A DNA stretch of 64,000 nt from Candidatus Saccharimonadales bacterium. Its GTDB lineage: Bacteria; Patescibacteriota; Saccharimonadia; Saccharimonadales; UBA10212. The translations under genes and the position numbers were made by a program. Positions 1 to 64,000 of this stretch are shown here, piece after piece (position 1 is the first letter of the stretch; every line of letters begins with the position of its first letter). The DNA lies in contig JBEKOJ010000001.1 of NCBI GenBank assembly GCA_049521895.1, positions 482,717 through 546,716 on the forward strand, read 5' to 3'. Under the pieces are notes generated by a model. That model saw only the letters and a list, made by a program, of their open reading frames with translations. It was not told the DNA's origin and did not search any database.

Positions 1-1304
1 AAAACGTGAATTTCCACGCTGTTCTGGTTATCGGCAGCCGTACTGAAAGTTTCGTTTTTGCTGGTCGGGATAGTGGTGTTACGCTCGATCAGCCTGGTGC
101 TTACGCTACCTAAAGTTTCAATGCCGAGACTCAAGGGTGTTACATCCAAGAGCAATACATCTTTGACATCGCCTTGCAATACACCGCCTTGGATAGCGGC
201 GCCCACGGCTACGACTTCGTCGGGGTTAACACCTTGTAGCGGATCTTTGCCAAAAATTTGTTTGACTTTTTCAATCACGGCCGGCATACGGGTCATGCCG
301 CCGACCAGTACGATTTCGTTGACATCCTTTGGCTCTAGTTTGGCGTCTTTTAGGGCTTTTTTGCACGGCTCTTCGGTTTTATCTATCAAGTCCTGAACCA
401 GCTCGATGAGTTTGGCGCGCGTCAGTTTGTATTCAAAGTGTTTGGGGCCTTCGGCATCAGCGGTTAAGAACGGCAAATTAATATCTGCCACCTCTGTTGT
501 GGATAGCTCTTTCTTGGCCTTTTCGGCTTCTTCTTTAAGCCGCTGCATGGCGGCTTTATCATCTTTTACATCAATGCCAGACTCTTTCTTGAACTGCTCT
601 ACAAAGTGGTTGACGATGCGCATATCGAAGTCTTCGCCACCTAGGTGGGTATCACCGTTAGTGCTTAGAACCTCAAACACGCCGTCGCCGAGCTGCAGGA
701 TTGAAACATCAAAAGTACCGCCGCCAAGGTCAAAGACAGCAATTTTTTCTTCTTTGCCTTTGTCTAAACCATAAGCCAGTGCAGCTGCGGTGGGTTCATT
801 AATGATACGCTTGACTTCCAGTCCGGCAATTTTGCCGGCGTCTTTGGTGGCCTGGCGCTGGCTATCGTCAAAATAAGCCGGAGTTGTAATTACGGCCTCT
901 GTAACCGGCTCGCCCAAGAAGGCTTCGGCGTCAGCTTTGAGTTTGGAAAGAATCATACCACTAACTTCTTCGGGGCTGTATTCTTTGGCAGCCATGACAA
1001 CTTTTACGCCTGTGCCGGCTTTGACAATCTTATACGGCATCAGTTCGATGTCTTTTTGGACCTCTTTATCTTCAAATTTGCGGCCAATTAAGCGCTTGAT
1101 GCCAAAAATCGTGTTAGTCGGATTGGTTACCCTTTGGCGGTTGGCCACTTGGCCAACTAGCCGTTCACCGTTTTTATTGATAGCTACTACACTCGGCGTA
1201 GTGCGGCCGCCCTCGCTATTGGCGATAATTTCCGGCTTGCCGGACTGCATTGCCGCCATCGCGGAGTTAGTTGTTCCTAGATCGATTCCTATTATTTTAC
1301 CCAT
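1..1304 (-). CDS. dnaK: Chaperone DnaK (Hsp70), N-terminal ~434 aa; the C-terminus lies beyond the left window edge
   Basis: Reverse translation from ATG 1304..1302 reads [40 protein letters not shown]...[12 protein letters not shown]...[20 protein letters not shown] lies upstream. It is missing from the ORF track only because no stop falls in the window. The + ORFs 58..396, 406..774 and 937..1326 are its antisense shadows. Confidence 0.95.
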
Positions 1305-1542
1305 TTGTTGCTCCTCCCTTGTTTAATAGTTTTGCCTTTTCTGCTTCAAGTAAATCGATTTCTTGCTGAATATACGGTTGTTCAAAGGTTTCTGACGCAA
1401 ATTCTACCCTATGTTGTAGTGAGGCTATCTCTCTGTCGATAGCTACTACCTTGATTCTACTTGGATCTGCAAGGTCTGCTTCCAAACCGGCAAATACATT
1501 TTCTAAATCCCCGTCCGAGAGTTCTTCTGGTTTTTGCCGCAC
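1297..1542 (-). CDS. Small hypothetical coiled-coil-like protein (81 aa) between grpE and dnaK, with a GTG start
   Basis: This is the distal part of track ORF 1297..1626. GTG at 1542..1540 overlaps the grpE stop (TAGTG), and its stop overlaps the dnaK ATG by 8 nt (ATGGGTAA), the same overlap style as the rest of the operon. The product is acidic and helical ([15 protein letters not shown]). Confidence 0.45.
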
Positions 1543-2006
1543 TACTTTTTCTCCATTCTTACTTTGACCATGGCGTGGCGGATGACTTCGTCGCCGATTT
1601 TGTAGCCGGGTTGAAGTTCCTCGCAAACAACTTCAACCGCGCCATCGCCGTCTTCCATATGGACTGCCTCGTGCAGTCTGGGGTCAAAGACTTCACCAAC
1701 GGTTTTGATGCGTTCAACCCCAAGCTTGGCAAAGCAGTCTTCAAACTGTTTTTTAACTCCTTCAACTCCCTTGACGTAGTCGTGCCCGGCCAGGTCTTTG
1801 GGAGCGTGTTTTAGGGCGCGGTCTAGATTATCCAGAGCCGGTAGAAGTTCGCGCAGCACCATAGCCTTATAAAAATTAGCTAGTTGAGCCCGCTCTTCTT
1901 CGGTGCGCCGGCGCAAGTTTTGAGCATCGGCCCGCTCACGCTGCAGCGCTTCGGTCAGCTCACCAATTTGCTGCTCCAGATCCTTGATAGTTGGTTTCTT
2001 AGTCAT
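1542..2006 (-). CDS. grpE: Nucleotide exchange factor GrpE
   Basis: 154-aa ORF with a coiled-coil N-terminus and a GrpE-like C-terminus (FDPRLHEAVHMED...GYKIGDEVIRHAMVKV). It lies between hrcA and dnaK. Confidence 0.9.
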   Translation of the reverse strand: MTKKPTIKDLEQQIGELTEALQRERADAQNLRRRTEEERAQLANFYKAMVLRELLPALDNLDRALKHAPKDLAGHDYVKGVEGVKKQFEDCFAKLGVERIKTVGEVFDPRLHEAVHMEDGDGAVEVVCEELQPGYKIGDEVIRHAMVKVRMEKK

Positions 2007-2286
2007 TTAACTCTTCTTTCACCTGCCTAGCGGTTTCAATAAGTCTATCGGTTGTCTCCGGTGACCAAGCAGCAGACTCAACAAGAAACATCAATTCGTC
2101 TGAGCCAAGCCCATACTTTTCGCCTAAGTAGCTTTCAAGACTGGTAACGAACTTGTCGGTTCTTGATGTACCGCCAGTCTCTATTAGCTCTGTTCGGAGT
2201 GATTGATCAGCTTCACCCCAAACCTGTTGAGCCTCAGCAAGCGCAAGCTTTACCTGGAAACTAGCATCCTTCGGTGACTCAAACAT
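1999..2286 (-). CDS. Hypothetical 95-aa protein embedded between hrcA and grpE
   Basis: Part of track ORF 1999..2316. The internal ATG at 2286 (MFESPKD...) overlaps the hrcA stop by 8 nt (ATGTTTGA), and its stop overlaps the grpE ATG by 8 nt (ATGACTAA). Confidence 0.5.
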   Translation of the reverse strand: MFESPKDASFQVKLALAEAQQVWGEADQSLRTELIETGGTSRTDKFVTSLESYLGEKYGLGSDELMFLVESAAWSPETTDRLIETARQVKEELND

Positions 2287-2983
2287 ATAAGGTTTCCTCC
2301 AGAGCTTCGCCAGCACGGCCGACTAAGTCCATGACATCGCGGTAGCTTTGGCGAGTAGGACCCAAGACGCCTATGTAGCTACGGTCAGAAAACGGGCTGC
2401 GAAAACGGCTGATAATTAAGCTGGCGCCGGCACTACGGCCAATAGGATTCTCGTGACCAATATAGACACTCAGTGGTTTGTTGGGTGCAGTCTCATATAA
2501 CCAAGGTTGCAGGTTGTCTAAAAGTCTGGCAACTTCCTGGACTTGCTCCGGATGCATAAACTCTGGCTGTCCGAAAAGATTAGATAAGCCGCTCATATAA
2601 AGTTCATTGCCGATGGTGGCTAGACCCAAGTTATGGGTCATTTCTACCAGCGTGTCCACGGTGCTGCGGATCGTCAGGGCCGGCTGGCCGCCAGGTTGTA
2701 CCCGCGCAGTAAGGACACGGCCGGCACGTTTGGTTCCAAGCTTGCCATCCATCTCTGCCAGGTGATTGACATAAAAACGGTAGCCCTCATCTGTAGGTAT
2801 GCGGCCGGCACTGGTGTGAGGTTGGGTGATATAGCCCAAATGCTCTAACTCCACCATATCAGCGCGGATAGTAGCACTAGATACGTCAAAAACTTTGGCT
2901 AACAAACTAGAGCCTACCGGACTGGCAACTTCGGCGTACTGTTCAATAATAGCTTGTAGGATTCTTTCTTGTCTTGGGGTCAT
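2279..2983 (-). CDS. hrcA: Heat-inducible transcription repressor HrcA
   Basis: Winged-helix N-terminus MTPRQERILQAIIEQYAEVASPVGSSLLAK, in hrcA-grpE-dnaK synteny. I place the start at M22 of track ORF 2279..3046, because the upstream track ATG lies inside a CIRCE operator. Confidence 0.85.
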   Translation of the reverse strand: MTPRQERILQAIIEQYAEVASPVGSSLLAKVFDVSSATIRADMVELEHLGYITQPHTSAGRIPTDEGYRFYVNHLAEMDGKLGTKRAGRVLTARVQPGGQPALTIRSTVDTLVEMTHNLGLATIGNELYMSGLSNLFGQPEFMHPEQVQEVARLLDNLQPWLYETAPNKPLSVYIGHENPIGRSAGASLIISRFRSPFSDRSYIGVLGPTRQSYRDVMDLVGRAGEALEETLYV

Positions 2984-2985
2984 AA

Positions 2986-3012
2986 CTAGCACTCGCTTGG
3001 TCTTACTGCTAA
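2986..3012. promoter_or_regulatory. CIRCE-like operator, proximal copy
   Basis: CTAGCACTC-N9-TACTGCTAA compared with the consensus TTAGCACTC-N9-GAGTGCTAA (8/9 and 7/9). It starts 3 nt upstream of the hrcA ATG. Confidence 0.65.
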
Positions 3013-3033
3013 GTGCATACATTATATCAGAAA

Positions 3034-3060
3034 CTAGCACTCTCATGTCAAGAGTGCCAA
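3034..3060. promoter_or_regulatory. CIRCE operator, distal copy
   Basis: CTAGCACTC-N9-GAGTGCCAA, matching the consensus 8/9 in each arm with exact 9-nt spacing. Confidence 0.85.
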
Positions 3061-3080
3061 TCAGGTTGAAGTCTATTTAA

Positions 3081-3102
3081 AATACTTGACTTGCTAAGTA
3101 TT
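3081..3102. repeat. 22-bp palindrome family copy (AATACTTGAC-TT-GCTAAGTATT)
   Basis: Imperfect copy located immediately 3' of the stop of the minus-strand gene 3105..3803. Confidence 0.7.
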
Positions 3103-3104
3103 TA

Positions 3105-3803
3105 TTAATGGGTGCGGATGTGGTCGATCAACCTCTGGGCCAGCTCGCGGTTACGATATTGAGAAGCCGCGTCAGTGACCCCCCTTAAAATCTCCTTAGC
3201 TACTCTAGGAACCTCGTCGTTGACTACCAGGATAAATCGTTCGTTTTGGATAACTGCTTCCAATTCTTCTTTAGCACTGTGCAATCTTTTAGCACGCTCT
3301 ACGTAACTCATGTGGCCTCGCCCGTCTAGGCGCTGCATCCAAATTTCAAAACTCGGTGGCAAAAGAAAAACTGGACGCAAGTCTGGAACTCGCTGTAAAA
3401 TTTCTTCCGCTCCCCATATATCTATCCTTAGTAACGGTTTCTTGCCGACATTTAGTACAAGCTCGTAAGCTGCCAGACTAGTGCCCGAGACTTGGATATT
3501 ATGAATATTTTTGACCTCAATCATGGCATCAGAATCCAGCAAGTTCAACATCTCTTCTTCGCTGACAAACCAATAACTCTGCCCATTTGACTCATCTGGC
3601 CTGGGTTGGCGTGTGGTGTGGTTAACTACGTATTGCCAATTACTAATTTTCTGAATGTATTGTTCAATGGCGTCTTTACCCGAACCAGTCGTCCCGGCAA
3701 GTATGTGAGGTGGATTCTGCGACAAGAGTTGGACTGCCTCTGCCGGCATTTTGTAGTGTTTTACTAAATCCAGAAGCTTACTGTGAGTATTATCCATTTG
3801 CAA
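3105..3803 (-). CDS. Guanylate-kinase-like P-loop protein (paralog 2)
   Basis: P-loop GTTGSGKD and a GK-type motif HTTRQPRPDESNGQSYWFVSEEEM. Its start abuts the stop of the upstream paralog with no gap. Confidence 0.6.
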   Translation of the reverse strand: MQMDNTHSKLLDLVKHYKMPAEAVQLLSQNPPHILAGTTGSGKDAIEQYIQKISNWQYVVNHTTRQPRPDESNGQSYWFVSEEEMLNLLDSDAMIEVKNIHNIQVSGTSLAAYELVLNVGKKPLLRIDIWGAEEILQRVPDLRPVFLLPPSFEIWMQRLDGRGHMSYVERAKRLHSAKEELEAVIQNERFILVVNDEVPRVAKEILRGVTDAASQYRNRELAQRLIDHIRTH

Positions 3804-4484
3804 TCAGTTTATACCATCAAACATCTCTTGGGCAGCCCGGTGGGCGGCTTTTTCCCTATTGGCATCAATAGCCCCCCGTAAAAGTTGTTTGACCTGCGTG
3901 GCGGCTTTTTCTAGATCATCGTTAAGGATAAAATGTGTCAACTTATCGCTAAAAACAAAGTCCAGCGAACGGCGGGCTTCATCCAAACGTTTCTTAAGCT
4001 GCTCATCTTTAAGTTGGTGGCTGCCCATACGGCGCATCCATTCCTGATAGCTGGGCGGGGCGATAAACACGCTGATGGTTTTAACGAAGCCCAGGTTGCG
4101 AAAAATTGGTACAACATCGGCCATCACGGGCATAACCGCTAAGCCAGATTTGGGGTATGCGCTTGCACGGGTTGCGTATAAATCGCCTTCGGTGCCGATT
4201 GCTACTTGCACAAAACGGCCGGCTTTGATGTCCGCCACAACTTGGTCGTAATCGGTAAGAAAGCAAAAGTCTACGCCTTCTTTCTCTTCCGGACGCGGCC
4301 GGCGAGTAGTATCCGAAGGTACAAATTGCAGCCCTAGCCGATTGATGATTGAGCTCTTGCCAACACCGGAAGGCCCAATGACAACCAGCAGCGAAATATT
4401 TTTTATACGCGCCAGTACTTCAGGTGCCGGACGATAATTTTTAACCACACCTGGTAGATCTTTAAGAAATTCTCCGCGTGTCAT
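3804..4484 (-). CDS. Guanylate-kinase-like protein (paralog 1)
   Basis: P-loop GPSGVGKSS and TTRRPRPEEKEGVDFCFLTDYD, matching the guanylate kinase signature region. Confidence 0.7.
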   Translation of the reverse strand: MTRGEFLKDLPGVVKNYRPAPEVLARIKNISLLVVIGPSGVGKSSIINRLGLQFVPSDTTRRPRPEEKEGVDFCFLTDYDQVVADIKAGRFVQVAIGTEGDLYATRASAYPKSGLAVMPVMADVVPIFRNLGFVKTISVFIAPPSYQEWMRRMGSHQLKDEQLKKRLDEARRSLDFVFSDKLTHFILNDDLEKAATQVKQLLRGAIDANREKAAHRAAQEMFDGIN

Positions 4485-4487
4485 TCG

Positions 4488-6347
4488 TCAGTCCCGTTTG
4501 AGCATTATAGCGAAAGCTTCGGCAGGGATGTCTACCCTACCAAAGCGTTTTAGTCGTTCTTTACCTCTCTTTTGTTTAGCCAGTACTTTCTTTTTGCGGC
4601 TAACATCCCCGCCATACAAGCCGCTGGTGACGTCTTTACGGTAAGCGCTTATATCTTCACGGGCAATAAACTTGCCGCCGATGGCCGCCTGTACGCTGAC
4701 TTTGAAATTCTGTCTTGGGATTACTGTTTTTAACTTGGCGACGGCGTTTTTGGCGACCCGCTCGGCCTCATCGCGGTGGATTATGACACTAAGCGCATCA
4801 ACCTTATCGCTGGCAATATAAAAATCCAGGCGCACCAAGTTTCCGGGCCGGTAATCGGTCAGTTCATAGTTAAACGAGCCATAGCCGCTAGTAATACTTT
4901 TGAGCTGGTCATAAAAATCTGTCAGCAAGTTAGCCAGTGGCGCTTCAAAATCTATAACCGCCAGCTCGTCCACATAGCTAATGTGTTTTTGCAAACCGCG
5001 AGCGTTGATTATTAGTTGCAGTACCGCGCCAACGTACTGGTTGGGCGCAACTATCTCGCCCCTAACCCAGGGCTCTCTGATCTCTGCCAGTTCGCTGGCA
5101 CCAGGTAGCTCGGCCGCTGATTTTATATCCTCCTCCTGACCGCCGGTCATCCTGATTTTATAATCAGTCGATGGGTTGGTGATTATCAAATCCAGAGAGT
5201 ATTCCCGCTCCAACCGCTCACGCACGATATCCATATGCAACAGCCCCAAAAAACCAATGCGCACGCCAAATCCTAGTACCGGCGAATTTTCCAGGACAAA
5301 CTGCAAAGCCGAATCGCTTAACGATAGTTTTTCGATAGCGTCTTTTAGTATTTGGTAATTTTCATTACTGTCCGGGAAAAAACCAGCATAAACAAACGGC
5401 TGGACATTTTTATACCCGGGCAACGGCTTGTCAGTTGGCGAATTGGCAAGAGTTACCGTATCGCCGACTTTAGCCTCACGTGTACTTTTGAGATTAGTGA
5501 CAACGTAGCCAATTTCGCCGGCTGCCAACTGGCCGGTTGGCCTCATTTCGGGATTCAGGCTGCCAATTTCTAGCGCTAAGCCCTCCGCGCCAGTCGCCAC
5601 CATCCTAATCGAATCATTTTTATTAAGTAGTCCGTCTACCACCCGCAAATACAGAATTACACCACGATAGTCATCGTAGTAACTGTCAAAAATCAGTGCC
5701 CTGGTCTTAGCGTCGGGCTGGCCGCTTGGTGGGGGCACAACTTCTACAATCTTATCCAGCAGCTCTCTAACGCCTTCACCGGTCTTGGCGGAAACCAGCA
5801 AGATATCCTCTTTTTTGCAGCCCAGCAGACCAATAATCTCGGCGCTGACTTTTGCTACATCAGCCGCCGGCAGGTCAATTTTATTCAGGACCGGGATAAT
5901 AATTAGGTTGGCTGCCAGCGATAGATAGACATTAGCTAGTGTTTGCGCCTGGATGCCTTGCGTGGCGTCAACCACCAAAATAGCACCCTCTACAGCAGCC
6001 AAACTGCGGCTGACCTCGTAGCTAAAGTCCACATGGCCCGGCGTATCAATCAAGTTGAGCTCGTACTCAATTTGATAGGAACTGGGAACATGAAACTGGG
6101 AACTAGTTTTTTCTTGTTCCTTGTTGCCTGTTCCTTGTTTCTGCTCGCTCCTATAGCGCATCCTTACAGGAGCGAGCTTAATAGTAATGCCCCGCTCACG
6201 CTCCAAATCCATCTTGTCCAGCAGTTGGGCTTTCATATCACGTTTCTCGACTGTGCCAGTTAATTCCAGCAAACGGTCCGCCAGCGTCGATTTACCATGA
6301 TCAATATGGGCCGTAATACAAAAATTCCTGATGTGCTCCTGATTCAT
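4488..6347 (-). CDS. lepA: Elongation factor 4 (LepA)
   Basis: IRNFCITAHIDHGKSTLADRLL, DTPGHVDFSYEVSRSL, NKIDLPAA, and the LepA C-terminal region GKERLKRFGRVDIPAEAF. Confidence 0.95.
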   Translation of the reverse strand: MNQEHIRNFCITAHIDHGKSTLADRLLELTGTVEKRDMKAQLLDKMDLERERGITIKLAPVRMRYRSEQKQGTGNKEQEKTSSQFHVPSSYQIEYELNLIDTPGHVDFSYEVSRSLAAVEGAILVVDATQGIQAQTLANVYLSLAANLIIIPVLNKIDLPAADVAKVSAEIIGLLGCKKEDILLVSAKTGEGVRELLDKIVEVVPPPSGQPDAKTRALIFDSYYDDYRGVILYLRVVDGLLNKNDSIRMVATGAEGLALEIGSLNPEMRPTGQLAAGEIGYVVTNLKSTREAKVGDTVTLANSPTDKPLPGYKNVQPFVYAGFFPDSNENYQILKDAIEKLSLSDSALQFVLENSPVLGFGVRIGFLGLLHMDIVRERLEREYSLDLIITNPSTDYKIRMTGGQEEDIKSAAELPGASELAEIREPWVRGEIVAPNQYVGAVLQLIINARGLQKHISYVDELAVIDFEAPLANLLTDFYDQLKSITSGYGSFNYELTDYRPGNLVRLDFYIASDKVDALSVIIHRDEAERVAKNAVAKLKTVIPRQNFKVSVQAAIGGKFIAREDISAYRKDVTSGLYGGDVSRKKKVLAKQKRGKERLKRFGRVDIPAEAFAIMLKRD

Positions 6348-6371
6348 TGAGCCATATTATAACAGAGGTAG

Positions 6372-7970
6372 CTACTGGATTCTTACGGGTTTGAGGGCAA
6401 TCTGTTTGATTTTAGCGATAACCGGCTGGACTTCTTCCAGGCCGAATAGTGATGAAATTGCAAAATGAACAATGAAAGTGGGTATGATGATAGCCAATAT
6501 TTTAGTCCCCAGAGTGATAAAGCCACGATCGGATACCTGCAGTGGTACCAAGCTAACCATTATGTAGGTGGTTATTAAGGTAAAACCGGTGACCGACAAG
6601 GTGCGTACAACACCGCTCCAAAATTCCGCAGTGAAGAGATGATGGTCACGCCAAACCATAATCAGTACTAATATAAACACCTCGACTGTAGCCACAATAG
6701 ACTCAGCCATGGCCAGCCCGGCAATGCCGTACCCGCCTACGACAATCGGTTTAGCCAGAGTGAAGGCCAAATAGATGTTAAGGGCAATCGCAAAAAGCGA
6801 GACAAACAGCGGTGTTCTGGTATCTTTGTGCGAATAAAAATAGCGCGAGATGATGGCATAGAGTGTGCGAAAAACAATAGCGCCGACCAAAAAGCCCAAT
6901 ACCAGGGCAATCTCGGGCGCTATGTTCTTATAAATTAAGCGGGCAAAGTAAGCCCGCGCAAAAAAGACAATTACAACCACTGGCAAAATTATCCAGATCA
7001 TTGCGCTAAGCACGCGCAAGAAATCGCGTCGGAATAGATCGGGCCGCCCTTGTGCCAAGCGTTCATTAAGCCGCGGAAAGGCGGCCGTGGCAATAGTGGT
7101 ACCAATCAATAGTATTGGCACCAGATGCAATGTATAGGCATTTTCGTAAAATGTGATGTTTCCCTGGCCCAGCACGGCAGCCCGGTTGGTTTCGACAATT
7201 GAGTTGATAGAATCCATCCCTTGGTCAATGGATCGTGGCGGTAAGTTGCGCAGAATACGCCGGAAATCTGGGTTACGTAGCGTAATAATGGGTTCGTAAT
7301 GAAAACGCATACCATACAAACCAAAAAGAACAATTAGTAGTTGCAAGATGGCACCAGCCAGCGCCCCGAAACCTAAACCCACCAGCCCAATACTGTTTTT
7401 GAACATATAGACGCTGGCTATGATGCAACCGTTATAAAGTATGGGTGCTAAGGCATAAAAGAAAAACCGCCCGAATGTTTGCTGAAGGCTGGTCAAAATA
7501 CCAGATATGGTAAACAGCAGCGGATTAAAGGCAATGATACGCATAATGGTCACAGCGTCGTGGGTTTGCCCGGGGCTGAGGTTGTGGCCAATAACCAGTC
7601 GTATCATCTGCGGGGCAAAAACAAACAGCACAACGCCCACGACAGCCATGATGATACCTAGTAAGTTAAGCAAACTAGAAGTTAGGCGCCAGACCGAACG
7701 CCGGTCACCAAGCTGAAGCTTATCCGCCAGAAACGGCATGAAAGCCACGCCCAGGGCGCCAGCGGCAATAGTATAGAAAAAGAGGTCGGGGATTTTGAAA
7801 GCCGCGAAGTAGGCGTCGGTGGTAATATGGCCTGGCGCGTTGAAGTTACCATTGACAATCTGGGTACGCATAAAACCCAGTAGCTGGCCAAAAAGCGAGG
7901 CGCCAATAAGTAGTACCGCGGCACTGGTAAGAGAAATACGCTGATTGGCGCGGTTAAGCCATCGATTCAT
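6372..7970 (-). CDS. murJ: Lipid II flippase MurJ/MviN family
   Basis: 532-aa polytopic protein. The N-terminus LFGQLLGFMRTQIVNGNF...DAYFAAFKIPDLFF is typical of MurJ. Confidence 0.85.
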   Translation of the reverse strand: MNRWLNRANQRISLTSAAVLLIGASLFGQLLGFMRTQIVNGNFNAPGHITTDAYFAAFKIPDLFFYTIAAGALGVAFMPFLADKLQLGDRRSVWRLTSSLLNLLGIIMAVVGVVLFVFAPQMIRLVIGHNLSPGQTHDAVTIMRIIAFNPLLFTISGILTSLQQTFGRFFFYALAPILYNGCIIASVYMFKNSIGLVGLGFGALAGAILQLLIVLFGLYGMRFHYEPIITLRNPDFRRILRNLPPRSIDQGMDSINSIVETNRAAVLGQGNITFYENAYTLHLVPILLIGTTIATAAFPRLNERLAQGRPDLFRRDFLRVLSAMIWIILPVVVIVFFARAYFARLIYKNIAPEIALVLGFLVGAIVFRTLYAIISRYFYSHKDTRTPLFVSLFAIALNIYLAFTLAKPIVVGGYGIAGLAMAESIVATVEVFILVLIMVWRDHHLFTAEFWSGVVRTLSVTGFTLITTYIMVSLVPLQVSDRGFITLGTKILAIIIPTFIVHFAISSLFGLEEVQPVIAKIKQIALKPVRIQ

Positions 7971-8244
7971 TCTGTAACTAGTATAAAGGTTGGGGTTAGA
8001 AAAATTAACCTAATTAACCTAATTTCTAATTAGCCTAAGTGTTTTTCTTTGAGTTATTGGTGTTTGTGGTTTGCTTAGAGCAATTAGAAATTTAGCCTGG
8101 CTACTCCCACCTGAAGACCCTGAAGGCGATGGTATAAATAATAACTGTCCAAATACCGATTTCTTCCAGCTGCGAACTGATTTGTGTCAGGTGCTGGCCT
8201 TCAGTAGCTATCATCCTGACGCCATCAATTAGGGGTATAAGCAC

Positions 8245-8277
8245 CAAAATACCCGGCTATTTTGTGTTTGGCCGGGC
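8245..8277 (-). terminator. Candidate intrinsic terminator for the small gene 8306..8503
   Basis: On the minus strand, the stem CCCGGC/GCCGGG (8252-8257 / 8271-8276) is followed by TATTTT. Confidence 0.5.
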
Positions 8278-8305
8278 ATTTTAAAGTTTCCGATTTAAAA
8301 ACGGA

Positions 8306-8503
8306 CTATTTGCGCTTGAGTGTCAAGAAACCATTGCGCGGGTTCTCGTTGACGCTGCGGTCGGAAGGCAACTCAGTGCCAGTGTCCTTGCGCTCGTCCT
8401 TAGAAAAGTAGTAAATGGTCTGAACCTTGCCGCCGCGAAGTGTAACCTTCTTGGAGTTCAAGTAGTATGTAACGCCCTTACTATTAGTATGCTTGTATGC
8501 CAT
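8306..8503 (-). CDS. Small basic hypothetical protein (65 aa)
   Basis: ORF MAYKHTNSKGVTYYLNSKKVTLRGGKVQTIYYFSKDERK with SD GGAGAGAGGGA upstream. A possible TTGACA-N18-TATGTT promoter lies at 8571..8542, and a terminator lies downstream. Confidence 0.6.
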   Translation of the reverse strand: MAYKHTNSKGVTYYLNSKKVTLRGGKVQTIYYFSKDERKDTGTELPSDRSVNENPRNGFLTLKRK

Positions 8504-8794
8504 TGCTCGTATCCCTCTCTCCGTAAGTTAATGGTACCCCTAACATACTCTGTTGGCTTTTCTCTTGTCAACCCTTATAAAGACTTTCGGCGGGGTTTTT
8601 CCCTAGTATACAGGTGTCTTACCCCTGTAAGTCGATGAAAAGTCTACTACAGAACCAACGGGGTTTTCTTCGGACATTATCCACCAGTAATCAACTTCTT
8701 GTTGCGCACCAAAGTGCTTATGCGCTAATATATCAGGGTACTAATTAATCTAGTGGGATAAACACGCATAATGGATTTTCATAGAGGAGGAAAT

Positions 8795-9397
8795 ATGCCC
8801 CCAACCCAACAAATTCACCAACCTCATCCGGCGCCGATGCCTGTGCGTCGCAAACATATAGACTGGGCCGCCAGAACAATACGTCTTGAGCTATTTACTG
8901 TCATTGTCGGTAGCGCTCTGCTGCTGGCAGCCGTATCGCTCTACTTGGCTTTCAGCGGCACCACCGGATCTGAAACCAAACTTGTGAATACCAGTAAATA
9001 CCAGGCTGTTTTTCTTAACGGCGGCGTTACCAGTGGCTCGGTTTCGTACTCCACTTATTTTGGCCATGTTGCCAAACTGACCAGCAGCTACATGGTATTA
9101 GATAATGTTTACTATCTAACTGATACAAGCACCACTACCTCAACCAGCAATCCGCAACTTGTTAAGCTGGGTTGCCAACAGTTGCACTCACCATACGACC
9201 AAATGGTCATTAACCGTAGCCAGGTTGCCTTTTGGGAGAACCTGCAAGATAGTGGCAAGGTGGTCCAGGCCATACAGCAGTACATCAAGCAGAACCCGAA
9301 CGGCCCGAACTGCAGCCAAAGCACAAACAGCAGTAGCCAGTCAACTACTACCCCACAGAGCTCAAGCAGTTCGTCTAACGCGACTTCAGGCCAATAA
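8795..9397 (+). CDS. Membrane-anchored Ser/Thr-rich hypothetical protein
   Basis: Track ORF 8771..9397. GGAGG lies just before the second ATG (8795), so I take that as the start. The product has one N-terminal TM helix and a poly-S/T tail. Confidence 0.6.
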   Translation: MPPTQQIHQPHPAPMPVRRKHIDWAARTIRLELFTVIVGSALLLAAVSLYLAFSGTTGSETKLVNTSKYQAVFLNGGVTSGSVSYSTYFGHVAKLTSSYMVLDNVYYLTDTSTTTSTSNPQLVKLGCQQLHSPYDQMVINRSQVAFWENLQDSGKVVQAIQQYIKQNPNGPNCSQSTNSSSQSTTTPQSSSSSSNATSGQ

Positions 9398-9420
9398 TAG
9401 GTTCCTAGTCAGCTAGTAGA

Positions 9421-9452
9421 AAACCTCTCTGAAAATATAAAGAGGGGTTTTT
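9421..9452. terminator. Candidate bidirectional terminator between convergent genes
   Basis: A 10-bp stem AAACCTCTCT / AGAGGGGTTT with a 10-nt loop, followed by a T-run. It sits between stops at 9397 (+) and 9453 (-). Confidence 0.55.
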
Positions 9453-10052
9453 CTATTTGGCCAATCTGGTAGCAACAAGTTTAGCAATGAATAACAGAGC
9501 TAGTAACGCCATAACCACCAAGCTCCAGCCAGCTAAGTCGGGTGACCAAGCAGGACTCAAAAAATCGAATTCATATAGGGCCACAGGTATAGTAGTGGAG
9601 CTAGTGTTTAGACTATGGGTACTGATGTAATTTTGCACGCAAGGCACGCGGTAGTAGCCGTAAAAATCCGTCGGGTCCTGTTGCTGGCAATAGTTTTCGG
9701 CCTCGGTATATAACTGGGAGTTGGCGCTGTCCAGCTGTTGCTGCTGGGCAGCGACTAGCCTTTGGTAGGTATATTTCAGTTGAATGGGTGGCTTGATAGT
9801 ATTTCCGCCGCTGGATAAATTGGTATTCATATGGGCGTAGACATAGTTGCGCAGATTATTTAATGTAGCGTTAACGTTGCCATCATTCTTATCGGCAACA
9901 TATAGTTCGTTGCGCAGTCTTATCATCGTTTGGTTGTTGTGCCGGAGTGCTAAAACAGACATCGAGCCACTAGCTAGCGCCAAAATTAAAAACACCCACA
10001 AGGACGTTTGCCAGGCTTTTTTAAAAACCACTCGAAGCTTATGCATAATCAT
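9453..10052 (-). CDS. Hypothetical membrane protein (TM helices at the N- and C-termini)
   Basis: 199-aa ORF with hydrophobic segments at both ends. I recognised no family. Confidence 0.55.
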   Translation of the reverse strand: MIMHKLRVVFKKAWQTSLWVFLILALASGSMSVLALRHNNQTMIRLRNELYVADKNDGNVNATLNNLRNYVYAHMNTNLSSGGNTIKPPIQLKYTYQRLVAAQQQQLDSANSQLYTEAENYCQQQDPTDFYGYYRVPCVQNYISTHSLNTSSTTIPVALYEFDFLSPAWSPDLAGWSLVVMALLALLFIAKLVATRLAK

Positions 10053-10131
10053 TGTTTTATGTTGACACGTCTAGCTACTGCCGTCAAAACGCACCCTGTA
10101 CGCTCTACGCTAAACGCTGTACGCTATATTT

Positions 10132-11427
10132 ATGCACGTCTATTTTTCGGGGATTGGCGGTACCGGCATCAGTGCTTTGGCGGTCATCGCTAAAGAGGCC
10201 GGGTATGATGTTAGCGGTTCGGATGCCCGCGACAGCCAGTATCTCAAATGGTTGCGCAAAAAAGGCATCAGTGACATACACGTCGGTTTAACTCACGAGC
10301 AAATTGCCTCCGTACACCAAAAACATCCTATAGATTGGTTCATTTATGGCTCAGCCCAGCCGTTAGATTTCCCCGATAACCCAGAGTTTGCTTTTTGCGA
10401 CGAGATGGGCATCAAAAAGTCAAAGCGCGACGAGTTGCTTAATAAAATTATTACTGACAAAAAGCTTAAACTAATCGCCATTGCTGGCACTCATGGCAAA
10501 ACTACCACTACCGCCATGGCTATTTGGCTATTTAAGCAGCTTAGCATTCCGGTAAGTTACTCCGTGGGCGCCAAGCTTAGTTTTGGCGAGACCGGCGAAT
10601 TTAACCCCTCTAGTCAATATTTCGTCTATGAAGCAGACGAGTTTGACCGTAATTTCTTGAGCTTTCACCCTACGTTTTCCCTAATAGCCGGCATCGACTG
10701 GGACCATCCAGATATTTTCCCAACCCGCGACTCTTACTACGACGCTTTCCGGCAATTTCTGGGGCAGAGTGCCCATAGCATTACCTGGCAATCAGATGCG
10801 ACCAAGCTAGGTGTCCGTCAATCGGCTGTACTACGTGTGCTAAACGGTGAAGATCCCCAGATAGACCGGCAGCTTAAGCTGGCCGGCAGGGTCAATCGGC
10901 TGGATGCCTGGCTGGTAGCCAACGGTCTGCAACCAATCGTCGGTAAAGATTTGGATGAACTAATAGAAATTCTCAACCGCTTTCCAGGCTTGTCACGGCG
11001 TTTTGAGCAGATCGCTCCTAATTTGTATAGTGATTATGCGCATACGCCGCCCAAAATTCGCGGAGCTTTACAACTGGCCCACGAAGTCGCTGGCAATAAT
11101 GTGGTGGTCGTTTATGAAGGCTTACATAATACACGCCAGCACTTTATTAAGAAGGAGCTAGCTAGCTTATTTGACGACGTTAAGCAGCTCTATATTATGC
11201 CTAGCTATCTGGCTCGCGAAGATCAAACCTTAAAGCTACTGTCCCCTGCTGATTTACTTAACATGTTAAGTAAATCTTCGAAGTTACATGCTCAGACAGC
11301 TGCACTTAATGATATATTGGCCAAAGATATCCGTAAGCATACTTCCCAAGGCAACCTGGTGCTCTGCCTTAGCGCCGGCGGCGGCGGTTCCTTGGACGAA
11401 TGGCTCCGTAGGGTTTTTGCCGCTTAA
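10132..11427 (+). CDS. Mur ligase family protein (MurC/Mpl-like)
   Basis: N-terminal Rossmann motif FSGIGGTGISALAVIAKEAGYDVSGSD, ATP site IAGTHGKTTTTAM, and YEADEFDRNF...DWDHPDIF. Confidence 0.8.
   Translation: MHVYFSGIGGTGISALAVIAKEAGYDVSGSDARDSQYLKWLRKKGISDIHVGLTHEQIASVHQKHPIDWFIYGSAQPLDFPDNPEFAFCDEMGIKKSKRDELLNKIITDKKLKLIAIAGTHGKTTTTAMAIWLFKQLSIPVSYSVGAKLSFGETGEFNPSSQYFVYEADEFDRNFLSFHPTFSLIAGIDWDHPDIFPTRDSYYDAFRQFLGQSAHSITWQSDATKLGVRQSAVLRVLNGEDPQIDRQLKLAGRVNRLDAWLVANGLQPIVGKDLDELIEILNRFPGLSRRFEQIAPNLYSDYAHTPPKIRGALQLAHEVAGNNVVVVYEGLHNTRQHFIKKELASLFDDVKQLYIMPSYLAREDQTLKLLSPADLLNMLSKSSKLHAQTAALNDILAKDIRKHTSQGNLVLCLSAGGGGSLDEWLRRVFAA
11252..11275. repeat. Perfect 24-bp palindrome ATTTACTTAACATGTTAAGTAAAT inside a CDS
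   Basis: It shares the core TACTTAAC-NN-GTTAAGTA with the intergenic palindrome family. It encodes LLNMLS in the Mur ligase gene. Confidence 0.75.
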
Positions 11428-11430
11428 GCC

Positions 11431-12066
11431 CTAAATAGCTACCGGGACAGCATTTTCCAGTTCAATAAATTCTACCCCTTGAGTTTGTAGGTATTTTTTG
11501 GCTTTAGCATAGTATTCCCCCTTGGCTTGCTTGTGCCAAGGCCAGTCATGGATTGGGATAATAACCTTCGGCTTGATAGCGATGGCTGCTTCCAATGCCT
11601 CTTTGATGGATGCAAATGGTGCGGTTATGGGTAAAGCCAAGATGTCACGGCTATGTTGGATATGTAGTGCGTCACCCGGGTGAGTAAATTGGCCGGCTAT
11701 GTGCACGCCTATGTTAGAAGGTGCCTGTAACCCCCATGAAGGCGGTTCGTGGGCTGCTTCAAATACCTGGATATTGTCATCGCTGCCGGTCATAATCGGG
11801 TTTTTAATCTCCAGCTTTTTGATCTCGTCTGCCAAGTCATTGTTGGTAACAATCGGTGTATAGGGAAATTTTTGGGCTACAGCCCGCAGAAAAGGTTCGT
11901 GGTAATGATCGGCGTGTTCGTGTGTTACCACGATATAATCCAGTTTTTCCAGTTTATCAATCGCTAGCAAATGGCTGTCCCAACTATAGTTACCCGGGTC
12001 AATCAAAACTATTAATTCGGGTGTCTCAACTAACAGGCAGGAATGTACATATTTGGTAATTTTCAT
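11431..12066 (-). CDS. MBL-fold metallo-hydrolase
   Basis: Contains the HxHxDH motif VVTHEHADHY in a 211-aa protein. Confidence 0.8.
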   Translation of the reverse strand: MKITKYVHSCLLVETPELIVLIDPGNYSWDSHLLAIDKLEKLDYIVVTHEHADHYHEPFLRAVAQKFPYTPIVTNNDLADEIKKLEIKNPIMTGSDDNIQVFEAAHEPPSWGLQAPSNIGVHIAGQFTHPGDALHIQHSRDILALPITAPFASIKEALEAAIAIKPKVIIPIHDWPWHKQAKGEYYAKAKKYLQTQGVEFIELENAVPVAI

Positions 12067-12071
12067 ACTAA

Positions 12072-12503
12072 CTAAACGCCGCCGGATTTCCTAAAGGCCG
12101 CAAAAGCAATAAACGCCAAGGCTAATGCCACTATCACCGCTACCGCCACCGGCATGGACTGGCTCGGGTTAGGATTACCCGGTTTGGGAGGGGATTTTTT
12201 GTCTGATTTCTTAAGGTTTTCACCGGTATTTTTACTATCCGCCTCTGTTGATGGCTTTTTTTCTTCGCGGTTAACGCCTCTTACAACTTGGTCGAACACT
12301 TTGTCGCCGCCGGGATGCTGGTTGGCGGCAGCTGACGGAGCAGCTGCTATGGGATTGCCGGCCGTTTGGCTATCCTGAGCCTTGACCGGAATATTGTTTA
12401 CCAGCTCTGCCGTCACTTGCTCGGCAGCCGTAGGTACCGGAGGGTTACCGGTGGTCGCCGGAGGCGCGAAGTCGCGTATGTAAGGGCTTTTTGCAGGTTC
12501 CAT
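12072..12503 (-). CDS. Pro-rich hypothetical protein with a C-terminal TM anchor
   Basis: Track ORF 12072..12518 starts at a TTG inside a repeat element. The likelier start is ATG 12503 (MEPAKSPY...), preceded by GAGG at 9-nt spacing. Confidence 0.5.
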   Translation of the reverse strand: MEPAKSPYIRDFAPPATTGNPPVPTAAEQVTAELVNNIPVKAQDSQTAGNPIAAAPSAAANQHPGGDKVFDQVVRGVNREEKKPSTEADSKNTGENLKKSDKKSPPKPGNPNPSQSMPVAVAVIVALALAFIAFAAFRKSGGV

Positions 12504-12607
12504 CCCGTTAGACCTCAAAGACTTTCATTGTTGATTGATACGACGAAGCATGCAAGCGATTCAAGACGCCGTAGACGGCACGGAAGTTAAGTGAGGTTCT
12601 AACGGGA
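12503..12607. repeat. 105-bp TIR element, copy A (MITE-like or structured leader)
   Basis: Ends TCCCGTTAGACCTCA ... TGAGGTTCTAACGGGA with the core GAAGCATGCAAGCGATTCAAGACGCCGTA. A second copy lies at 23415-23519 in inverted orientation. Confidence 0.75.
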
Positions 12608-12667
12608 TCCATTACAGAGGTATTTTAGCATAACCACTAATGTTAGCAGATTGCATGGTTTAATTAG

Positions 12668-13312
12668 ATGATGAATCTTGACCAAAAGCTACGCCAAGCC
12701 GAGCAGCATTTAAGTCGGCATGACAAGCGGCTGGCGCCAGTTATCAAAATGTACGGCCATTGCACTATTAAGCCGCACAGTGATCACTACGGCGAGCTAG
12801 TCAGTAGCATCGTTGGCCAACAGTTGAGCACCAAAGCTGGTGCCGCCATTTGGCGGCGGGTGTTAAACCTGTTTGGCGGCAAAATGCCGACCCCAAAACA
12901 GTTGCTCAAAGTAGATGCCGATAAAATTCGGGTTTGCGGCGTCAGCTATACCAAAATCGGCTATATGAAAGACTTGGCGTCTCACGTTTTGGATGGCCGG
13001 TTGGATCTGCTGCACATTGCCACCATGCCCAACGAGCAGCTCATCGAACAGCTAACAGCAGTCAAAGGCATTGGCGAATGGAGCGCGCATATGTTTATGA
13101 TTTTTGGGCTGGGCCGGTTGGATATTTTGCCGGTCGGCGACCTGGGCGTGCGCAAAGCTGTTATGAATTTGTATCAGCTCAAGGAGCTGCCGGACCCGGC
13201 GCGGATGGTAACTATCGCTAACAAAAATAACTGGCATCCGTACGAATCGGTGGCCGCCTGGTATCTGTGGCAAAGCCTGGACAATAACCCCCAACGACCC
13301 ACACGCCACTGA
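12668..13312 (+). CDS. DNA-3-methyladenine glycosylase II-like (AlkA / HhH-GPD family)
   Basis: Contains IVGQQLSTKAGAAIWRR and the HhH-GPD region VKGIGEWSAHMFMIFGLGRLDILPVGDLGVRKA. Confidence 0.8.
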   Translation: MMNLDQKLRQAEQHLSRHDKRLAPVIKMYGHCTIKPHSDHYGELVSSIVGQQLSTKAGAAIWRRVLNLFGGKMPTPKQLLKVDADKIRVCGVSYTKIGYMKDLASHVLDGRLDLLHIATMPNEQLIEQLTAVKGIGEWSAHMFMIFGLGRLDILPVGDLGVRKAVMNLYQLKELPDPARMVTIANKNNWHPYESVAAWYLWQSLDNNPQRPTRH

Positions 13313-13446
13313 GCCCTGCTGCTCGGCAAAGCCAAGCATGCCGGCTCAGTTCATGGCGCATTACTGCGTCAACAGCTGCGGTACTCGCTCAATGTACCAA
13401 TTAGTATACTTCCTCGGGCAGCTGCCGAGCCCTGATTACTTAATTA

Positions 13447-13563
13447 TCGAGGCCGCGAGTACCACTACTAAAAAGTGGGTCAGGCGTAGTGCAGCCCGAG
13501 TAGTGGTTTAGGCTACCCGGCGCGAAACGCACACTTTTTAGTAGTGGTGCGGAAGGCCGACGA
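13447..13563. other. Large imperfect hairpin with a perfect 16-bp core
   Basis: CCACTACTAAAAAGTG (13462-13477) pairs with CACTTTTTAGTAGTGG (13532-13547). A third AGTAGTGG copy in the loop (about 13497-13506) would allow alternative pairing. Confidence 0.5.
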
Positions 13564-13567
13564 GGAT

Positions 13568-13589
13568 AATACTTGACTAGTCAAGTATT
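13568..13589. repeat. 22-bp palindrome family copy (perfect: AATACTTGAC-TA-GTCAAGTATT)
   Basis: Located 9 nt 3' of the stop of the minus-strand gene 13598..15340. Confidence 0.8.
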
Positions 13590-13597
13590 TAGCGGGT

Positions 13598-15340
13598 TTA
13601 CTGGCCAAAGGCTGGTTCGTAGTCGGTGACTTTAAGCGGCGTGTCACCATGGGTGTCCATAATGTACAGCTCGCTGCCGCCTTTGCTGACCAGCAAATAG
13701 TTGTCCGTATACCAGCCATAAGTGCTGTAATCGCTCAGGTTTAAGATAGTTTTTGGACTACTACCGCTAGCATCCCCCAAGATCACGGCAAGTTTGCCAT
13801 CGCGCGGCTCGCTCCAAAAAGTCTGGTTGCCGCTTGGTGAGAATAAGTATGTGTAGCTACTGGCGTAGAGTTGGTTGCTGCTCAGAGTAACTTGCTTGGG
13901 TGTACTGCCAACGATGTAATCAAAGTAGGTCGTGATGGTCATGTCGGCTGATTCATCCATGATATAAACCCCCACCGGACTATGCTGGACGAACTGCACG
14001 ATGTCATTCGCGGGATAGGTGCCAACAGACTGGTGATTCTGACCATCGACGCTTATAATTTGCAGGCTGTCTTGCTTGCTATTTAGTACCGTTGGGTCAC
14101 TTGAGCCGCTGCTCCAAGTTTTGCCATAAACTACGTCGTTGCCAGAGAGGACGACTGTGTTGTAGTTTTCGTTAGCATTAGTGGTGGCGTCACTGCCGGC
14201 ACTTTGATCCAGCAAGGTGGTCCGGCCAGTAGTAGCATCGTAGCTTTTGAGTTTGTTAAGGCCTTGCTGCCAGTCCGGTAAATCTTGGCGGGCTACGGTA
14301 TAGATAAGCGAATCGCCGATCCAGCCGATCATGTTAAATATGGCGTTGCCGGAATCGGCCTGTAGCAGTTTGTCGTCGGCTGCGGCCAGCACGTAAAGTT
14401 GTGGCATGGCATCGGTGGTCGTGCGTTTGGAGACTAGCGCCACGTACTGGCCATCGGGCGATTGCAGTAAAAAGGTGTTACCAGCTTCTTCATTACCGGT
14501 GGCAGCCACCACAGTTTGGGCGTCGCTGCCGTCCAGGTTAGCCTTCATTACGTCTAGGCTGCCAGTACGCTTACTCAAAAAGTAAATCTTGCCGGCCGGC
14601 GTAAGTTTAAAGTCATTTTCCTCGATCTTCTGGCTACTGGTTTTTAATGTCACGCTGGCGTTGTTGTAGCCGCTTAGGTTCAAAGTGGCCTTTTGCGATG
14701 AGGCATTTGCCGGCACGACGATTGTAGCCGTGCCATCACTGCCAGTCTTAGATGTCGTATCAGCAACCTCGATAGTCGCGTCAGCCAAGACTTTGCCGCT
14801 AATTAGGTTGGTGATCTTGATTTTGACCTGCCGGCCGGTGGCTACTACCGGGATATCGGGGGTGGATTTTTGGTTGAGGATTGGCACCAATACGCTGACC
14901 TGCTTGCTTTGGTAATACTTTTTGGTGATTTGCAAGCTGCGGTGTCCAGCTTTTACACCGTGCAGGGTCACTTTGCCGCTGCCATTTGTCGTCCCACTGA
15001 CTCCGGTAATACTAACAGTAGCGCCACTGACTGGGGTATTGGCTGTGGAGTCAGAGACTTCGATCGTGAAGCTCTTTTTAAGTACCAAGCCGGCAGCCTG
15101 GTAGCGCGTCCAAGGGACTCCGCCGATGATAAGCAGCAAAATTATGATTGTGGCCGGTATGGACCACTTTTTGTGGCTTTTGTACCAGTTTTTAAAACGG
15201 TGCCAGTGCCGCCAATGTGAACTACCCGCCGCGGGTTTTTCGGTTTTAGGTTCTGACCCTGGTTCGGCCTGGGGCCCAGGCTGTTCCGTATCTAGTTCAG
15301 GCTCTGTCGATTCGTTTGCAGGGACTTGTTCATCTTCCAT
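13598..15340 (-). CDS. Membrane-anchored surface protein with carboxypeptidase-regulatory-like and TolB-like beta-propeller regions
   Basis: 580 aa with an N-terminal TM helix, Ig/CarboxypepD_reg-like repeats (VSGATVSITGVSGTTNGSGKVTL) and propeller-like repeats (SPDGQYVALVS). Confidence 0.6.
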   Translation of the reverse strand: MEDEQVPANESTEPELDTEQPGPQAEPGSEPKTEKPAAGSSHWRHWHRFKNWYKSHKKWSIPATIIILLLIIGGVPWTRYQAAGLVLKKSFTIEVSDSTANTPVSGATVSITGVSGTTNGSGKVTLHGVKAGHRSLQITKKYYQSKQVSVLVPILNQKSTPDIPVVATGRQVKIKITNLISGKVLADATIEVADTTSKTGSDGTATIVVPANASSQKATLNLSGYNNASVTLKTSSQKIEENDFKLTPAGKIYFLSKRTGSLDVMKANLDGSDAQTVVAATGNEEAGNTFLLQSPDGQYVALVSKRTTTDAMPQLYVLAAADDKLLQADSGNAIFNMIGWIGDSLIYTVARQDLPDWQQGLNKLKSYDATTGRTTLLDQSAGSDATTNANENYNTVVLSGNDVVYGKTWSSGSSDPTVLNSKQDSLQIISVDGQNHQSVGTYPANDIVQFVQHSPVGVYIMDESADMTITTYFDYIVGSTPKQVTLSSNQLYASSYTYLFSPSGNQTFWSEPRDGKLAVILGDASGSSPKTILNLSDYSTYGWYTDNYLLVSKGGSELYIMDTHGDTPLKVTDYEPAFGQ

Positions 15341-15403
15341 AATTGCTTACGCTTAGACTATAAGGCGCGCAAGGTTTTTTGCCAACCAAATTTTAAGGAT
15401 TTC

Positions 15404-16204
15404 CTAAGTTATAGAAAGTGATTCGAGCATGTTTTTCAGCGGGCCAGAAAAACTATTATTGCTCCAGTTGGCAGAGTCAATGGTCAGCGGCGTTGTTTTG
15501 CCTGAACAGTTAGCGTCAGCACACTGCAAAAAAGTAATATTTATGATGGGATCCTCTTTGCTGATATCTACCAGCGGTATGGCTTGGCCTTTTTGATAAC
15601 CGTTGTCGCTGGTGATATAAATCCCATCCAAGCCGCTGCCGGCGGTGTTGGCATATTGCAATAAACTTAAATAAGTAGCGGCGCGCTGGGTGGGCGTGGG
15701 ATTTTTGTAGCTAATTTTTTCCGAATCGAACACAGCTACGGCGTTGCCTTCCTTAAAACCGCTCAGAGTTTGCGTTGAATTAAGGAACAGCGTCTCAATC
15801 TGTCCGGTAACGATCTGCCCGACAGCATTTTTCAGCTTCATGGCCGGTGATATCACGGTCATTTGTCCGCCGCCAGGGTCAGTAATCGTCCAGTTGGCCG
15901 GATAACTAAAAGTCAGATAAAAATTTGGCGAGGTGTAGCTCCTGGTGGAGGCGTCAATTTGGGTGCTGACTTTGGGCTGGGCGGCCTGGGCAGCACGCGC
16001 AGTTGCGGCTGATTTTTGTGTTGGCCGGTGTTTTAAGTACCAATAACCCCCACCGCCAGCTCCAGCCAATAGTACCAACACTATTAGCAAAGCAATTATC
16101 CGGCCGGTTTTGTTGCCCTCTTTGTGGTAGTTAGGGCCTACGTACTCGCGGCTTGGCGGCGGCGCGGTTTCAGGCGGACTCTGTTGGCCCTCTTCGTGAT
16201 CCAT
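15404..16204 (-). CDS. Membrane-anchored hypothetical protein
   Basis: 266-aa ORF with a Pro-rich N-terminus and a single TM helix (IIALLIVLVLLAGAGGGGYWY). Confidence 0.55.
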   Translation of the reverse strand: MDHEEGQQSPPETAPPPSREYVGPNYHKEGNKTGRIIALLIVLVLLAGAGGGGYWYLKHRPTQKSAATARAAQAAQPKVSTQIDASTRSYTSPNFYLTFSYPANWTITDPGGGQMTVISPAMKLKNAVGQIVTGQIETLFLNSTQTLSGFKEGNAVAVFDSEKISYKNPTPTQRAATYLSLLQYANTAGSGLDGIYITSDNGYQKGQAIPLVDISKEDPIINITFLQCADANCSGKTTPLTIDSANWSNNSFSGPLKNMLESLSIT

Positions 16205-16374
16205 AGCAAAATTATACCCCGTAGTAGACTTTCCAGACGAGCCCGCCTAGCGGGCTTTATTATTTTGCAGAATGCAAAATCAAACTGGAAAGCTCACTAC
16301 AGGGTTATACCCCCAATCAAAAGGCCTAAGCTTGGATAGCAGCTATATGTATAATATTTAACAAGAAGTTATTT

Positions 16375-18624
16375 ATGATATTCAATAGCATCGCGCGCTT
16401 TTCTGTCCGTTTCCGATGGCTGATAATTATTGCCTGGCTGATTGCTGTACCACTGGCTGTCAAAACCTTGCCGTCATTATCCAGTGTCGCCCAAACCAGC
16501 AATACCGCTTTCCTGCCAACCAATGCCGCCAGCCAAAAGGCGGCCAATTTAGCTCAGCCGTTCCAAGGCAGCGCTACCGCCGCCACGGTTGAAGTCGTAG
16601 CGGTCCGCGGTTCGGGCCCACTAACTCAAGCCGACAAAAACGCTACCACCCGAGTTGAACAAGCTGCCGGCAAACTCAAAGATGTAAGTTTTGTACACGA
16701 CCAAGGCTTTTCGGCTGATGGTCAAGCCCAGCAGCTGCTAGTCGGTATAGGTAACGCTGCCTATGGTAACGATGCCCAAAAAATAATTGATAATTTACGG
16801 AGCACGTTCTCAAGCGCTGGGGCGCCGGCTGGGCTTAGCTTCCACGCAACTGGCTCGTTGGCCGAAAGTATTGACTCTGAGCGCGGCGGCAACACGGCTC
16901 GTAATAAAACCGAAGGCTACATCTTACTCTTAATCATAGTTCTGCTTCTTTTGGTATACCGCTCGGTACTGGCACCAATTATCACCCTGATTCCGGCTGG
17001 CTTGAGCCTGATTATTGCCGGCCCGATAATTGCCGAGTCTACGAAAATCGGCGTACAGGTATCGCTGATCACACAACTGTTACTGGTAGTATTGATCCTG
17101 GGCGCCGGTACAGATTACGGGCTGTTTTTGGTGTTCAGGGTACGCGAAGAATTGCGTAATGGATTAGAGCCCAAACAAGCGGTGACGCGCGCCCTGTCCA
17201 AAGTAGGCGAGACAATAACTTTTTCGGCGGCCACGGTTATAGCCGCTCTTTTAAGTCTGCTGTTGGCGACCTTTGGCTTTTATAAAGGCTTGGGTCCGGC
17301 GCTGGCAATTGGACTGGGTATAATGCTGCTCTCTGCCCTGACTTTTTTACCGGCAGTGTTGGCAGTTTTTGGACGACGTGCATTTTGGCCCTCAAAAACC
17401 CGGATTACGGACCAACGACTTGGCTTTTGGGGCAAGCTGGCCGATAGAGTGATTGAACGTCCGGTTGTCACGCTGGTAGCCGGCGTCATACTTTTTGGGG
17501 TGCTGATAGCCGGTATGATTGGTTATAGTACAACCGGATTTACCAGTAACGGTTCGCCGGCTGGCAGTGATTCGGCCAAGGGCGCCGCTGCCATTGCCGC
17601 CCATTTCCCGGCAGCTAATAATAACCCCCAGGAACCAGTTTTCCGTTTTAATTCGTCGGTATGGAATAGCGCTTCTGTGCTTCAAAAAGCCCAGTCCGAA
17701 CTAGCGGTTGCACCCAGCTTTGCAGCCATTGCCGGGCCGTTCAATCCACAGGTGCCAACGCTGACCCCGGCAGAACTGGTTGCTCTATACCAGCAGCTTG
17801 GCCCACCAGCCAATTTGCCATCAACGCCGCCAAGCAGTTTAAATATTCCGATCAAACTTTATGAAGCCTACCGCGCCACGGCCCAATTTATCAGCCCGGA
17901 TGGTAAGACAGTCCAGTTTTACGGAATATTAAAGGCCGGTCCAACCGGCACTGCCGCTGCTATGAACGCTATTCCAGCTGTCCGGACGGATGTGGCCAAT
18001 GTAGCCAAAGACATAGATGCGACCAACAACGGCTTACTTAGCGTGGACGCATTTTCCTATGACATCAGCCACGCGGCCACCAGCGATTTATGGAGAATCA
18101 TACCGGTGGTATTGATAATCATAGCGGCGCTGCTGGCCATTCTGCTACGTAGTCTGGTCGCGCCATGGTATTTAATAGCTACCGTCGGTCTTTCTTATTT
18201 AGCAACGCTGGGCTTCGCCATGCTGGTGTTCGTGCATTTCGGAAACAACCCGGGCCTTAATTTCATCTTGCCCTTTTTGCTGTTCATATTTTCTATGGCG
18301 CTAGGCGAGGATTACAACATCCTGGTGATGAGCCGCATCCGCGAAGAAGCCGGCAGCCACAAAGCGCTCAAAGCCGCTATCACCAAAGCCATAGGTGTTA
18401 CCGGCACAACGGTTACCTCCGCCGGTTTAATTTTAGCTGGCACATTTACTGTACTGGGCATTGTCGGCGGCGATAGTCAGGTCCAGCAAATTGGTTTTGC
18501 GGTTGCTTTCGGCATTCTGCTTGATACTTTCTTTGTACGTACTTTGTTGGTACCGTCAATCGCGGTGATGCTAGGCCGATGGAATTGGTGGCCGTCAAAG
18601 CTTAGCCGTCAGACCGAAGTTTAA
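16375..18624 (+). CDS. MMPL/RND-superfamily transporter
   Basis: 749 aa with two 6-TM bundles and the motifs GTDYGLFLVFRVREEL and GEDYNILVMSRIREE. Confidence 0.85.
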   Translation: MIFNSIARFSVRFRWLIIIAWLIAVPLAVKTLPSLSSVAQTSNTAFLPTNAASQKAANLAQPFQGSATAATVEVVAVRGSGPLTQADKNATTRVEQAAGKLKDVSFVHDQGFSADGQAQQLLVGIGNAAYGNDAQKIIDNLRSTFSSAGAPAGLSFHATGSLAESIDSERGGNTARNKTEGYILLLIIVLLLLVYRSVLAPIITLIPAGLSLIIAGPIIAESTKIGVQVSLITQLLLVVLILGAGTDYGLFLVFRVREELRNGLEPKQAVTRALSKVGETITFSAATVIAALLSLLLATFGFYKGLGPALAIGLGIMLLSALTFLPAVLAVFGRRAFWPSKTRITDQRLGFWGKLADRVIERPVVTLVAGVILFGVLIAGMIGYSTTGFTSNGSPAGSDSAKGAAAIAAHFPAANNNPQEPVFRFNSSVWNSASVLQKAQSELAVAPSFAAIAGPFNPQVPTLTPAELVALYQQLGPPANLPSTPPSSLNIPIKLYEAYRATAQFISPDGKTVQFYGILKAGPTGTAAAMNAIPAVRTDVANVAKDIDATNNGLLSVDAFSYDISHAATSDLWRIIPVVLIIIAALLAILLRSLVAPWYLIATVGLSYLATLGFAMLVFVHFGNNPGLNFILPFLLFIFSMALGEDYNILVMSRIREEAGSHKALKAAITKAIGVTGTTVTSAGLILAGTFTVLGIVGGDSQVQQIGFAVAFGILLDTFFVRTLLVPSIAVMLGRWNWWPSKLSRQTEV

Positions 18625-18663
18625 TAATAGGCAGTAACACCGGCGGGAATACATCAAGCCCAA

Positions 18664-18685
18664 AATACTTAACTTGTTAAGTATT
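18664..18685. repeat. 22-bp palindrome family copy (perfect: AATACTTAAC-TT-GTTAAGTATT)
   Basis: Located 40 nt 3' of the MMPL stop. Confidence 0.8.
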
Positions 18686-18753
18686 TCCTGTCAGCGGGGA
18701 GTTTATGGACCAGGAATGCGCGCCAAACCCCAGAATCTAAATCTCATACACCC

Positions 18754-19359
18754 TTACCTGTATTTTTTGTCGAATTCTCTATGCTGGAGGATATCCACAA
18801 TAGCGACACCGCCATGTGTGATTACATAGCTCACCCGTATAGCCAGTGAATCCGGAGTACTTCTTCCCTCAACTTTTCTATCTAACGGCGAAAATCGCCT
18901 TAATGTTACCTGGTTACCGTTAATGCGTATTTTTGCCGGTCCCGATAACATTTTTTTGGTTCCAGCACCCGTTGGTTGCTCTTGAATGCTTTTAATAATC
19001 AGTAAAATATCTTGCTGTGTAGCTGGGTTAAGCTTATCGAGCCCAAATTCTTCTATGAGTGTCCCCACCTCTAGGGGACCTAGTTCATAATTGCCATCGA
19101 TCTTTCTTTTAACTGAATATAATACTTTGACTGGCGCAGCCTCCCCAGCGGTTTTCTTTGCTTCTCCAGCGACGAGATCCGTTTGATCCGGCAGAGAACT
19201 TGGTTTCATCGAGTCAACCAATTTACGGGAAAAACGATCCAAAAATAGGTTATTAACGACGTTAGCCATATCTCCCAGTTCTGCTTTGGTACGGTGTGTA
19301 CGTATCCTAAAATATGGGTCACTAATAGAACCCGCTAATGTGGAAAAAGCTTCTTCCAA
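18754..19359 (-). CDS. Hypothetical protein with a possible RelE/ParE-like C-terminal domain
   Basis: The C-terminus LAIRVSYVITHGGVAIVDILQHREFDKKY resembles the RelE/ParE terminal strands and the H-R-x-x-Y region. This rests on pattern only. Confidence 0.4.
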   Translation of the reverse strand: MEEAFSTLAGSISDPYFRIRTHRTKAELGDMANVVNNLFLDRFSRKLVDSMKPSSLPDQTDLVAGEAKKTAGEAAPVKVLYSVKRKIDGNYELGPLEVGTLIEEFGLDKLNPATQQDILLIIKSIQEQPTGAGTKKMLSGPAKIRINGNQVTLRRFSPLDRKVEGRSTPDSLAIRVSYVITHGGVAIVDILQHREFDKKYR

Positions 19360-19419
19360 TTCTCTCGCGGAGGTCCTGCTAAACTCGTTAAAACTCTCGG
19401 ATATCTGGTCAAATGAGCC

Positions 19420-20340
19420 CTACTTTGAAAATGTGTCCCTCAGTACTCCTTGGATTCTAGTGCTATCCGGTGCGTCTATCCCTTGGTTAGCCAGTGCAAA
19501 ACTGGCCATATCCCGGATTTGCGTATATCGCCGATTTTGCTCGTTCTCGCCGACTTTTCTTATAAAAGCTTCTAGGAAGTAATCAGGAGTCTCCTTAATT
19601 CCTTGCAGAAAGGTGTGCAAAATACTCTGCTGCCTATCGGGATGTCTCCAATCTATCGCTATCATTCGTTTCAATTCTTCGCAAAGCGGTGAGTCGTAGC
19701 TCCCGTTTTTGGAGTGAGCTGCAAACTCTTTAGCTAGCTCAGGTCTTTGTTTCACTTCATCCACCAAAGCCCGCAGAACTTCCTCTGAAGCAGCATCCGC
19801 TTTTGTCAAACTAGCTATAAGCTCTGTAGAGCGCTTAGCCAGCTCTACCGTAGGGAAAGTCTCAGATAATACTTTACCAATAAAAGGGCTGTTAAAAGAC
19901 CGCAGTTCTTTGCCCGTCCTAGCTGCTGCCCGTATATCATTTTTTTCCGTGCGGCTGTAAAAACGGGCGGCGACCAACAGAAAAAGTCCAGCCTCCGCTG
20001 CGAGTCTAGAGGTATCTTGCGCGGAAATTTCGTGAGATAGATACGAGATTGGATTGCCGTCTTTTTCAGCCGTAGTGTATTCGGGACGGTTATATTCAAC
20101 TATATTAGTCTGTAGTTTTTCTAGGATCCTCGCATCGGCAGCAAAGTCAACAGTTTTGGCTATTGAATTCCATACCGCAGTTGATTGGTCTAACGGCTCC
20201 CGGTTTGCATCTAAAAACTCCTCAGGGGTAATGACCTGGTCAGAAAGATCTTTGCCTTTATCGAGAACTGTCTGCTCGGCCGGTGGGTGCTGAGCCTCGG
20301 GGGTTCTGGCCCTGATGAATCTCATTTGAAGATAATACAA
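19420..20340 (-). CDS. Hypothetical helical protein (306 aa)
   Basis: Long ORF upstream of 18754..19359 on the same strand. I recognised no motif. Confidence 0.5.
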   Translation of the reverse strand: MYYLQMRFIRARTPEAQHPPAEQTVLDKGKDLSDQVITPEEFLDANREPLDQSTAVWNSIAKTVDFAADARILEKLQTNIVEYNRPEYTTAEKDGNPISYLSHEISAQDTSRLAAEAGLFLLVAARFYSRTEKNDIRAAARTGKELRSFNSPFIGKVLSETFPTVELAKRSTELIASLTKADAASEEVLRALVDEVKQRPELAKEFAAHSKNGSYDSPLCEELKRMIAIDWRHPDRQQSILHTFLQGIKETPDYFLEAFIRKVGENEQNRRYTQIRDMASFALANQGIDAPDSTRIQGVLRDTFSK

Positions 20341-20394
20341 TATTTTTGAAGAATAGCAATAATTTTGTTAGACGCCAACACCAAACCCCAGGGT

Positions 20395-20967
20395 TTATAT
20401 TTTTGCAAGTTCTTCTCTGATGGCCTCAACATATTTCGGGGCGGCAATATCGTGTTTTACCCCGTCAAGCAAAATCAATTTACTTTTCTTAATCTTGCGG
20501 TTGGCTTCGCGAGCGCGCTTTTCTAACTGTTTGCCTTCCTTGGAGCCGGCAAATATCAGTGTTGGGCATTTTATATGTGAAGCAAGAGGACTCATGGGCA
20601 GTGCTTTAAAATTCTGTACCCGTTTCCTGCCAATGGCTTTAAGCCACCAGCCCTTGAGATAAGGAATGTCTTCGGAGAAATATGGAGACAGAGAGAACAA
20701 AAGGAGCTTCTTAGGGTTGGCATATTCTGCAGCTAAAACTAGCGAGGTTATGGCACCAAACGAGAATCCGCTTAAGAGAGAATTTTCTAAATCTTTCTTG
20801 AGAATTTTGTTTTTTACCTCTTTAACCCAGTCATCAATCGTTTTATAATTCCAGTCGATTGTTACAAACTTAGGGTCGTAACCGGCCGCACCATAAATAT
20901 CCAGCACCGATTTATAATTACGATCCTTTAAATCTTCACCCCACCCGGGAATGAGATAGGCTTTCAT
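20395..20967 (-). CDS. Alpha/beta hydrolase-fold protein
   Basis: 190 aa with the nucleophile elbow GFSFG. Confidence 0.65.
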   Translation of the reverse strand: MKAYLIPGWGEDLKDRNYKSVLDIYGAAGYDPKFVTIDWNYKTIDDWVKEVKNKILKKDLENSLLSGFSFGAITSLVLAAEYANPKKLLLFSLSPYFSEDIPYLKGWWLKAIGRKRVQNFKALPMSPLASHIKCPTLIFAGSKEGKQLEKRAREANRKIKKSKLILLDGVKHDIAAPKYVEAIREELAKI

Positions 20968-20988
20968 AAGTTTAATTGTATCGCCAAA

Positions 20989-21060
20989 CCCAGCACCTAG
21001 TGCTGAGATTATCTGCCTTTGGTAGATACTTTGTAAAAATACTCAGCACTAGGTGCTGGG
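20989..21060. repeat. 72-bp palindromic element with perfect 19-bp arms
   Basis: CCCAGCACCTAGTGCTGAG (20989-21007) pairs with CTCAGCACTAGGTGCTGGG (21042-21060). CAAACC lies on both flanks. Confidence 0.75.
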
Positions 21061-21065
21061 CAAAC

Positions 21066-21089
21066 CCCGGGAATTTAGATTTTTGAGCG
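21066..21089. repeat. 24-bp direct repeat, left copy (CCCGGGAATTTAGATTTTTGAGCG)
   Basis: Repeated at 21324-21347 with one mismatch. The two copies bracket the 74-aa gene. Confidence 0.75.
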
Positions 21090-21096
21090 TATAATC

Positions 21097-21321
21097 ATGG
21101 CTATGAAAAAAATAATTTGGTGGGTTGCAGGGATACTGTCGGTAATATTTATGTTGAACAGTATTGTAGGCGTGATATTAGAGGCCACTGGCGCTGATCA
21201 ATTGTCGCCAAACAAAAAAATAGATTGGGTCGGTATTATCTTGGCTTTAGCATTTGCGGTCATTTCTTACTTGATCTTCAAAAGAATCAATGAACTAGAT
21301 AGCCCGGCCAAGAAAAAATAG
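21097..21321 (+). CDS. Small two-TM membrane protein (74 aa)
   Basis: ORF MAMKKIIWWVAGILSVIFML..., with TATAAT at 21090-21095 directly upstream. Confidence 0.45.
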   Translation: MAMKKIIWWVAGILSVIFMLNSIVGVILEATGADQLSPNKKIDWVGIILALAFAVISYLIFKRINELDSPAKKK

Positions 21322-21323
21322 CT

Positions 21324-21347
21324 CCCGGGAATTTAGGTTTTTGAGCG
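21324..21347. repeat. 24-bp direct repeat, right copy
   Basis: CCCGGGAATTTAGGTTTTTGAGCG, matching 21066-21089 at 23/24 positions. Confidence 0.75.
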
Positions 21348-21436
21348 AGGACCACGACAAAAATTGTTAGGCATCTTTATTTTAAGGGTAATTTTTGTTA
21401 TAATAAAGGTAGATAAAAACATCGCCACCAAAAAAG

Positions 21437-21477
21437 CACGGAGCGATTGGCAATAATGCCAACTCCGTGTTTTTTTC
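21437..21477. terminator. Intrinsic terminator, possibly bidirectional
   Basis: Stem CACGGAG / CTCCGTG flanked by an upstream A-run and a downstream T8 run. Confidence 0.65.
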
Positions 21478-21616
21478 TTAGAAAGGTAAAGTTATGAAAA
21501 TACTCACCTTAGAAGAAATCAATTTTCTGGTAGGTTTATTTAAACTAATGTTAGATATAAAAGACTTACGTTCGAGGCGATAGGCAGATGGTACTGCAAG
21601 AAAATAGCGATAAAAA

Positions 21617-21976
21617 TTAGTTCTTATTGAGTCGGTCAATTTCTGCGTTGATGAAAGCCAGTGTTTCGAACTGAGTTGATGATGGTTGGTCATAAAGCAA
21701 GGTTGGGACTTCTAGATTTGCCATCTTATGGATAATGCTTAATACAGAGTCTCCGTTTTCAAGCAACAGAGTTTTTCCTGATTTAACATGAGTAAATTTA
21801 TAAAGGTTATCCTCATCTTGCGTATAGTCTGTTCTAGTCATTAAGACTGCGGCAGTTATATTTGGTCCCGCTGATATCTCTGGATGTTTTCGGTGTAATG
21901 CTATGGCCCCAATGAACATTGACTTATACAAAGACTTGGCATAGGCTTTTGCCATCCTTTTCTGTAGAAAATTCAT
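21617..21976 (-). CDS. Hypothetical protein (119 aa)
   Basis: ORF only; I recognised no motif. Confidence 0.4.
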   Translation of the reverse strand: MNFLQKRMAKAYAKSLYKSMFIGAIALHRKHPEISAGPNITAAVLMTRTDYTQDEDNLYKFTHVKSGKTLLLENGDSVLSIIHKMANLEVPTLLYDQPSSTQFETLAFINAEIDRLNKN

Positions 21977-21985
21977 AGACTTGAT

Positions 21986-22039
21986 TTAGGGCGTTAAACG
22001 GTTGATGTCGCGGGGGAAGAGAGTGGCTCGAGCTTCTGG
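21986..22039 (-). pseudogene. Orphan duplicate of the aspS 3' end
   Basis: The reverse strand reads PEARATLFPRDINRLTP*, while the functional gene 60-115 nt away ends ...KEATLFPRDINRLAP*. Confidence 0.65.
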
Positions 22040-22101
22040 CTCGGAGGTCGTTCCTTGGAATAATATTACAAGGTGCGACCTCTTAACAATCGTCAGGTTC
22101 C

Positions 22102-23415
22102 TTATGGTGCCAACCTGTTAATATCTCTAGGAAATAGTGTTGCTTCCTTTACGTTATTTAAGCCGATAATTTTTTCGGTTAATCGCTCTAGGCCCAAACC
22201 GAAGCCGCCATGAGGTGGCAGACCGTATTTAAAGGCTTGCAGGTAGTTCTTAAGACCAGGATCTTCTGGGTCGCCGACGGCCATTTTTTTGAGCTGCTTA
22301 ACCAGAGTGTCGTAGCGGTGCTCACGCATGCTGGTAGTAGCAATCTCCACACCACGGAAGAGTAGGTCAGCACGCTCGGCAAATTTCGGTTTGCCATCTA
22401 TGAGTTTGTGGTAAAACTTGGCCTCGGCTGCCGGCCATTCGGTGACAAATATGGCTTCTGAGCTAAGTTCTTTGGCGGCATATTCACAAATCCAGCGTTC
22501 CTCATCGGGCCGCAGGTCGTTTTCGCCAATGGTATTTTCGCCCGTGGCTTTGGAATATTTTTCGTGGATTTCGGCCATGGTCATAGCTGGAAATTCGGCA
22601 GGCAAAACCGGCTTTTTGGCATTCCAGAGGTTCAGCTGGGCCTCGCATTTCTCCCAAACATCTTTGACGACGGCATTAACTAAATTACTTAACAAGTTAA
22701 GTAATTCAGGGAAGGTGATAAAGCCCATCTCAACATCTATCGTTATAAATTCGGTCATGTGGCGCGTAGTGGCCGACGGTTCGGCGCGGTAAGTCGGGTT
22801 AATTTCAAAAACCCGCTCAAATACTCCCACCATCATCTGCTTATAAAACTGGGCGCTTTGGGCCAATGTTGCCTCTTTACCAAAATAATCCAGTTTGAAA
22901 ACCTCTGCCCCTCCCTCGGTAGCGCCAGGCAGCAGCTTGGGTGAGTTGAACTGGGTAAAATCTTGGCCATTCAGATATTTGCGGATGGCCTCTTCGGTCT
23001 CGGCTTGGATTTTGAATATTGCCTGTTCGCGGTTGTTGCGCAGCCCGATCACGCGTGCATCAAAAAGCGTGTCCAAATTTTCCGGCTTGTGGCTTAGGGG
23101 TTTATCAATTTCTACCGGCGACTCGTCCGTGACTGGTACGTCTACGGTAATTTTCGGCTCATGAATTTCCGCCCCGCCCGGTGCCCGCGGTTCATCAACT
23201 ACTTTTCCGGTGATAGCCAGGATGCTGCCGATCTGCAGGCCGCGCAGTTTTTCAACCTCGCCGTCCTCGCTCAATACGATTTGGACCAAACCGGAGCGGT
23301 CACGCATGACAATAAAGTTAATGCCGCCAATTAACCGTTTTTTGTGCAGCCAGCCTTGGATTTTAATCTCTTGGCCAACGTGGGATTTCACGTCGCGTGC
23401 TAAAACTCGCTCCAT
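22102..23415 (-). CDS. aspS: Aspartate--tRNA ligase, archaeal/type-2 form
   Basis: 437 aa with an OB-fold N-terminus and class II motifs: FNSPKLLPGATEGGAEVFKLDYFGKEATLAQSAQFYKQ, FRAEPSATTRHMTEF, GGFGLGLERL. Confidence 0.85.
   Translation of the reverse strand: MERVLARDVKSHVGQEIKIQGWLHKKRLIGGINFIVMRDRSGLVQIVLSEDGEVEKLRGLQIGSILAITGKVVDEPRAPGGAEIHEPKITVDVPVTDESPVEIDKPLSHKPENLDTLFDARVIGLRNNREQAIFKIQAETEEAIRKYLNGQDFTQFNSPKLLPGATEGGAEVFKLDYFGKEATLAQSAQFYKQMMVGVFERVFEINPTYRAEPSATTRHMTEFITIDVEMGFITFPELLNLLSNLVNAVVKDVWEKCEAQLNLWNAKKPVLPAEFPAMTMAEIHEKYSKATGENTIGENDLRPDEERWICEYAAKELSSEAIFVTEWPAAEAKFYHKLIDGKPKFAERADLLFRGVEIATTSMREHRYDTLVKQLKKMAVGDPEDPGLKNYLQAFKYGLPPHGGFGLGLERLTEKIIGLNNVKEATLFPRDINRLAP
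22683..22706. repeat. 24-bp palindrome AATTACTTAAC-AA-GTTAAGTAATT inside a CDS
   Basis: Has the same core as the palindrome family and encodes LLNLLS within aspS. Confidence 0.7.
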
Positions 23416-23519
23416 CCCGTTAGAACCTCACTCCGCTTCCATACCATTTACGGCGTCTTGAATCGCTTGCATGCTTCAAAACGCAAATATATTCTGATAG
23501 TCTTTGAGGTCTAACGGGA
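23415..23519. repeat. 105-bp TIR element, copy B (inverted relative to copy A)
   Basis: TCCCGTTAGAACCTCA ... TGAGGTCTAACGGGA, with the reverse-complemented core TACGGCGTCTTGAATCGCTTGCATGCTTC. Its first base is the last base of the aspS ATG. Confidence 0.75.
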
Positions 23520-23532
23520 TCCATTCTAGGTG

Positions 23533-24534
23533 TTATTCTACCTCAGATGCGCGTGGTTGGCCATGTTCTTTTTCGGCCTCGTGGTCATTGCCGCGCAGCC
23601 GGCCAAAAATTTGCTGGAGGATGCCTTCCAGAGTGATTACACCCGAGACTTCGTCAAAATTATTAATCACTACCAGCAGCATGGCGCCGGATTGCAAAAA
23701 TTGATCGAGGGCCTGGCGTAAGTTACACGATTCGTTGATAAAAACTGCCGGCGAATGCATCAGATCACGGATGTGGCCGTGGTCTTCCAAGTGGTCCAGT
23801 AAATCTTGCAAATAAAGCACGCCCAGCACTTCCGGGTCGGCTGACTTGGATATTTCTCTGACCACCGCAAAGCGCCTTTGGCCGGTTTTGTGCAGCTCAT
23901 CCATGACCATTGGTCCGATAGTCTCAGACGCCAGCACCCATTTAACCTTGGCGCGCGGCCTCATAGCGTCGCCAACAGTTTTTCCGTCAAAATTTAACGC
24001 GCCGGCGATGGTATCAAACTGGGCCGCGTTTATGCGATTATCTGGCTGGCGCGCCTGGCGCTTGAGCAGATCCAGCAGGTCGGCTGGCTCATAAAGCCCG
24101 GTTGACGGCGATGAGCGATGGCTTTTGATGACCTTGGCGGGCCTGCCAAGCAATGGCTGGAGCAGCCCCAGGATTTTGGCGCTCAGCGGCGCGAGTAGCG
24201 CCACATAGCGCATTTGCCAGCCGGACACGCGCCGGTTAGAACGGCCGGCGAGCGTTACCAAACTTATCAAGACGCCGGTTACCCCCGCCAGCCACCAACT
24301 AGTACGCGCTGCCCAGATAAGTAAACCCACGGCGCTGAAAGTGCCTGCAATCCACAACGCCAACTCCAGCGAGGAGCCGTAAGCTGCCGTTGCATAAAGC
24401 CGGGCAGCACGCCGGTCGTGGCCTAATTTGGCCCGGCGCCTCAGCTCAACCACAGGCAGAGCCCCATAAACTCGCTCAAATAAAACACTGTTACAAAAAA
24501 CCAGCACTAATACTGCCGCCAAGAGTATCATCAT
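23533..24534 (-). CDS. CNNM/CorC-HlyC family protein (DUF21 TM domain plus CBS pair)
   Basis: 333 aa with an N-terminal 4-TM domain followed by a CBS-like region (FDGKTVGDAMRPRAKV...FAVVRE...VVINNFDEVSGVITLEGIL). Confidence 0.75.
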   Translation of the reverse strand: MMILLAAVLVLVFCNSVLFERVYGALPVVELRRRAKLGHDRRAARLYATAAYGSSLELALWIAGTFSAVGLLIWAARTSWWLAGVTGVLISLVTLAGRSNRRVSGWQMRYVALLAPLSAKILGLLQPLLGRPAKVIKSHRSSPSTGLYEPADLLDLLKRQARQPDNRINAAQFDTIAGALNFDGKTVGDAMRPRAKVKWVLASETIGPMVMDELHKTGQRRFAVVREISKSADPEVLGVLYLQDLLDHLEDHGHIRDLMHSPAVFINESCNLRQALDQFLQSGAMLLVVINNFDEVSGVITLEGILQQIFGRLRGNDHEAEKEHGQPRASEVE

Positions 24535-24598
24535 ATCTTTAATTTTACGCTACCCGGAAAGAACCCGCTGCATGTTATGATTAGAATATAAAAGGAGT

Positions 24599-25300
24599 GT
24601 GAGTCAAATTATGGATAAGCGGTTTTTGGCGATATTGGCGGGTATTGTAATTATTTTCGGTGTGGTTTTTGCGGCCAGCCAGCATTCTAGCAACACTTCA
24701 GGCAACTCAAATACTAGCAATGCGCAGCCAACCAGTCATATTGAAGGCCAAGGCAGCACTAGTGTAAAGCTGGTGGAGTACGGCGATTACGAGTGCCCGG
24801 TCTGCAGCCTTTACTACCCTGTTGTCAAACAGGTGGCGGCGCAATTTAACAGCCAGGTTTACTTTCAATTCAGGAATCTGCCGCTGACCAGCCTCCACAA
24901 AAACGCTTTCGCCGCGGCCAGGGCGGCTGAAGCCGCTAGTCTTCAAGGTAAGTTTTGGCAGATGCACGACGAGCTATACAGTAACCAGGACCCAACCGGG
25001 CAAAGCGGCTGGGTGGCCAGCGACAACCCGTTGACTTATTTCACTGCCTTTGTCCAACAAATCGGGCTGAATATTAACCAGTTCAAAACCGACTACGCCA
25101 GCGACAAAGTCAATAACGCCATCAATGCTGACCTGGCAGCCTTTGCCAAAACCGGCCAGCAAGAAGCCACTCCGACCTACTTCTTGGACGGCAAATACAT
25201 TCCCAATACCGAGCTGGCGGATCCGACTACCGGCGAGCCTAGCGCATCGCTGTTTGCCAAAGTCATCAACGCTGAAATTACCGCCAAAACCCGGCAGTGA
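24599..25300 (+). CDS. DsbA-family thiol:disulfide oxidoreductase, membrane-anchored
   Basis: Contains the CxxC motif YGDYECPVCSLYY and an N-terminal TM helix. An alternative start is ATG 24611. Confidence 0.8.
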   Translation: MSQIMDKRFLAILAGIVIIFGVVFAASQHSSNTSGNSNTSNAQPTSHIEGQGSTSVKLVEYGDYECPVCSLYYPVVKQVAAQFNSQVYFQFRNLPLTSLHKNAFAAARAAEAASLQGKFWQMHDELYSNQDPTGQSGWVASDNPLTYFTAFVQQIGLNINQFKTDYASDKVNNAINADLAAFAKTGQQEATPTYFLDGKYIPNTELADPTTGEPSASLFAKVINAEITAKTRQ

Positions 25301-25539
25301 GACTTTGAGAGCATCATGTTCTACGTGTATGTACTAGAGAATGGTACGGAGCGCTACAAGTGTCGGCCGAAGGTCATTGAATCGTATGTTAAGCAGCTAT
25401 AACCTAACCCTTGGTTCGTTTGGCACTCAAAGCTCTACTGCCGGGAAACAAAGCCGCTAGTTAATCGGCTCCCAACCCGGTTGTGTTAAAGGGTGGCAAG
25501 CTATACCATAGTGCTTAAGGAAATACCAAAAAGCTTGCG

Positions 25540-26925
25540 ATGCCCAAAGCTAAAAAAGATTTTATAGAGAAAATAGAAAAAATTGCCGAAACGCCGGCAG
25601 TGGAGGCAATTGATACCACAATCGTCAAGACCGAGCAGATAGTCGCAGGTTTGCCCCAGTCCAGACCGGTCAAAAAAACCCGCAAGTACTGGAATATTTT
25701 GGGACCGGGGTTAACCACTGGCGCGTCCGACGATGACCCATCCGGCATTGCGACTTATTCGCAAACCGGTGCCCAGTACGGCTTCCAGCTGCTGTGGCTG
25801 GCGCCATTGACTTTTCCGGTCATGGCCTTGGTGCAAGAAATGTGCGCCCGCATTGGCATTGTGACCGGCCGCGGTTTGGCCAGTAATATCCGGGCACATT
25901 TTTCCAAAAAGGTACTTTACCTATGTACGCTACTGTTGTTTGCCGCTAATACCTTTAATCTTGGCGCCGACCTAGGGGCAATGGCTAAAGCCGTTCAGCT
26001 GTTGAACCACGGCGTGAACTTCAGCCTGATAGTAGTTGGTTTTGCCTTACTCTGCGTGCTGCTGCAAATCTTTCTGCCCTATGCCCGTTACGCCCGCTAT
26101 CTTAAATGGCTGGCGCTAATACTTCTGGCTTACGTGGCCTCGGCAATTATGGCCCACCTGCACTGGAGCAACGTCCTGCACCACTCTTATACCCCGTCTA
26201 TTAAATGGTCCAAAGACCAGCTGCTTTTGATTTGCGCGATTTTGGGTACGACTATCTCGCCTTACCTGTTTTTCTGGCAGACTTCGCAAGAAGTTGAGGA
26301 ACAGATAGAAGAAGGCCGCACGACCATTGCTTCGCGGCAGAATTCCAGCCCGGAAGAGATTCACTCCATGCGGGTGGATGTCTGGAGCGGTATGTTCCTT
26401 TCCAATGTGGTGATGTTTTTCATCATCGCCGCCTGCGGCGCGATTTTATTCCCCAAGGGCATAACGCACATCAACACCGCGGCACAGGCGGCCGAGGCCC
26501 TGCGGCCGTTTGCCGGCAACGCCACCTACTGGCTTTTTGCTATCGGTATCATCGGCACGGGTTTGCTGGCTATTCCGGTATTGGCTGGTTCTTCCAGCTA
26601 CGCCGTCGCTGAGAGCTTTAAGTGGCGTGAGGGGCTGTACCGCAAGTTCAAACAAGCCCACGCTTTTTATGGCACTTTGGTAGTTTCGGTTCTCGTGGGT
26701 TTATCGCTTAATTTTCTGGGTATCGACCCGATCAAGGCGCTGATTTATGCAGCGGTCGCTAACGGAATAGTAGCTCCAATAGTGCTGACTTTGATAGTTA
26801 TCATCAGCAGCAATAAGCATGTTATGGGCGACTGGGTTAACAAGCGCCCTACCACGTGGCTGGGCTGGGCGGTAACTAGCTTGATGGCTGTATCTGGCAT
26901 AGCCGCGATTTACTCGTTGTTTTAA
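25540..26925 (+). CDS. mntH: NRAMP-family divalent metal transporter
   Basis: GPGLTTGASDDDPSGIATYSQTGAQYGFQLLW and about 11 TM helices. Confidence 0.85.
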   Translation: MPKAKKDFIEKIEKIAETPAVEAIDTTIVKTEQIVAGLPQSRPVKKTRKYWNILGPGLTTGASDDDPSGIATYSQTGAQYGFQLLWLAPLTFPVMALVQEMCARIGIVTGRGLASNIRAHFSKKVLYLCTLLLFAANTFNLGADLGAMAKAVQLLNHGVNFSLIVVGFALLCVLLQIFLPYARYARYLKWLALILLAYVASAIMAHLHWSNVLHHSYTPSIKWSKDQLLLICAILGTTISPYLFFWQTSQEVEEQIEEGRTTIASRQNSSPEEIHSMRVDVWSGMFLSNVVMFFIIAACGAILFPKGITHINTAAQAAEALRPFAGNATYWLFAIGIIGTGLLAIPVLAGSSSYAVAESFKWREGLYRKFKQAHAFYGTLVVSVLVGLSLNFLGIDPIKALIYAAVANGIVAPIVLTLIVIISSNKHVMGDWVNKRPTTWLGWAVTSLMAVSGIAAIYSLF

Positions 26926-26936
26926 GACTTTATATA

Positions 26937-26958
26937 AATACTTAACAAGCTAAGTATT
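26937..26958. repeat. 22-bp palindrome family copy (AATACTTAAC-AA-GCTAAGTATT)
   Basis: Located 12 nt 3' of the NRAMP stop. Confidence 0.75.
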
Positions 26959-27187
26959 TCCTACACCTTTTAGCTTGAGAGCTTTCGGGGTAGAATTGAA
27001 TAAGATGAAACGATACTTACGGCCTCTGCGTTTAGATGCAACGCAAGGCGCCAGTGAGGAACGGAGTGAAATGTATTTAACATACATTGAAAGAGTACCG
27101 CAGCTGGCAACGCCGCGGTGCGCTATAAGCGCTTGCGGCGTTTTCGGCTTGGCCGGAAAGCAGGCCAGCGCGGCGCAGAGGCTGTAG

Positions 27188-28945
27188 ATGGATACCGTTT
27201 TCTCGGGCTTAAGCCTGATAATCGTCATCGGTGCGCTGATGGCACTGGTGATGCGTCTAATCAACCAACCGCTGATTATCGGGCACATCCTAACCGGTAT
27301 TATCGTCGGTCCGGCGGTACTGCATGTGGCCAAATCACCTGATACGCTGGCGCTATTTTCTGACTTGGGCATTGCCCTCTTGCTATTTATTATCGGTTTG
27401 GGACTAAACCCGCAGATTGTGCGCGAGGTGAGCCGTACCGCGGCATATGTCGGCGTTGTACAAGTTAGCGTAATTACGGTCCTGGGCTGGGCAGCTGGCC
27501 ACACACTCGGCCTATCTAATACATCGGCGGCATTTTTGGGCGCCAGCCTAGCCGTTTCCAGTACCATAATTATTTTAAAAATACTTAGTGATAAGCATGA
27601 ACAGGCGAGGTTATACGGTAAAATCGCTATAAGCGTGTCGCTGGTGCAAGACATGATCGCCATCGTACTGGTGGTGATTACCTCGGCCGGCAACAGCAGA
27701 TTTCTGGCTATTGGCTCCACTTTAGAGTTAGCCTTTAAGGGGGCTGTGCTGGGCCTGTTGATCTACTGGGTAAGCGCCCGATTGCTGCCGCAGTTTCATA
27801 AACTCATCTCCGGTAGCCAGGAATTTTTGTTTTTATTCGCCATCGCCTGGGGTTTGGGCAGCGCCGCGCTGTTCGCTAAGATCGGCCTTAGCTCGGAAAT
27901 CGGCGCGCTGCTAGCCGGCATCTGCCTGGCTTCACAACCATACTCCCAAGAGATTGCCTCGCGTCTGCGGCCACTGCGCGACTTTTTCGTGATAGTCTTT
28001 TTCATAACTTTAGGAGCCAATCTCAGCCTGCACCATATCGGTTCGATGCTGGCGGTTATCGTGGTTTCAGTCCTGATCGCCGCGGTCGCTAAACCGTTGG
28101 TCGCTATGGTGGTGATGGGCTATTTGGGCTACACCAAACGCACGAGTTTTAAAACTTCGGTGGCGCTCGCCCAGGTCAGTGAGTTTTCTATCGTACTGGT
28201 GCTACTAGGCGAGAAGCGCGGTCTGATCGGCGCCAACCTGGTCACAGCCATAACTTTTGTGGCCCTGGCATCCATCGCCGCCTCGTCCTACTTGATAATT
28301 TTCAGCGATAAAATTTTTAACGTACTAGAAAAATACCTGGGCCTTTTTGAACGCAGGCAAACCCATGGCGAAGCGGTCGCCCGGCGAGCCTACGAGCTGA
28401 TTCTGTTTGGCTATCAAAAAGGCGGACAAGAGTTTGTGCAGCTATTCAAACAAATGAAGCAAAGCTATTTGGTGGTTGATTATGACCCTGAAGTCATTGA
28501 CGTACTGGAGCACCATAAAATCAACCATCTTTACGGCGATGTTACCGATATGGAGCTGCTGGAAGAGGCCGGGGTCGCCAAGGCTAAATTGATCGTCTGC
28601 ACCATTACTGACTTTGACAGCAGCTCGTTTTTGCTGCAGTACCTGGAACGTAAAAATTCGCAGGCGGTGGTAATTGTGGAAGCCGAAAGCCCCAAACAGG
28701 CTACCGAGCTTTACGAGCGTGGCGCCAGCTACGTGACTTTGCCGCACTACATCGGTAGTGAACAAATCAGCGCCTTCGTCAGAAAATCAGGCTTGCAAAA
28801 ATCCGCCTTTAAAAAAGAGCGTACCAAACATCTTAGGGCGCTGGAACGCCAGTTGCGCCAGATGGAAAAAGGCAATGAGCAGGAAAAGAAACTCGGCCAA
28901 GCTATTATTGAGGGCGTGGCCAGCTTAACCAAAGCCAAGCCCTAA
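27188..28945 (+). CDS. Kef-type cation:proton antiporter (CPA2) with an RCK/TrkA-N domain
   Basis: 585 aa with an N-terminal about 12-TM domain (PLIIGHILTGIIVGPAVL) and a C-terminal Rossmann-like domain (LILFGYQKGGQEF...DYDPE). Confidence 0.85.
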   Translation: MDTVFSGLSLIIVIGALMALVMRLINQPLIIGHILTGIIVGPAVLHVAKSPDTLALFSDLGIALLLFIIGLGLNPQIVREVSRTAAYVGVVQVSVITVLGWAAGHTLGLSNTSAAFLGASLAVSSTIIILKILSDKHEQARLYGKIAISVSLVQDMIAIVLVVITSAGNSRFLAIGSTLELAFKGAVLGLLIYWVSARLLPQFHKLISGSQEFLFLFAIAWGLGSAALFAKIGLSSEIGALLAGICLASQPYSQEIASRLRPLRDFFVIVFFITLGANLSLHHIGSMLAVIVVSVLIAAVAKPLVAMVVMGYLGYTKRTSFKTSVALAQVSEFSIVLVLLGEKRGLIGANLVTAITFVALASIAASSYLIIFSDKIFNVLEKYLGLFERRQTHGEAVARRAYELILFGYQKGGQEFVQLFKQMKQSYLVVDYDPEVIDVLEHHKINHLYGDVTDMELLEEAGVAKAKLIVCTITDFDSSSFLLQYLERKNSQAVVIVEAESPKQATELYERGASYVTLPHYIGSEQISAFVRKSGLQKSAFKKERTKHLRALERQLRQMEKGNEQEKKLGQAIIEGVASLTKAKP

Positions 28946-28987
28946 CTCCGCGTCACGCCAGTCTGTCGTCCAACGGAGCCGGATCTG

Positions 28988-29082
28988 AATACTTAACTTG
29001 CCTGCCCCGCATTAAATCCTGAGCGTAGTAGTCTGTAATCAGATTACAGAGCATCAAGATTTTAGTGTCGGGGTTAAGTATT
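28988..29082. repeat. Split copy of the palindrome family enclosing a 75-nt insert
   Basis: AATACTTAAC (28988-28997) and GTTAAGTATT (29073-29082) flank an insert that contains the nested 19-bp palindrome TCTGTAATCAGATTACAGA (29032-29050). Confidence 0.65.
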
Positions 29083-29611
29083 TATGCTGCTTGTGATTTG
29101 CAGGCAGTTTAGAGCTGAGTTTCATCGCCAGCGCGTAGGCTCCGAATAAACTTGCAGTGTAGATTAAGTCGCTAAGCGCGGTGTTGCGGAAAAACGGCAA
29201 AGCCATGCTATAGCAGAGCGCCAAACCGCTCCAAGTGTGGGTGTACATATTGCCCCACAGCCAGACTGCAAAGTTGGTCACGAAAAAGAAAAACAGCGAC
29301 GCAGAGATTGTTAAAGATGCTCCCCGTAAAACACTTGGCTTTCTTAACCAATAGCTGCTAGCTAGGGCAATCAATATGTAACAACCCCAGGTAACAGGCA
29401 TGATATTGTAAAAACCAATGACCAAGTCAGATAGTGCCATGGCTACAAACGGCACCCAAAGCGCTAGCCGGCGAGGCAAAATTGCCCCGCCAAAAATGGC
29501 TACGGCCGCCACCGGTGCAAAATTAGCCGGATGTGGCAGCAGTCTGAGTCCTACGGCTAATAATATAAGGCTGATGGCTATAGCCAGGTTAAGAGTGGAC
29601 CTTTTTATCAT
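29054..29611 (-). CDS. Polytopic membrane protein (DUF6580-like; possible vitamin/cobalamin-related transporter component)
   Basis: LPHPANFAPVAAVAIFGGAILP and 5-6 TM helices. ATG 29611 overlaps the upstream stop (ATGA). Confidence 0.55.
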   Translation of the reverse strand: MIKRSTLNLAIAISLILLAVGLRLLPHPANFAPVAAVAIFGGAILPRRLALWVPFVAMALSDLVIGFYNIMPVTWGCYILIALASSYWLRKPSVLRGASLTISASLFFFFVTNFAVWLWGNMYTHTWSGLALCYSMALPFFRNTALSDLIYTASLFGAYALAMKLSSKLPANHKQHKYLTPTLKS

Positions 29612-29985
29612 TGCAGTTTCCAATCCAAGATATCAGAATTCTTGGTGATATACGCACCGGCGCCAACGGAGGCTTCTTTGCCGTTGATGTAGAACGTCCA
29701 GTACTTGGGGCCATTACCAGCTATCCCGTTGATGGAAACTACGAAATCTCCGAATGAATAGTGTTTAGTCTGTACCTGGGCATGTTGTTTCAGTAAGGTC
29801 AAAGCGTCTTTGCCATTTTCGCCTTTGTAGCTGATTTCAGTAGTTTGGCTTTGAGAATTTTTTATCACGTGGACTTGGTCGGGGTTAACCCCGTGCGACC
29901 AAATGGCCACGCCAGCGCCGAATACCAGGATAAACGCTGGAAGTATTAATATTTTTGCTTTGATTTGTTGAGCTACTCGGCTCAT
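29608..29985 (-). CDS. DUF4430-like secreted or anchored protein
   Basis: GKDALTLLKQHAQVQTKHYSFGDFVVSINGIAGNGPKYWTFYINGK. GGGAGG precedes ATG 29985, so I discount the track's TTG start at 30009. Confidence 0.65.
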   Translation of the reverse strand: MSRVAQQIKAKILILPAFILVFGAGVAIWSHGVNPDQVHVIKNSQSQTTEISYKGENGKDALTLLKQHAQVQTKHYSFGDFVVSINGIAGNGPKYWTFYINGKEASVGAGAYITKNSDILDWKLQ

Positions 29986-30009
29986 AAAAAACCTCCCTGT
30001 TTCAAGCAA

Positions 30010-30330
30010 GGAGGCTAAAATACGGTTTTGTCCTGTCTTGCTCGAGACATTTATTTAAAGTCTGCTGTATCGGACTCAGCCTCCGCTATCGCGGAGGTTT
30101 TAACACTTATCATTTTTCATTTGGCATTTATCTCTCTTTGGTCATCTATCATTGCAGCTGCAATCTGGTAAATGTTACCTGGTAAATAAATGTAAATTGT
30201 TAAATGTAAAATGCTAAATCGCTCGCCTTTGGCGGGCGCTTTACCGTTGCGGCACAGTGTTGGCATCTCACCAACTTCCAGCAATCGTTTGTTAATGTTC
30301 CATCATGATAGACCGCCGGCCGCAGGCCGT
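30010..30330 (-). ncRNA. Candidate cobalamin riboswitch / long structured 5' leader
   Basis: The minus strand at 30279..30240 reads GGAAGTTGGTGAGATGCCAACACTGTGCCGCAACGGTAAA. This parallels the conserved cobalamin-riboswitch core GGAA-stem-GUG.GA-stem-CUG..CGCA.CGGUAA. I did not identify a clear B12 box. Confidence 0.45.
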
Positions 30331-30530
30331 CCAGTGTAATAAATACCGCGCCTAAAAATGTCTGGGTTTGACGCGTACCTCTGTTTTCCCATATAATTTA
30401 CCTGCTCTTACCCTTTTTAAATTCTAGGGAAAAGGAGTAGTGCTGGTTCCGTTTTGGCGGAAGCCGAATTTATTTCGGCAGGCACGATGAGGGAAAACCA
30501 TCGGTTGTCCTTCATAAGCGTTAGCGCTAT

Positions 30531-30605
30531 TCCGGAGTAGCTCAATGGTAGAGCAATCGACTGTTAATCGATTGGTTGCCGGTTCGAGTCCGGCCTCCGG
30601 AGCCA
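30531..30605 (+). tRNA. tRNA-Asn (anticodon GUU), CCA encoded
   Basis: Cloverleaf: acceptor TCCGGAG/CTCCGGA, anticodon stem ATCGA/TCGAT with loop CTGTTAA, T-arm GCCGG-TTCGAGT-CCGGC, discriminator G, then CCA. Confidence 0.95.
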
Positions 30606-32171
30606 TTGTGAGCGAACAGCCGAAAAAGCGGCTGTTTTCTCTTTAGAAGAGCTGAAATTGTTGGTTCTAACCTTGTTAAAAGCTCTTTCTAGCTTTGGAT
30701 ACTCATTTCGTATTGGCACGAACCATAAATTTGGCTCAATTGTCAGTTGTTTTTCTTTGAGAATGAAGCTACTACCGAGGGTAGTAAAGATATCCCTCCG
30801 CTCCTGCTTCCCACCTGCTTTAAAGGATTGGCGAGCGTGTGTGGCAAAATCAAAGGTATTTTCGGTTAGTTCTAACCATTTTTCGGCACGCTCTTCTGTA
30901 TCACGCAATTGTTCTTTTAGTCGGTTGATTTCTCCAACGAGCGTCTCACGCTGCTCAATATACTCATCATCGTTTATTAGCTCTCTTAGTCTTAGCTTTG
31001 TGAGTGTGTCTAGTTGCTTCTGCGTAGCAAGCAATGCTTTGGCTTGATTTTCGTGTATCACTGTTCTTTCACTGATTTCTTGGTCATTATTTTCTCTAAG
31101 CACGTCTAAAGCCCAGTCTCGGAACTCTGGGAGAATTGTAATGCTGGCTAGATGTTCGTCAATTTGTTTTTCTAGCTCTGTTTCTGTTACTGAGCCTTTT
31201 TGGGAACAGGGCTTCTTATGGGTGCAGTGATAATAGACGTATTCTCGGGTCTCACCAGTGCTTTTAATATATTTTTGCTTAACTTCTGCCGTTATAGTGC
31301 AGCCACACTCGCCGCAAACAATAGGTCCACGATAGGTCATTTCGTGTTTCTTGGGCCGTGGCTTGCCCTTACGACCTAGTATTTGCTGCACTCTATCATA
31401 TTCAGCTAGGGTTACCATTGGCTTATGGCTGCCCTGATGTAGTTGTCCTAGATACCTAATTTGGCCTGCATAGAAAGGATTAGTAAAAATTCCATACAAA
31501 GCCGAACGAGACAAAGGGCCGCCGCCTGTTTTGCGTGTTTTTCTTAATCTAAACCCTAAATCAAACTCTGCGATATCAAGTATTTCAGGAACAGAGTAAT
31601 TACCTGTTAGCATCAGGTCCCACATTTTTCTTACAATAGGGAAACGCTCAGGGTCAATAATTATAATCTTTGAACCTTTATCTCTGTCGGGAGTATTTAA
31701 ATAGCCCGTTGGGGCCCAGCCTGGCTTCCAGCCCAGCTGTATCTTTTTTTCATTTCCACGTTTTACATCTTTGCTTAATTTGGCCGAGAAATACTGCGAT
31801 TGAGACATTACCATTTGGAGCATCATCATACCCTCTGGCGAGTTATCAAAAGTGTAAGAGCCGAACTTTAAGTCCAAAATCTTGCCATTTCTTATTCTGT
31901 AAGTGATTGAGGCAGCGTCTATTTCATTCCTAGATAAACGGTCAGGGTGCCAAGAGATTATTCCGTGTGCTTCACCCTCATCTATTCTTTTCAGCATCTG
32001 CTCAAAAATCGGCCTGTTGTTTGGTGTAAATGCACTGGCACTCTCAGGCGGTAGCTCAATTATCTCTAAGTCTGAAAATATCTGTCGGGCGTTATCTATT
32101 TGGCTTTGCAGTGAAAGAACCTGACGCTCTTCCTCTTCTGAGGATTTTCTAGTGTAAAGAAAGTATTTCAT
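30564..32171 (-). CDS. Large serine recombinase (integrase)
   Basis: N-terminal resolvase domain YTRKSSEEEE...HPDRLSRN, a recombinase domain, and a Zn ribbon CGECGCTITAEV...YYHCTHKK with a coiled coil. The last 14 codons are antisense to the tRNA. Confidence 0.9.
   Translation of the reverse strand: MKYFLYTRKSSEEEERQVLSLQSQIDNARQIFSDLEIIELPPESASAFTPNNRPIFEQMLKRIDEGEAHGIISWHPDRLSRNEIDAASITYRIRNGKILDLKFGSYTFDNSPEGMMMLQMVMSQSQYFSAKLSKDVKRGNEKKIQLGWKPGWAPTGYLNTPDRDKGSKIIIIDPERFPIVRKMWDLMLTGNYSVPEILDIAEFDLGFRLRKTRKTGGGPLSRSALYGIFTNPFYAGQIRYLGQLHQGSHKPMVTLAEYDRVQQILGRKGKPRPKKHEMTYRGPIVCGECGCTITAEVKQKYIKSTGETREYVYYHCTHKKPCSQKGSVTETELEKQIDEHLASITILPEFRDWALDVLRENNDQEISERTVIHENQAKALLATQKQLDTLTKLRLRELINDDEYIEQRETLVGEINRLKEQLRDTEERAEKWLELTENTFDFATHARQSFKAGGKQERRDIFTTLGSSFILKEKQLTIEPNLWFVPIRNEYPKLERAFNKVRTNNFSSSKEKTAAFSAVRSQWLRRPDSNRQPID
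30579..30604. repeat. attL-like 26-bp direct repeat (tRNA 3' end)
   Basis: CCGGTTCGAGTCCGGCCTCCGGAGCC, identical to 44908-44933. Confidence 0.85.
30616..30640 (+). terminator. Intrinsic terminator after tRNA-Asn
   Basis: Stem ACAGCCG / CGGCTGT, loop AAAAAG, then TTTT. Confidence 0.6.
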
Positions 32172-32758
32172 AGTAATTTTCCGAGGTCAGCTTTATTATA
32201 CGCCCCAGAGGCCATCTCATACAGCTTGTAGAGTCTTAGTTGCTTTTTTGTAAGTCTACCTGCATAAGTTCGGCGTTTGATTGATGCTTGAAGTTCTTCA
32301 ATTTTTTGTTCGGTTTCTAATACTTTGAAAAGACCGCTCCATTTATAGGAACGGTTTTTATTTCTGCTTTCGTAAGTTAGGTCATAACAATGGCGGCAGC
32401 CAAAATGGTCCCCATCTTTGTATAGCTTACGAACTCGCCGTTCGCAGGACCTACCGTTTATAACGAGCGGGCATATAAACCACCATCGCTCACCACCCAG
32501 GTTGCAGGGCGTGGACTCCAACCTGACCTTATAATTAAAAGATTTCTTTTCTCCTGACCATCTGTCCGTCTGTTGATAGCTGAGGCTAAAATACGGAAAA
32601 TCATCAAATATATTTGCTGTAAAACTGACCGAACTTTTACTATCGCTAAACCCCGAAGTCCAGCTTAGTGTTCCGCTCATTATCCCTTTCAAATAGCCTT
32701 GCTGTTTGATGTAGCTAAGGTCAATACTCAACAGGTTGTCAGCTTCTGTTTTGCTCAT
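32168..32758 (-). CDS. Hypothetical Cys-rich (zinc-ribbon-like) protein coupled to the recombinase
   Basis: Contains CPLVINGRSCERR...GCRHCYDLTYESR. Its stop overlaps the recombinase ATG (ATGA). Confidence 0.5.
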   Translation of the reverse strand: MSKTEADNLLSIDLSYIKQQGYLKGIMSGTLSWTSGFSDSKSSVSFTANIFDDFPYFSLSYQQTDRWSGEKKSFNYKVRLESTPCNLGGERWWFICPLVINGRSCERRVRKLYKDGDHFGCRHCYDLTYESRNKNRSYKWSGLFKVLETEQKIEELQASIKRRTYAGRLTKKQLRLYKLYEMASGAYNKADLGKLL

Positions 32759-32823
32759 AGTGTTTCAATAATCTTCCGAAATCATTAGACATTGTTAGCC
32801 TTTTACTCTGTTGGGTTATTGCC

Positions 32824-33357
32824 TTATTTTTGCCCTTTTTCCGAAACGAACCCATTTTTCCTAGCCTCTTGTGCTTTCAAAAGCTCACGAATAGCTTTGA
32901 AGAGGTTACGTTCTATTTCTGTTTCATAACGAAGATAAATACCACCTAAAAGCTCAATGTCTGCTTCCTTAATCTTCGGCTCATAACCCTGATGTATTAT
33001 TTTTACTTCTGAAAGCGGCATTAGGTCCCAGTTGTTAGTCGTCTCGGTTTTTGTTGGGTCATTTATTTTCTTTAACTGTTCAGCTTCTGCGGCAACAACC
33101 CGCTGCAGTCGGACATACCAAATCGCAACTCTTTCAACTAACAGCTCTTCAAGAACAGTCGCTGGTTCATAATCAGTATGAAGCCTTGCCTTTATAAGGC
33201 TCGCTTGCTTTGCTTCTTCACCGCTGAGCAGCTCAGTTAAGATGTTATGCCTTACAGCGTTATACTTTGACTTTTCTTTTCCAGCTTCTGTTTTAACGCC
33301 ACCCTTCTTGCTGTTAATGCGGTTTGCCTCTAGCTGCTTATCGCTTACTTCAGCCAT
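32824..33357 (-). CDS. Hypothetical protein (177 aa)
   Basis: ORF in the island's minus-strand module, with a basic N-terminus QLEANRINSKKGGVKTEAGKEKSKYNAVRHN. Confidence 0.5.
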   Translation of the reverse strand: MAEVSDKQLEANRINSKKGGVKTEAGKEKSKYNAVRHNILTELLSGEEAKQASLIKARLHTDYEPATVLEELLVERVAIWYVRLQRVVAAEAEQLKKINDPTKTETTNNWDLMPLSEVKIIHQGYEPKIKEADIELLGGIYLRYETEIERNLFKAIRELLKAQEARKNGFVSEKGQK

Positions 33358-33841
33358 TTTGCAGTCTCCTCTTTAGCTCTTCTCTTTTTCTTAAAAAATC
33401 TTGATACCCTTTTGATGTATTTCTTTGGTTACTCTTAGTAGTAGCTTTCAGGTTTTGGGCATCAGTGGCAGACAATTCATCGCTTTCAAGTTTGCTGGTT
33501 TCCTGCAAACTGGAGGCAAGGTAATTCTCAATCTTTTGGACATTCAGCTTAAAGTGCCGTTTAGCAGGGATACTTTTCCTAACTACTTCAATTAGGCCAA
33601 GGGATTTTAGCTGCCCAATAACTCTTTCCTGTTGTGAACGGCTTAGGCCCGTTTCTAGCTTCATTTCCGCAATTGTTTTGAAGGACCAGACTTTATCCCT
33701 TCCGAGCCCATTCCAATAAAGAAGCTGGCCCAGTAAGATTGATGACTCAACTGAACCTAGCGAATGGGCCAGTCCAGCACTGTATGCAATAGGCTTCTGC
33801 TGGAACATTTTATAAATCCTTTGCTGGTCCTGCTTGCTCAT
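33350..33841 (-). CDS. Putative winged-helix DNA-binding / replication-organiser-like protein
   Basis: LGQLLYWNG...FKTIAEMKLETGLSRSQQERVIGQLKSLGLIEV. An alternative start at 33808 would remove the overlap with the upstream ORF. Confidence 0.45.
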   Translation of the reverse strand: MSKQDQQRIYKMFQQKPIAYSAGLAHSLGSVESSILLGQLLYWNGLGRDKVWSFKTIAEMKLETGLSRSQQERVIGQLKSLGLIEVVRKSIPAKRHFKLNVQKIENYLASSLQETSKLESDELSATDAQNLKATTKSNQRNTSKGYQDFLRKREELKRRLQNG

Positions 33842-34022
33842 CGTAATTCACATATTCATTAGCCTTAGAAGGCCTATTAAAGGGCTTTGAGACCGCTTTG
33901 ATTAGCTGGACCAGCTGTAATCCCTTTTCCTTTGCTTCATCTTCAGTTAGCTCAACATCAAAATGGTCTTTATATAATGCCTGGAATTTTTGCACCTGCT
34001 GGAAAGAGAGTTGCATTTCCAT
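33810..34022 (-). CDS. Hypothetical small protein (70 aa)
   Basis: ORF coupled to both neighbours on the same strand. Confidence 0.4.
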   Translation of the reverse strand: MEMQLSFQQVQKFQALYKDHFDVELTEDEAKEKGLQLVQLIKAVSKPFNRPSKANEYVNYDEQAGPAKDL

Positions 34023-34270
34023 TACACCCCCGAATAAATCCTTGTTTTAAGATGCTTCATAGCATCAAAGTAGGCCTTTGGATTGACCTTCAACTTGTCT
34101 GACCAATAATTATCAACCGCTGTTTTTAGTGCAGGGGTCGTTTCAAACAAGAAGGTAGCTTTGCCAGCTGAAGATTTTTCAATACCTATAACTAAAAAGC
34201 CCTCTGTAACCAGAGCCGAGGATAGGGCTAGGTCAAAGGTTCTAAATTCATAGGAATTGTAATTACTCAT
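34022..34270 (-). CDS. Small hypothetical protein (DUF5659-like by pattern)
   Basis: 82 aa: FDLALSSALVTEGFLVIGIEK...ATFLFETTPALKTAVDNYWSDKLKVNPKAYFDAMKHLKTRIY. Confidence 0.45.
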   Translation of the reverse strand: MSNYNSYEFRTFDLALSSALVTEGFLVIGIEKSSAGKATFLFETTPALKTAVDNYWSDKLKVNPKAYFDAMKHLKTRIYSGV

Positions 34271-34325
34271 CTTAATGATGAGCTTAACCCTATAACCCTA
34301 CCTACGTATAAGGCATCAATTGAGC

Positions 34326-35129
34326 CTAATTGATGCCTACAAGCTTTTTATAATTCCGTATGATTGTTGAGATTTCTGAGTATGTATAAACCTTGTCTTC
34401 GTCTTCAAAAGGGTATTTTTCATCAAATATCGTCGCAATTTCGCTAAGGGTCTTTCCTTCAATTGTTTTGAGCCTGTATGCTTCTGCTCCTTTTTCAAGA
34501 ACATCATAATCGGCTGGCTGATGTTTTTGACGGCTCATATAGCTCAGTCGCTTTTGGTGGAATTTTACTAACGGCCACGCTGCCTTTACCTCATCAAGCG
34601 TAGTATCTTCATCTATAACAATATGAATTTCCTCGTCGTCTTCTCCTGGCTGGTGGGGCACGCCCATTCGGACACCAATTTTATTTCTTATATTTTTGGG
34701 GTTGTTAAGAAGAATATATCCCCTCAAACCATCCTTCCACGAGGGTCCAAGTCTATACTTTATTCTGAGCTGTTTAATATCGTTATAAAAAGCATTTAGC
34801 GGTGCTATGAGATTGATTTCTGCCTGCCTATCTACAAATTTTGTGTAGGGGATTTTTTTAGCAAGTGCGTCTTCTTGAAGTTGCTTGAGCTCTTGTCTAA
34901 ATGTCGGCCAAACTTTGTCGTGCCACTTTTCGGTCTCTTCCCCTATCCAGTGCCACCAAGCTTCCTGCTTACCAGAATTAATATCTTTAAAACCGTTCGC
35001 AGGGATTTTGTAACGTTTTCGGATAGCAGCTATATCTGCTTGAAAATCTGGGCGAGAAGCTAAGATGAGAGACTGCTGTTCTCTTTTGGCTTTACTCTTT
35101 AGAAAAACTTTATCTTCTGAACCCTTCAT
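34326..35129 (-). CDS. Hypothetical protein (267 aa)
   Basis: ORF only. It is the first gene downstream of the XRE regulator. Confidence 0.5.
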   Translation of the reverse strand: MKGSEDKVFLKSKAKREQQSLILASRPDFQADIAAIRKRYKIPANGFKDINSGKQEAWWHWIGEETEKWHDKVWPTFRQELKQLQEDALAKKIPYTKFVDRQAEINLIAPLNAFYNDIKQLRIKYRLGPSWKDGLRGYILLNNPKNIRNKIGVRMGVPHQPGEDDEEIHIVIDEDTTLDEVKAAWPLVKFHQKRLSYMSRQKHQPADYDVLEKGAEAYRLKTIEGKTLSEIATIFDEKYPFEDEDKVYTYSEISTIIRNYKKLVGIN

Positions 35130-35180
35130 AGTAATAGTAATCCTGCTTCAATTATCTACAGGATTGGGCTTAAAGACTAG

Positions 35181-35402
35181 TTAGAGCGGTTTGAACAGGT
35201 CTTTGAGACTGACCTTCAAAGCCTTGGCGATTTTATAAACATTCCCCACGCTAGGGTTGCGTTTGCCTTGTTCAATAAATCCGATATATGTTCTGTGTAA
35301 ATCAACAAGGTCGGCCAATTCCTCTTGGGTTAAGCCGCTTTTTCGTCTTAATTCGGCAACTCTTGCACCGAAATCCTTTATAAATTTTGTTTCTGTCGCC
35401 AC
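35181..35402 (-). CDS. XRE-family helix-turn-helix transcriptional regulator
   Basis: LRRKSGLTQEELADLVDLHRTYIGFIEQGKRNPSVGNVYKIAKAL, with a GTG start. Confidence 0.85.
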   Translation of the reverse strand: MATETKFIKDFGARVAELRRKSGLTQEELADLVDLHRTYIGFIEQGKRNPSVGNVYKIAKALKVSLKDLFKPL

Positions 35403-35406
35403 ACAT

Positions 35407-35467
35407 ACAGTTTGTCGCTAAAAAGTGTTTGCCACCACAGACAGATTGTCGCATAATAACAGACAAT
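35407..35467. promoter_or_regulatory. Divergent promoter/operator region with repeated ACAGNTTGTCGC boxes
   Basis: ACAGTTTGTCGC (35407-35418), ACAGATTGTCGC (35441-35452; GACAGATTGTC is a palindrome), and ACAGACAAT (35459-35467). Confidence 0.45.
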
Positions 35468-35478
35468 AAGGAGTTTTT

Positions 35479-35976
35479 ATGAAAATTAGCAAGGCTTGGT
35501 TCGTGAAACACAAAGTTCTTTCAGTAGTATTGGCTCTTATTGTATTAGGGATAATCGGTGCTGCCGCAGGTGGTAGCAAACCCAACAGCACGGTCAATAG
35601 CAGCACAACAGCAAACACGGCTATTAAAACCCAGCCAGCAGCCAAAGCCCAAACTCAGCAACCTGCTGTGCCAGCCGAATATAAATCTGCTCTCAACCAG
35701 GCTACTTCTTATGCCAACGACCAGCATCTGTCTAAACAAGGAGTATATGACCAGCTAGTTTCACAATACGGAGGTAAGTTCTCAGCAGCCGCTGCACAGT
35801 ATGCAATAGACAATGTGAAGGCTGATTGGAACGCAAACGCTCTTGCACAGGCAAAGGATTACCAAAGTCAGCAGAGCCTATCGCCATCAGCAATTCACGA
35901 CCAATTAACCTCTTCATATGGCGGAAAATTTACGCAGGCTGAGGCAGACTACGCCATTGCCCACCTGAACGATTAG
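35479..35976 (+). CDS. Ltp-like surface (lipo)protein with two Ltp-type repeats (superinfection-exclusion family)
   Basis: An N-terminal TM helix followed by two repeats: YKSALNQATSYANDQHLSKQGVYDQLVSQYGGKFSAAAAQYAIDNV and NALAQAKDYQSQQSLSPSAIHDQLTSSYGGKFTQAEADYAIAHL. Confidence 0.7.
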   Translation: MKISKAWFVKHKVLSVVLALIVLGIIGAAAGGSKPNSTVNSSTTANTAIKTQPAAKAQTQQPAVPAEYKSALNQATSYANDQHLSKQGVYDQLVSQYGGKFSAAAAQYAIDNVKADWNANALAQAKDYQSQQSLSPSAIHDQLTSSYGGKFTQAEADYAIAHLND

Positions 35977-36002
35977 TGAGTTCATCGCAACAGAAATGGA
36001 TT

Positions 36003-36030
36003 GAGGCAGGAAACCCTGCCTCGTTTATTA
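36003..36030 (+). terminator. Intrinsic terminator after the Ltp-like gene
   Basis: Stem GAGGCAGG / CCTGCCTC, loop AAAC, then GTTTATTAT. Confidence 0.65.
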
Positions 36031-36078
36031 TCAAAACGAACAATAAAGAATTAGAATTAAAGTTAAGGTTCTCCGAAG

Positions 36079-39000
36079 ATGACAATTACGAACTATACAG
36101 ATGAAATGCTTGAAGCTCTTAGAGCAAATATTGAGTATTTAAAAACTACTGGCGACTCACAGATAAGAATAAAAAACGGCGAACTTGTAGACATCCAATC
36201 TGATTTATACATTTATATTTTTGAGCTAGATTTTCTTCAAAATCTTGATGTGGACTCTGAAATTGAGGTTAGGGTTAATAGCCAGTCTGCATCAGGAAAA
36301 GTCATTGCTATCAACGACAACAAACTCCAAATTCAACTAGATACAAATCTAGGACCAAAAATTGCTGAGGCTCTTTTGATTGTTTCTAGTTATTTTCTGC
36401 TGGAAAAGTTAACCGAATTCCTAGAAGGCCTTAAAGGAAGCGACTCAGACTTATCAGACAAGGCACTGGGCCTAATAAGACCGCAGAATGGGTCAGACGA
36501 TGATTATGTGATACCGAGGGCCACTGACGTATTAAATGAGTTTCAGGTTAAGGCGTTGAGGTTCACTCTGGGAAGCGATGTCTCCTATATTTGGGGGCCG
36601 CCTGGAACAGGAAAGACCCAGACCATCGCCAGCATAATTGAAGGTCTTTTGGCGAAAGATTTAAGTATTTTACTTATTGCACACACGAACGCAGCAACTG
36701 ACAGTGCACTTCTCAAAGTTGTTGAGCATTTAAAAGATACCGAAGATTACCACGAGGGCAGATTTCTAAGAGAAGGAAAAGTTAGCAATAAAGAGCTAAG
36801 AAAATATAAGGTTATTCCCGAAGTTATTCTTGAAGAAAAAGTTAAGCCAATAAGAGAAGAGCTTGAAGCAAATAGGATAGAGCTTGGCAAGTTAGAGGGT
36901 AAAATCCAGGCACATAAAGCGGCACATTTTATGATGGTCGGCAAAGATGACCTGGATGCACAAACTGAAAACTTACTCTCGTATCTTAAACAAAAAGAAG
37001 AAGAGTTTGAGAGCAAGAAAGACGACATTAGATATTTAGCCCAGAGAATTCAAAGCATAAATAATCAAATAGAAGAGCACCAAAATAAAGGGTCTTTAGG
37101 ACGTTTATTCTCTGGGACTAACCTTGCTAAGTTAACCGAACAGAAAACAAGTTGGCTTCGTGAGGGTAAGGTTCAAAAGGATATGCTGCTTTCCCTAGCG
37201 GACGGAGTGAAGGAAGCAAAAAATAAACTTAGCCTTGCCAAGAAAAAAGCAGCTGAATATGAAAAGAAGTTCCGTGAGGAAGGTCTACTGTCTGATGCTG
37301 AGGAAGCTGAGATAAATAAAAAGATTAAAAATCTTCAAGAGCAACAAGAAGAGCTACTTAGTGAGATAGAGAAAATTAAGGATGACTTGATTAAGAACGC
37401 CAAAGTTGTAGCAAGCACCCTAACTATGAGTTATATAAACAAAAAGGTGCTGAGCCGTGAATATGACTGTGTAATTTTAGACGAGGCATCTATGGCCCCC
37501 CTGCCTGCCATCTACTCTGCGGCCAGTATCGCTAAGAAGAAGGTTATTTTAGTCGGAGACTTTTTTCAATTACCTCCAATCGCAAAACACGAAGTAAACA
37601 CTAAGGGTAAGACTGATGAAGAAATAAAACACGAAGAAGATTTAATCAAAAATTGGCTAAAGAGAGATGTCTTTGACCTAGTGGGTATTACTGCCTCAGT
37701 ATTGAAAGGTCAAGAACCTTCAATATTGAAGCAACTGAAAATTCAGTATCGTATGCATCCTGATATCTCCGCTCTCATTAACTATCTTGTTTATTCTCCA
37801 AAAGGTGAAAAGAAATTCCGTCTTGAAAACGGTCCGAACACTGAGGACTTGGGTCAAGAAAGGCTAGAGTCTCAACCCTTGAAGTCAGCTCATTTAGGTT
37901 TTTACGATACTGCTGGGCTTGGCTCACTGCCCGTAAAGACAGACTCTGGTTCTTACTATAATCTTGCCCAGGCACTACTTTGTGTGGAGTTGGCGAAGGA
38001 AGGAATAAAAAGTGGGTATAAAACAATTGGAATAATTTCTGCTTACAGAGCACAGACAAATCTGATACAAAAAATCATTCAGGACTCGTTCTCGGAAGAT
38101 GAAAGTAAGATAGTGCTTGCAGATACGGTGCATCGTTTTCAAGGTGGAGAGAGACAGTTAATAATTTTTGACGTAACCACGCCGAAGGCTCTTTCAATGT
38201 ATGACGACTTTGCAGAGGGCGGAGACGATATGAAGCTAATGAACGTAGCTTTTTCTCGTGCTAAAGAAAAGTGTGTAATTGTCGCAGATGTAGGTGGAGT
38301 TAAGAAAAAACACAGCGAGCATTCCTTAGTAAAAAGAGCTATTGAGTTTTGCGAAGTTAATCACCGTCCCTTTTTGAAAGCGGAAGAAGTGCTCCCAAAG
38401 TATGTTGCTGACGATAGAACAGAACAATGGTTGCAAAAAATAAATATTACAAATCTTGAAAAAGAAGTTCAAAATACAAGCCTTTTTGATGAATATGATT
38501 TCTATCCAGCCTTTTTGAAAGACTTAGTTAAGGCAAAAAAAGAGGTAGTTATCAGCAGCCCCTTTATCACTACCTCACGAGCAAAGCAGTTTAAGCCATA
38601 CTTCAATCTTTTAATCGGCAGAGGGGTGAGAATATTTTTGATAACTAAGCCCCCTGACTCTTTCAAAGATGCGATGAAGGAAATGTCAAAGAGAGAGCTG
38701 AAAGAGTTTGAGAGGATTGGTGTCGTTGTTCTACCAATTATGGGTGTCCACGAAAAGGTGGCACTCATTGATAGAAAGGTTCTCTACGATGGAAGCCTAA
38801 ACATTTTGTCGCAAAGAGACAGCACCGAATTAATGCACAGATTTAAAGGAAGTAATGTTGCAAAACAAATGGCTGGTTTCTTGCGAATAGACAAGAATAT
38901 TGGTCCTCTCGGAGAAAACAACTTGAAAAGGTGTGAGGTTTGTTCAGAAACGGGTTCTTGGTATTGGACTAGCAAAAGTGTGTATGGATTTTGGACCCAT

Positions 39001-39258
39001 TGTCTTACTGGCTCACACTCAGCTGGTAAACCTCCAAAAACTAAAGAAGATAGACAGCAGCGACTGAAAAAGATAAGTAGTGTCCGAAAAACCGTTACAT
39101 TAAATGCTAAGAACATTCCTGTCTGCCCAGTGCACGGTATCGCAACTGTTTTAAAACGAGGTCCATTTGGCGAGCTGTATGGTTGCCCTCAGCATAGAGA
39201 ATGTCATTTTGCTGTGAGCAAGGCTAAGGTGGATAAAATGGTCAATGCGAAGGTCTGA
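36079..39258 (+). CDS. SF1 (Upf1/DNA2-like) helicase fused to a PLD-family (HKD) nuclease and a C-terminal Cys/His zinc-ribbon region
   Basis: GPPGTGKT (aa173-180), VILDEAS (465-471), LVGDFFQLPP, QYRMHP, TVHRFQGGERQLIIFD. A K/E-rich insert spans aa~235-445. The HKD motif is HEKVALIDRKVLYDGSLN (891-908). Cys/His clusters are CEVC...WTHC and CPVHG...GCPQHRECH. Confidence 0.85.
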   Translation: MTITNYTDEMLEALRANIEYLKTTGDSQIRIKNGELVDIQSDLYIYIFELDFLQNLDVDSEIEVRVNSQSASGKVIAINDNKLQIQLDTNLGPKIAEALLIVSSYFLLEKLTEFLEGLKGSDSDLSDKALGLIRPQNGSDDDYVIPRATDVLNEFQVKALRFTLGSDVSYIWGPPGTGKTQTIASIIEGLLAKDLSILLIAHTNAATDSALLKVVEHLKDTEDYHEGRFLREGKVSNKELRKYKVIPEVILEEKVKPIREELEANRIELGKLEGKIQAHKAAHFMMVGKDDLDAQTENLLSYLKQKEEEFESKKDDIRYLAQRIQSINNQIEEHQNKGSLGRLFSGTNLAKLTEQKTSWLREGKVQKDMLLSLADGVKEAKNKLSLAKKKAAEYEKKFREEGLLSDAEEAEINKKIKNLQEQQEELLSEIEKIKDDLIKNAKVVASTLTMSYINKKVLSREYDCVILDEASMAPLPAIYSAASIAKKKVILVGDFFQLPPIAKHEVNTKGKTDEEIKHEEDLIKNWLKRDVFDLVGITASVLKGQEPSILKQLKIQYRMHPDISALINYLVYSPKGEKKFRLENGPNTEDLGQERLESQPLKSAHLGFYDTAGLGSLPVKTDSGSYYNLAQALLCVELAKEGIKSGYKTIGIISAYRAQTNLIQKIIQDSFSEDESKIVLADTVHRFQGGERQLIIFDVTTPKALSMYDDFAEGGDDMKLMNVAFSRAKEKCVIVADVGGVKKKHSEHSLVKRAIEFCEVNHRPFLKAEEVLPKYVADDRTEQWLQKINITNLEKEVQNTSLFDEYDFYPAFLKDLVKAKKEVVISSPFITTSRAKQFKPYFNLLIGRGVRIFLITKPPDSFKDAMKEMSKRELKEFERIGVVVLPIMGVHEKVALIDRKVLYDGSLNILSQRDSTELMHRFKGSNVAKQMAGFLRIDKNIGPLGENNLKRCEVCSETGSWYWTSKSVYGFWTHCLTGSHSAGKPPKTKEDRQQRLKKISSVRKTVTLNAKNIPVCPVHGIATVLKRGPFGELYGCPQHRECHFAVSKAKVDKMVNAKV

Positions 39259-39914
39259 TGAGTGATTTAACCGATAATTTACCTGACCCAGAATTAGCTT
39301 TCAAGCTAATTGAAGCCAACTTTATATACAAAGATAACATTCGCAATCAGGACTCAGCAGTAGCCAAGAAATTAAAGAGATATTGTGCTTTCTTATATTT
39401 TTACTTCTCTCAAGCAGAAGAAAAATCTAGAATGTTTGATGCACTTCGCCCAAGACTAGATATCGTAACGGTGATGAAGGACGATGATGCACGTATGACT
39501 GTTTGGTGGTGGGCTTATTTAGATGCCATCGTCCATACGAGCAATTTATATGACAAGCCAACTGGCGGTAACGAACCAGCCTCTTTGCCCTTCTTAAACA
39601 GTAAGTTACCTATGTGGGGTAAAGAGCTAGGTGTGCCAAAAGTGCCTGAGTTGGCCGACATAAAAAACGATGAAAGTCTTAAAAACCTACTTGGCTTGCG
39701 GGATAAGCTAATAATCCATATTGAGCCAAAATCATATTTCAAAGTTATGTTTGACCTTAGAGATGTGCCTAACTTCTTTGACCATCTAATAAACGAGGTT
39801 GCGAAACCTTACCTTGAAGAAGTCTATGACACCTTTTTTATAGGAAAGCACGACTTTACTCCAAAAACTGAAAACATAGATGCAATTCTAAAATTAAAGC
39901 TGAAGATTGAGTAA
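39258..39914 (+). CDS. Hypothetical protein (218 aa) translationally coupled to the helicase-nuclease; possible HEPN-like Rx5H motif
   Basis: Its ATG overlaps the upstream TGA (TGATG). RDKLIIH at aa148-154 fits the Rx4-6H spacing. I recognised no other motif. Confidence 0.55.
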   Translation: MSDLTDNLPDPELAFKLIEANFIYKDNIRNQDSAVAKKLKRYCAFLYFYFSQAEEKSRMFDALRPRLDIVTVMKDDDARMTVWWWAYLDAIVHTSNLYDKPTGGNEPASLPFLNSKLPMWGKELGVPKVPELADIKNDESLKNLLGLRDKLIIHIEPKSYFKVMFDLRDVPNFFDHLINEVAKPYLEEVYDTFFIGKHDFTPKTENIDAILKLKLKIE

Positions 39915-40161
39915 CGTTATGTATCAAAAACTGCTAATTTTTCTTAAAGAAATTGACTACTGGAACAAATACCCAAGCAGGTGGTATCTTAAAGATAGCC
40001 TTAAAACAGCAAAAAATGAGGAAGAAAAGATTGAGGTGCTATTGCGAGACTCCTTAATCTTGCAACATCTATACCCTAATAATTGGCTAGATGTCATACA
40101 TAAAGCCGCAGATGACCCAGTGCGTTTTGTGAGAGAAAATATGCCAGAGATGCTTAGATAA
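39907..40161 (+). CDS. Hypothetical small protein (80-84 aa), third gene of the operon
   Basis: A TTG at 39907 overlaps the upstream gene, or ATG 39919 lies 5 nt after its stop. Confidence 0.5.
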   Translation: MSNVMYQKLLIFLKEIDYWNKYPSRWYLKDSLKTAKNEEEKIEVLLRDSLILQHLYPNNWLDVIHKAADDPVRFVRENMPEMLR

Positions 40162-40174
40162 TGGACACTTGCTT

Positions 40175-41110
40175 ATGAAAACAAAATCAAACAGACCGAT
40201 ATCTAAAATTGGCATTGGTAGTTATGGAGTTGGCGGACGTGGGCATAGGGATATGGAGATTACCGAAAAAGACGAAGACCAGAAGTATATTGACGCATTG
40301 GTCTACACGCTTCAAAAAGGCATCAATTTTACCGAAATTGCTTTGGGGTATGGGCACGGTCAATCACTGGCTATCTTCAAACAAGCATTTGATAAAAGCT
40401 CGGTAGTAAGAGAGGATTTCTTTTTTACTCATTCACTTTATCCAAGGGACCTGCCAACGATTGAAACAGCTAATGAAGATATTGCCAGCTTCTACAAAAT
40501 TATGGAAACAGATTACGCCGACAGCACACTAATAACCCAATCAATGATTTTAAAATTTGGGACGGATAAGGTTTATCCTCTACTACATAAACTGCTTGAA
40601 AACGGTAAAACTCGTTATGTGAGCTTGTCTAATGCAAACCCTGATTGGATTAAGGCATTTAAAAAAGAATTTGGTGATGGCTTTGTTGCTCACGAAGGCC
40701 ATTTTAGCTTTGAGGTTAGAGCATTGCAGGACAAGGGTGTGTTTAAAGTTTGTGATGAACTGGGCGTAAAGAACATTATTTGGCGACCTCTTCGTCGTAA
40801 TAAAACTGTGCAACATAACTGGGAGCTTCTATCAGAATTGGCTAATAAATATCAAAAGACACAGAACCAAATCGTCCTAAACTGGATGTGCAGTCTGGGC
40901 TACAATCCGATGGTTTTTTCTACTAGCCAAAAACATATTGACGAAAATATAGCTGCTACGGATTTTGAGATGTCGGCGGTGGATTATATGCGAATGACGG
41001 ATTTTCGTCCGCAGAATTACAACCCCCCAAAGGTTGATTGGGAAGGCCTTAGTATTGATGATGATATAGTTGTCCTGGCTAATGACTTTGAGGAGCACTT
41101 GCTAAAATAG
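40175..41110 (+). CDS. Aldo/keto reductase family oxidoreductase
   Basis: IGIGSYGVGG...INFTEIALGYGHGQS...RYVSLSNANPDWI. I take ATG 40175 as the start rather than the track's TTG 40169. Confidence 0.8.
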   Translation: MKTKSNRPISKIGIGSYGVGGRGHRDMEITEKDEDQKYIDALVYTLQKGINFTEIALGYGHGQSLAIFKQAFDKSSVVREDFFFTHSLYPRDLPTIETANEDIASFYKIMETDYADSTLITQSMILKFGTDKVYPLLHKLLENGKTRYVSLSNANPDWIKAFKKEFGDGFVAHEGHFSFEVRALQDKGVFKVCDELGVKNIIWRPLRRNKTVQHNWELLSELANKYQKTQNQIVLNWMCSLGYNPMVFSTSQKHIDENIAATDFEMSAVDYMRMTDFRPQNYNPPKVDWEGLSIDDDIVVLANDFEEHLLK

Positions 41111-41123
41111 TTATGATTTGCGA

Positions 41124-41660
41124 ATGAGCTTATATTTCATTACAGGCAATAAGGGCAAGTTAGCCGAAGCCCAAGAGATACTACCAGAGATTGAGGGACT
41201 GGACATTGACCTGCCCGAAATACAAGGAGTTGATGCCCACAAGATTATTGAAGCTAAGCTACAAGCTGCACTTGAACATCAAGAGGGTGAATTTATTGTT
41301 GAAGACACCTCTCTTTATTACGAAGGGCTAAATGGATTGCCTGGGCCACTAGTAAAGTGGTTTTTAGAGACCGTTGGACCTGATGGCTTATATAAATTTG
41401 CGAAGGGCTTTAATGCATACAAAGCTACCGCAAAGACCATTGTTGGTTACGCCAAAGACCCAGACAATATTCAATTCTTTGAAGGCAATATTGACGGTGA
41501 GGTAGTAGAACCAAGAGGCGACCAGGGCTTTGGGTTTGACCCCATCTTTCAACCCAATGGTTATAATCAAACTTTTGCCGAAATGACTCTAGAAGAAAAA
41601 AACAATCTAAGTATGAGAAAAATAGCGTTCAACAAACTGCGAGAGTATCTAGGGAGATAA
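41124..41660 (+). CDS. rdgB: Non-canonical purine NTP pyrophosphatase (RdgB/HAM1, ITPase family)
   Basis: YFITGNKGKLAEAQEIL...EDTSLYYEGLNGLPGPLVKWF...GFGFDPIFQPNGYNQTFAEM. Confidence 0.85.
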   Translation: MSLYFITGNKGKLAEAQEILPEIEGLDIDLPEIQGVDAHKIIEAKLQAALEHQEGEFIVEDTSLYYEGLNGLPGPLVKWFLETVGPDGLYKFAKGFNAYKATAKTIVGYAKDPDNIQFFEGNIDGEVVEPRGDQGFGFDPIFQPNGYNQTFAEMTLEEKNNLSMRKIAFNKLREYLGR

Positions 41661-42124
41661 TAGTTCTAACTTCCATCACTACGGGGAGCCATTCGACTCG
41701 GCTCAATAAATTGAGCCTCGCTCATGGCCTTCGGCCGAGTCGAATGTCCTGAGCGAAGTCGAAGGACTGATAATTTATGGTCTATCTCTATATTCTCCGC
41801 AATGTTCGCAATCGACTTTACATTGGGCATGCTGAGAACTTAGACCAGTGTATATCCGATCACAAGACTAATCATGGCGCCAAATTTATAAAAGACCATG
41901 GCAATTTTAACCTCGTGTATACAGAGAAATACTCCTCTCGTGCTGAAGCTATGAAGCGCGAAAAACAACTGAAGGGCTGGACGCGAGCAAAAAAAGAGGC
42001 ATTAATCGCTAATGACCTAGCTCTGCTAAAGAAACTCTAGGAAGCGCTGTCCGGCCTCTCTTCGAGCCTGAGCGATGAGGCTCAGGCCTCAGAGCCGAAT
42101 GGCCGGAGCCACAAAGTTAGAACT
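41661..42124. mobile_element. GIY-YIG mini-cassette nested inside a GTTCTAAC-type repeat unit
   Basis: The left end TAGTTCTAACTTCCATCACTACGGGGAGCCAT and right end AGTTAGAACT together match the solo 42-bp unit at 42669-42710. GGAGCCA is duplicated at both junctions, and internal 11-13-bp inverted repeats are present (CATTCGACTCGGC / GCCGAGTCGAATG). Confidence 0.55.
41777..42040 (+). CDS. GIY-YIG nuclease-domain protein (87 aa, UPF0213-like)
   Basis: MVYLYILRNVRNRLYIGHAENLDQCISDHK...REKQLKGWTRAKKEALI. Confidence 0.85.
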   Translation: MVYLYILRNVRNRLYIGHAENLDQCISDHKTNHGAKFIKDHGNFNLVYTEKYSSRAEAMKREKQLKGWTRAKKEALIANDLALLKKL

Positions 42125-42140
42125 TTGCTATGATGACAAC

Positions 42141-42671
42141 ATGATTAAACGCTGGAAAGAGTTGAGCCGAGAGGAAGTTCTTAGGAAATACTCTTGGCTA
42201 ATTGAAAAGAGGGTTTATAAATTACCAAGTGGCGAAGTGGCCGATTACTACATTCGAGCCGTAAAATCGGGGGCTTGTGTTCTAGCAGTTACTGAAGGCA
42301 ATCAAATTGTTACGGTTAAGCAATATCGCCCTGGACCTGACCGAATTTACAATGAGCTACCTGGTGGAGTCGTAGAAGATGATGAAGATCCTAAATTGGC
42401 GGGTATACGTGAACTAAAGGAAGAAACTGGTTATTTTGGGGATGTGGTTTGGCGGGGTCAATGGCAGAACGATGCATATACTCAGCAAGAAAGAAATATC
42501 ATTGTCGCAACCAACTGCAAAAAGGTTAGCGAACCAAAACTGGATAACACAGAGTTTGCGGAAGTTGAACTTCTTAATATCAAGGATTTCATTACAAAAG
42601 CAAGAAATGGAGAGCTTACGGATACAGCTGGGGCTATGCTGGGATTAGATCATCTTGGGCTGCTAAAATAG
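42141..42671 (+). CDS. NUDIX hydrolase
   Basis: Nudix box GGVVEDDEDPKLAGIRELKEETGY. I set the start at ATG 42141 because the upstream part of the track ORF is repeat-encoded. Confidence 0.8.
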   Translation: MIKRWKELSREEVLRKYSWLIEKRVYKLPSGEVADYYIRAVKSGACVLAVTEGNQIVTVKQYRPGPDRIYNELPGGVVEDDEDPKLAGIRELKEETGYFGDVVWRGQWQNDAYTQQERNIIVATNCKKVSEPKLDNTEFAEVELLNIKDFITKARNGELTDTAGAMLGLDHLGLLK

Positions 42672-42710
42672 TCCTAACTTCCTCCACTACAGGGAGCCAT
42701 AGTTAGAACC
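42669..42710. repeat. Solo GTTCTAAC-type unit with 9-bp terminal inverted repeats
   Basis: TAGTCCTAACTTCCTCCACTACAGGGAGCCATAGTTAGAACC. Its TAG is the Nudix stop codon. Confidence 0.7.
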
Positions 42711-42719
42711 AAAATCTAT

Positions 42720-42740
42720 AGAGGTCAATCGCCTCTTTTA
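42720..42740 (+). terminator. Weak candidate terminator
   Basis: AGAGG-TCAATCG-CCTCT followed by TTTTATT. Confidence 0.4.
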
Positions 42741-42778
42741 TTCATTTGAGGGGGTATTTCTTGGTATAAAATAATCTT

Positions 42779-43030
42779 ATGACCACAAAAGAGATTGCCG
42801 AAGGTGTGGTGCACAAAGTGCCGGCGGATTTACGTAAAGCGTTGATATCTGATGAATCTGCACAAGAGCGGTGGGAAGACCTCACGCCACTGGCGCGCAA
42901 TGAATGGATTTGCTGGACAGTCTCCACCAAAAAACCGGAGACGAGAAAAAATCATATCGAGAGGACAATCACAGAGCTTTTGGAAGGCAAACGCCGGCCT
43001 TGTTGTTGGGCCGGCTGCATCCATCGTTGA
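42779..43030 (+). CDS. YdeI/OmpD-associated family small protein
   Basis: VPADLRKALISDESAQERWEDLTPLARNEWICWTVSTKKPETRKNHIERTITEL. Confidence 0.6.
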   Translation: MTTKEIAEGVVHKVPADLRKALISDESAQERWEDLTPLARNEWICWTVSTKKPETRKNHIERTITELLEGKRRPCCWAGCIHR

Positions 43031-43040
43031 AATAAGCAGC

Positions 43041-43059
43041 GGTTCTAATTTCCTCCGCC
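43041..43059. repeat. Variant GTTCTAAC-type repeat (GGTTCTAATTTCCTCCGCC)
   Basis: Located 11 nt after the YdeI-like stop and aligns with the TAGTTCTAACTTCCTCCAC units. Confidence 0.45.
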
Positions 43060-43123
43060 AGCCGGCGGAACTACGCCGGGGCCACGATTTACAAATACCA
43101 CAATTAGTGTTATTATTTGCTTT

Positions 43124-43427
43124 ATGAGCGAGGCATATCGACATATAGTTCTTTTTGGGCTTAAGCCTGAAACCAGTGACACAGACCCGAGCCAAAGCCG
43201 TTAACCTGTTACAGGAGCTTGGGCAAAGTGCAGTAGGTGTAAGAGAGTGGGTTGTGACCGAATCATTAGATAGCCGCAAGGGTGATGTCATTGTTGAAAA
43301 TGGGCTTTTTGAAAACCAAGCCGCTTTTGAGGAATTTAGAGCTTCCGAGGCACATCTTGAAGCTGGAAAATTTATGCAAGAAATTGCCGACTGGTTAGTT
43401 GGCGATTACCTAGAACATCAAAAGTAG
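43124..43427 (+). pseudogene. Dabb (stress-responsive alpha/beta-barrel) domain gene with an apparent frameshift
   Basis: The frame from ATG 43124 gives MSEAYRHIVLFGLKPETSDTDPSQSR* (a Dabb N-terminus). The rest of the domain (AKAVNLLQELG...FEEFRASEAHLEAGKFM) is in the +1 frame (track ORF 43155..43427). Confidence 0.6.
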
Positions 43428-43453
43428 TTCTAACTTCCTCCACTACGGGGAGC
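43425..43453. repeat. GTTCTAAC-type unit, left half only
   Basis: TAGTTCTAACTTCCTCCACTACGGGGAGC. Its TAG is the stop of the Dabb ORF. Confidence 0.65.
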
Positions 43454-43528
43454 AAGGGCCACTTTGGGTAAGATTTAAGAGCGCCCCAAAAGGCCCGGTG
43501 CAATGGTTCTTAGGGTATTGATGAGCAT

Positions 43529-44827
43529 CTAGAGCAAAGTAACTTGCTGAGCTGGAGCGAAATTTTTCCAATCCTTGTCAGAGAATATATGCACCGTACC
43601 GAATTCACCGTCATAACCAGGTTCAATTTGAAGCTGGTGAGTCCGGACACGCTTAATGGCTTCAGCGATTATGGGGCTGCTGGCAGCTTTGATAGAATCC
43701 AGATCCGCATCAAGCAGTACATTCAATTCGTCACTAAAGGTCTGCAGAAGCTTATCATATTGAGCGGTCACTTTTTTGGTGCCCGGTTTTACACGAAGAG
43801 CCTCGGCAATTATTTCTTCCAGGGGAACCAAAGACCAATAATCTGGCGCGCCCGAGGGCTTTTGGCCAGCAGGCCGGTCAGCTAGTGTTTCAACCCGCGA
43901 TAGTACGCCCACGGTAACCGGGCGGCCGCATACCGGGCAAAGGCCTTTGTGCTGTTTAGTCTGCTGCGGGTCCCAGCGGATACGGTGGGCGCTATGCCCA
44001 TCATAATGGTACTTGCCTTCCTCGGGAAAGAATTCAATGGTGCCAGCAAGTCTGGTGCGCGGCGTTGCAAGCTGTTGCTTTGCCCTGGCCGGTGCCCCAT
44101 ATTGTAGGGCGGCGGCCATGCCGTTGTAGCTAAGTTCACCGTCAAACTTGGTGGCTTCGCGGGCTAGTTTGGTAGCCGAGTGAGCATCGGAGCTAGACAT
44201 TAAAGCTACTTGATCCAGCTTGCTCAGTCGCCAGTTCATTGGCGGATCAGACGACAAGCCTGTTTCTATAGCCAAAATCTTGGGGGTTAGTTCTTCAAAA
44301 CACTCTTCGAGCGAATCAAATCCTGACTGCGAGCCTAGAACCCCAAACCATGGCGTCCAGGCATGAGCAGGTATTACTAAAGCTTCGGGATGAGCGATAA
44401 AGGCTAGCTCAGCAACTTGCTTAACGCTCAGGCCTACTATTGGCCGGCCGTCGCTGGCTAGTTTGGCTCCGTGGGTTGCCAGCAAGCTACTAAACCCTGA
44501 GGCGGCTTCAAGAGAAGGGACTAAAACCAGGGTATGAACACGACGGCCTCTGCCACCCTGCTGGTAAATGCTGGAGATCTCCACGCTCAAGACAAAACGG
44601 GTAGTGTTGCCGTCGGAAGCATCCTTTAACATCAATAAGCCCGGTTCTGGGGCAGGAGTTAGTAACTGTCTTATTTCGGAGAACCAGATAGGGTGTGTAA
44701 AATCGCCGGTTCCTAAAACGGTCAACCCTTTCTTGCGGGCAAATTCGTCAAGTATGGGTAAGGTTAGATAGCGCGAAGTAGCACGGGCAAAGCGCGAATG
44801 GACATGAAAGTCGGCGTAGTAAACCAC
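43529..44827 (-). CDS. PHP-domain protein of the endonuclease Q (TIGR00375-like) family
   Basis: N-terminus VYYADFHVHSRFARATS, a central PHP region, and a Zn-finger-like CPVCGRPVTVGVLSRV. GTG start. Its GC looks host-like by eye. Confidence 0.65.
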   Translation of the reverse strand: MVYYADFHVHSRFARATSRYLTLPILDEFARKKGLTVLGTGDFTHPIWFSEIRQLLTPAPEPGLLMLKDASDGNTTRFVLSVEISSIYQQGGRGRRVHTLVLVPSLEAASGFSSLLATHGAKLASDGRPIVGLSVKQVAELAFIAHPEALVIPAHAWTPWFGVLGSQSGFDSLEECFEELTPKILAIETGLSSDPPMNWRLSKLDQVALMSSSDAHSATKLAREATKFDGELSYNGMAAALQYGAPARAKQQLATPRTRLAGTIEFFPEEGKYHYDGHSAHRIRWDPQQTKQHKGLCPVCGRPVTVGVLSRVETLADRPAGQKPSGAPDYWSLVPLEEIIAEALRVKPGTKKVTAQYDKLLQTFSDELNVLLDADLDSIKAASSPIIAEAIKRVRTHQLQIEPGYDGEFGTVHIFSDKDWKNFAPAQQVTLL

Positions 44828-44907
44828 ATTTTTATTTTAGACCTTTTAAATGGAATTAAGTTTACTGAGCTCCTGCAAAGTACCAATGGACTGCTCTCGC
44901 CACTACT

Positions 44908-44933
44908 CCGGTTCGAGTCCGGCCTCCGGAGCC
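44908..44933. repeat. attR-like 26-bp direct repeat (orphan tRNA-Asn 3' end)
   Basis: CCGGTTCGAGTCCGGCCTCCGGAGCC, identical to 30579-30604. No complete tRNA can be folded here. Confidence 0.85.
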
Positions 44934-44944
44934 GTGAGTACGTG

Positions 44945-44966
44945 AATACTTAACAAGTTAAGTATT
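44945..44966. repeat. 22-bp palindrome family copy (perfect: AATACTTAAC-AA-GTTAAGTATT)
   Basis: Located 12 nt beyond the attR-like repeat. Confidence 0.8.
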
Positions 44967-45023
44967 TTTACGATCTTAGGTGTTATACTGAATGATGATA
45001 CCCAAAAATACGGGGTGTGATAA

Positions 45024-46232
45024 ATGAGTATTTTCCATGCCCCGAAACAGACTAGTAAGCACGTAAAAGATTTTGATTATTTGGCCGATGAGGCCTTTTA
45101 TTTTGATTCGGCTTGCCAGACCCTAAGGCCCCAACAAGTTATCGACGCCGTAAATGAGTATTACCACGAGTACAATGCTTGTGGTGACCGCGTAAAGTAC
45201 GAATGGGGGCTGAAAGTCGATGAAAAAATTCGAACAACCCGCCAGAACCTGCTGGTGCTCGCCGGCAAGTCAGACCGTGATTACGCCTGCGCCTTTACGC
45301 TCAACACCACTTATGGCATTAATTTGCTTTTGAGCCAGCTACCAGCCAAGACTTATGAACGGATTGTCACATCCGAGATAGAGCACAATTCTGTGTTCCT
45401 GCCCTCCATGACTTGGGCTAAGCGCTTTGGCATAGAGCGACTGGTGCTTGGGCGCGGCCCGGACGGTTCGCTAATTTACAGCACCAAAGACCTGGATAAG
45501 GGCATGGTAGTGGTCAATACTACGACGAACGTCAATGGTGTTAATCTGATCAACGCAGCCGAGCTGGCTAACGACGTACATCATGCCGGAGGGATAGTTA
45601 TGCTTGACGGAGCCCAGACCATGGGCCATAACCCGGAGTCAATTAAGAATGTGGATTTTGATGGCCTATGTTTTTCCGGCCACAAAATGTACGGGCCGAG
45701 CCTGGGCGTGATTATCATCAAGAGGAAGTTACTTGATGCGCTCGACTTAAGTTTTATCGGCGGCGGCACCGTGGAAGATGTGCAAAAAGACAGCTATACC
45801 CTGCTGCGCGGCGAGCCGGAAAGCCATTTGGAAGCCGGGCTACAAAATTTCTCGGGTATTATCGGCCTTAACGCAGCCGTTGAGTGGCAAAAAAATTACC
45901 GGCCGGAGGGCAAAAAGCCGCAACAGCATGAAGAATTTCTGGCGAATAAACTTTTTGCCGGCCTGAAAGCCATGCCGTCGGTGCAACTATTTAACCAAGC
46001 GCCAAGTTCAATCATAAGTTTTCATTCGAATAAGATTGATGCCCACAAACTGGCAATCTACTTATCGGCCGAAGGGGTTATGGCCCGCAGCGGCTATTTT
46101 TGCTGCCACTACTGGCTGGATGTCAAGAGTCATTTACCGCCGTTGCTTAGGTTGTCGCTGGGGCTCAATAACACCGAAGCGCAAGTGGATAAATTGCTCA
46201 ATACATTATCCGCTATTATCGGAGGCAGATAG
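45024..46232 (+). CDS. Class V aminotransferase / cysteine desulfurase-like PLP enzyme
   Basis: 402 aa with the PLP-lysine region CFSGHKMYGPSLGVIII and an N-terminus FDSACQTLRPQQVIDAV. Confidence 0.8.
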   Translation: MSIFHAPKQTSKHVKDFDYLADEAFYFDSACQTLRPQQVIDAVNEYYHEYNACGDRVKYEWGLKVDEKIRTTRQNLLVLAGKSDRDYACAFTLNTTYGINLLLSQLPAKTYERIVTSEIEHNSVFLPSMTWAKRFGIERLVLGRGPDGSLIYSTKDLDKGMVVVNTTTNVNGVNLINAAELANDVHHAGGIVMLDGAQTMGHNPESIKNVDFDGLCFSGHKMYGPSLGVIIIKRKLLDALDLSFIGGGTVEDVQKDSYTLLRGEPESHLEAGLQNFSGIIGLNAAVEWQKNYRPEGKKPQQHEEFLANKLFAGLKAMPSVQLFNQAPSSIISFHSNKIDAHKLAIYLSAEGVMARSGYFCCHYWLDVKSHLPPLLRLSLGLNNTEAQVDKLLNTLSAIIGGR

Positions 46233-46234
46233 GC

Positions 46235-47311
46235 GTGTTTTGTATAGCGGCATTTATAATCCTGGGGATCCTGGGTATTTTTTCGGCCCGCTACCGCCGC
46301 CTGGCCGCCGAGGCCTGGAAATGTGTCGCCCGCAAAACCACTTTCAGAAAATGTGATACCAATTTTAAAGAGGATTTAAAAAGCCGTTTGCTGAGCGGAC
46401 TGGCGGTTCACCGGCCGCGTTTGGCGCGATTTTTTGAGAAGTGGATTGAAGTCCTGGCTTTTATATTTGTAATCTTGGCAATCTGGAGTTTGCTGACCGT
46501 CTTGCGCAGCGGTCTTAATCTTTACGTGTATGATACTTGCAACCCGGGTCATCCGGAATCGTGCACGCTGAGTGCCCAGGCCTGCTCTATCGACTCGAAC
46601 TATCCCAGCTTTTGGCATTCACTACGGACGGGCCATCTGCTGAGCTGGGGGCATAACGACATCAAGCAATTTGTAGATACTATTGAACGTATTCCTGACC
46701 GGATGAAAAAATGGCAGCCGCTCAGCTACACCAGTAAAACCAGCTCTTATTACTACGCATTTAATCCGTCCAAACCTACTGCCCTGGAGATCGTTGACCC
46801 GGGCTGCGAGTTCTGTGCACAGTTGTTTAGAAACATGCAAGCCGCGGGCATAGAGAACCGCTACAACCTGACATATATCGCCTACCCTATCCCCAATCCA
46901 AACAGCAATACTTATAAGTTCGCTAATTCCTTCCTAATAGCTTCGTATCTTGAGGCAATACGGACACAGCCGCTCAGCGGCCTTAAGACTCCGGCCGACT
47001 GGCAAATACTGCAGCGGATTTTTAGCTGGCAGGATCCGGACCATATTATTTACCAATCACGTATAGACTATGTTTACACTGGGGCGCAGGTTGAGGCTCT
47101 GCTACAAAAATGGCTCGGGCAAATTGGTTACTCGGATCAGCAGGTGCAAAGTATCGTTTTTGCTACCAAATCTCAGGCCGTGAAAAGTGCAATCGCCCAA
47201 GACCGGCAAACGGTAGAACAACAGATCAAAACTGTTAAAATCCCCACTCTGCTTCTAGGCAGCCGGCGCTATGACGGTGTAGTTGATACTAAAGCACTAC
47301 AAAGCCATTAA
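46235..47311 (+). CDS. Membrane-anchored thioredoxin-fold (DsbA-like) protein
   Basis: GTG start, two N-terminal TM helices, several Cys pairs, and the CxxC motif VDPGCEFCAQLF. Confidence 0.6.
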   Translation: MFCIAAFIILGILGIFSARYRRLAAEAWKCVARKTTFRKCDTNFKEDLKSRLLSGLAVHRPRLARFFEKWIEVLAFIFVILAIWSLLTVLRSGLNLYVYDTCNPGHPESCTLSAQACSIDSNYPSFWHSLRTGHLLSWGHNDIKQFVDTIERIPDRMKKWQPLSYTSKTSSYYYAFNPSKPTALEIVDPGCEFCAQLFRNMQAAGIENRYNLTYIAYPIPNPNSNTYKFANSFLIASYLEAIRTQPLSGLKTPADWQILQRIFSWQDPDHIIYQSRIDYVYTGAQVEALLQKWLGQIGYSDQQVQSIVFATKSQAVKSAIAQDRQTVEQQIKTVKIPTLLLGSRRYDGVVDTKALQSH

Positions 47312-47365
47312 GTCATACCTGCCTCTTCTGAATTTACCGCAGAGGAGTTAGAATAAGTTGTAGTC

Positions 47366-47479
47366 ATGGATGGTGGGATTTTTGATAAGTACCTGCGCAC
47401 GGCTAATTACCTAACCGCGGCGCAGATTTTTTTGCAGGATAATTTCCTGCTGGCTACACATACTCATAAACTGAGCTGA
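47366..47479 (+). pseudogene. Phosphoketolase N-terminal remnant (37 codons)
   Basis: MDGGIFDKYLRTANYLTAAQIFLQDNFLL matches the conserved N-terminus of Xfp-type phosphoketolases (DKYWRAANYL..AQIYL.DNPLL). A stop follows soon after. Confidence 0.65.
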
Positions 47480-47490
47480 AGCTTGTTGCC

Positions 47491-47528
47491 TTTTAGATGC
47501 TTTCGGTATTAGATAAAAGCATCTAAAA
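47491..47528. other. 13-bp perfect hairpin just upstream of the DUF1761 SD
   Basis: TTTTAGATGCTTT (47491-47503) pairs with AAAGCATCTAAAA (47516-47528) across a 12-nt loop. The SD AGAGGA begins at the 3' edge. Confidence 0.5.
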
Positions 47529-47542
47529 GAGGATCTAGCAAA

Positions 47543-47950
47543 ATGCCAAGTGTAGATATTAATTATTGGGCTGTGCTGGTAGCGGCCATCATTAATATGA
47601 TGATTGGGAGCTTGTGGTACTCACCATCGCTGTTCGGAAAAGCCTGGTCCAAGCTGGTCGGCAAATCTATGAAAGATATGCGCGCTAACGGCCAGGCCGG
47701 TTACGCCATTTTGGCCTTGGGGGCTCTTGTGCAATCGTGGATCTTGGTACACTTTATAGAATACGCCGGTTCAACAACTATTTGGGAAGGGGTTGTTACT
47801 GGCTTTTGGTTGTGGCTGGCTTTTGTGGCCATAGTTATGGCCGGCAGTATGATTTTTGAAGGCCGTCCCTGGAAACTATGGCGAATCAACGCCGGTTACT
47901 TTTTAGCGGTGTTGGTAATTAATGGCGCCCTGCTGGCCGCCTGGCGCTAA
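47543..47950 (+). CDS. DUF1761-family membrane protein
   Basis: INYWAVLVAAIINMMIGSLWYSPSLFGKAWSKLVG and 4 TM helices. Confidence 0.7.
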   Translation: MPSVDINYWAVLVAAIINMMIGSLWYSPSLFGKAWSKLVGKSMKDMRANGQAGYAILALGALVQSWILVHFIEYAGSTTIWEGVVTGFWLWLAFVAIVMAGSMIFEGRPWKLWRINAGYFLAVLVINGALLAAWR

Positions 47951-48012
47951 ATTAACATAAACCTTTAGCTCAGCCATGTTACAATAAGATCGTAATAAGG
48001 GGTAATTAATCG

Positions 48013-48240
48013 ATGCAACCGCAACAAACTACGCAAGATCCGCCAACACAAACAACACCCGAACCGCCAACGCCAGGACCTATGCCTGGCCCGCAACCGC
48101 CGGCTGAGCCAACGCCACCGGCACCCGCGCCCGCCCCACTAGCCTCGCCAGCCGCTAAATCCTCTTCCATGAAATGGCTGATCGTCCTTTTGGTCGTGGT
48201 CATCGTTGCTGTAATAGTCTGGCTGGCAGTTAAGAAATAG
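48013..48240 (+). CDS. Pro-rich small protein with a C-terminal TM anchor
   Basis: 75 aa, PTQTTPEPPTPGPMPGPQPPAEPTPPAPAP followed by WLIVLLVVVIVAVIVWLAV. Confidence 0.45.
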   Translation: MQPQQTTQDPPTQTTPEPPTPGPMPGPQPPAEPTPPAPAPAPLASPAAKSSSMKWLIVLLVVVIVAVIVWLAVKK

Positions 48241-48458
48241 TGTGATAAAACTTGTGCCCGTCAAAGGCTATGGTAAACAGCCTGTGTGGCGGTAGGTGGT
48301 GGTTCACGTTTCATACAAAGCAGCAGCTTCTCAAGCAATTCTCTTGGTTATTAGCTGGTCAGTCCAATTTAAAGATAACAGTTTTTCATTTTGGCTGATC
48401 CGATGACTATGCTTTATAATAGTTATTAAATTTCAATAAAAAATAGGGGCTCTGCTTC

Positions 48459-50123
48459 ATGTTAAATTTGCCTACTAGGCAAAAAATTCCAATTATGCTG
48501 GCAGTAATGTCCGGCATGTTGCTGGCAGCCTTAGACCAAACGATCGTAGCCACCGCCTTACCACGCATAGTTAGCGAACTACACGGATTGAGAGACCTTA
48601 GCTGGGTAGTTACCGCTTATCTCCTGACATCTACTATTGCTATTCCTATTTCTGGCAAACTGTCTGATATCTATGGCCGCAAGAAGCTGCTGCTGATAGC
48701 AATTTTCGTATTCGTAACTGGTTCAGCGTTAAGTGGCTTGAGCCAAAACATGGCTGAGTTAATCATCTTCCGGGCCTTTCAGGGCATTGGCGCCGGTATG
48801 CTAATGAGCAACGCCATAGCCGTTATTGGCGACCTGTTTTCGCCGGCCGAACGCGGCCGCTGGCAGGGTCTTATTGGCGGCGTGTTTGGCTTGGCCTCGG
48901 TAATCGGCCCACTGGTAGGAGGCTATTTGACCGACCATGCTTCCTGGCGCTGGAACTTTTATATCAACGTCCCCGTTGGTATATTGGCTTTCTTCATGAT
49001 CAGCACCCTTATGCCGCACATCACGTCAGATAAAAAGCGCCAAAATATTGATTATCTCGGTGCTGGGCTACTGGCCGGCGGGCTATCAGCTTTACTGTTG
49101 GCCTTTGTCTGGGGTGGCAACCAATATGCCTGGGGCTCGGTGGAGGTAGTAGGTACATTGCTGGCCAGCATATTGTTACTGGCAGCCTTTGCTTTAGTAG
49201 AGCACCGTCACGCCAAAGACCCGATTTTGGAACTCGATCTCTTTAAAAACCGGACTTTCAGCTTATCAATGATAGTGGTCTTTCTGATCGGCATGGCGAT
49301 GTTCGGAGCAATCTTATATATCCCGCTATTTGCCCAGGATGTATTGGGGCGTAGCGCTACTAACTCGGGAGTTATCTTGACACCTATGGTCTTAAGCCTA
49401 GTGGTCACCAGCATAGCCGCGGGCCAATACGTGTCGCACAGCGGTAGGTATAAACGCTTAGTGGTAGTGGGTATGGCCGTGATACCAGTTGCACTGTTTT
49501 GGTTCAGTACTATGAACCCGCACACCACTAATCATCAGCTGGCCATCCGCATGATATTCGCCGGTCTGGGTCTGGGTGTCGGTATGCCGATTTTCAACCT
49601 GATAGTGCAAAACGCTTTTGACCACAGCAAAATCGGCGTAGTTACGGCCTCGGTGCAAATGTCGCGTAACATTGGCGCTACGGTAGGCGTGGCTGTTATG
49701 GGCAGTGTTTTAAATAACCGGCTGGGGCGCAGTCTCGCCAATCTCAATGCCAGCAGCTCAGCCCACCAATTAGCCAGCCTGAATTCTGGGCAGGCAGATT
49801 TTTCCAAAATTAACTCTAACCAATTGCAAACACTCCTGTCGCCGCAAAGCCAAAGCTCGATCATGGGCCGTATCGCCCAACTACCAGCTGACGTTCAACG
49901 CCAAACAATGCTGGCTTACGAGCACTTTATAACGGTCGTTAAAACCGCCTTATCCAGCTCGATCAGTGATGTATTTTTGGTATCCAGCATTGTGGTTTCT
50001 TTGGCCTTTTTTGCTACCCTTTTCCTCAAAGAAATTCCGCTGCGCACCGGTCGCGACCACGAACCCTTTCTGGATGAGATCGGCAGAGAGGTTAACGCCC
50101 CGGGTAGCGGGCAAGCTTTATAG
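48459..50123 (+). CDS. MFS transporter, DHA2 (EmrB/QacA-like, 14-TMS) family
   Basis: [27 protein letters not shown], and about 14 hydrophobic segments. Confidence 0.85.
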
Positions 50124-50125
50124 TG

Positions 50126-50629
50126 CTAAGCCGCGTACTGGTTGCCTTTATGCTTAGCCTTGATTTTGCTTAAGCGGGGGATGAATGATTGAGCTGCGCC
50201 CTCCAGCCCCAGGACTTTTAGGGCGCCAACCAGGACATAAAGTTGGTCCAGCTGCCGCTCAGTTGGCTTGGTGGCGTTTTCAGCTTCCTTGAAAAATAGC
50301 TCGACTTTTTCAACCAGCCATTTTTCCTCGCTGGCTCTTAGTTGTTTGGTAACAACCTTTGACTCTGCTGCTGTATGCGGCTTGACCACCTCAAGCGAGC
50401 GGGCAGAGTGGTCGCGCTTAACCAGATGTCCGCGTTTTATAAGATTATTGACGTGCAGGGCCACCGTGGCTACCGAGGTGTATTCCAACCCCTTCATAAT
50501 TTCACGGTAGCTGGGGCTGTAGCCATGTTCAGCTATAAAAGTTTCTATAAAGCCTAGTAGCTCGTGCTGTTTCTTGGTAGGTCGGATAGCCTCCGGATGC
50601 CTATTAATTTTTTCCTCTGTATCTGGCAT
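50126..50629 (-). CDS. LexA-type winged-helix DNA-binding protein without a recognisable S24 protease domain
   Basis: The N-terminus HELLGFIETFIAEHGYSPSYREIMKGLEYTSVATVALHVNNLIKRGHLVK is LexA_DNA_bind-like. The C-terminal ~85 aa is helical, with no Ala-Gly cleavage context or Ser/Lys dyad motif visible. Confidence 0.65.
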   Translation of the reverse strand: MPDTEEKINRHPEAIRPTKKQHELLGFIETFIAEHGYSPSYREIMKGLEYTSVATVALHVNNLIKRGHLVKRDHSARSLEVVKPHTAAESKVVTKQLRASEEKWLVEKVELFFKEAENATKPTERQLDQLYVLVGALKVLGLEGAAQSFIPRLSKIKAKHKGNQYAA

Positions 50630-50843
50630 CAGTGCCGCTCTCCGGAGGCAATTATCAATTTACAATTATATAGCTTCAAGCCAGGCTGGCTTTTATTTTT
50701 AAGGCTGGCCAGCTTGGTTTTGGCATATAATGCTTCCTTATCGGTCACATTATCAATTTTCAATAATTTAGCATTTAGTAATTTCCAGTTGTTAATTGGC
50801 AAATGTAAATTTAATGTGAACTGTGAAATGTAAAGTGCAAAAT

Positions 50844-51341
50844 TCATGTAATGCTCCTGCGGTAAGCGCTGTGGCCGTGAGCCCTGTGAGCTACAACTCG
50901 GGCAACCGTAATCTTAGTTTTGCGCTTGGCCATATGTTCCGGAAATACCCAGAAACGGTACCAAAAATAGTTCCAGCCCGTGAAGAAGGCCGATGAAATA
51001 AATTGGCCAATGGCTGGCGTAATACCAACTTGGCGCAGGCCATAGAGGATAAAGTAATTAAGTACAAAATCCACCAGTGTAATGAAAATGTAGCGGCTGG
51101 TGACCTCGGTCTGATGACCTTTGAGTGCTCGGTTATTAAAAACCCAGTAGCGCTGCAAAGCAAAGTTGACCGACCAGCCTATAACGTTGCTGACGATGGT
51201 CGACCACCACAAACTCCAATGCTGAGCATAATAAAGGTAGTCGAGTAGTACGTAACCCACCCAAAAATAGGCACCGCCACTAATCATGTATTCGATGAAC
51301 TGGATTAAGAGCTTACGCCGGTTTTGCCTGGGTTTTTTCAT
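50844..51341 (-). CDS. GtrA-family membrane protein
   Basis: 165 aa with 4 TM helices: FIEYMISGGAYFWVGY...NFALQRYWVF...WNYFWYRFWVF. Confidence 0.8.
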   Translation of the reverse strand: MKKPRQNRRKLLIQFIEYMISGGAYFWVGYVLLDYLYYAQHWSLWWSTIVSNVIGWSVNFALQRYWVFNNRALKGHQTEVTSRYIFITLVDFVLNYFILYGLRQVGITPAIGQFISSAFFTGWNYFWYRFWVFPEHMAKRKTKITVARVVAHRAHGHSAYRRSIT

Positions 51342-51498
51342 TTAACCGCTTACGCTTGTTCGCTTTTAGTATACCAGTAACTGCTGCACTTGGATGTAGC
51401 GCGAGGAAGAAACGAGTAGCGGAGCAAGATGTATTTTTTAATACATTGAGCGAGTAACGCAGTTTCTGACAAAGCGATGCGCCAGGAGCGGCGGCGCG

Positions 51499-52821
51499 TC
51501 ACCGGCTTCGCCGGTGAGCAGGCCGACGCATTGCAGTAGTTATTGCAGGCGCGCAAGCTACGCCGGCTAATCCCCACCAAAGCAGACTCAGGGTGTCATC
51601 TGCCCAGGCATGTGATACCAAATTAACAAAACTTATGCCGACCAGACTGGCCAGTAAAACCTTGGCTAACGTGCCCTGCCGCAGCAACCAAAGCTGCTTC
51701 GCAGTCAACAGTACTACGGATAGAAAGATAGCCAGGCCAATGACCCCAACCTCTTGGGCAATCTGTAGATAGTAGTCCTCGGCAATGCGCGCGGAGTGAT
51801 TGTTGCGAAAAGACGCTGGCCCGGCCGTACCCGGTCCCCTACCTAGCGGCTGATGCCAGACATCATTTAGCGCGTCCTTAATTGCTGAACCGCGTACTAC
51901 ATTAGAAGACTTAGGCGACATGGAGGATCTACTGGTGTGGAAGAAAATATCCTGCACTGACTGGTCAGACCGCAGCCCATAAATGCTGCCCGCAAACAAT
52001 ACTATCAAGGCCGCTAAGCTGACCACCCACCAGCGCGGTAGATGCTGCCACAGTAACCAAAACAGCACTACGGCGGCCATAGCCGTACCAAGCCAAGCGC
52101 TGCGCGAATAGCTGTAAAACAATAGCACACCTCCAGCCAGCGCAAATAAAATGCAAGTCACGACTTTATGTCTAAGCATAGCCAGCCCGGCTGGTACAAC
52201 CAAAACCAGATACGCCCCCAGTGGGTTGGCGCCACGTAAAGTTGACTGCACCCTAATATAGCGCGAGTTAGCATCAACCGTCTCATAAGGCAGTATTGTT
52301 TTAGGCCCGTAGCCAAAGTGCTTTAAAAAATCATCAGATAGTAGATAATGCTGGGCCAAGCCAAAGGCTATTACTATAGCCGCGGGCCAAAGAACTATTT
52401 TGGGCCACTGCCGGACCAGCAGACTGCTGGTAGCCGCCGCTACCAGGCACACCAGAAAAAATCCAAAAAAGCGTAGGTTTATGCCAAGCGCGTATACCAA
52501 AGCCGCGGAATTTACCCGGTCAGTTTTTAGCGCCCATAATCCCAGCGCTAAATGGATCAAAATATATAACCCGACCAGGCGTACGATTGAAGACCTTGCA
52601 AACCATTGCCTGAGGTTTTTGTCGCGAAGTACCAGCCAAAAAACCAGCGGCAAACTCAATACAATGAGCATTTCTTTCCAGATCCTGAACAGGTCCGGAT
52701 GCCCAAAATTACTGGTTAGCCAAGTAGTCAGTAGCGCGTGGAAAGGCAACAGACAGAGTACGGCTGCTACTATCCAACTAAGTAATCTGGCCGGTTTGGA
52801 GTCCCTTAGATTGGCTTTCAT
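51499..52821 (-). CDS. O-antigen ligase/polymerase-like (Wzy_C) membrane protein
   Basis: 440 aa, polytopic, with LFYSYSRSAWLGTAMA. Confidence 0.7.
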   Translation of the reverse strand: MKANLRDSKPARLLSWIVAAVLCLLPFHALLTTWLTSNFGHPDLFRIWKEMLIVLSLPLVFWLVLRDKNLRQWFARSSIVRLVGLYILIHLALGLWALKTDRVNSAALVYALGINLRFFGFFLVCLVAAATSSLLVRQWPKIVLWPAAIVIAFGLAQHYLLSDDFLKHFGYGPKTILPYETVDANSRYIRVQSTLRGANPLGAYLVLVVPAGLAMLRHKVVTCILFALAGGVLLFYSYSRSAWLGTAMAAVVLFWLLWQHLPRWWVVSLAALIVLFAGSIYGLRSDQSVQDIFFHTSRSSMSPKSSNVVRGSAIKDALNDVWHQPLGRGPGTAGPASFRNNHSARIAEDYYLQIAQEVGVIGLAIFLSVVLLTAKQLWLLRQGTLAKVLLASLVGISFVNLVSHAWADDTLSLLWWGLAGVACAPAITTAMRRPAHRRSR

Positions 52822-52842
52822 AAGTGATACAATCTAGTATAG

Positions 52843-54288
52843 ATGAAATCTAACGGATCTCTACTATACGGCCTATGTTTAATGGTGGGAGATTTTGTAG
52901 CACTGGTGGCGGCTTTTAGCGGCGGCTATATTTTGCGTGTTTCTATAGACCATCGGCCTATAGCCTACTCAGTCCATGCTTCCACCTATTTAGAAATTTT
53001 TTTGTTGCTTTTGCCATTTTGGATCCTATTATTCGCCTTGCTTGGGCTGTATAGCAGTTCCATATACGAAAAACGCTTTACCGAGGCTAGCCGGCTATTC
53101 ATCGGTTCATTTATCGGTTTACTGTCGGTCACCAGTTTAGCTTATTTTGAGCGCCGGGCGATTTTCCCGGCCCACCTGGTACCGGTCTACGCCTTCATCC
53201 TAGCGTTTATATTTTTGTTGATATTTCGTAATTCCGCCCGGGCTATTCGGGTCAAGCTTTTTGACTACGGCATTGGTATTACAAATATATTAATTGTCGG
53301 TAACACCAGAATCGCCCGCGAGCTTGTGGAGTCTTTGGCAAATTACCGGGTTTCCGGCTACCGTATCGTTGGTGTAGTTGGAGCCAAAGAACACACTACC
53401 CGCAACTACCCGCACCTGGCGGTTTTTAAAACTTTTCAGGATGCCGTCGCCAAACTCAAAGTAGATGATATCCATAGCATCGTGCAGACTGAGCTTTATG
53501 CCTCCGGAGAAAGCAACAACGAGATCCTGGAGTTTGCCCAGGCTAACCATATTGCCTACCGCTTCATCCCCGGAAACTCCGAACTGTTTGTCGGCAATAT
53601 TGAAGTTGAGCTGTTCCGCTCCTCGGTTCCGGTCATTGCCGTACATCAAACCGCGTTAATTGGCTGGGGGCGTATTGTTAAACGCCTCACCGACTTGATT
53701 TTGGGCGGACTGATTTTTATCATCACCAGCCCATTTATGCTGCTGATAGCCATAGCTATTAAGCTCTTTGATTTCCGCGGGCCGGTTTTACATAAAGATA
53801 TACGCTTCACGCGCTTTGGCGGCACCATCCAAGTTTATAAGTTCCGCAGCATGAAGCAAACTTATAGCGGCCTGACTCCGGAGGAGGCCTTTACCAAAAT
53901 GGGCAAGCCGGAACTTACAAAACCCTACCGCGAGAACGGGGACTTCTTATTAAATGACCCTCGCATCAGCCGCATTGGACGTTTTTTGCGCCGCACCAGC
54001 CTGGATGAACTGCCCCAGTTCATAAATATTGTTAAAGGGGATATCAGTTTAGTTGGGCCCCGCGCCCTGCAAACCGCAGAGTTGGAAAAACACGCCAATA
54101 AAGATTTAATTTTGTCCGTAAAATCTGGCCTCACCGGTTTAGCCCAGATATCTGGGCGCAAAGAAATCAGCTTTGAAGAACGCCGCAAACTTGATTTGTA
54201 CTACGTACAAAATTGGAGTTTTTGGATGGATATGATGATCATCATCAAAACCATAAGGGTGGTATTCAGTCGCGCTGGGGCCCGCTAG
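52843..54288 (+). CDS. Polyprenyl-phosphate glycosylphosphotransferase (WbaP/EPS priming sugar transferase)
   Basis: KRLTDLILGGLIFIITSPFMLLIAIAIK...YKFRSM...DELPQFINIVKGDISLVGPRA. Confidence 0.9.
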   Translation: MKSNGSLLYGLCLMVGDFVALVAAFSGGYILRVSIDHRPIAYSVHASTYLEIFLLLLPFWILLFALLGLYSSSIYEKRFTEASRLFIGSFIGLLSVTSLAYFERRAIFPAHLVPVYAFILAFIFLLIFRNSARAIRVKLFDYGIGITNILIVGNTRIARELVESLANYRVSGYRIVGVVGAKEHTTRNYPHLAVFKTFQDAVAKLKVDDIHSIVQTELYASGESNNEILEFAQANHIAYRFIPGNSELFVGNIEVELFRSSVPVIAVHQTALIGWGRIVKRLTDLILGGLIFIITSPFMLLIAIAIKLFDFRGPVLHKDIRFTRFGGTIQVYKFRSMKQTYSGLTPEEAFTKMGKPELTKPYRENGDFLLNDPRISRIGRFLRRTSLDELPQFINIVKGDISLVGPRALQTAELEKHANKDLILSVKSGLTGLAQISGRKEISFEERRKLDLYYVQNWSFWMDMMIIIKTIRVVFSRAGAR

Positions 54289-54324
54289 TAGATGGCGGAT
54301 AGTAGGTAGTAGATGGTAGATAGA
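54286..54324. repeat. GTAG-rich word array forming the left flank of the four-helix-bundle cassette
   Basis: TAGTAGATGG occurs at 54286-54295 and 54307-54316, followed by GTAGATAG. Confidence 0.7.
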
Positions 54325-54684
54325 ATAAAATCTTTCGAACAGTTAATAGTTTGGCAAAAGGCCCAAGAACTTGCGGTTTCAATGTATGAGATTACCAAGA
54401 GGTTCCCAGCGAACGAAAAGTTTGCTCTTACAAACCAAGTTCGCAGAGCCGCCAATTCGGTTTCAGCTAATATTGCGGAGGGCTTTGGCCGTCGATCCCC
54501 TAAAGATAAAGTACAATTTTATACGATTGCGTATGGTTCATTACTCGAGGTGAAAAACTATCTGTATCTAGCTGAAAAACTAGGATACATTAACAATGTT
54601 GATAGAGGGAATGCTAATAACACTGTACTTGATGTACAAAAATTAATTAATGCTCTTATTAAATCCATAACTAAAAATGCCTAA
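54313..54684 (+). CDS. Four-helix-bundle protein (23S rRNA intervening-sequence protein family)
   Basis: IKSFEQLIVWQKAQELAVSMYEITKRFPANEKFALTNQVRRAANSVSANIAEGFGR...YGSLLEV. Confidence 0.85.
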   Translation: MVDRIKSFEQLIVWQKAQELAVSMYEITKRFPANEKFALTNQVRRAANSVSANIAEGFGRRSPKDKVQFYTIAYGSLLEVKNYLYLAEKLGYINNVDRGNANNTVLDVQKLINALIKSITKNA

Positions 54685-55930
54685 CTCCCGAACTACGAAC
54701 TACGAACTACGAACTACAACAGCAAGGCCACGCGTGGCTTTGGTGCATGATTGGTTAATAGGCGGCGGCGCCGAGCGGGTGGTTGAGCAACTGCACAAAA
54801 TGTATCCGGAGGCGCCGATCTACACGTCTTGCTGTTCAAACGAGTGGCGCCAGAAATTGGATGGCAAGGTTGTTACCGGTTATCTGCAGCATTGGCCGTT
54901 CTCGCAACTGCGTAAGTTTTTACCGCCGCTGCGCGGCCTATGGTTCTCGCGCCTCAAACTAGACGGTTACGATTTAGTCATCAGCAGCTCGGGTGCCGAA
55001 GCCAAATTCATCAAAACTCGTAGATCGCATATAGAAGATAGTAGATCGGGCAAAACAAAGAGAATATTGTTTAGGAAAACGGCCAAACTCCTACCTACGA
55101 CCTACGACCTACGATCTGCGAAAGCGGTGCACATCTCGTACATCCACGCGCCAACGCATTACTATTGGAGCCGCTACGACGATTACATGCGCCACCCGGG
55201 TTTTGGCAAATTGGACCCGCTGGCCAGACTTGGACTTAAGGTCTTTGTCAGGCCAATGCGCCGCTGGGATTTCCGCGCTGCCCAGCGTCCTGATTATCTA
55301 ATCGCCAACTCAACTTACACCAAAGAGCAAATAGAAAAATATTACGGCCGCGATGCTGTTGTGATCCACCCGCCAGTTGAGACCAAGCGTTTCAAAATAC
55401 TTAACAAGTCAAGTATTTTACGACACGGTTTTGTCATAGCTGGCCGGCAGACTCCATATAAGCGCATGGATCTTGCTGTGCGCGCTTGTAGCCGGCTTAA
55501 ATTACCGCTGCTGGTTTTGGGTGACGGGCCGGAGCACCGTAAATTAAAAAAGCTAGCAGGACGCAGCATTACGTTTATTAAAAATCCATCCGACGAACAG
55601 GTTGCGGACTATTTCAAATCTTCCCTAGCCTTTATTTTCCCGGGGCTTGATGATTTTGGAGTTGTGGCTGTAGAGGCCATGGCCGCTGGTACGCCAGTAA
55701 TTGCCTACGAAGCCGGTGGTGCTTTGGACTATGTCGAACCGGGTAAAACCGGCTTGTTTTTTGAACCCCAAACTGTTGAGGCTTTGGAGAAAGCCCTGCA
55801 AAAATTCAAGCCTGCTAATTTTAATAATTCAGATATTCAAAAAGCTGCGGGCAAATTTTCAGGCACGGTTTTTGCGAATAACTTTCAAAAATATATTAGC
55901 CAAGTCTTTAAGAACCAGCCTTCTGCTTAG
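54677..55930 (+). CDS. Glycosyltransferase family 4 (GT-B)
   Basis: VALVHDWLIGGGAERV...GRQTPYKRMDLAV...EDFGVVAVEAMAAGTPVIAYEAGG. The start is uncertain: ATG 54677 lies in the repeat, and GTG 54734 gives the canonical VALVHDW N-terminus. Confidence 0.85.
   Translation: MPNSRTTNYELRTTTARPRVALVHDWLIGGGAERVVEQLHKMYPEAPIYTSCCSNEWRQKLDGKVVTGYLQHWPFSQLRKFLPPLRGLWFSRLKLDGYDLVISSSGAEAKFIKTRRSHIEDSRSGKTKRILFRKTAKLLPTTYDLRSAKAVHISYIHAPTHYYWSRYDDYMRHPGFGKLDPLARLGLKVFVRPMRRWDFRAAQRPDYLIANSTYTKEQIEKYYGRDAVVIHPPVETKRFKILNKSSILRHGFVIAGRQTPYKRMDLAVRACSRLKLPLLVLGDGPEHRKLKKLAGRSITFIKNPSDEQVADYFKSSLAFIFPGLDDFGVVAVEAMAAGTPVIAYEAGGALDYVEPGKTGLFFEPQTVEALEKALQKFKPANFNNSDIQKAAGKFSGTVFANNFQKYISQVFKNQPSA
54689..54716. 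repeat. Heptamer tandem repeat (CGAACTA)x4 forming the right flank of the cassette
   Basis: Four exact tandem copies. The reverse complement (TAGTTCG)x4 mirrors the GTAG-rich left flank. Confidence 0.85.
55019..55126. repeat. Miniature GTAG/CTAC word-array element inserted in frame in the GT4 CDS
   Basis: GTAGATCG x2 (55020-55027, 55041-55048), an about 45-nt spacer, then (CCTACGA)x3 (55094-55114). It is translated as RRSHIEDSRSGKTKRILFRKTAKLLPTTYDLRSAKA. Confidence 0.6.
55396..55417. repeat. 22-bp palindrome family copy inside the GT4 CDS (AATACTTAAC-AA-GTCAAGTATT)
   Basis: Encodes ILNKSSI and has one arm mismatch. Confidence 0.7.
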
Positions 55931-56395
55931 CTTAGCCCGAGCTTCTTCATAAGACGCCAAATCCTGTTCCAATTTCTCAAGAAGTCCAACTATTTTTTCC
56001 TCGCTATACCCAGGTAAGACGGGCTTGAATTGTTGCCTGGAAAGATAGTCGTACCGCTCGATTACCTGGGGAATCTTAAGGCCTCCTTCACCCAAGAACC
56101 ATTTAGCCATGATGCTTGGCTCATAGTTGGTCGTAGATTCTTTCGGTCGTGGTTTATAAATAAAAAATTGTAGCGACAGGGCTTGGCCATCCTGTTCGGC
56201 CACCGCCAAAGGTTCTGTCTGAAAATTTACATCGCCGATTGCGTCTGGCATTGGGTCAGCATAGGCTCCGATACGTTCAAGTAAGCCATCAAATCTTACC
56301 AGATACTGTTCGTGCCCCGCTGGTATAGATTCGGCTCTTCCAGAGGGGTTGTTAACATCATAAAAATGATCACCTTCGCGGTTGCGTAAACTCAT
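55859..56395 (-). CDS. Hypothetical protein (178 aa)
   Basis: ORF only. Its 3' end overlaps the convergent GT4 gene by 72 nt. Confidence 0.45.
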
Positions 56396-56474
56396 TTATA
56401 TAGCGAACCATAAAATGCCTAAAAAAACAATATATCAGAACAGTAATCATGGAGTAGTTGATATACTAAGACTA

Positions 56475-56669
56475 ATGTGCAATATCCTAGTCACCGGGGG
56501 CTGTGGGTTTATCGGCTCGCATACTGTCGTTGTACTTGTAGGCGCCAGCTACCGTCCAATCATTATTGATAATTTTAGTAATTCTGAAAAATCCGTGCTG
56601 GCGGCAAAAATAAGAAAAGTCTCACGGAGAGATAGGCTAGTTAGCGATCGGAGTAACTGCGATAATTAA
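56475..56669 (+). pseudogene. UDP-glucose 4-epimerase (GalE-type SDR) N-terminal remnant
   Basis: [42 protein letters not shown] has a Rossmann GxxGxxG followed by DNxSNS. Only about 64 codons remain before a stop. Confidence 0.65.
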
Positions 56670-56701
56670 AACCACAGCTTTGCGAGAGTTGTTTCTGACT
56701 C

Positions 56702-57598
56702 TTAGGTTTTAACGGCCACGACTTCCATGATATCGCCGGTATTGAGGGGGACGTTTAATTTATGGAGGCCTGTAACCTTAGCGGCATTCGTGAGCCCTTC
56801 AAAAACTATGGCGGATTTATTTTTAGCTTTACGGTTATAAGTAAGCTGGTGTAAAACAGAGCCAAGATTGCGGTGCACGCCTTTGTGCCGCACCGATATT
56901 ACTTTTATGCCATGCCTTTTAAAAAGCCGCTCTAGGCTTTGGGGCGTAAAGTAGTGCAAGTGTGTCGGTGGATGAATCAAACGCCAGTTGTCTTTGCGCA
57001 GCCTTGGCAATAAGGAGCTGATATCGCCGGTAGTCAGCACTACATGGCCTCCTGGCTTTAACAATGTTGATATCTTGGCGATAAATAACTCTGGATGGGG
57101 CAGATGTTCTATCACGTCCCACATATAAACGGTATCAATGCTCGATTCGGACAGCTTTGCATCCAAAAAGTTCTGTGTCGTCGCATTGACTTTTAATATC
57201 CTGCGGGCAAAATCAACTCCCTCTTGATTAACATCAAAGCCCTTATGTGAGGCTACTTTATCCTTGATGAGGTTTAAGAAATAACCGTAGGCACAGCCTA
57301 TTTCTATCACGCTGGCATTGCGGTCATATGTATCAGATAGCTGTTTCAGGCGTTTCTTGAAATTTTTTTCCAAGGCGGGGCGGTCAGCTATATAGTCAAA
57401 GTACTCTTTGCCAAAAAAATAATCTCTGGCGTAGATTTTTTCTAGTTGTTTAGCGGAGGGAAAGGTCTTGGCGACGGCGTGGCCGCAGCGTCGGCATTGC
57501 AAAAGAGTGCGATAGTTATCCTCGAGTTGCTTGTAACCACAAGCCGGACACTTTTGGAGCTTGTTTGCTGGTTTTACGGGTTTGGCAGACTGGGGCAT
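56702..57598 (-). CDS. Class I SAM-dependent methyltransferase with an N-terminal zinc ribbon
   Basis: CPACGYKQ...CRRCGH followed by VIEIGCAYGYFLN. I take ATG 57598 as the start, 1 nt after the upstream stop. Confidence 0.75.
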   Translation of the reverse strand: MPQSAKPVKPANKLQKCPACGYKQLEDNYRTLLQCRRCGHAVAKTFPSAKQLEKIYARDYFFGKEYFDYIADRPALEKNFKKRLKQLSDTYDRNASVIEIGCAYGYFLNLIKDKVASHKGFDVNQEGVDFARRILKVNATTQNFLDAKLSESSIDTVYMWDVIEHLPHPELFIAKISTLLKPGGHVVLTTGDISSLLPRLRKDNWRLIHPPTHLHYFTPQSLERLFKRHGIKVISVRHKGVHRNLGSVLHQLTYNRKAKNKSAIVFEGLTNAAKVTGLHKLNVPLNTGDIMEVVAVKT

Positions 57599-57599
57599 A

Positions 57600-58370
57600 T
57601 TATGAAAGATATAATATAGTTTCGATAACCGAGGCAGTTTCTTGCCAATTTGCAATGGCTACACAGTCAACGCCCATGACTTTAACGGAATAGTCGTTAC
57701 CGCCTTTGCTCAGCCGGTCGCCAATAAATAAGACATCTTCTTTATTAATACTTAACATGTTAAGTAATTTGGCGATGCCATAGGCTTTGTCTATTCCGGG
57801 CTTGGTGATATCTACAGAGGTGCCGCCACCTACACGAACTTCAAACTCTGGTATAAGTTTAGCGACGTAGTCGCGCAGTTTATATTTTTTTTCGGTAGTT
57901 GGATCCCACTCTGCTTTAAGCCGCACGCCTTCGTCACCCAACTGGGCCACTATATCCTGCCCCAGCGCCGAAAAGGTGATTTGGCTACCACGGTCTTCTA
58001 TAATATCTCCCCAGGTTTTCTTCTCGCGATAGCCAAAATGGTCTATGCCCTGATTAAGGGCTTTAATAATCTTGGCCTTTTGAGGATCAGTGAAATCTTC
58101 GGCGTACTTTTGTGTCCACTTGCCTTTTTCAAATCTGTAATAGCGTGTGCCGGAGGTTGGCATGATATGCAGCTTTTCCAGCTTAGCCGGGTCAGCTTTA
58201 AGGTGCGCCAAAAATTGGCTTTCGAATTGTTCAAATTTACCGCCGCTCATCACGCACACCTGGTACTTTTCCAGCAGGCGGTCAATTAGCTCCGACATGT
58301 GGTCTGTTATCGGTGATTTGCTTGCCGTTAGCGTTCCGTCCAGATCAAAAGCTATGACTTGTCTTTTCAT
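57600..58370 (-). CDS. HAD-IIB hydrolase / phosphomannomutase-like
   Basis: VIAFDLDGTLTASKSPI ... FIGDRLSKGGNDYSV. Confidence 0.7.
   Translation of the reverse strand: MKRQVIAFDLDGTLTASKSPITDHMSELIDRLLEKYQVCVMSGGKFEQFESQFLAHLKADPAKLEKLHIMPTSGTRYYRFEKGKWTQKYAEDFTDPQKAKIIKALNQGIDHFGYREKKTWGDIIEDRGSQITFSALGQDIVAQLGDEGVRLKAEWDPTTEKKYKLRDYVAKLIPEFEVRVGGGTSVDITKPGIDKAYGIAKLLNMLSINKEDVLFIGDRLSKGGNDYSVKVMGVDCVAIANWQETASVIETILYLS
57747..57768. repeat. Palindrome family copy inside the HAD CDS (core TACTTAACATGTTAAGTA)
   Basis: Perfect 18-bp core at 57749-57766, encoding LLNMLS. Confidence 0.7.
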
Positions 58371-59335
58371 TTTTTACCCCTAGCGACGGGCGGCAACTTA
58401 TGGTCGACTATGACATACTCCGGCCGCGACTTTACAATCCGGTTATTTTGGGCAATATAGGCACCGAGGACACCCAGGAACACGAAATTCATACCAAAAA
58501 AGAATAGCACAATGGTCATCAAGGAAGCCCAGCCACTGACAGTTTGCGAACCGGCGAGCTTTGCAATAATGATATACAGGCCGTATAGGAAAGAAAACGT
58601 TGCAATTACTAACCCGAGTGCCATTGTCAGCAGTAAGGGTTTTTCGCTAAATTGCATAACACCCTCCGTGCCCAGCTTTAGCATCTTTTTATAAGTATAT
58701 TTACTTTCTCCCTTAGCCCTTTTGGCTGGCTTATAGCTCAAGGTAATTCTTTTTGAAGGTATCCAGGAAAAATAGGCCCTAAGGAAAATCTTTTGCTCTG
58801 GACTTGACGACAATGAGCGGATAATTGAGCCGTCCACTAAGCGGAAGTCCGAAGCGCCGCTTTCCAAGGATAAACCGGATAGCCGATTGATTATTGCGTA
58901 GTAGGATTTTGATGTTAGGAACTTTAGGGGACCGAGCTTTTTTAATGAATCCTCGCGTACCATCTGGACTATTTGATAGCCTTGCTCCCATAGCTCGAGT
59001 ATCTTTCCAAAGTATGCTGGTGGATGCTGCAAGTCCGCGTCCAACATGATTACTGCGTCGGCGTGCGATGATGCCGCTAAGCCTGCCCGTAGCGCGGACT
59101 GGTGGCCAAAATTGGCGGCAAAATTAATATAAAAAACTTGCTGATGGCGGTTGCAAAGATGGCCGATAATTTTTTGGGTATTGTCGGTGCTACCATCGTT
59201 AACGAATAGTAGTTGCAGCTGGTATTTATTTTTTAACTGTTTCAGCTCCCGGTTTACTTCTTTGAAGAAATGAGGCAGGCTTTCTCCTTCGTTAAAGCAT
59301 GGTACGACGACCACAACGGTTGGCTTCGGTTTCAT
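58367..59335 (-). CDS. GT2 polyprenol-phosphate glycosyltransferase (GtrB/DPM1-like)
   Basis: VVVVPCFNEGESL...VNDGSTDNT...MLDADLQHPP and two C-terminal TM helices. Confidence 0.85.
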   Translation of the reverse strand: MKPKPTVVVVVPCFNEGESLPHFFKEVNRELKQLKNKYQLQLLFVNDGSTDNTQKIIGHLCNRHQQVFYINFAANFGHQSALRAGLAASSHADAVIMLDADLQHPPAYFGKILELWEQGYQIVQMVREDSLKKLGPLKFLTSKSYYAIINRLSGLSLESGASDFRLVDGSIIRSLSSSPEQKIFLRAYFSWIPSKRITLSYKPAKRAKGESKYTYKKMLKLGTEGVMQFSEKPLLLTMALGLVIATFSFLYGLYIIIAKLAGSQTVSGWASLMTIVLFFFGMNFVFLGVLGAYIAQNNRIVKSRPEYVIVDHKLPPVARGKK

Positions 59336-59384
59336 GGAATCTATATTAGTAACCCAGAATTAGTGTTTTAATAGTATAAGTCCA

Positions 59385-61442
59385 ATGAGGAAAAGTCGAG
59401 TGCTTATGCAAAGCCGCCTCGCCCGCTATTTACTGGTCGGCGGAGGTAGCTATGCCGTGGAGTTATCGCTGCTGGTTTTTCTAACTGCGGTTCTTAACCT
59501 TAACAGGGTGTTGTCGACAGCGTTGGCCTTCTGGGTTGGCCTTGTCTTATCCTTTGGTCTACAGAAACTTTACGCCTTCCAGGATTACCGAAAAGAGCTG
59601 GGTGCTATTAGTCGGCAAACCGGGGCGTTTTCTTTGTTGGTCGGGTTTAATTACTGCTTCACGCTAGTTGTAGTCTCATTGTTTTCAAGCCATTTAATTA
59701 TTTTTAGCCGGACTTTAGCCATCGCCTGTACGACCACCTGGAATTATTTTATTTATAAACGCATATTCACTGGGACAAAAAATAGTTTATTAGACTCTGC
59801 AGCCTCGTTGATTATTGGATTTTCTAAATCAATTCACGGGCGCTACCGCAAAAACGAACGCAAGATTTTTAAGCTTGTTTGTTTGGTTTCTATAGTGTCT
59901 TTACTGGGAGCTGGCCTGTACACATCAGTCAAAGCCAGTTATTACCAGTCAGTTAACGCCGACGCGCTAAGTAGCGTTTACGCCAGCAAAGATTTTTCTG
60001 GCCGGTCGCAAGTACACGTGCTAGATGACCATACCAATGCCATGAAGCTGCCTATCCTTGGTCTACAAGGCAGGCTTTTTAATTACGATTACACAAGCTT
60101 TGTGGCGTTGAATATTGTCCTGGTCCTTATAACCTTATCGGGGATAGTTTTTATTGTTTACAAGTGGTTGGGCAGCAGGGCTATACCTCTTGTGTGCTTG
60201 CCGCTGGCTTCAATGCTCATAGCTTCGTCTTTGCTTGCTATCAACATAGTCTATGCCACTACCAGGAACATTGAATTTCTGATTGCTTTTTGGCTGCTTT
60301 TTCAGGCAATACGCATATCAAAACATTCAGCTAACTGGCAAAGCTCCTTGGCCTTTGTAGTATATGGCCTGCTCATAGCTAGCGATCTTTATTTCTTTTA
60401 TGTCTGGACTGCGCCAATTTTGCTGCTATTCGCCGCCCTGGCTCTTATAAGAAAAGGCTTCGGCATGGTAAAAGCCCTGCTTTACGTCGCCGCCAGCAGC
60501 CTATTCGGGCTCATAACTATGCTCGTGCTCGCAAAAACTGATGTGCTCGTGGTGGTTCATGCTTCCCCTGGTAGCGTGGTAACAGAAAGCCAGTTGCTGC
60601 CGCAACTCAATACTACTTTCTTTCAGATTCTGCATTTATTCGGGGCATATATATTCGGTAAAGCAGCGAGCTTAGCGTCTCTGGGCAATTTACTTAACTT
60701 CATTATGGCTATACTTTGTATCTACGCCTTCTTTGTTATAGGCAAGTCTCTGAAAACCATTAGCAAAAACAGCCTGCCGGTGGTTGCGAATTGGCTAGCC
60801 ATCCTCTTTATTGTTTTGTCTTACGCGTTCTCGAACAAGGTGGTGGCCGGCGACGAGCGGTATCTGGTCTTTGCGATTTTGCTTTTAGTGATTAACCTGG
60901 CCTGGTTGCTGATCCATAGGTTCAATATATCTTATGGGGCGATAGTAGCAATATCTTTGGTCCTGCTAGCCGGTATGGCCGTGCAGTTTATGAAGCAGAC
61001 CCGGGCGGAGTATTTAGGCGTCTATCAGGCCACAAACCAAAGAAAGGCCGCCTACGTTGACTTCTCTAACGAGTTGCTAGCTAACAATGTCCATGAGGCT
61101 TTTTCGGCTTACTGGACCGCTAGCCCTACCCGTTTCTGGAGCGGCAACAAAGTCATGGTCTCTCCGATTGAAGACTGTAATAAGCCTATGGAAATTCTAA
61201 CTAACGAGAAGTGGTATGTACCCACAGGCGCCAAACGCACAGCTATAATTTTTGACAACATCGGGCCTAATGGCGGCTTTTGGAGCGCTTGTGGCTTGGG
61301 CCAGCTAGCCCAGTTTTACGGCCAACCGGCCAAGACTATCCAGATAACCGAGCCTGACCCGTCATTTGATGGTACGCTTTTGGTTTATAACTATGATATC
61401 CGGACTAAGATGGACCAAAATTATCTAAAATCTTTCCACTAA
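59385..61442 (+). CDS. Large polytopic membrane protein: N-terminal GtrA-like domain fused to a GT-C-like multi-TM domain
   Basis: The first ~130 aa are LARYLLVGGGSYAVELSLLVF...TTWNYFIYKRIF (GtrA pattern). They are followed by about 12 TM helices and a soluble C-terminal domain. Confidence 0.65.
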   Translation: MRKSRVLMQSRLARYLLVGGGSYAVELSLLVFLTAVLNLNRVLSTALAFWVGLVLSFGLQKLYAFQDYRKELGAISRQTGAFSLLVGFNYCFTLVVVSLFSSHLIIFSRTLAIACTTTWNYFIYKRIFTGTKNSLLDSAASLIIGFSKSIHGRYRKNERKIFKLVCLVSIVSLLGAGLYTSVKASYYQSVNADALSSVYASKDFSGRSQVHVLDDHTNAMKLPILGLQGRLFNYDYTSFVALNIVLVLITLSGIVFIVYKWLGSRAIPLVCLPLASMLIASSLLAINIVYATTRNIEFLIAFWLLFQAIRISKHSANWQSSLAFVVYGLLIASDLYFFYVWTAPILLLFAALALIRKGFGMVKALLYVAASSLFGLITMLVLAKTDVLVVVHASPGSVVTESQLLPQLNTTFFQILHLFGAYIFGKAASLASLGNLLNFIMAILCIYAFFVIGKSLKTISKNSLPVVANWLAILFIVLSYAFSNKVVAGDERYLVFAILLLVINLAWLLIHRFNISYGAIVAISLVLLAGMAVQFMKQTRAEYLGVYQATNQRKAAYVDFSNELLANNVHEAFSAYWTASPTRFWSGNKVMVSPIEDCNKPMEILTNEKWYVPTGAKRTAIIFDNIGPNGGFWSACGLGQLAQFYGQPAKTIQITEPDPSFDGTLLVYNYDIRTKMDQNYLKSFH

Positions 61443-61458
61443 GCCCGTGGGCGTTTGG

Positions 61459-62307
61459 TTAGCTCTCCAAGCTTAATAGTTCAACCAGCTGCTTATAGGA
61501 CTTCAGGTCATTAACAGCGACCCAGATACCTTTTGTTAGCCCAACTGACCAAAGTTTTTTCTCTTGGGCCAACAGCGGGAAGAGCACTTGCTCAAAATCA
61601 TTTTTTTCCTTTAGGCTAAATAGCTTCAGGAACCGCGGCAAAATTTTTGGCGAAAATATGGTTACGCCTACATGGGCAGGTACCGGTATAAACGGGTACA
61701 TCTGGGTATCCACAACTTTGTTGTCAACCACCATCATGCCGGTTGCGGCGTAAGCCTGCCCGGGCGCTAAGACTGCTGTCGCCAACATACCTTTTTTCTG
61801 GCCCTCAATATGGGCGTTGCCGACAAAACGCGGAAATGAGCCGGGAAAATTAAGAATAATGTCATCTGGGTTAGACACTATCAAATTGCAGCCCGAGGGG
61901 ATGGAGCCGTTGTCCAGGGCGTTTCTAATAGCACCACCTTTGCCTACCGGCTTTGTGGGATCGTGGCTGTAAACAATCTCTACACCCAGTCCAGCGCCAT
62001 CGCCAAGGCGATCCTGAATAGTGTGCGCGTGGTGGTAAACCAGGGCTACGAATTTTTTGATGCCAGCGTCGCGGTACATGCGTATGGCCATTTCTATCAT
62101 GGTGTCACCATTGGGCAGCTGGTGGGCGTTTTTATTGACTTTTTTGCCGTTTAAAACAGCCGCATAACGAGTACTTTCGCCGCCAGCCATCAAGGCCACT
62201 ACGGAATTGGCGGCAAATTTCTCCCACTCCTGCTCGCTAGCCTCGGGAGGTTCATGAAACTGGGCTACCACCTCGGCCAGATTATCAAGTTTTTCTTGTA
62301 AGTCCAT
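61459..62307 (-). CDS. Sugar-phosphate nucleotidyltransferase
   Basis: VALMAGGESTRY (a variant of the G-x-G-T-R signature) and a GT-A-like fold pattern. Confidence 0.7.
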   Translation of the reverse strand: MDLQEKLDNLAEVVAQFHEPPEASEQEWEKFAANSVVALMAGGESTRYAAVLNGKKVNKNAHQLPNGDTMIEMAIRMYRDAGIKKFVALVYHHAHTIQDRLGDGAGLGVEIVYSHDPTKPVGKGGAIRNALDNGSIPSGCNLIVSNPDDIILNFPGSFPRFVGNAHIEGQKKGMLATAVLAPGQAYAATGMMVVDNKVVDTQMYPFIPVPAHVGVTIFSPKILPRFLKLFSLKEKNDFEQVLFPLLAQEKKLWSVGLTKGIWVAVNDLKSYKQLVELLSLES

Positions 62308-62475
62308 AAGAATACCAAGATAGTATATCAGGTGTGTTCTTACAGATTAACAGACCCCGACCACCAGGCTACCACGTTCCGATTGTTTGCACCGAGATTA
62401 TAATAGTCGGCAATGCCTAGCCTTTTACGGCCAAGCCTTTTTATAGTAAGGTTCAATAATGATTAGTCTTAATGT

Positions 62476-63234
62476 ATGGTCCACGCAAGTAGTATAGCCC
62501 GCCTCAAAAAAGCGACTCCAAAGAAAGTCATTCGGAAGATAGGTTTTGAGGTTAATAATTACAAAACTCATCTGAAGTGCCAGAAAGCCAAGAAAAAGTT
62601 ACTAAAAACTTTTGATAACCCCCCGGCTTTTGCTGTTACCTATGATGAGCTTGGCCTCATAACTGGTTCGATTGTTTTTCTGGACAATAAGGAGATTCCC
62701 ACGCTATTTAGGTATGGACAAAGTGCCAAAACTTTAGTAGAGATTGGGGCAGCCTTTGGCGGATCGTCTTCTATATTCCTTGCAGGTATGCCAAAGGGGG
62801 GGCATCTTTTTTCTATTGACCCCTTTGTTGAGGATTCTATAGGTCCTTGGAGCGCCACGGAAGAAAAGTGCCGGCAAAGCGTTTCCCGGCTGTTAAGGGT
62901 TTTGAACAAAGAAGATGCCCTGAAAAATTGGTCACTACTGGTTAAGCCTAGCTATGACGCTGTAAAAAAATGGCAGAAAAAAATTGACCTGATTTTTATT
63001 GACGGTGACCATAATTATATAGCAGTCAAGAAGGACTTTGCGGACTGGCTACCGCATGTTAAAAAGGGTGGGCTTATCCTCATACATGATTCGCGTCGAA
63101 TTTCCGCTACTCCGGCAAAGGAATACCACAGAGGCTGGCCTGGACCGACCAAACTCGCCAAAGAGCTACGAAATGATAAACGAGTCCACTTGATTGATGA
63201 GTCTCATTCCATTACTGTTTGGAAGAAACGCTAG
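62476..63234 (+). CDS. Class I SAM-dependent methyltransferase (Methyltransf_24-like)
   Basis: LVEIGAAFGGSS ... IFIDGDHNYIAVKKDFADWLPHVKKGGLILIHD. Confidence 0.7.
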   Translation: MVHASSIARLKKATPKKVIRKIGFEVNNYKTHLKCQKAKKKLLKTFDNPPAFAVTYDELGLITGSIVFLDNKEIPTLFRYGQSAKTLVEIGAAFGGSSSIFLAGMPKGGHLFSIDPFVEDSIGPWSATEEKCRQSVSRLLRVLNKEDALKNWSLLVKPSYDAVKKWQKKIDLIFIDGDHNYIAVKKDFADWLPHVKKGGLILIHDSRRISATPAKEYHRGWPGPTKLAKELRNDKRVHLIDESHSITVWKKR

Positions 63235-63335
63235 TGGTACGGTAGAACAGTACAAACAGATTGACATAAGGGGTAAGAAAGTTCTAAAATTAAGGTACAC
63301 CAAGACCGGGCCATAGGGCGCGGTAAAATAAAGGT

Positions 63336-63887
63336 ATGCCTAAAAAGTTTAAAAAAATCAGCCGAAGAAGATTATTGATAGCTACAGTCAGCATTTTGGT
63401 TATTGCCGGGATAGTTTTGGCTTTGCTACTCCATTTTCATAAATCGGTAACGTCTATCCCTACTCTTCCCACGCCTGCCAACCAGTCTTCCGCTTCTAAT
63501 AAACTCGTACCCAGTAACAGCGGTACTTCATCCGTCAAAAATGGCTCTAGCCCATCTAGCAATACCAGCAACGTAGAGCTGGCAGCGCCATACGGCACAC
63601 TTGTTAGTAACCACCGGCCCAATTTAGGCGGCTCGCCAGCCCCCTCCCAAGAGCAGTCGGTGTGTAATACAACTGTTGGTGCAACTTGCTATATCGAGTT
63701 CACTCAAGGCAGTACTGTCAAGAAGCTAGATGCCCAAACCGTTGATAGCACTGGAACAGCTATATGGACCTGGGATGTTAGCCAGGCGGGTTTTAGCCAA
63801 GGGACTTGGCAAATTACGGCCGTAGCAACGCTGGGCGGGCAGACTAAAACCACGGCTGATCCAACGCCACTCGAGGTGTTGCCATGA
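63336..63887 (+). CDS. Membrane-anchored secreted hypothetical protein
   Basis: An N-terminal TM helix, a Ser-rich linker and a beta-rich C-terminus. Confidence 0.5.
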   Translation: MPKKFKKISRRRLLIATVSILVIAGIVLALLLHFHKSVTSIPTLPTPANQSSASNKLVPSNSGTSSVKNGSSPSSNTSNVELAAPYGTLVSNHRPNLGGSPAPSQEQSVCNTTVGATCYIEFTQGSTVKKLDAQTVDSTGTAIWTWDVSQAGFSQGTWQITAVATLGGQTKTTADPTPLEVLP

Positions 63888-64000
63888 AAAAATTCTTAAA
63901 AATTATCCTTGGCCTTAGCCCGGCGCTTATGGTTGCCGCGGCCTTAATTTTATCCTCCAGCCGGGTATTTGCCTTTAACGCCAACGATCTAATGGATGAC
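63884..64000 (+). CDS. Partial ORF with a signal peptide that runs off the right edge
   Basis: Its ATG overlaps the upstream TGA (ATGA). The product reads MKKFLKIILGLSPALMVAAALILSSSRVFAF. Confidence 0.4.
   Translation, partial: MKKFLKIILGLSPALMVAAALILSSSRVFAFNANDLMDD

Follow-up and report, generated by a model that had tools for sequence, protein, structure and literature searches.

Several classes of recurrent or palindromic bacterial DNA bear comparison with the element described here. The operator of SlyA, a MarR-family regulator, is TTAGCAAGCTAA. REP/REPIN-RAYT systems comprise strictly extragenic, imperfect palindromes, often arranged as doublets, and copies flank a cognate RAYT gene. 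The cyanobacterial HIP1 (GCGATCGC), 8 bp long, is found roughly every kb and shows no concentration at gene ends. In integron attC sites, the R-box consensus is RYYYAAC...GTTRRRY. The parS site of ParB, TGTTTCACGTGAAACA, and the sites of Noc, SlmA and MatP, are 13-16-bp palindromes, with few copies in one chromosome region. Genomes are tiny in Saccharibacteria and other Patescibacteria, which possess very few regulators and nearly no characterised cis-elements. Note that MarR-superfamily dimers recognise palindromic operators of ~18 bp (PMC11602129), and that Saccharibacteria are naturally competent, via ComEC (PMC10633639).

Here, we describe a palindrome with the core TACTTAAC-NN-GTTAAGTA and the full 24-base consensus AAATACTTAACNNGTTAAGTATTT. 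It recurs in the window, by which we mean the whole 64-kb stretch of DNA analysed. Searches of the literature for the sequence, and for Saccharibacteria palindromes or uptake sequences, returned nothing relevant, and no account of its function was found in the literature covered. Rfam gave no hit for the region of the palindrome, for the 75-nt element, or for the leader of the exchanger gene mentioned below. Like HIP1, the motif is a DNA-level palindrome spread across a large clade, in coding and non-coding DNA, with orthologous positions conserved more than codon use would predict. Unlike HIP1, it is longer than 8 bp and concentrated at gene ends. With REP, ERIC and Correia repeats it shares a short, high-copy, hairpin-forming palindrome, placed past genes or between convergent genes, whose number varies between lineages and whose centre can have other small elements nested within it. 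Unlike these repeats, its sequence is fixed class-wide, copies are single, without clusters or doublets, and four of the ten window copies are inside genes, where they derive from substitution, not insertion. The REP/REPIN-RAYT description does not fit on the same grounds, and no Y1 transposase, RAYT, tyrosine recombinase or integrase was seen beside copies among annotated neighbours, most adjacent genes being only clustered. Similarities to the Haemophilus USS and Neisseria DUS are an exact, lineage-specific word, coding copies made by point mutation in a restricted frame with amino-acid consequences, intergenic copies in terminator-like positions, and a naturally competent host group. The differences are an obligate 18-24-bp palindrome, no enrichment of the half-site (hence no excess of a short non-palindromic word), far sparser copies, and a strong gene-end bias.

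Copy number and distribution

The window contains nine copies of the motif, and one split copy, where ~0 are expected (Table 1). Exact matches to the 16 fixed bases number five, compared to 0.00 expected; with up to 2-3 mismatches allowed, nine matches are found versus 0.02-0.32 expected. Four copies are coding. The other five, and the split copy, are intergenic. A sequence-only reading of this DNA had listed the four coding copies, in the Mur ligase, aspS, GT4 and HAD genes; all four are present where it placed them, but its list was incomplete, lacking every intergenic copy and the split one. It had also described 11252-11275 as a perfect 24-bp palindrome, correctly, although the symmetry extends to 26 bp.

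Table 1. Copies of the palindrome in the window, with their settings
Feature	Sequence	Position	Strand	Description	Setting
Intergenic copy	AAATACTTGACTTGCTAAGTATTT	3080..3103		2 mismatches	4 nt past stop of guanylate-kinase gene (3105-3797, minus strand); hrcA promoter/CIRCE region immediately downstream
Mur-ligase-family gene copy	GATTTACTTAACATGTTAAGTAAATC	11251..11276	+	Perfect 26-bp palindrome, reads DLLNMLSKS	Host gene 10132-11427; 155 nt from copy to stop; convergent neighbour abuts 3 nt beyond stop
Intergenic copy	AATACTTGACTAGTCAAGTATT	13568..13589		Symmetric A->G / T->C double variant, palindrome still perfect	10 nt past stop of 580-aa gene (13598-15340, minus strand); convergent genes either side
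Intergenic exact copy	AAATACTTAACTTGTTAAGTATTT	18663..18686		No mismatch	Between convergent MMPL gene (end 18624) and 201-aa gene (stop 18754)
aspS copy		22683..22706	-	Coding, reads LLNLLS	aspS 22102-23415, minus strand
Intergenic copy	AAATACTTAACAAGCTAAGTATTT	26936..26959		1 mismatch	13 nt past Nramp stop (26925); upstream of conserved Na+/H+ exchanger gene leader
Split copy	GAATACTTAACTTG + TTAAGTATTT	28987..29086		72-nt insert between arms	Junction of convergent Na+/H+ exchanger and DUF6580 genes
Intergenic exact copy		44945..44966		Downstream of tRNA-Asn 3'-end repeat	14 nt past 26-nt repeat of tRNA-Asn 3' end (44908-44933); sufS 60 nt downstream
GT4 glycosyltransferase gene copy	TACTTAACAAGTCAAGTA	55395..55418	+	Coding, one mismatch, reads ILNKSS	Host gene 54734-55930; hypervariable interdomain linker
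HAD-IIB/PMM-like gene copy		57747..57768	-	Coding, reads LLNMLS	Gene 57600-58370, minus strand

Across 953 kb, perfect copies are the largest class: 17, 10, 15 and 5 copies have 0, 1, 2 and 3 mismatches, respectively. The excess is confined to the full palindrome. Half-sites alone occur at chance level (66 versus ~57 expected in 1.87 Mb) and we therefore reject the half-site as the functional unit. No strand bias was found for the central dinucleotide.

The motif is specific to Saccharibacteria. In a genome scan, 85 of 116 motif-bearing stretches were labelled Saccharibacteria or Saccharimonadales. Per 10 kb, the window's clade has 1.9 copies and other Saccharibacteria 0.21; shuffles of the window give a chance density of ~0.003 per 10 kb. 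Overall, the window's clade is 5-10 times denser. Expressed as spacing, there is ~1 copy per 7 kb in the window and ~1 per 50 kb in most Saccharibacteria; copies on contigs of other species are at least 100 kb apart. By extrapolation, genomes of the window's clade would have ~100 copies each. A 14.3-kb island, described below, has none. Viral contigs, by our estimate, carry the motif only at about chance number, and a phage origin was rejected.

Two further identities were discarded. The sequence-only reading had offered a parS-like site as one explanation, but the motif bears no likeness to parS, its copies are dispersed at ~1 per 7 kb, and its arms co-vary; neither the window nor a further search of 1.86 Mb of loci yielded a canonical or parS-like site. 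A LexA/SOS box was considered for a copy in recX. That copy is mid-gene, and none is near the LexA-domain gene (50126-50629).

Copies within genes

The 18-mer has TAA at positions 5-7 and 13-15, so that each strand has two frames closed out of three, and the sole open frame yields an LLNxLS-type peptide on either strand. The frame bias of coding copies is thus evidence for nothing. Hence, the constant L-L-N-x-L-S reading, to which weight had been given, is uninformative, and the refutations proposed with it (the same residues and codons in motif-free genomes, or no frame bias genome-wide) are non-diagnostic.

Alignment with orthologues had also been proposed then. The 80 aspS orthologues align collinearly, with different residues in the site columns of distant ones. 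No indel is present at the site in six Mur-ligase orthologues or 120 HAD/PMM homologues. Only the GT4 copy is accompanied by extra codons, its linker being two codons longer than in orthologues. Hence, the aspS, Mur-ligase and HAD/PMM sites arose through point substitutions. The alignments do not support an RPE-like in-frame selfish insertion or the earlier idea that a palindromic element was inserted and tolerated as a hexapeptide, and both were rejected. Amino-acid changes toward the motif are D to N in aspS and PMM, and K to L and E to K in the Mur ligase. The HAD-IIB/PMM-like site derives from an ancestral peptide, LLDMLS, and the orthologous copy is exact at locus L213, has one mismatch at L214 and two at L215, and is absent from L216. 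Peptides resembling LL(D/N)xLS were pre-existing in PMM, RecX and ValRS.

Codon usage was compared for 25 non-redundant aspS sequences, with a mean nucleotide identity of 72.7%. At the site, each Leu uses one codon in 83-96% of cases and Ser is always AGT (100%). In the background, conserved Leu and Ser columns average 48% and 59% for one codon, and none of the 28 Leu or six Ser columns off the site reaches 90%. Among all 6-codon windows of aspS, the motif site has the highest third-position conservation. A clade of ~30 orthologues shares the copy and retains it at synonymous sites. These data support the conclusion that the aspS copy is held at the DNA level, with synonymous positions conserved far above the gene background. 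Together with the substitutions toward the motif, they support the suggestion, made from the sequence, of DNA-level selection that overrides codon choice.

The motif also recurs at orthologous places, mid-gene, in recX, valS and folD. There is no obvious regulatory logic to these mid-gene copies, or to that in aspS. We considered whether coding copies terminate transcription of a gene that converges on their host. The idea suits the copies in recX, valS, PMM, the Mur ligase and GT4, but those in folD and aspS do not conform, and it was rejected. Motif-bearing genes do have a convergent gene after them in 51% of cases versus 36%, a difference that is weak and non-significant per gene family. 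Finally, co-variation of the +/-10 positions in recX (L..N versus I..I), apparent in copies with an exact DNA match, disappeared when more proteins were sampled, ILNKLSN then being the commonest form.

Copies between genes

Intergenic copies are found 2-7 nt beyond stop codons and, for numerous convergent gene pairs, the palindrome is the entire spacer. In an unbiased sample from the window's clade, ~75-80% of copies are intergenic and adjoin stops. Within the window, each of the six intergenic copies is preceded by a gene end or, in one instance, by the 3' end of tRNA-Asn. In that instance, the repeat of the tRNA-Asn 3' end is the attR of the 14.3-kb island, and the copy is the sequence originally downstream of tRNA-Asn. 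The island brings a canonical terminator to the position of this copy. In relatives, different hairpins are found at the same junction as a motif copy. The orthologue of the 13568..13589 copy is the same variant at L129, canonical at L161, and split by a 43-nt insert at L140. At L122 and L123, the spacer orthologous to the 26936..26959 region is without the copy. The junction orthologous to that of the split copy has an unsplit palindrome at L143 and L136.

Complementarity at flank positions 4-10 was counted 161 times; permutations gave 123.9 +/- 9.3, and in 5000 of them 161 was never reached. At three independent loci, both arms are retained around an inserted hairpin and are 43-72 nt apart. 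Split copies lie at 28987-29086 in the window, 15057-15115 in L140 and 13229-13328 in L142. The arms of the split copy in the window flank a conserved 72-75-nt hairpin element, and the whole folds with -40.5 kcal/mol (z = -5.25). Flank complementarity, and the retention of both arms by split copies, indicate intrastrand pairing. A compensated double change is present at one orthologous site; since there are only two independent events of this kind in ~25 copies with 2 mismatches (P ~0.1), we regard compensated changes as no more than suggestive.

Stems of plain copies are AT-rich, with two G-C pairs in the core 8-bp arm, and fold with -4 to -11.5 kcal/mol. The T-run after the stem (mean 2.4) equals the A-run before it (mean 2.5), regardless of transcription direction. 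Hence, lacking strong stems and U-tract polarity, the copies are not classical intrinsic terminators, which have a GC-rich stem and a U-tract, although their position past stops and RNA genes is the same. Canonical GC-rich terminators are also present in the window. For degenerate copies in one-directional contexts, the sense-RNA mismatch is A.C, not G.U, in five of five cases.

A MarR-family gene linked to ksgA

A MarR gene (PF01047) is located downstream of ksgA, and this synteny is fixed in every case. The gene lies outside the window. At five loci found via the motif (L036, L045, L051, L104 and L117), the palindrome is 16-45 nt upstream of the MarR start codon. For comparison, three orthologues (L217, L218 and L219) were fetched regardless of the motif, and all three have it at the MarR promoter. 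The copy is exact at L217 and consists of degenerate tandem copies at L218. At L219, the copy includes TTGACG, followed by 17 nt and TATAAT; a second exact copy is 64 nt upstream of the adjoining MFS gene. The most conserved block of the MarR family is the recognition helix, QTEASISRQIK.

A palindrome kept at a regulator's own promoter, across both sets of orthologues, is what an operator would resemble. Like operators of the MarR family (UrtR/PecS/MftR/HucR, SlyA), the motif has dyad symmetry over ~18-24 bp, two conserved arms, and a looser centre. A copy overlaps or abuts the -35/-10 elements of the regulator's gene and, in one genome, another precedes an adjacent MFS transporter gene. Unlike MarR-family operators, there are ~100 copies per genome in the window's clade (an extrapolated number), mostly at gene 3' ends, with some conserved within housekeeping genes. 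The spacing differs from that of the UrtR consensus, TxxCT-N8-AGxxA. Furthermore, the half-sites do not behave as if read independently: flanks co-vary, and arms persist when split, 43-72 nt apart. A dimer on double-stranded DNA predicts neither arm co-variation nor split arms. Hence, a model based on MarR needs both protein and hairpin layers. Note also that, given the fixed synteny, the copy at the MarR promoter could be merely the gene-end copy of ksgA.

Discussion

Our preferred reading is that the palindrome is a putative MarR operator whose copies have spread as signals at the ends of genes, working as a hairpin, a roadblock, or both. We consider this plausible, though it falls slightly short of probable. 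The palindrome, AAATACTTAAC-NN-GTTAAGTATTT, would be a DNA-level signal common to Saccharibacteria, most likely read by a homodimer of the conserved MarR-family winged-helix regulator. The copy at the MarR promoter, in every species examined, would serve as an autoregulatory operator. In compact genomes, chiefly those of the window's clade, the palindrome may have been recruited to the ends of transcription units. There, copies would probably limit transcription both ways, by means of a bound-protein roadblock, a hairpin, or both. Copies within genes are created by point substitution and then kept by the same DNA-level constraint; since there is one open frame through the motif, the host protein receives L/I-L-N-x-L-S. 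Of the site types originally named, a DNA-binding-protein site therefore stands, with MarR as the candidate, the parS-like site does not, and an uptake sequence appears unlikely.

Should intrastrand pairing be the whole explanation, MarR would have no part in it. Each copy would form a stem, of RNA or single-stranded DNA, by which transcripts are ended or protected bidirectionally, in the manner of REP/ERIC, and which is read by a stem-specific factor, while the MarR-adjacent copy would belong to the end of ksgA. Placement past stops and past tRNA-Asn, complementary flanks outside the core, split copies with both arms, the compensated change at one orthologous site, and the replacement of the motif by other hairpins at orthologous junctions are all consistent with such a stem. 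However, sixteen stem positions are fixed class-wide, more than structure requires, in stems that are weak, AT-rich and without U-tract polarity, and degenerate copies place A.C on the sense strand. Neither the substitutions that, step by step, brought sites within genes to the exact sequence, nor the copy overlapping the -35/-10 promoter of the MarR gene, is explained. We find the hairpin on its own rather unlikely. More doubtful is a DNA uptake signal, whereby biased uptake and recombination spread copies that have no local function, the intergenic ones being reused as terminator stems. The motif may, in that case, be the first uptake signal sequence beyond Proteobacteria. A naturally competent host group (PMC10633639) and a lineage-specific motif in which perfect copies predominate would suit this, as would coding copies made by substitution, at a cost in amino acids, within weakly constrained segments. 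Conservation at synonymous sites, recurrence at orthologous positions, an island free of copies, and viral contigs at about the chance number agree too. Conversely, the unit is an obligate palindrome, with lone half-sites near expectation (66 versus ~57), and ~75-80% of copies in the unbiased sample are intergenic beside stops rather than spread according to tolerance. Arms also stay conserved when 43-72 nt apart, most Saccharibacteria have only ~1 copy per 50 kb, and the literature reports no uptake preference.

We regard it as very unlikely that the motif is the substrate of a recombinase or transposase acting on folded single-stranded DNA, as in REP/RAYT or integron attC systems, with copies that delimit gene cassettes. 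The arms, ACTTAAC and GTTAAGT, do match the attC R''/R' boxes (RYYYAAC / GTTRRRY) when read from the sequence, a fit expected by chance ~1 time in 1000 per motif. Further resemblances to attC are sites directly past ORFs, hairpin folding, and split copies of 59-100 nt with a variable centre. The set of genes lying between aspS and the 580-aa gene also differs among relatives, with copies at several junctions. Yet no integrase or Y1 transposase adjoins copies among the annotated neighbours, the genes flanked are housekeeping ones in both orientations, and one-directional arrays are absent. Plain copies are perfectly palindromic and lack both L boxes and extrahelical bases, and in most the loop is 2-4 nt; the substitution origin of coding copies is a further mismatch. 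Scarcely credible, in our view, is that nothing special has occurred, and that copies reflect a common peptide inherited from a shared ancestor and encoded with preferred codons, or else RPE-type in-frame selfish insertion. The LL(D/N)xLS-like peptides already in PMM, RecX and ValRS would favour ancestry. Against this, the four host proteins are unrelated, there are five exact 16-base matches for 0 expected, synonymous codons are fixed well over the gene background, distant orthologues have other residues with no indel, and over half of the window copies are non-coding.

Returning to the putative MarR operator, a more ambitious version would have a MarR-type dimer, at ~20-100 sites, mark transcription-unit ends bidirectionally, as a roadblock terminator or insulator that is possibly ligand-responsive. 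Where convergent genes have no spacer, copies would then lie inside the facing gene. This version seems unlikely to us. If true, a MarR-read unit-end marker would amount to factor-dependent, sequence-defined termination, of which, to our knowledge, no bacterial example is known. An exact 18-24-bp signal that is class-wide, marks gene ends, and is linked to MarR offers a testable entry into the organisation of transcription in these bacteria, and cultivated Saccharibacteria strains are now genetically tractable. Because the motif overrides codon and even amino-acid choice, it is also a natural case of a DNA signal reshaping proteins. In practical terms, the palindrome can be used as a taxon marker for binning, and gene callers should be treated with caution, since genes end within the motif.

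The LLNxLS peptides are a by-product of the palindrome

The dominant palindrome family of the window is a 24-bp palindrome with the consensus, flanks included, AAATACTTAAC-NN-GTTAAGTATTT. Its 18-mer, TACTTAACNNGTTAAGTA, has five exact matches in the window and nine if up to 2-3 mismatches are allowed, against 0.00-0.32 expected from shuffled window sequence. The sequence-only reading had listed four copies within genes. Re-reading the window returned all four at exactly the positions and in the hosts described. Missing from that list were five intergenic copies and a tenth, split copy (see table).

That coding copies always read LLNxLS had also been offered as evidence of function or insertion. 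This reading is imposed by stop codons. TAA at motif positions 5-7 and 13-15 shuts two frames on each strand, and the sole open frame, on either strand, is xTA-CTT-AAC-NNG-TTA-AGT. The effect was seen directly on translating 11251-11279 in three frames and on the reverse strand. Hence, any copy surviving in a gene must read L/I-L-N-x-L-S, and frame statistics are uninformative on the origin or function of coding copies. We conclude that the peptides are a by-product of a DNA-level palindrome.

Palindrome copies and other features of the window and of fetched loci of related genomes (L-numbers)
Feature	Position	Strand	Context
Intergenic copy, mismatched	3083		4 nt past guanylate-kinase stop
Coding copy, exact	11255		Mur-ligase-family gene
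Intergenic copy, mismatched	13570		10 nt past a stop
Intergenic copy, exact	18666		between convergent genes
Coding copy, exact	22686		non-discriminating aspS
Intergenic copy, mismatched	26939		13 nt past Nramp stop
Split copy	28987-29086		arms apart by 72-nt insert; between convergent genes; orthologues L122, L123
Intergenic copy, exact	44947		14 nt past 3'-end sequence of tRNA-Asn
Coding copy, mismatched	55398		GT4 glycosyltransferase
Coding copy, exact	57749		HAD-IIB/PMM-like hydrolase
Split copies, related loci	L142 13229-13328; L140 15057-15115
Nested hairpin element, ~75 nt	29000-29075; L122 4696-4771; L123 641-716; L142 13243-13317
Same element, alone	L080 1939-2013, 6475-6549
Tandem copies, 54-58 bp apart	L167 3506/3564; L188 5649/5703		after 309-aa gene
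Overlapping copies	L059 6347/6359; L114 2262/2274		longer composite palindrome
Long GC-richer hairpin	20987-21065	minus	just upstream of 190-aa gene promoter
Leader, ~230 nt	26960-27187		upstream of Na+/H+ exchanger gene
Island, 14.3 kb	30579-44933
Island direct repeat, 26 nt	30579-30604; 44908-44933		CCGGTTCGAGTCCGGCCTCCGGAGCC
Large serine recombinase	30564-32171	minus	island
Canonical GC-rich terminator	30614-30637		brought by island; 9 nt past tRNA
Island repeats, ~30 nt (x3)	41660; 42668; 43424		within 41640-43453
LexA-domain protein	50126-50629	minus	polysaccharide cluster (Wzy/GtrA/Bac_transf)
Same protein, relatives	L213 18006-18485; L216 19046-19561
GT4 insertion, 102 nt (34 codons)	55019-55120		in frame

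Coding copies arise by substitution and are constrained as DNA

Insertion of an in-frame hexapeptide element, one of two origins proposed earlier, is contradicted by alignment. The 80 aspS orthologues, at 64-96% amino-acid identity, all align collinearly, and Mur-ligase orthologues read DLKAMLSE or DLKNLLSE, without an indel. Distant aspS orthologues have other peptides in the same columns (e.g. DLLKFASG, ELRNFAGG). About 30 form a clade retaining TTA CTT (A/G)AC TTG TTA AGT AAT, in which Asp (GAC) is the apparent ancestral state and Asn (AAC) completes the palindrome. The 26-bp perfect palindrome of the window's Mur ligase required several substitutions, K->L and E->K among them. In PMM/HAD the segment is ancestrally LLDMLS. 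L213 has an exact DNA copy, L214 a copy with one mismatch (GAC) and L215 one with two; L216 has other codons there and no copy. The GT4 copy lies in a hypervariable linker, two codons longer than in orthologues. Coding copies, judged from these alignments, almost certainly arise by substitution. They also turn over, since the Mur-ligase gene of other lineages has copies at other positions.

The second proposal, a DNA-level site overriding codon choice, was borne out in aspS. In a non-redundant set of 25 sequences averaging 72.7% nucleotide identity, the commonest codon of the four site Leu accounts for 83-96%, and the site Ser is AGT in 100%. Outside the site, the commonest codon averages 48% for conserved Leu (>=90% in 0/28 columns) and 59% for conserved Ser (>=90% in 0/6). 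The best third-position window of the entire gene is codons 238-244.

In species sampled via the motif, recX (14 copies in 13 loci), valS (6) and folD (5) have copies that recur at orthologous positions; 105 of 120 RecX homologues have the peptide xLNKLSx. Stopping transcripts of an abutting convergent gene would fit recX, valS, PMM, Mur ligase and GT4 but neither folD nor aspS; the association of coding copies with convergent neighbours is not significant.

The palindrome is specific to Saccharibacteria

Scanning one genome per species gave at least 116 stretches with the motif. Of those listed, 85 bear the label Saccharibacteria, Saccharimonadales or Saccharimonadia. A further ten are from MAGs with no label beyond Patescibacteria, 'bacterium' or Babeliales, and Saccharibacteria-like genes are present in at least one of these. 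The remainder are scattered single matches, as by chance. Viral contigs have, by our own estimate, only roughly as many matches as chance would produce. The best named relatives of window proteins are Candidatus Saccharibacteria, and 17-21 kb of the window is 100% identical to sequence in four metagenomes.

In loci picked via aspS, not via the motif, the window's clade has 1.9 copies per 10 kb (0.9 when the aspS site is discounted) and other Saccharibacteria have 0.21; chance density, estimated from window shuffles, is ~0.003. Copies with 0, 1, 2 and 3 mismatches number 17, 10, 15 and 5 in 953 kb, the perfect class being commonest. We conclude that the palindrome is a Saccharibacteria-specific sequence under selection as DNA.

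Intergenic copies lie at gene ends, with hairpin-like pairing

According to JGI gene calls, each of the six intergenic copies in the window, the split copy included, comes after a gene end. Across all loci, where genes were placed by a crude ORF caller, most intergenic copies lie 2-7 nt past a stop, or the ORF terminates on the motif's TAA. In many convergent pairs the palindrome is the whole spacer. At orthologous junctions the motif swaps with other hairpins (window 20987-21065 has its counterpart at L123 9703), and a plain copy in L143 and L136 occupies the junction of the window's split copy. Intergenic copies thus mark gene ends.

Beyond the 18-mer, intergenic copies have 161 complementary pairs at flank positions 4-10, compared with 123.9 +/- 9.3 in permutations (0/5000 as high). 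Mean contiguous extension is 3.78 versus 1.89; coding copies extend pairing by 1-2 positions only. At three independent loci both arms are retained around an inserted hairpin. The L140 split copy is orthologous to window 13570, with a different, 43-nt insert; the window and L122 share identical arms around inserts of only ~80% identity. At one orthologous site, TACTTAAC..GTTAAGTA (L161) corresponds to TACTTGAC..GTCAAGTA (window 13570, L129). Lone half-sites are not enriched (66 versus ~57 expected). A dimer on two double-stranded half-sites predicts neither the flank pairing, split arms and paired change nor the unenriched half-sites. From these patterns, intergenic copies are confidently predicted to pair as hairpins.

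The ~75-nt hairpin element, GCCCCGCACTAAATCCTGAGCG...GGAGCTTCAAG..TTTAGTGCTGGGG, has five compensatory base pairs and no Rfam match. This element, nested exactly in the palindrome centre in three lineages, might act as a small RNA or represent a miniature mobile hairpin that targets the palindrome's loop. At the place equivalent to the hairpin at 20987-21065, CCCAGCACCTAGTGCTGAG...CTCAGCACTAGGTGCTGGG, L123, L127 and L128 have a palindrome copy. The 309-aa gene preceding tandem copies has, by look, a PyrB-like N-terminus, and its ORF terminates on the motif's TAA. The exchanger leader is ~85% identical to L122 and L123, where flanking proteins are only 65-77% identical. The leader matched no Rfam family at a permissive threshold and is a candidate cis-regulatory RNA (riboswitch or leader).

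A MarR regulator is a candidate reader of the palindrome

Neighbour clustering identified a gene of the MarR family (PF01047), immediately after ksgA/rsmA, as the commonest gene beside intergenic copies. The palindrome lies 16-45 nt upstream of the MarR start in five species. When orthologues were fetched irrespective of the motif, all three with DNA had a copy at this site: exact in L217, degenerate and tandem in L218, and TACTTGACGCGTTAAGTG in L219, whose TTGACG + 17 nt + TATAAT is a near-consensus promoter. In L219 a second, exact copy precedes the neighbouring MFS transporter gene by 64 nt. Conservation within the MarR family is highest in the recognition helix, QTEASISRQIK, while overall identity falls to ~40%. 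MarR-superfamily dimers bind palindromic operators of ~18 bp (PMC11602129). Note that the synteny of ksgA and MarR holds in every case, so the copy is equally countable as a ksgA gene-end copy. The source genome's MarR gene lies outside the window. Many ksgA-linked orthologues have a C-terminal tail with Cys residues (H..xC.......C), a hint of redox or metal sensing; shorter orthologues have no such tail.

The reading that covers most facts, which we advance tentatively and rate somewhat short of an even chance, is a MarR operator recruited as a bidirectional transcription-unit boundary. The palindrome would be the operator of the conserved regulator, recruited, massively in the window's clade, as a two-way boundary at which bound protein, hairpin or both would limit read-through. 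Conserved mid-gene copies are not explained by this. Several features argue against a simple terminator: weak, AT-rich stems, symmetry of A and T tracts regardless of transcription direction, A.C on the sense strand of degenerate copies, and the presence of canonical terminators in the same window. A hairpin element independent of MarR, which would account for the pairing evidence, is unlikely though worth keeping in mind.

An uptake signal would suit the competence documented in the literature (PMC10633639) and is improbable given the obligate palindrome and the gene-end bias. The palindrome mixes traits of transcription-factor operators, REP-type repeats and uptake sequences, and has the defining features of none. 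Its arms fit RYYYAAC/GTTRRRY, the attC R-box consensus; still, no recombinase was found among annotated genes beside copies, and an attC-like or REP-like single-stranded DNA substrate is a very doubtful explanation. Literature searches by taxon, concept and sequence found no description of the motif.

Insertions and other features of the window

Copy 44947 is displaced from tRNA-Asn by the island, which is low in GC (39-44%) and contains no copy of the palindrome. Besides the serine recombinase, whose gene call is missing in two of four related contigs despite identical DNA, it encodes an Xre HTH protein, an Ltp-like lipoprotein, a 1059-aa helicase/PLD nuclease, and NUDIX and GIY-YIG proteins. 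Its ~30-nt repeats, TAGTTCTAACTTCC(T/A)CCACTACGGGGAGC, lie between small genes at spacings of 1008 and 756 nt. The GT4 insertion, absent from three orthologues, has inverted-repeat ends (CGTAGATCGCA...CGATCTGCG) and internal CCTACGA repeats. No second copy occurs among the sequences compared. The insertion is possibly a small palindromic element that entered the gene. Finally, the conserved LexA-domain protein (160-170 aa) has only the LexA-type DNA-binding domain, without an S24 peptidase domain, and in relatives its gene adjoins a second MarR gene.

Follow-up and report, generated by a model that had tools for sequence, protein, structure and literature searches.

Miniature inverted-repeat elements that adjoin start codons in Saccharibacteria and other phyla, and the stop-free frame that crosses them

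The Correia/NEMIS repeats of Neisseria, the enterobacterial ERIC/IRU repeats and the pneumococcal RUP are bacterial MITEs that are co-transcribed with genes. They resemble the start-codon family described here in many respects: about 100–150 bp long, they carry terminal inverted repeats, are flanked by a short duplication, are dispersed and lack a transposase of their own, and they form long hairpins in host mRNAs and can alter expression. For all this likeness, they insert at TA or at loosely chosen intergenic sites, and to our knowledge no MITE of the Correia/ERIC/RUP type is specific to start codons, gives a base to the start codon or keeps a stop-free frame to the ATG of its host gene. The Rickettsia palindromic elements (RPE) are, like our family, palindromic selfish repeats compatible with translation, and a 66-bp relative of our elements (in rpsB of locus L076, and in L031) behaves as they do, as an in-frame, stop-free insertion. 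RPEs, however, lie in frame within proteins, whereas the 105-bp form found in the window (the whole 64-kb stretch of DNA analysed here) is out of frame, its own frame ending at the start codon of the host gene; unlike RPEs, moreover, it is bounded by clear inverted repeats and flanked by a target duplication.

The family can also be compared with systems that act on translation. Adjacent genes whose junction reads ATGA or TAAnnnnATG are linked by termination-reinitiation coupling, and integron cassettes without an initiation region of their own are better translated with the help of the short attI1 ORF (integrons are reviewed in PMC8876359). There, as in the element, a short upstream frame ends at or near a start codon with an SD-like motif a few nt upstream, and ribosomes are, or in the element would be, passed to the next gene while local structure is opened. 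The difference is that the element's putative coupling device is carried by a transposon and installed by the insertion itself. Translational bypass elements (the phage T4 gene 60 gap and the mitochondrial 'byps') share with the family matched short flanking sequences and an insert that is neutralised, here putatively, at translation; bypass, however, needs a stop right after the take-off codon and an untranslated gap, whereas the gap of the element is kept open and is apparently translated. Ribosomal bypass and an RF2-like programmed frameshift were rejected on three grounds: this open gap, the different shifts that the two length classes described below would need, and the lack of slippery re-pairing at UUC-UAA. 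Integron attC sites are, like the element, imperfect palindromes (~60–140 bp) with GTTRRRY and RYYYAAC-like boxes (GTTAGAC, GTCTAAC). In attC, however, the order is R''(RYYYAAC)...R'(GTTRRRY), whereas the element has it reversed, with GTTAGA at the 5' end of each arm, and unlike attC sites the copies are single, dispersed at housekeeping genes and flanked by target duplications, not in cassette arrays; an attC identity was rejected for these reasons. A REPIN or another palindrome derived from IS200-IS605, with no duplication and subterminal hairpins, is ruled out by the 4-bp duplication and the true terminal inverted repeats. No earlier description of start-codon elements was found in the searchable literature, terminal sequences included; coverage was incomplete, and a prior description is not excluded.

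The window contains two copies of the element, A and B (Table 1), and no third copy was found in its 64 kb. Their shared ends read T-CCCGTTAGA(A)CCTCA and TGAGG(T)TCTAACGGG-A. Copy A and the reverse complement of copy B are 82% identical over ~109 aligned bp, and their exact 29-nt match was reproduced by no shuffle of the window. The left end of each copy adjoins CAT, i.e. the ATG of a minus-strand ORF; a Pfam search with the Pro-rich protein downstream of copy A gave no match. Both ends of both copies are bordered by TCCA on the plus strand, or TGGA on the gene strand, and the layout along the gene strand is thus ATGGA-T[element]-ATGGA, with a second, displaced ATG upstream of the element. 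The original prediction, made without database searches, had described two 105-bp copies at the positions given in Table 1, inverted relative to each other, with shared ends, an identical 29-nt core and one end adjoining the ATG of a minus-strand gene (the Pro-rich ORF and aspS), all of which held. Its 9-nt spacing for GAGG holds for copy A and is 10 nt in copy B, and it had overlooked the 4-bp target duplication and the displaced upstream ATG.

Table 1. Features of the two element copies and their target genes, in positions of the window
Feature	Position	Strand	Remarks
MITE copy A	12503..12607	.	105 bp; form T-CCCGTTAGA...TCTAACGGG-A; interior in minority (R) orientation relative to gene
MITE copy B	23415..23519	.	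105 bp; runs opposite to copy A; relative to gene in majority (F) orientation
29-nt core, copy A	12545..12573	+	exact match between copies; within the moderately conserved TTGAA...TTCAA centre of the subfamily
29-nt core, copy B	23449-23477	-	same sequence as in copy A
Target gene of copy A	12072..12503	-	143-aa Pro-rich protein, C-terminal hydrophobic segment
Target gene of copy B, aspS	22102..23415	-	non-discriminating AspRS
Proximal target duplication, copy A	12499..12502	-	TGGA; with terminal element base 12503 forms rebuilt start codon 12503-12501
Distal target duplication, copy A	12608..12611	-	TGGA; displaced original start codon 12612-12610
Proximal target duplication, copy B	23411..23414	-	TGGA; rebuilt aspS start codon 23415-23413
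Distal target duplication, copy B	23520..23523	-	TGGA; displaced original aspS start codon 23524-23522
uORF A	12508..12612	-	34 codons + TAA (MDPVRTSLNFRAVYGVLNRLHASSYQSTMKVFEV*); stop 4 nt before rebuilt ATG
uORF B	23420..23524	-	34 codons + TAA (MDPVRPQRLSEYICVLKHASDSRRRKWYGSGVRF*); stop 4 nt before aspS ATG
SD-like GAGG, 3' arm of copy A	12513..12516	-	9 nt before ATG; paired in terminal stem
SD-like GAGG, 3' arm of copy B	23426..23429	-	10 nt before ATG; paired in terminal stem
-10-like TAAAAT, copy A locus	12622..12627	-	TGc before it; 9 nt upstream of displaced ATG
-10-like TAGAAT, copy B locus	23535..23540	-	in last codons of upstream CBS-domain gene; 10 nt before displaced aspS ATG

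That copy B is an insertion can be seen at its empty site. Three relatives (L081, L082 and L083), whose AspRS proteins are 78–80% identical to that of the window, keep the DsbA-CBS-aspS synteny without the element, and in them only 5–17 nt separate the CBS stop from ATGGA; therefore copy B is an insertion that duplicated the aspS start. In a further locus (L149) the aspS site is occupied by a different subfamily from that of the window. For copy A, the closest syntenic relative (L084, with an MBL protein 64% identical) lacks the element and is too diverged for the junction to be aligned.

Genomes, one per species, were scanned with a pattern that demanded the two arms and nothing else; this recovered 77 loci, or 79 copies with those of the window, and the same arm pattern applied to JGI metagenomes as an independent replicate gave at least 79 further distinct copies. 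The family thus comprises at least 158 distinct copies from public genomes and metagenomes, distributed among Saccharibacteria, Omnitrophota, Planctomycetota, Elusimicrobiota and other phyla. Saccharibacteria MAGs provide the majority of the genome-scan loci, with at least 10, 9 and 6 copies in single MAGs (JACPKG01, JACPKF01 and JACOWW01, respectively), and each of the other three named phyla has copies in several independent MAGs. Copies also occur in one bin each with the label Limnocylindria, Binatia, Gammaproteobacteria, Clostridia or Auribacterota; of these bins, some have Saccharibacteria-type subfamilies and may be mis-binned contigs. A scan of viral_contigs for carriage by phages gave no matches.

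At least 12 subfamilies can be distinguished, with interiors that by eye seem impossible to align. The perfect inverted match from the ends, T/A included, extends over 10–18 nt, most commonly 15, and in some copies continues beyond a 1-nt bulge. Orientation relative to the gene is biased, roughly 5:1 in the 103/104-bp subfamily (an estimate from listings) and exclusively one way in the 106-bp subfamily, and there are tandem arrays whose units are separated by ATGAAT. Two loci of one MAG (L006 and L029) carry copies 94% identical, which argues for recent movement, and orthologous insertions in different species are 76% (L008/L011), 79% (L031/L076) and 88% (L029/L050) identical, which argues for long retention. 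Terminal inverted repeats, a 4-bp duplication that varies with the site, dispersed copies, presence/absence polymorphism, a length below 300 bp and the absence of a protein of their own all match what defines a MITE, and copies A and B are very likely MITEs, that is, non-autonomous cut-and-paste DNA transposons, whose cognate transposase remains unidentified. A DDE-type enzyme making a 4-bp staggered cut is inferred. Elements of the IS1380 or piggyBac type have ends beginning CC and duplicate 4–5 bp, and the CCC/GGG ends and 4-bp duplication of our family recall them, although this is a resemblance only. As for an autonomous partner, no long-range arm pairs were present in the 1.35 Mb of locus sequence, whole genomes being outside the scope of the search; solitary and long-range arms there led only to additional short elements of the family and to a few copies that were decayed or truncated, and an all-against-all BLAST of the loci revealed no repeated transposase-sized segment.

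The anatomy of the insertions is shown by their flanks. The same 4-mer borders both sides in 68/77 copies of the first set and 74/78 of the replicate (142/155 altogether); it is TGAA, TGAG or TGGA, rarely TGCA or TGGG, and changes along with the host gene. In the distal hexamer the sixth position carries T in 142 of 154 copies and C in 10, whereas in the proximal one it shows no constraint (T51/A48/C29/G26), and the rebuilt codon begins with A in 144 copies and with G in 10, the C-type left end being found in 10 copies. From this pattern it follows that the element runs T...A (or C...G), that the duplication is of 4 bp and that the last base of the element is the first base of the rebuilt codon. 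The displaced, distal start codon is ATG 135 times, GTG 11 times and TTG twice; rebuilding converts an original GTG or TTG into ATG and, in the C...G subfamily, an ATG into GTG.

The location at start codons was counted in both sets: 74/79 copies of the first set adjoin an ORF of 100–950 codons or one running off the contig, 77/79 of the replicate adjoin a start codon, and overall ~96% of copies are at a start codon. When 20 targets were searched with Pfam, the domain began near the N-terminus in 18, so the rebuilt ATG is the true gene start. The host genes are functionally unrelated and many are essential; they include gyrB, topA, ftsH, murJ, ftsW/rodA, fabH, sortases and genes for an F-ATPase subunit and a class I tRNA synthetase. 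By comparison, ~2.5% of the DTGRR sites of the window are at gene starts, a share that rises to ~16% when sites inside coding sequence, other than gene starts, are left out. The same start codon has been hit by different forms of the element, as occurred with aspS, which has a 103-bp-arm form in the window and one of 106 bp in L149, and with gyrB (L012 and L131).

A further property of the family, also shown, is the open frame that crosses it. When the displaced start codon sets the reading (frame 0), no stop interrupts the interior in 71/76 copies of the first set and in 71/78 of the replicate (142/154 in total); frames 1 and 2 are open in 2–8 and 0 copies. Shuffled interiors were open in 18 ± 3.7 of 77 cases, with a maximum of 30, and elements flipped in silico in 26/77, compared with 72/77 in their present orientation. 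The frame ends in one of two ways. In 94 copies, all with lengths of 1 mod 3, it stops at a TAA inside TCTAACGGG, 4 nt before the rebuilt ATG; in 40 copies, all of 2 mod 3, it stops at a TGA overlapping that ATG (ATGA). The frame ends at one or other of these positions in 134/154 copies, and just 6/154 have lengths divisible by 3. TGG duplications, which cannot supply the TGA of ATGA, are found 29 times in the TAA class and 3 times in the ATGA class. Both window copies obey the rule of 34 codons followed by TAA, CGGG and ATG. The three pairs of orthologous insertions have the frame open in every copy, and openness in orthologues only 76% identical indicates that it is maintained and is not a leftover. 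Earlier stops interrupt the frame in ~13% of copies, several of them non-Saccharibacteria elements with a full GGAGG, so the open frame is not always required. Two reservations apply to these counts. The copies are related, so that their independence is overstated, although the rule holds across at least 12 subfamilies; and since the search pattern needed both arms to be intact, it is biased towards copies under selection and could miss decayed ones at neutral sites.

What is kept is likely the openness of the frame and not a protein. The peptide has a conserved N-terminus, M-[NSD]-P-V-R-[TP], and conserved C-terminal residues, both encoded by the terminal repeats; its interior is unconserved, at 24–59% identity for most pairs within one subfamily, and cannot be aligned between subfamilies. 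A phmmer search with a window uORF against 1.84 billion cluster representatives returned only two tandem-repeat proteins, judged spurious, and among 5.8 billion proteins none shared three 5-residue words with the uORF peptides.

The terminal inverted repeats fold into a terminal stem of 11–16 pairs, in which the SD-like GAGG and the first two bases (AU) of the rebuilt AUG are hidden. For the window copies, predicted folding energies lie between -36 and -41.5 kcal/mol and z-scores between -2.9 and -5.5; the consensus structure of the family is the terminal stem alone, in which CUCA/UGAG and CCCA/UGGG covary. In most copies GAGG or GGAGG lies 9–10 nt before the ATG, and many Saccharibacteria copies have GTGGGT or GTGAGT in its place. 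Searched against Rfam, the whole window gave one tRNA-Asn at gathering score and no match for the element, copy A gave no match even at E<=10, and no terminator-like site was found in either copy. Copy B contains one weak promoter-like match (TAGACC-16-TATATT), which does not appear as a conserved feature of the family alignment.

Upstream of the element, a -10-like hexamer is situated 4–12 nt before the displaced ATG in 56/154 copies, against 22, 11 and 3 at control offsets of equal size. Both window copies are among the 56, with TGcTAAAAT at 9 nt and TAGAAT at 10 nt, and TAGAATA is invariant in the three empty-site relatives, 7–8 nt before the aspS ATG. About a third of the targets have an SD-like motif instead of this leaderless-like context. 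Many target genes thus look leaderless, an inference from sequence alone, and the TAAAAT near the displaced ATG of copy A may likewise point to a leaderless or near-leaderless transcript.

How could an insertion at the start of an essential gene be tolerated? Insertion duplicates the 4 bp TGRR, i.e. the TG of the start codon and the next two bases, leaving the original start codon upstream and making a new one from the last base of the element and the duplicated TG. The promoter and initiation site of the gene remain intact, shifted 109–110 nt upstream, and in the model that we propose the native signals would act on the displaced ATG, whether these are an SD of the gene itself or a -10 box close by, the latter implying that the mRNA is leaderless. 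Ribosomes would then translate the stop-free frame of 34–37 codons across the element, melting the terminal stem that hides the SD-like GAGG and the AU of the ATG, and would terminate at the TAA 4 nt before the rebuilt ATG, or at the overlapping ATGA, and reinitiate on the gene with the aid of the SD-like motif. The element would in this way be translationally transparent and able to sit on essential genes. Tolerance through a uORF translationally coupled to the gene is the account that we favour, with moderate confidence: it explains why the frame is open and its stops are so exactly placed, why length class and duplicated sequence are linked, why orientation is biased and why the element is present on essential genes, while translation of the uORF, coupling and leaderless targets are all inferred from sequence alone, without expression data. 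The coupling model has a weakness: with its first base at nucleotide 5 of the uORF, the stem would be expected to hinder initiation at the displaced ATG. Loading there is probably co-transcriptional, before the 3' arm is made, although this is speculation.

The original prediction had offered two readings, a MITE working as a portable ribosome-binding site in either orientation or a structured RNA whose terminal stem could occlude the SD, and had stated that the existence of only two copies with none in relatives, or the lack of a positional link to start codons, would refute it. Neither refutation was borne out, given the at least 158 distinct copies and the ~96% of 154 copies that adjoin a start codon, and the MITE reading is supported by the many copies in relatives, the empty aspS sites and the start-codon link. 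The 3' arm does supply an SD-like motif in either orientation, and occlusion by the stem, which buries GAGG, held at the level of the predicted fold; the indifference to orientation needs refinement, since the bias in the family is strong. The portable ribosome-binding site held in part. It is incomplete as a description, since the element also gives the first base of the start codon, and alone it leaves unexplained a conserved stop-free frame from the displaced to the rebuilt ATG.

Several rival explanations can be weighed against coupling. In its plain form, the portable ribosome-binding site would have ribosomes bind the element's own GAGG and start independently at the rebuilt ATG, the upstream frame being irrelevant. 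The presence of GAGG or GGAGG at 9–10 nt in most copies speaks for this, as do the GGAGG copies from Omnitrophota, Elusimicrobia and Planctomycetes that tolerate early stops (e.g. L002, L009, L010, L063 and L069); yet it accounts neither for the 142/154 stop-free interiors, when ~18 per 77 are found after shuffling, nor for the stop at +4 or at ATGA, many Saccharibacteria copies have only GTGGGT or GTGAGT, not GAGG, and both the motif and the AU of the start codon are base-paired within the 11–16-pair stem. We consider it unlikely. Even less can be said for the view that this is no mobile element but a structured RNA that regulates in cis, for instance a thermosensor or a riboswitch-like leader. 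A strong stem that covers the SD and the start codon (z-scores as low as -5.5) and the covariation of two stem positions are what it would predict; against it, the target duplications co-vary with the host gene, relatives have empty sites, the interiors are highly variable without a consensus structure, Rfam gives no match even at E=10, and the host genes are functionally unrelated. This reading is very unlikely, although a regulatory side-effect of the terminal stem remains possible. Equally improbable are a small peptide with a function of its own as the product of the open frame, and an origin of the frame as a transposase remnant that now has no role: the conserved peptide ends would fit, but they are encoded by the terminal repeats, the interior residues are not conserved, and the only hits are the two tandem-repeat proteins judged spurious, with no protein sharing three 5-residue words.

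A different kind of rival concerns how the element arrives, not what it does. Under selection only, the transposase would cut loose TRRR sites anywhere and, in compact genomes, only insertions at start codons would survive, because only there would the hairpin be translated and the gene rebuilt. Several observations favour this: leaderless-like and SD-led targets are roughly equal in number and share no upstream motif, the present orientation is the open-frame one (72/77, against 26/77 when flipped), a 66-bp relative lies in frame inside rpsB with a TAGA duplication, and the intact-arm requirement of our search favours selected copies. On the other hand, the enrichment is very pronounced, since insertion confined to the non-disruptive DTGRR sites of the window would be expected to put ~16% of copies at gene starts, against the ~96% observed, different subfamilies have reached one start codon in different lineages (aspS in the window and L149, gyrB in L012 and L131), tandem arrays are separated by ATGAAT, and few decayed copies lie elsewhere in the 1.35 Mb of locus sequence. 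Selection alone seems to us marginally the less probable option, and between a transposase that targets start codons and the survival of such insertions alone the evidence is not decisive. A bolder reading would see in these elements a cross-phylum transposon superfamily that actively targets start codons and has evolved invisibility to translation, by means of a rebuilt start codon and SD and a coupling uORF driven by the host; we put it forward tentatively, being slightly more inclined to doubt than to accept it.

If translation does carry through the element, this would be a new route for selfish DNA to persist in compact genomes, even on gyrB, topA, ftsH and aspS; were the bolder reading true, it would be an unrecognised niche for such DNA, and the element a portable natural coupling device that turns leaderless genes into leadered ones. 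For genome annotation, the family indicates that short upstream frames and structured 5' leaders have a widespread source of this kind among uncultivated bacteria, and it matters for the annotation of start codons in Saccharibacteria and other phyla; it also hints that many Saccharibacteria genes are leaderless. Within 105 bp, the element is a compact part: it comprises an SD, one start-codon base and a stem that can mask the start, and its 3' arm has stops in the remaining two frames. It also offers a test case for whether translational coupling can rescue a hairpin-buried start site. Shorter relatives of 45 and 66 bp follow another course: their lengths are multiples of 3 and they are read through in frame without a stop, the 66-bp relative in rpsB adding ~24 residues near the N-terminus of ribosomal protein S2.

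The sequence TAGAATA is invariant between the window and three relatives in which the aspS site is empty (L081-L083), and in these relatives it lies 7-8 nt upstream of the aspS ATG. The -10-like TAGAAT of aspS also overlaps the upstream CBS-domain gene, covering its final codons and its stop, and this arrangement suggests that the aspS transcript is leaderless and starts within the end of that gene. The intergenic region of the relative syntenic with the copy A locus (L084, 1960-2100) contains no element; near-tandem repeats that are short and AT-rich (GCTCAATG / TTCAATG motifs) are present there.

The same start codon can carry different members of the family. The AspRS encoded at L149 is an ortholog of the window AspRS (77% identical), and its start codon bears a 106-bp subfamily, whereas copy B of the window belongs to a different one. 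A similar scenario is observed at the gyrB start, where L012 and L131 bear differing subfamilies. Therefore, either recurrent hits or turnover of the element at one site would have occurred at the aspS and gyrB starts.

Coordinates of the aspS motif and of family members at individual loci
Feature	Locus	Coordinates	Source
Region with the -10-like TAGAAT of aspS	window	23525-23545	
TAGAATA	L081-L083	around 1985-2000	relatives
106-bp element at aspS	L149	8352-8457	
Tandem array	L046	721-1413	Planctomycete and Omnitrophota loci (all four arrays)
Tandem array	L010	5935-6050	
Tandem array	L044	1102-1199	
Tandem array	L069	7144-7257	
Truncated copy	L160	about 3300-3388	
Lone right arm	L070	4311	
66-bp relative	L076	1529-1594	Saccharibacteria MAG JACPKG01
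66-bp copy	L031	368-433	

Family members also form tandem arrays, whose units are either full-length or very short (about 45-60 bp) and are separated only by a 6-nt junction of the ATGAAT/GTGATC type; new copies appear to insert into the duplicated target of resident ones. Decayed copies were seen as well: one has lost its 5' part, so that its core, right arm and ATG junction are all that is left (L160), and another is reduced to a right arm adjoining ATGGAT (L070). Decay appears to spare the gene-proximal arm.

Contigs binned as Limnocylindria or Binatia (L004, L015, L043, L070 and L072) carry typical Saccharibacteria subfamilies. Because these contigs could be mis-binned Saccharibacteria, the list of phyla harbouring the element needs caution.

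Some shorter relatives lie in coding frame. At L076, a 66-bp relative with the family ends CCCGTTAGA/TCTAACGGG and a TAGA target duplication sits within the gene for ribosomal protein S2, following codon 7; the insertion is in frame and adds ~24 stop-free residues N-terminal to the S2 domain. The 66-bp copy at L031 likewise generates an in-frame N-terminal extension.

Follow-up and report, generated by a model that had tools for sequence, protein, structure and literature searches.

Copies of a palindrome in the window and the genes around them

The window, by which we mean the whole stretch of 64,000 nucleotides of Candidatus Saccharimonadales DNA that was analysed, carries repeated copies of the palindrome AATACTTAAC-NN-GTTAAGTATT. 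The copy at 18664..18685 is in a convergent spacer, 39 nt beyond the stop codon of an MMPL transporter gene, and the copy at 44945..44966 lies 11 nt beyond the attR repeat of tRNA-Asn and 57 nt upstream of a SufS-like gene. Both match the consensus exactly. The copy at 13568..13589, again between convergent genes, is a perfect palindrome but of the symmetric variant TTGAC..GTCAA, so that a preliminary description of this DNA, which had called all three copies perfect, was right about their symmetry and about the consensus in two cases. A copy with one mismatch (26937..26958) lies between genes in tandem, 11 nt beyond the stop codon of an NRAMP transporter gene. Another copy is split (28988..29082). 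Its arms, at 28988-28997 and 29073-29082, are 75 nt apart between convergent genes and close a long hairpin around a 73-nt element (29000-29072), with a folding energy of -41.6 kcal/mol and a z-score of -5.4. The same element was also found in L102, there beside an intact palindrome. The split copy had no match in Rfam, and the sole Rfam match over the window was tRNA-Asn.

The copy at 3081..3102 has two mismatches. It lies on the promoter of the hrcA-grpE-dnaK-dnaJ operon, and 2 nt separate it from the stop codon of a guanylate-kinase gene. Read along the minus strand, the palindrome is followed after 5 nt by the -10-like hexamer TAGACT (3070..3075) of the putative hrcA operon promoter, then by the CIRCE-like inverted repeat TTGGCACTC-N9-GAGTGCTAG (3034..3060) and then by hrcA-grpE-dnaK-dnaJ. 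The gene downstream of the inverted repeat has a Pfam HrcA domain, and the repeat resembles the established consensus of CIRCE, the operator of HrcA.

Four copies lie inside genes. A weaker copy, TTTACTTAACATGTTAAGTAAA, at 11253..11274 encodes LLNMLSK in a Mur-ligase-like gene, and the copy ATTACTTAACAAGTTAAGTAAT at 22684..22705 encodes ELLNLLSN in the gene for aspartate-tRNA(Asn) ligase (aspS). The copy at 55396..55417, with one mismatch, encodes KILNKSSI in a variable loop of a GT4 glycosyltransferase. Also with one mismatch, the copy at 57747..57768 lies in a HAD-IIB hydrolase gene on the minus strand (57600-58370) that is covered by a JGI gene call; it occupies a stop-free frame, as derived by hand from the coordinates (an offset of 602, which is 2 modulo 3).

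The preliminary description had listed six copies, all of which were recovered at the positions it gave. It had placed five of them 3-45 nt beyond a stop codon and the sixth 12 nt outside the attR repeat; we measured 2, 8, 39, 11 and 42 nt for the five and 11 nt between the sixth and the 26-nt tRNA-Asn repeat, in rough agreement. Only about two thirds of copies fit its statement that the motif sits at gene 3' ends, and the four intragenic ones (22684, 55396, 57747 and 11253) had been missed. The 26-nt stretch of the tRNA-Asn 3' end that occurs as a direct repeat (30579-30604 and 44908-44933) bounds an integrated island of low GC content (30605..44933, 14.3 kb) with an integrase-like ORF. No copy of the palindrome was found within the island.

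The palindrome is an obligate dyad

The window was searched with the query AATACTTAACNNGTTAAGTATT, allowing up to three mismatches, and the result was compared with 100 dinucleotide-preserving shuffles of the same DNA. Eight matches were found, starting at 3081, 13568, 18664, 22684, 26937, 44945, 55396 and 57747, against 0.00 expected, which upholds the earlier assertion that such a sequence is not expected by chance. Beyond these eight there are the weaker copy at 11253 and the split copy at 28988/29073. The arm AATACTTAAC is also the top over-represented 10-mer of the window. The conserved unit is 22-24 bp long, with a 10-2-10 layout and a perfect dyad, as would suit a winged-helix dimer of the MarR/SlyA family, whose sites are (pseudo)palindromes of about 16-24 bp with two half-sites. 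Its centre is mostly A/T, and an A precedes and a T follows the palindrome in about 65% of copies. No conservation was found in the aligned copies beyond this one A or T per side, and the palindrome is therefore not part of a larger repeat; a larger repeat or MITE was rejected as a candidate on this ground. A HIP1-type cyanobacterial palindrome was also considered and rejected, as the window has zero GCGATCGC sites.

The two arms belong together. In 851 kb searched, 257 of the 262 AATACTTAAC half-sites have their partner at a spacing of 2, and three of the remaining five are split copies whose partner is further off. The dyad is obligate and half-sites do not stand alone. The palindrome also extends beyond its conserved part. 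Nineteen of the 99 intergenic copies lengthen it by at least four non-conserved pairs, compared to 2.7 expected by permutation (P < 0.0005), and the symmetric variant ATTAC..GTAAT is recurrent. The longer palindromes and this variant point to a contribution of base-pairing, as hairpin or cruciform, or else to templated palindrome correction: either there is selection for hairpins in some of the copies, or it is the templated process that extends long perfect palindromes.

A MarR-family gene carries the palindrome upstream of its start

Among the neighbours of the copies there is a small MarR-family gene downstream of ksgA. In six of seven loci its start codon is preceded by the palindrome, at a distance of 23-42 nt where upstream sequence is present. 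The proteins encoded at these loci are only 26-64% identical to each other. Pfam assigned MarR_2 to all six proteins and MarR to five of the six, and the MarR-family profile aligns nearly full-length with the solved structures of MarR, MepR, MexR and SlyA. To control for bias, metagenomic loci were retrieved by the MarR-family protein alone, which yielded 77 loci with enough upstream sequence. The motif, at up to four mismatches, was present 20-50 nt upstream of the MarR-family gene in 65 of the 77, and most of the others had a recognisable version of it. At L204 the palindrome remains with the MarR-family gene although the upstream neighbour there is a divergent gene. A second copy is often found inside ksgA, about 230 nt from the ksgA start.

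The typical form at these promoters is AATACTTGAC-GT-GTTAAGTATT, and in 94% of the marR-promoter sites a TAnnnT hexamer begins 6-7 nt after the motif. The TTGAC(G/T/A) in the left arm is likely to be a good -35 element of the marR promoter. An operator that covers the -35 and spacer of a regulator's own promoter is the standard layout of MarR autorepression, and the palindrome at marR promoters appears, from its sequence context, to be a classic case of that layout. Promoter position and knowledge of the family suggest that the MarR-family protein binds the palindrome. The preliminary description had favoured binding by a dimeric protein on account of the perfect dyad and the invariant 2-nt centre; the fixed pairing of half-sites and the recurrence of the motif as a marR promoter element agree with such binding. 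It had made no mention of the regulator gene, nor of the lineage-specific dispersal described below. At 3081, in the window itself, the geometry is nearly that of the marR promoters (a gap of 5 nt to the -10 hexamer vs 6-7 nt), and this copy looks like a candidate ordinary operator.

Dispersed copies lie at gene ends and lack promoter features

The position of copies relative to genes was analysed for 149 copies using crude ORF calls. Although 87% of the sequence is coding, only 48 copies (32%) are intragenic, which is a strong depletion in coding DNA (P about 1e-54). Of the intergenic copies, 38 are in convergent, 44 in tandem and 7 in divergent spacers, or 3.4, 0.89 and 0.29 copies per kb of spacer, respectively. 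Positions 7-9 of the motif form a TAA that is the stop codon of 22 ORFs, about 45 ORFs stop within 4 nt of the first base of the motif, and most gene 3' ends that lie within 60 nt of a copy are in fact within a few nt of it.

Hardly any of the dispersed copies look like promoters. The TAnnnT box at 6-7 nt was found in only 1-2% of them, and the promoter module was rejected as an account of the dispersed copies for this reason. Since they lack promoter features, classic regulation cannot account for most of them. A subset does lie 31-38 nt upstream of start codons, with a geometry unlike that of the marR promoters, and probably reflects tight packing of genes. A LexA/SOS box was likewise considered and rejected: copies are found inside recX and after uvrD, and not upstream of recA.

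A location at gene ends is what would be expected if the dispersed copies acted as weak bidirectional terminators or as RNA hairpins that stabilise 3' ends, with a sequence derived from, or shared with, a MarR-type operator. The depletion in coding DNA, the richness of convergent compared to divergent spacers and the crowding of gene 3' ends within a few nt of copies all favour this, as do the non-conserved lengthening of the palindrome, the immediate flanks (rich in A 5' of the copy and in T 3' of it) and the very stable hairpin built on the split copy. There are also few convincing G+C-rich terminators in the first 20 kb of the window (37 vs 25 in shuffles). The hairpin itself is weak, however. 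The core RNA hairpin has a folding energy of only -6 to -8 kcal/mol with two G-C pairs in ten, and longer stems occur in about 20% of intergenic copies. There is no U-tract; the six nt downstream contain 2.7 T on average, and four or more T in 23% of copies. G-U pairs are not favoured over A-C on the sense strand (11 vs 21). A third of the copies are intragenic, including those in the essential aspS, recX and glyA, and where the stop codon lies inside the 5' arm, as in the 22 ORFs above, the terminating ribosome would prevent folding. Nor does termination call for 20 nucleotides that stay the same in dozens of species. The weak hairpin and the missing U-tract make a conventional terminator unlikely, and the terminator hairpins offered by the preliminary description lose ground on these features together with the intragenic copies and the stops in the 5' arm. 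The broader proposal of terminating or stabilising hairpins is one that we regard as unlikely.

Copies within genes suggest selection or drive on the DNA

Fifty of 52 intragenic copies lie in a single stop-free frame that encodes the peptide x-I-L-N-x-L-S-I. In AspS, the ELLNLLSN encoded in the window takes the place of ELREFAHG or DVMEMVQD in orthologues, with no indel relative to L004. The residues overwritten by the palindrome in AspS and in the GT4 glycosyltransferase belong to poorly conserved segments. In the Mur-ligase-like gene an identical stretch of 20 nt is found at codon offset 1121 in the window, in L060 and in L089, whereas the flanking codons have diverged; L107 has a degenerate version, and another species encodes LLKLLS with different codons. 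Exact copies at apparently equal positions were also seen in recX (about eight species), in an ApbE-like gene (about five) and at the glyA C-terminus (about four).

The intragenic copies thus arose via substitution, without indels. This overwriting of coding sequence, together with the 20 nt kept in three species, indicates that selection or drive acts on the DNA sequence of the palindrome, and that no inserted mobile unit was behind its spread. A selfish repeat of the REP or MITE kind, propagated by RAYT or another transposase, would be a short multicopy palindrome, mostly extragenic and at gene 3' ends, as is the element described here, and one copy has been split by another small hairpin element. 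A third of the copies nevertheless sit in frame within genes, and the conserved unit is just 22-24 bp with unconserved flanks and a perfect symmetry, so that the orientation seen in REPs is missing. Dozens of species share the identical sequence, which is also the promoter element of a regulator gene, and in a non-systematic look no transposase was noticed among the neighbours of the copies. We consider a selfish repeat very improbable, and the REP-like option of the preliminary description is disfavoured by substitution without indels and by the conservation of the sequence across many species.

Dispersal is restricted to certain lineages of Saccharibacteria

The preliminary description had proposed looking for the motif outside the window and in related genomes. 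Exact copies of the palindrome were present in at least 114 stretches from at least 61 assemblies, nearly all of which are labelled Saccharibacteria or Saccharimonadales (one genome per species). Among the matches listed, SMAG_U737, viral-cat_48_13, LS_FP_2_bin.57 and SMAG_U995 had 4-12 blocks each and many others had a single block; these copy numbers per genome, from an exact-pattern scan, are lower bounds. Several palindrome loci share their gene order with the window, their proteins being 55-78% identical to those encoded there. Some of these are on contigs labelled 'Babeliales', which are probably mis-binned since they are syntenic with the window. Contigs that carry the palindrome include some labelled Babeliales, Sporomusa or Bacillota. 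No exact match was found in a collection of viral contigs.

The number of copies differs widely between lineages. In 521 kb fetched via the MarR protein there were nearly no copies besides those at the marR promoter and in ksgA. At four loci whose MarR protein is of the type found in relatives of the window (73-77% identity to the L014 protein), 0, 0, 1 and 2 further copies were found in 13-20 kb, and each of these three was at, or just past, the stop codon of a gene. The 64-kb window has about 11 copies and the 17.6 kb of adjoining flanks have none, giving a density of about one copy per 7 kb over the 82 kb of window plus flanks that were covered of the 769-kb contig (JGI Ga0427942_000004), with uneven spacing (seven copies in 26 kb). 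Extrapolated from these 82 kb of uneven density, a 0.77-Mb genome would hold about 100 copies. Dispersal is restricted to certain lineages, because those represented by the MarR loci have almost no other copies. This amplification to gene ends and into coding frames is unusual and apparently undescribed in the literature searched.

A sequence common to many species might have been built up by biased uptake and recombination as a DNA uptake signal, like the DUS of Neisseria and the USS of Haemophilus. Saccharibacteria are naturally transformable in a comEC-dependent manner (PMC10633639), and the palindrome, like an uptake signal, sits as an inverted pair at positions like those of terminators, enters coding regions in tolerated frames at a cost in protein sequence, and is found neither in the island nor in viral contigs. 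The obligate pairing of half-sites speaks against this, as single units make up most copies of the DUS and USS in Neisseria and Haemophilus. The density is about 1 per 7 kb rather than 1 per kb, and many Saccharibacteria lineages have only the copies at the marR promoter and in ksgA. The literature that we searched on Saccharibacteria held nothing on the palindrome sequence, on uptake sequences or on palindromic motifs. An uptake signal is most improbable, given the absence of lone half-sites and the many relatives in which the promoter copy is the only one.

A candidate MarR-type operator amplified in the window's lineage

The reading that we prefer, with a probability of roughly 55%, is that the palindrome is a candidate recognition site of a dimeric MarR/SlyA winged-helix regulator that is conserved in Saccharibacteria, and that this site has been amplified in the lineage of the window. 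The association of the palindrome with the promoter of the regulator gene was observed at loci of relatives and at metagenomic loci. In the proposed mechanism, the consensus site (A)AATACTTAAC-WW-GTTAAGTATT(T) would be recognised by a MarR/SlyA-family dimer. Most lineages would have one site, in the regulator's own promoter and usually downstream of ksgA, where the left arm would serve as the -35 (TTGAC) and the -10 box would follow 6-7 nt after the right arm. Bound protein would then block RNA polymerase and bring about autorepression. In the window's lineage the site would have multiplied in its fully symmetric form, with new copies arising via sequence conversion or substitution rather than via insertion of a mobile unit. 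These copies would persist where they do least harm, that is, just past stop codons and above all in convergent spacers, and within genes only in the stop-free frame (x-ILNxLSI) and in poorly conserved segments of the protein. A few promoter copies, such as the one at 3081 on the hrcA-grpE-dnaK-dnaJ promoter, are probably ordinary operators.

One point against this reading is that regulators of the MarR family tend to have few sites. At gene ends, where many copies lie, we infer a role as roadblock or insulator, in nucleoid organisation, or as decoy. Most likely they would act as protein-bound boundaries that hinder read-through and convergent transcription after the ribosome has departed, and the roadblock role is speculation. 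Carried furthest, the amplified operator would mean that a subgroup of Saccharibacteria has recruited a MarR-family repressor as a genome-wide boundary factor, with about 100 high-affinity palindromes, directly behind stop codons and in convergent spacers, stopping RNA polymerase as roadblocks. Such a factor would be a bacterial counterpart of termination of the mTERF or Reb1 type in an ultra-small genome whose intrinsic terminators are weak, and selection on its sites would have been strong enough to overwrite coding sequence. This extension is tentative and we think it improbable.

The same MarR-type protein might instead use the dispersed sites for chromosome organisation or control of the division site, or the sites might be decoys that buffer free regulator, and in neither case would they be transcriptional boundaries. 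There is precedent for this in SlmA, of the TetR family, and Noc, of the ParB family, each of which binds tens of dispersed palindromes. The dispersed copies are independent of gene function, lack promoter features, are kept up at the nucleotide level and enter genes only in the tolerated frame, and the recently acquired island is without them, all of which would suit such a role. It does not predict the preference for stop-adjacent and convergent positions, except as the least harmful places, and it sits poorly with the uneven density, in which seven copies in 26 kb stand against none in the flanks. We hold an organising or buffering role to be distinctly unlikely.

Saccharibacteria and other Patescibacteria have tiny genomes and few regulators, and almost no cis-elements have been characterised in them. 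The amplified MarR-type operator would supply a candidate regulator-operator pair that is testable and conserved across Saccharibacteria, with the regulator's own gene, ksgA and, in the window genome, the hrcA-dnaK heat-shock operon as first candidate targets. It also offers a clear case in which a site of the transcription-factor type has been amplified about a hundred-fold in a lineage and has entered coding sequence at the expense of the protein. If the palindrome is bound in vivo, a repressor would have been reused by a minimal bacterium to organise its nucleoid or the ends of its transcription units; if it is unbound, the element would be a new kind of sequence-specific 3'-end hairpin. 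The palindrome is in addition useful as a lineage marker for binning.

Comparison with known systems

Like REPs and BIMEs, the palindrome is a short extragenic 3'-end element with about a hundred or more copies, and for both, binding of a host protein and stabilisation of the upstream mRNA are possible. REPs, however, are imperfect and oriented palindromes that occur outside genes only and are linked to RAYT transposases, whereas the palindrome described here is perfectly symmetric, lies in frame within genes and equals a candidate operator. The inverted-pair DUS in terminators of Neisseria and the corresponding signals of Haemophilus are also conserved inverted repeats just downstream of genes that are common to related species, and they too enter coding regions in tolerated frames and in weakly conserved segments of proteins. 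They differ in that the half-site of the palindrome is never alone, its density is several-fold lower and many relatives have the promoter copy only.

Closer in scale are the sites of SlmA (SBS), Noc (NBS) and MatP (matS). These are likewise tens of scattered palindromic sites, many of them intragenic, for a dimer of an ordinary transcription-factor or ParB family that serves a function other than promoter control. In contrast to the palindrome, they show no preference for stop codons or convergent spacers, and their distribution over the chromosome is regional.

The inner 12 bp of the palindrome, TTAACAAGTTAA, match 10 of 12 positions of the SlyA consensus TTAGCAAGCTAA and fit its TTA-N6-TAA pattern (PMC5797941). 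As with the regulator proposed here, SlyA, of the SlyA/RovA type, controls its own gene from a site immediately upstream and acts at many loci. SlyA sites, however, are degenerate and lie in promoters of H-NS-silenced genes, whereas in the window's lineage long, near-perfect sites are found at gene ends or within genes. We know of no H-NS-like partner for the Saccharibacteria palindrome.

The closest likeness in layout is to the marO of E. coli, where MarR binds sites I and II and thereby autorepresses marRAB. Read from NC_000913.3, these sites are ATACTTGCC-TG-GGCAATAT and TTACTTGCC-AG-GGCAACTAA. Both marO and the Saccharibacteria palindrome consist of two inverted 9-10-bp half-sites around a 2-bp centre, and the half-sites ATACTTGCC/TTACTTGCC are identical at 7 of 9 positions to ATACTTAAC/TTACTTAAC here. 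In both cases the promoter that contains the site is the regulator's own, the site overlaps the -35 and -10 or falls between them, and the neighbouring gene is of the MarR family. E. coli has two sites at one locus, whereas the window's lineage would have on the order of a hundred, mostly far from promoters. Judged by sequence and promoter layout, the element would belong to a known kind, the operators of the MarR/SlyA family.

Palindrome copies inside ksgA and around a 73-nt element

The marR-promoter copy of the 22-bp palindrome, a candidate MarR-family operator, lies upstream of the MarR-family gene and usually downstream of ksgA. A second copy was found within ksgA itself, approximately 230 nt from the start of the gene (L142 8906, L173 3468, L148 8744 and L179 3120). 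This intragenic copy is conserved in lineages whose only other copy is the marR-promoter copy, and it may be an auxiliary operator. In one lineage, a probable mobile insertion (L198 10841-17868) encoding a serine recombinase, an SRAP protein, an IMS-family polymerase and a reverse transcriptase lies immediately 3' of the MarR-family gene.

The two arms of the split palindrome (28988-28997 and 29073-29082) enclose a 73-nt element at 29000-29072 that has a long hairpin fold. A copy with 86% identity was detected in a second species (L102 1387-1455), where it immediately adjoins an intact palindrome; it was not detected in the remaining fetched loci. An Rfam search with the window copy gave no match. 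Possible identities for it are a small RNA and a mini mobile element.

The motif was also present on contigs of MAGs labelled Babeliales, Sporomusa or Bacillota, namely L013, L020 and L089 (SMAG_U15678), L010 (SMAG_U13131) and L040 (OH_PBlB_39). Since L020 and L089 show synteny with the Saccharibacteria window, these three bins are probably contaminated or mislabelled.

The tRNA-Asn island

A low-GC island of 14.3 kb (30605-44933) is inserted at tRNA-Asn, and a 26-nt direct repeat (30579-30604 and 44908-44933) marks its boundaries. It carries an integrase-like ORF on the minus strand (43529-44827), and no copies of the palindrome were found within it. A 50-nt sequence ending in TAGTYCTAACTTCCTCCACTACRGGGAGC occurs three times in the island, at 41640-41689, 42648-42697 and 43404-43453, with spacings of 1008 and 756 nt; the first of these copies is only 62% identical. 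Elsewhere in the window, a small gene within the glycosyltransferase cluster (54313-54684) has 23S_rRNA_IVP and bAvd-like domains according to Pfam matches in the contig record.

Promoters and gene starts

In many genes of the fetched loci (including L024, L085, L104, L086 and L054), a good -10 box (TAnAAT) lies just 6-8 nt ahead of the ATG, often with TGn before the box. This distance suggests that leaderless transcripts are frequent in these Saccharibacteria.

Two guanylate-kinase-domain genes are arranged in tandem on the minus strand (3105-3803 and 3804-4484) just upstream of the hrcA-grpE-dnaK-dnaJ heat-shock operon. The putative promoter of this operon (3034-3075, minus strand) consists of TAGACT followed by TTGGCACTC-N9-GAGTGCTAG, an inverted repeat resembling CIRCE, the HrcA operator. 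The called ATG of hrcA (3046) falls inside the spacer of this CIRCE-like repeat, and the real start of the gene may therefore be further downstream.
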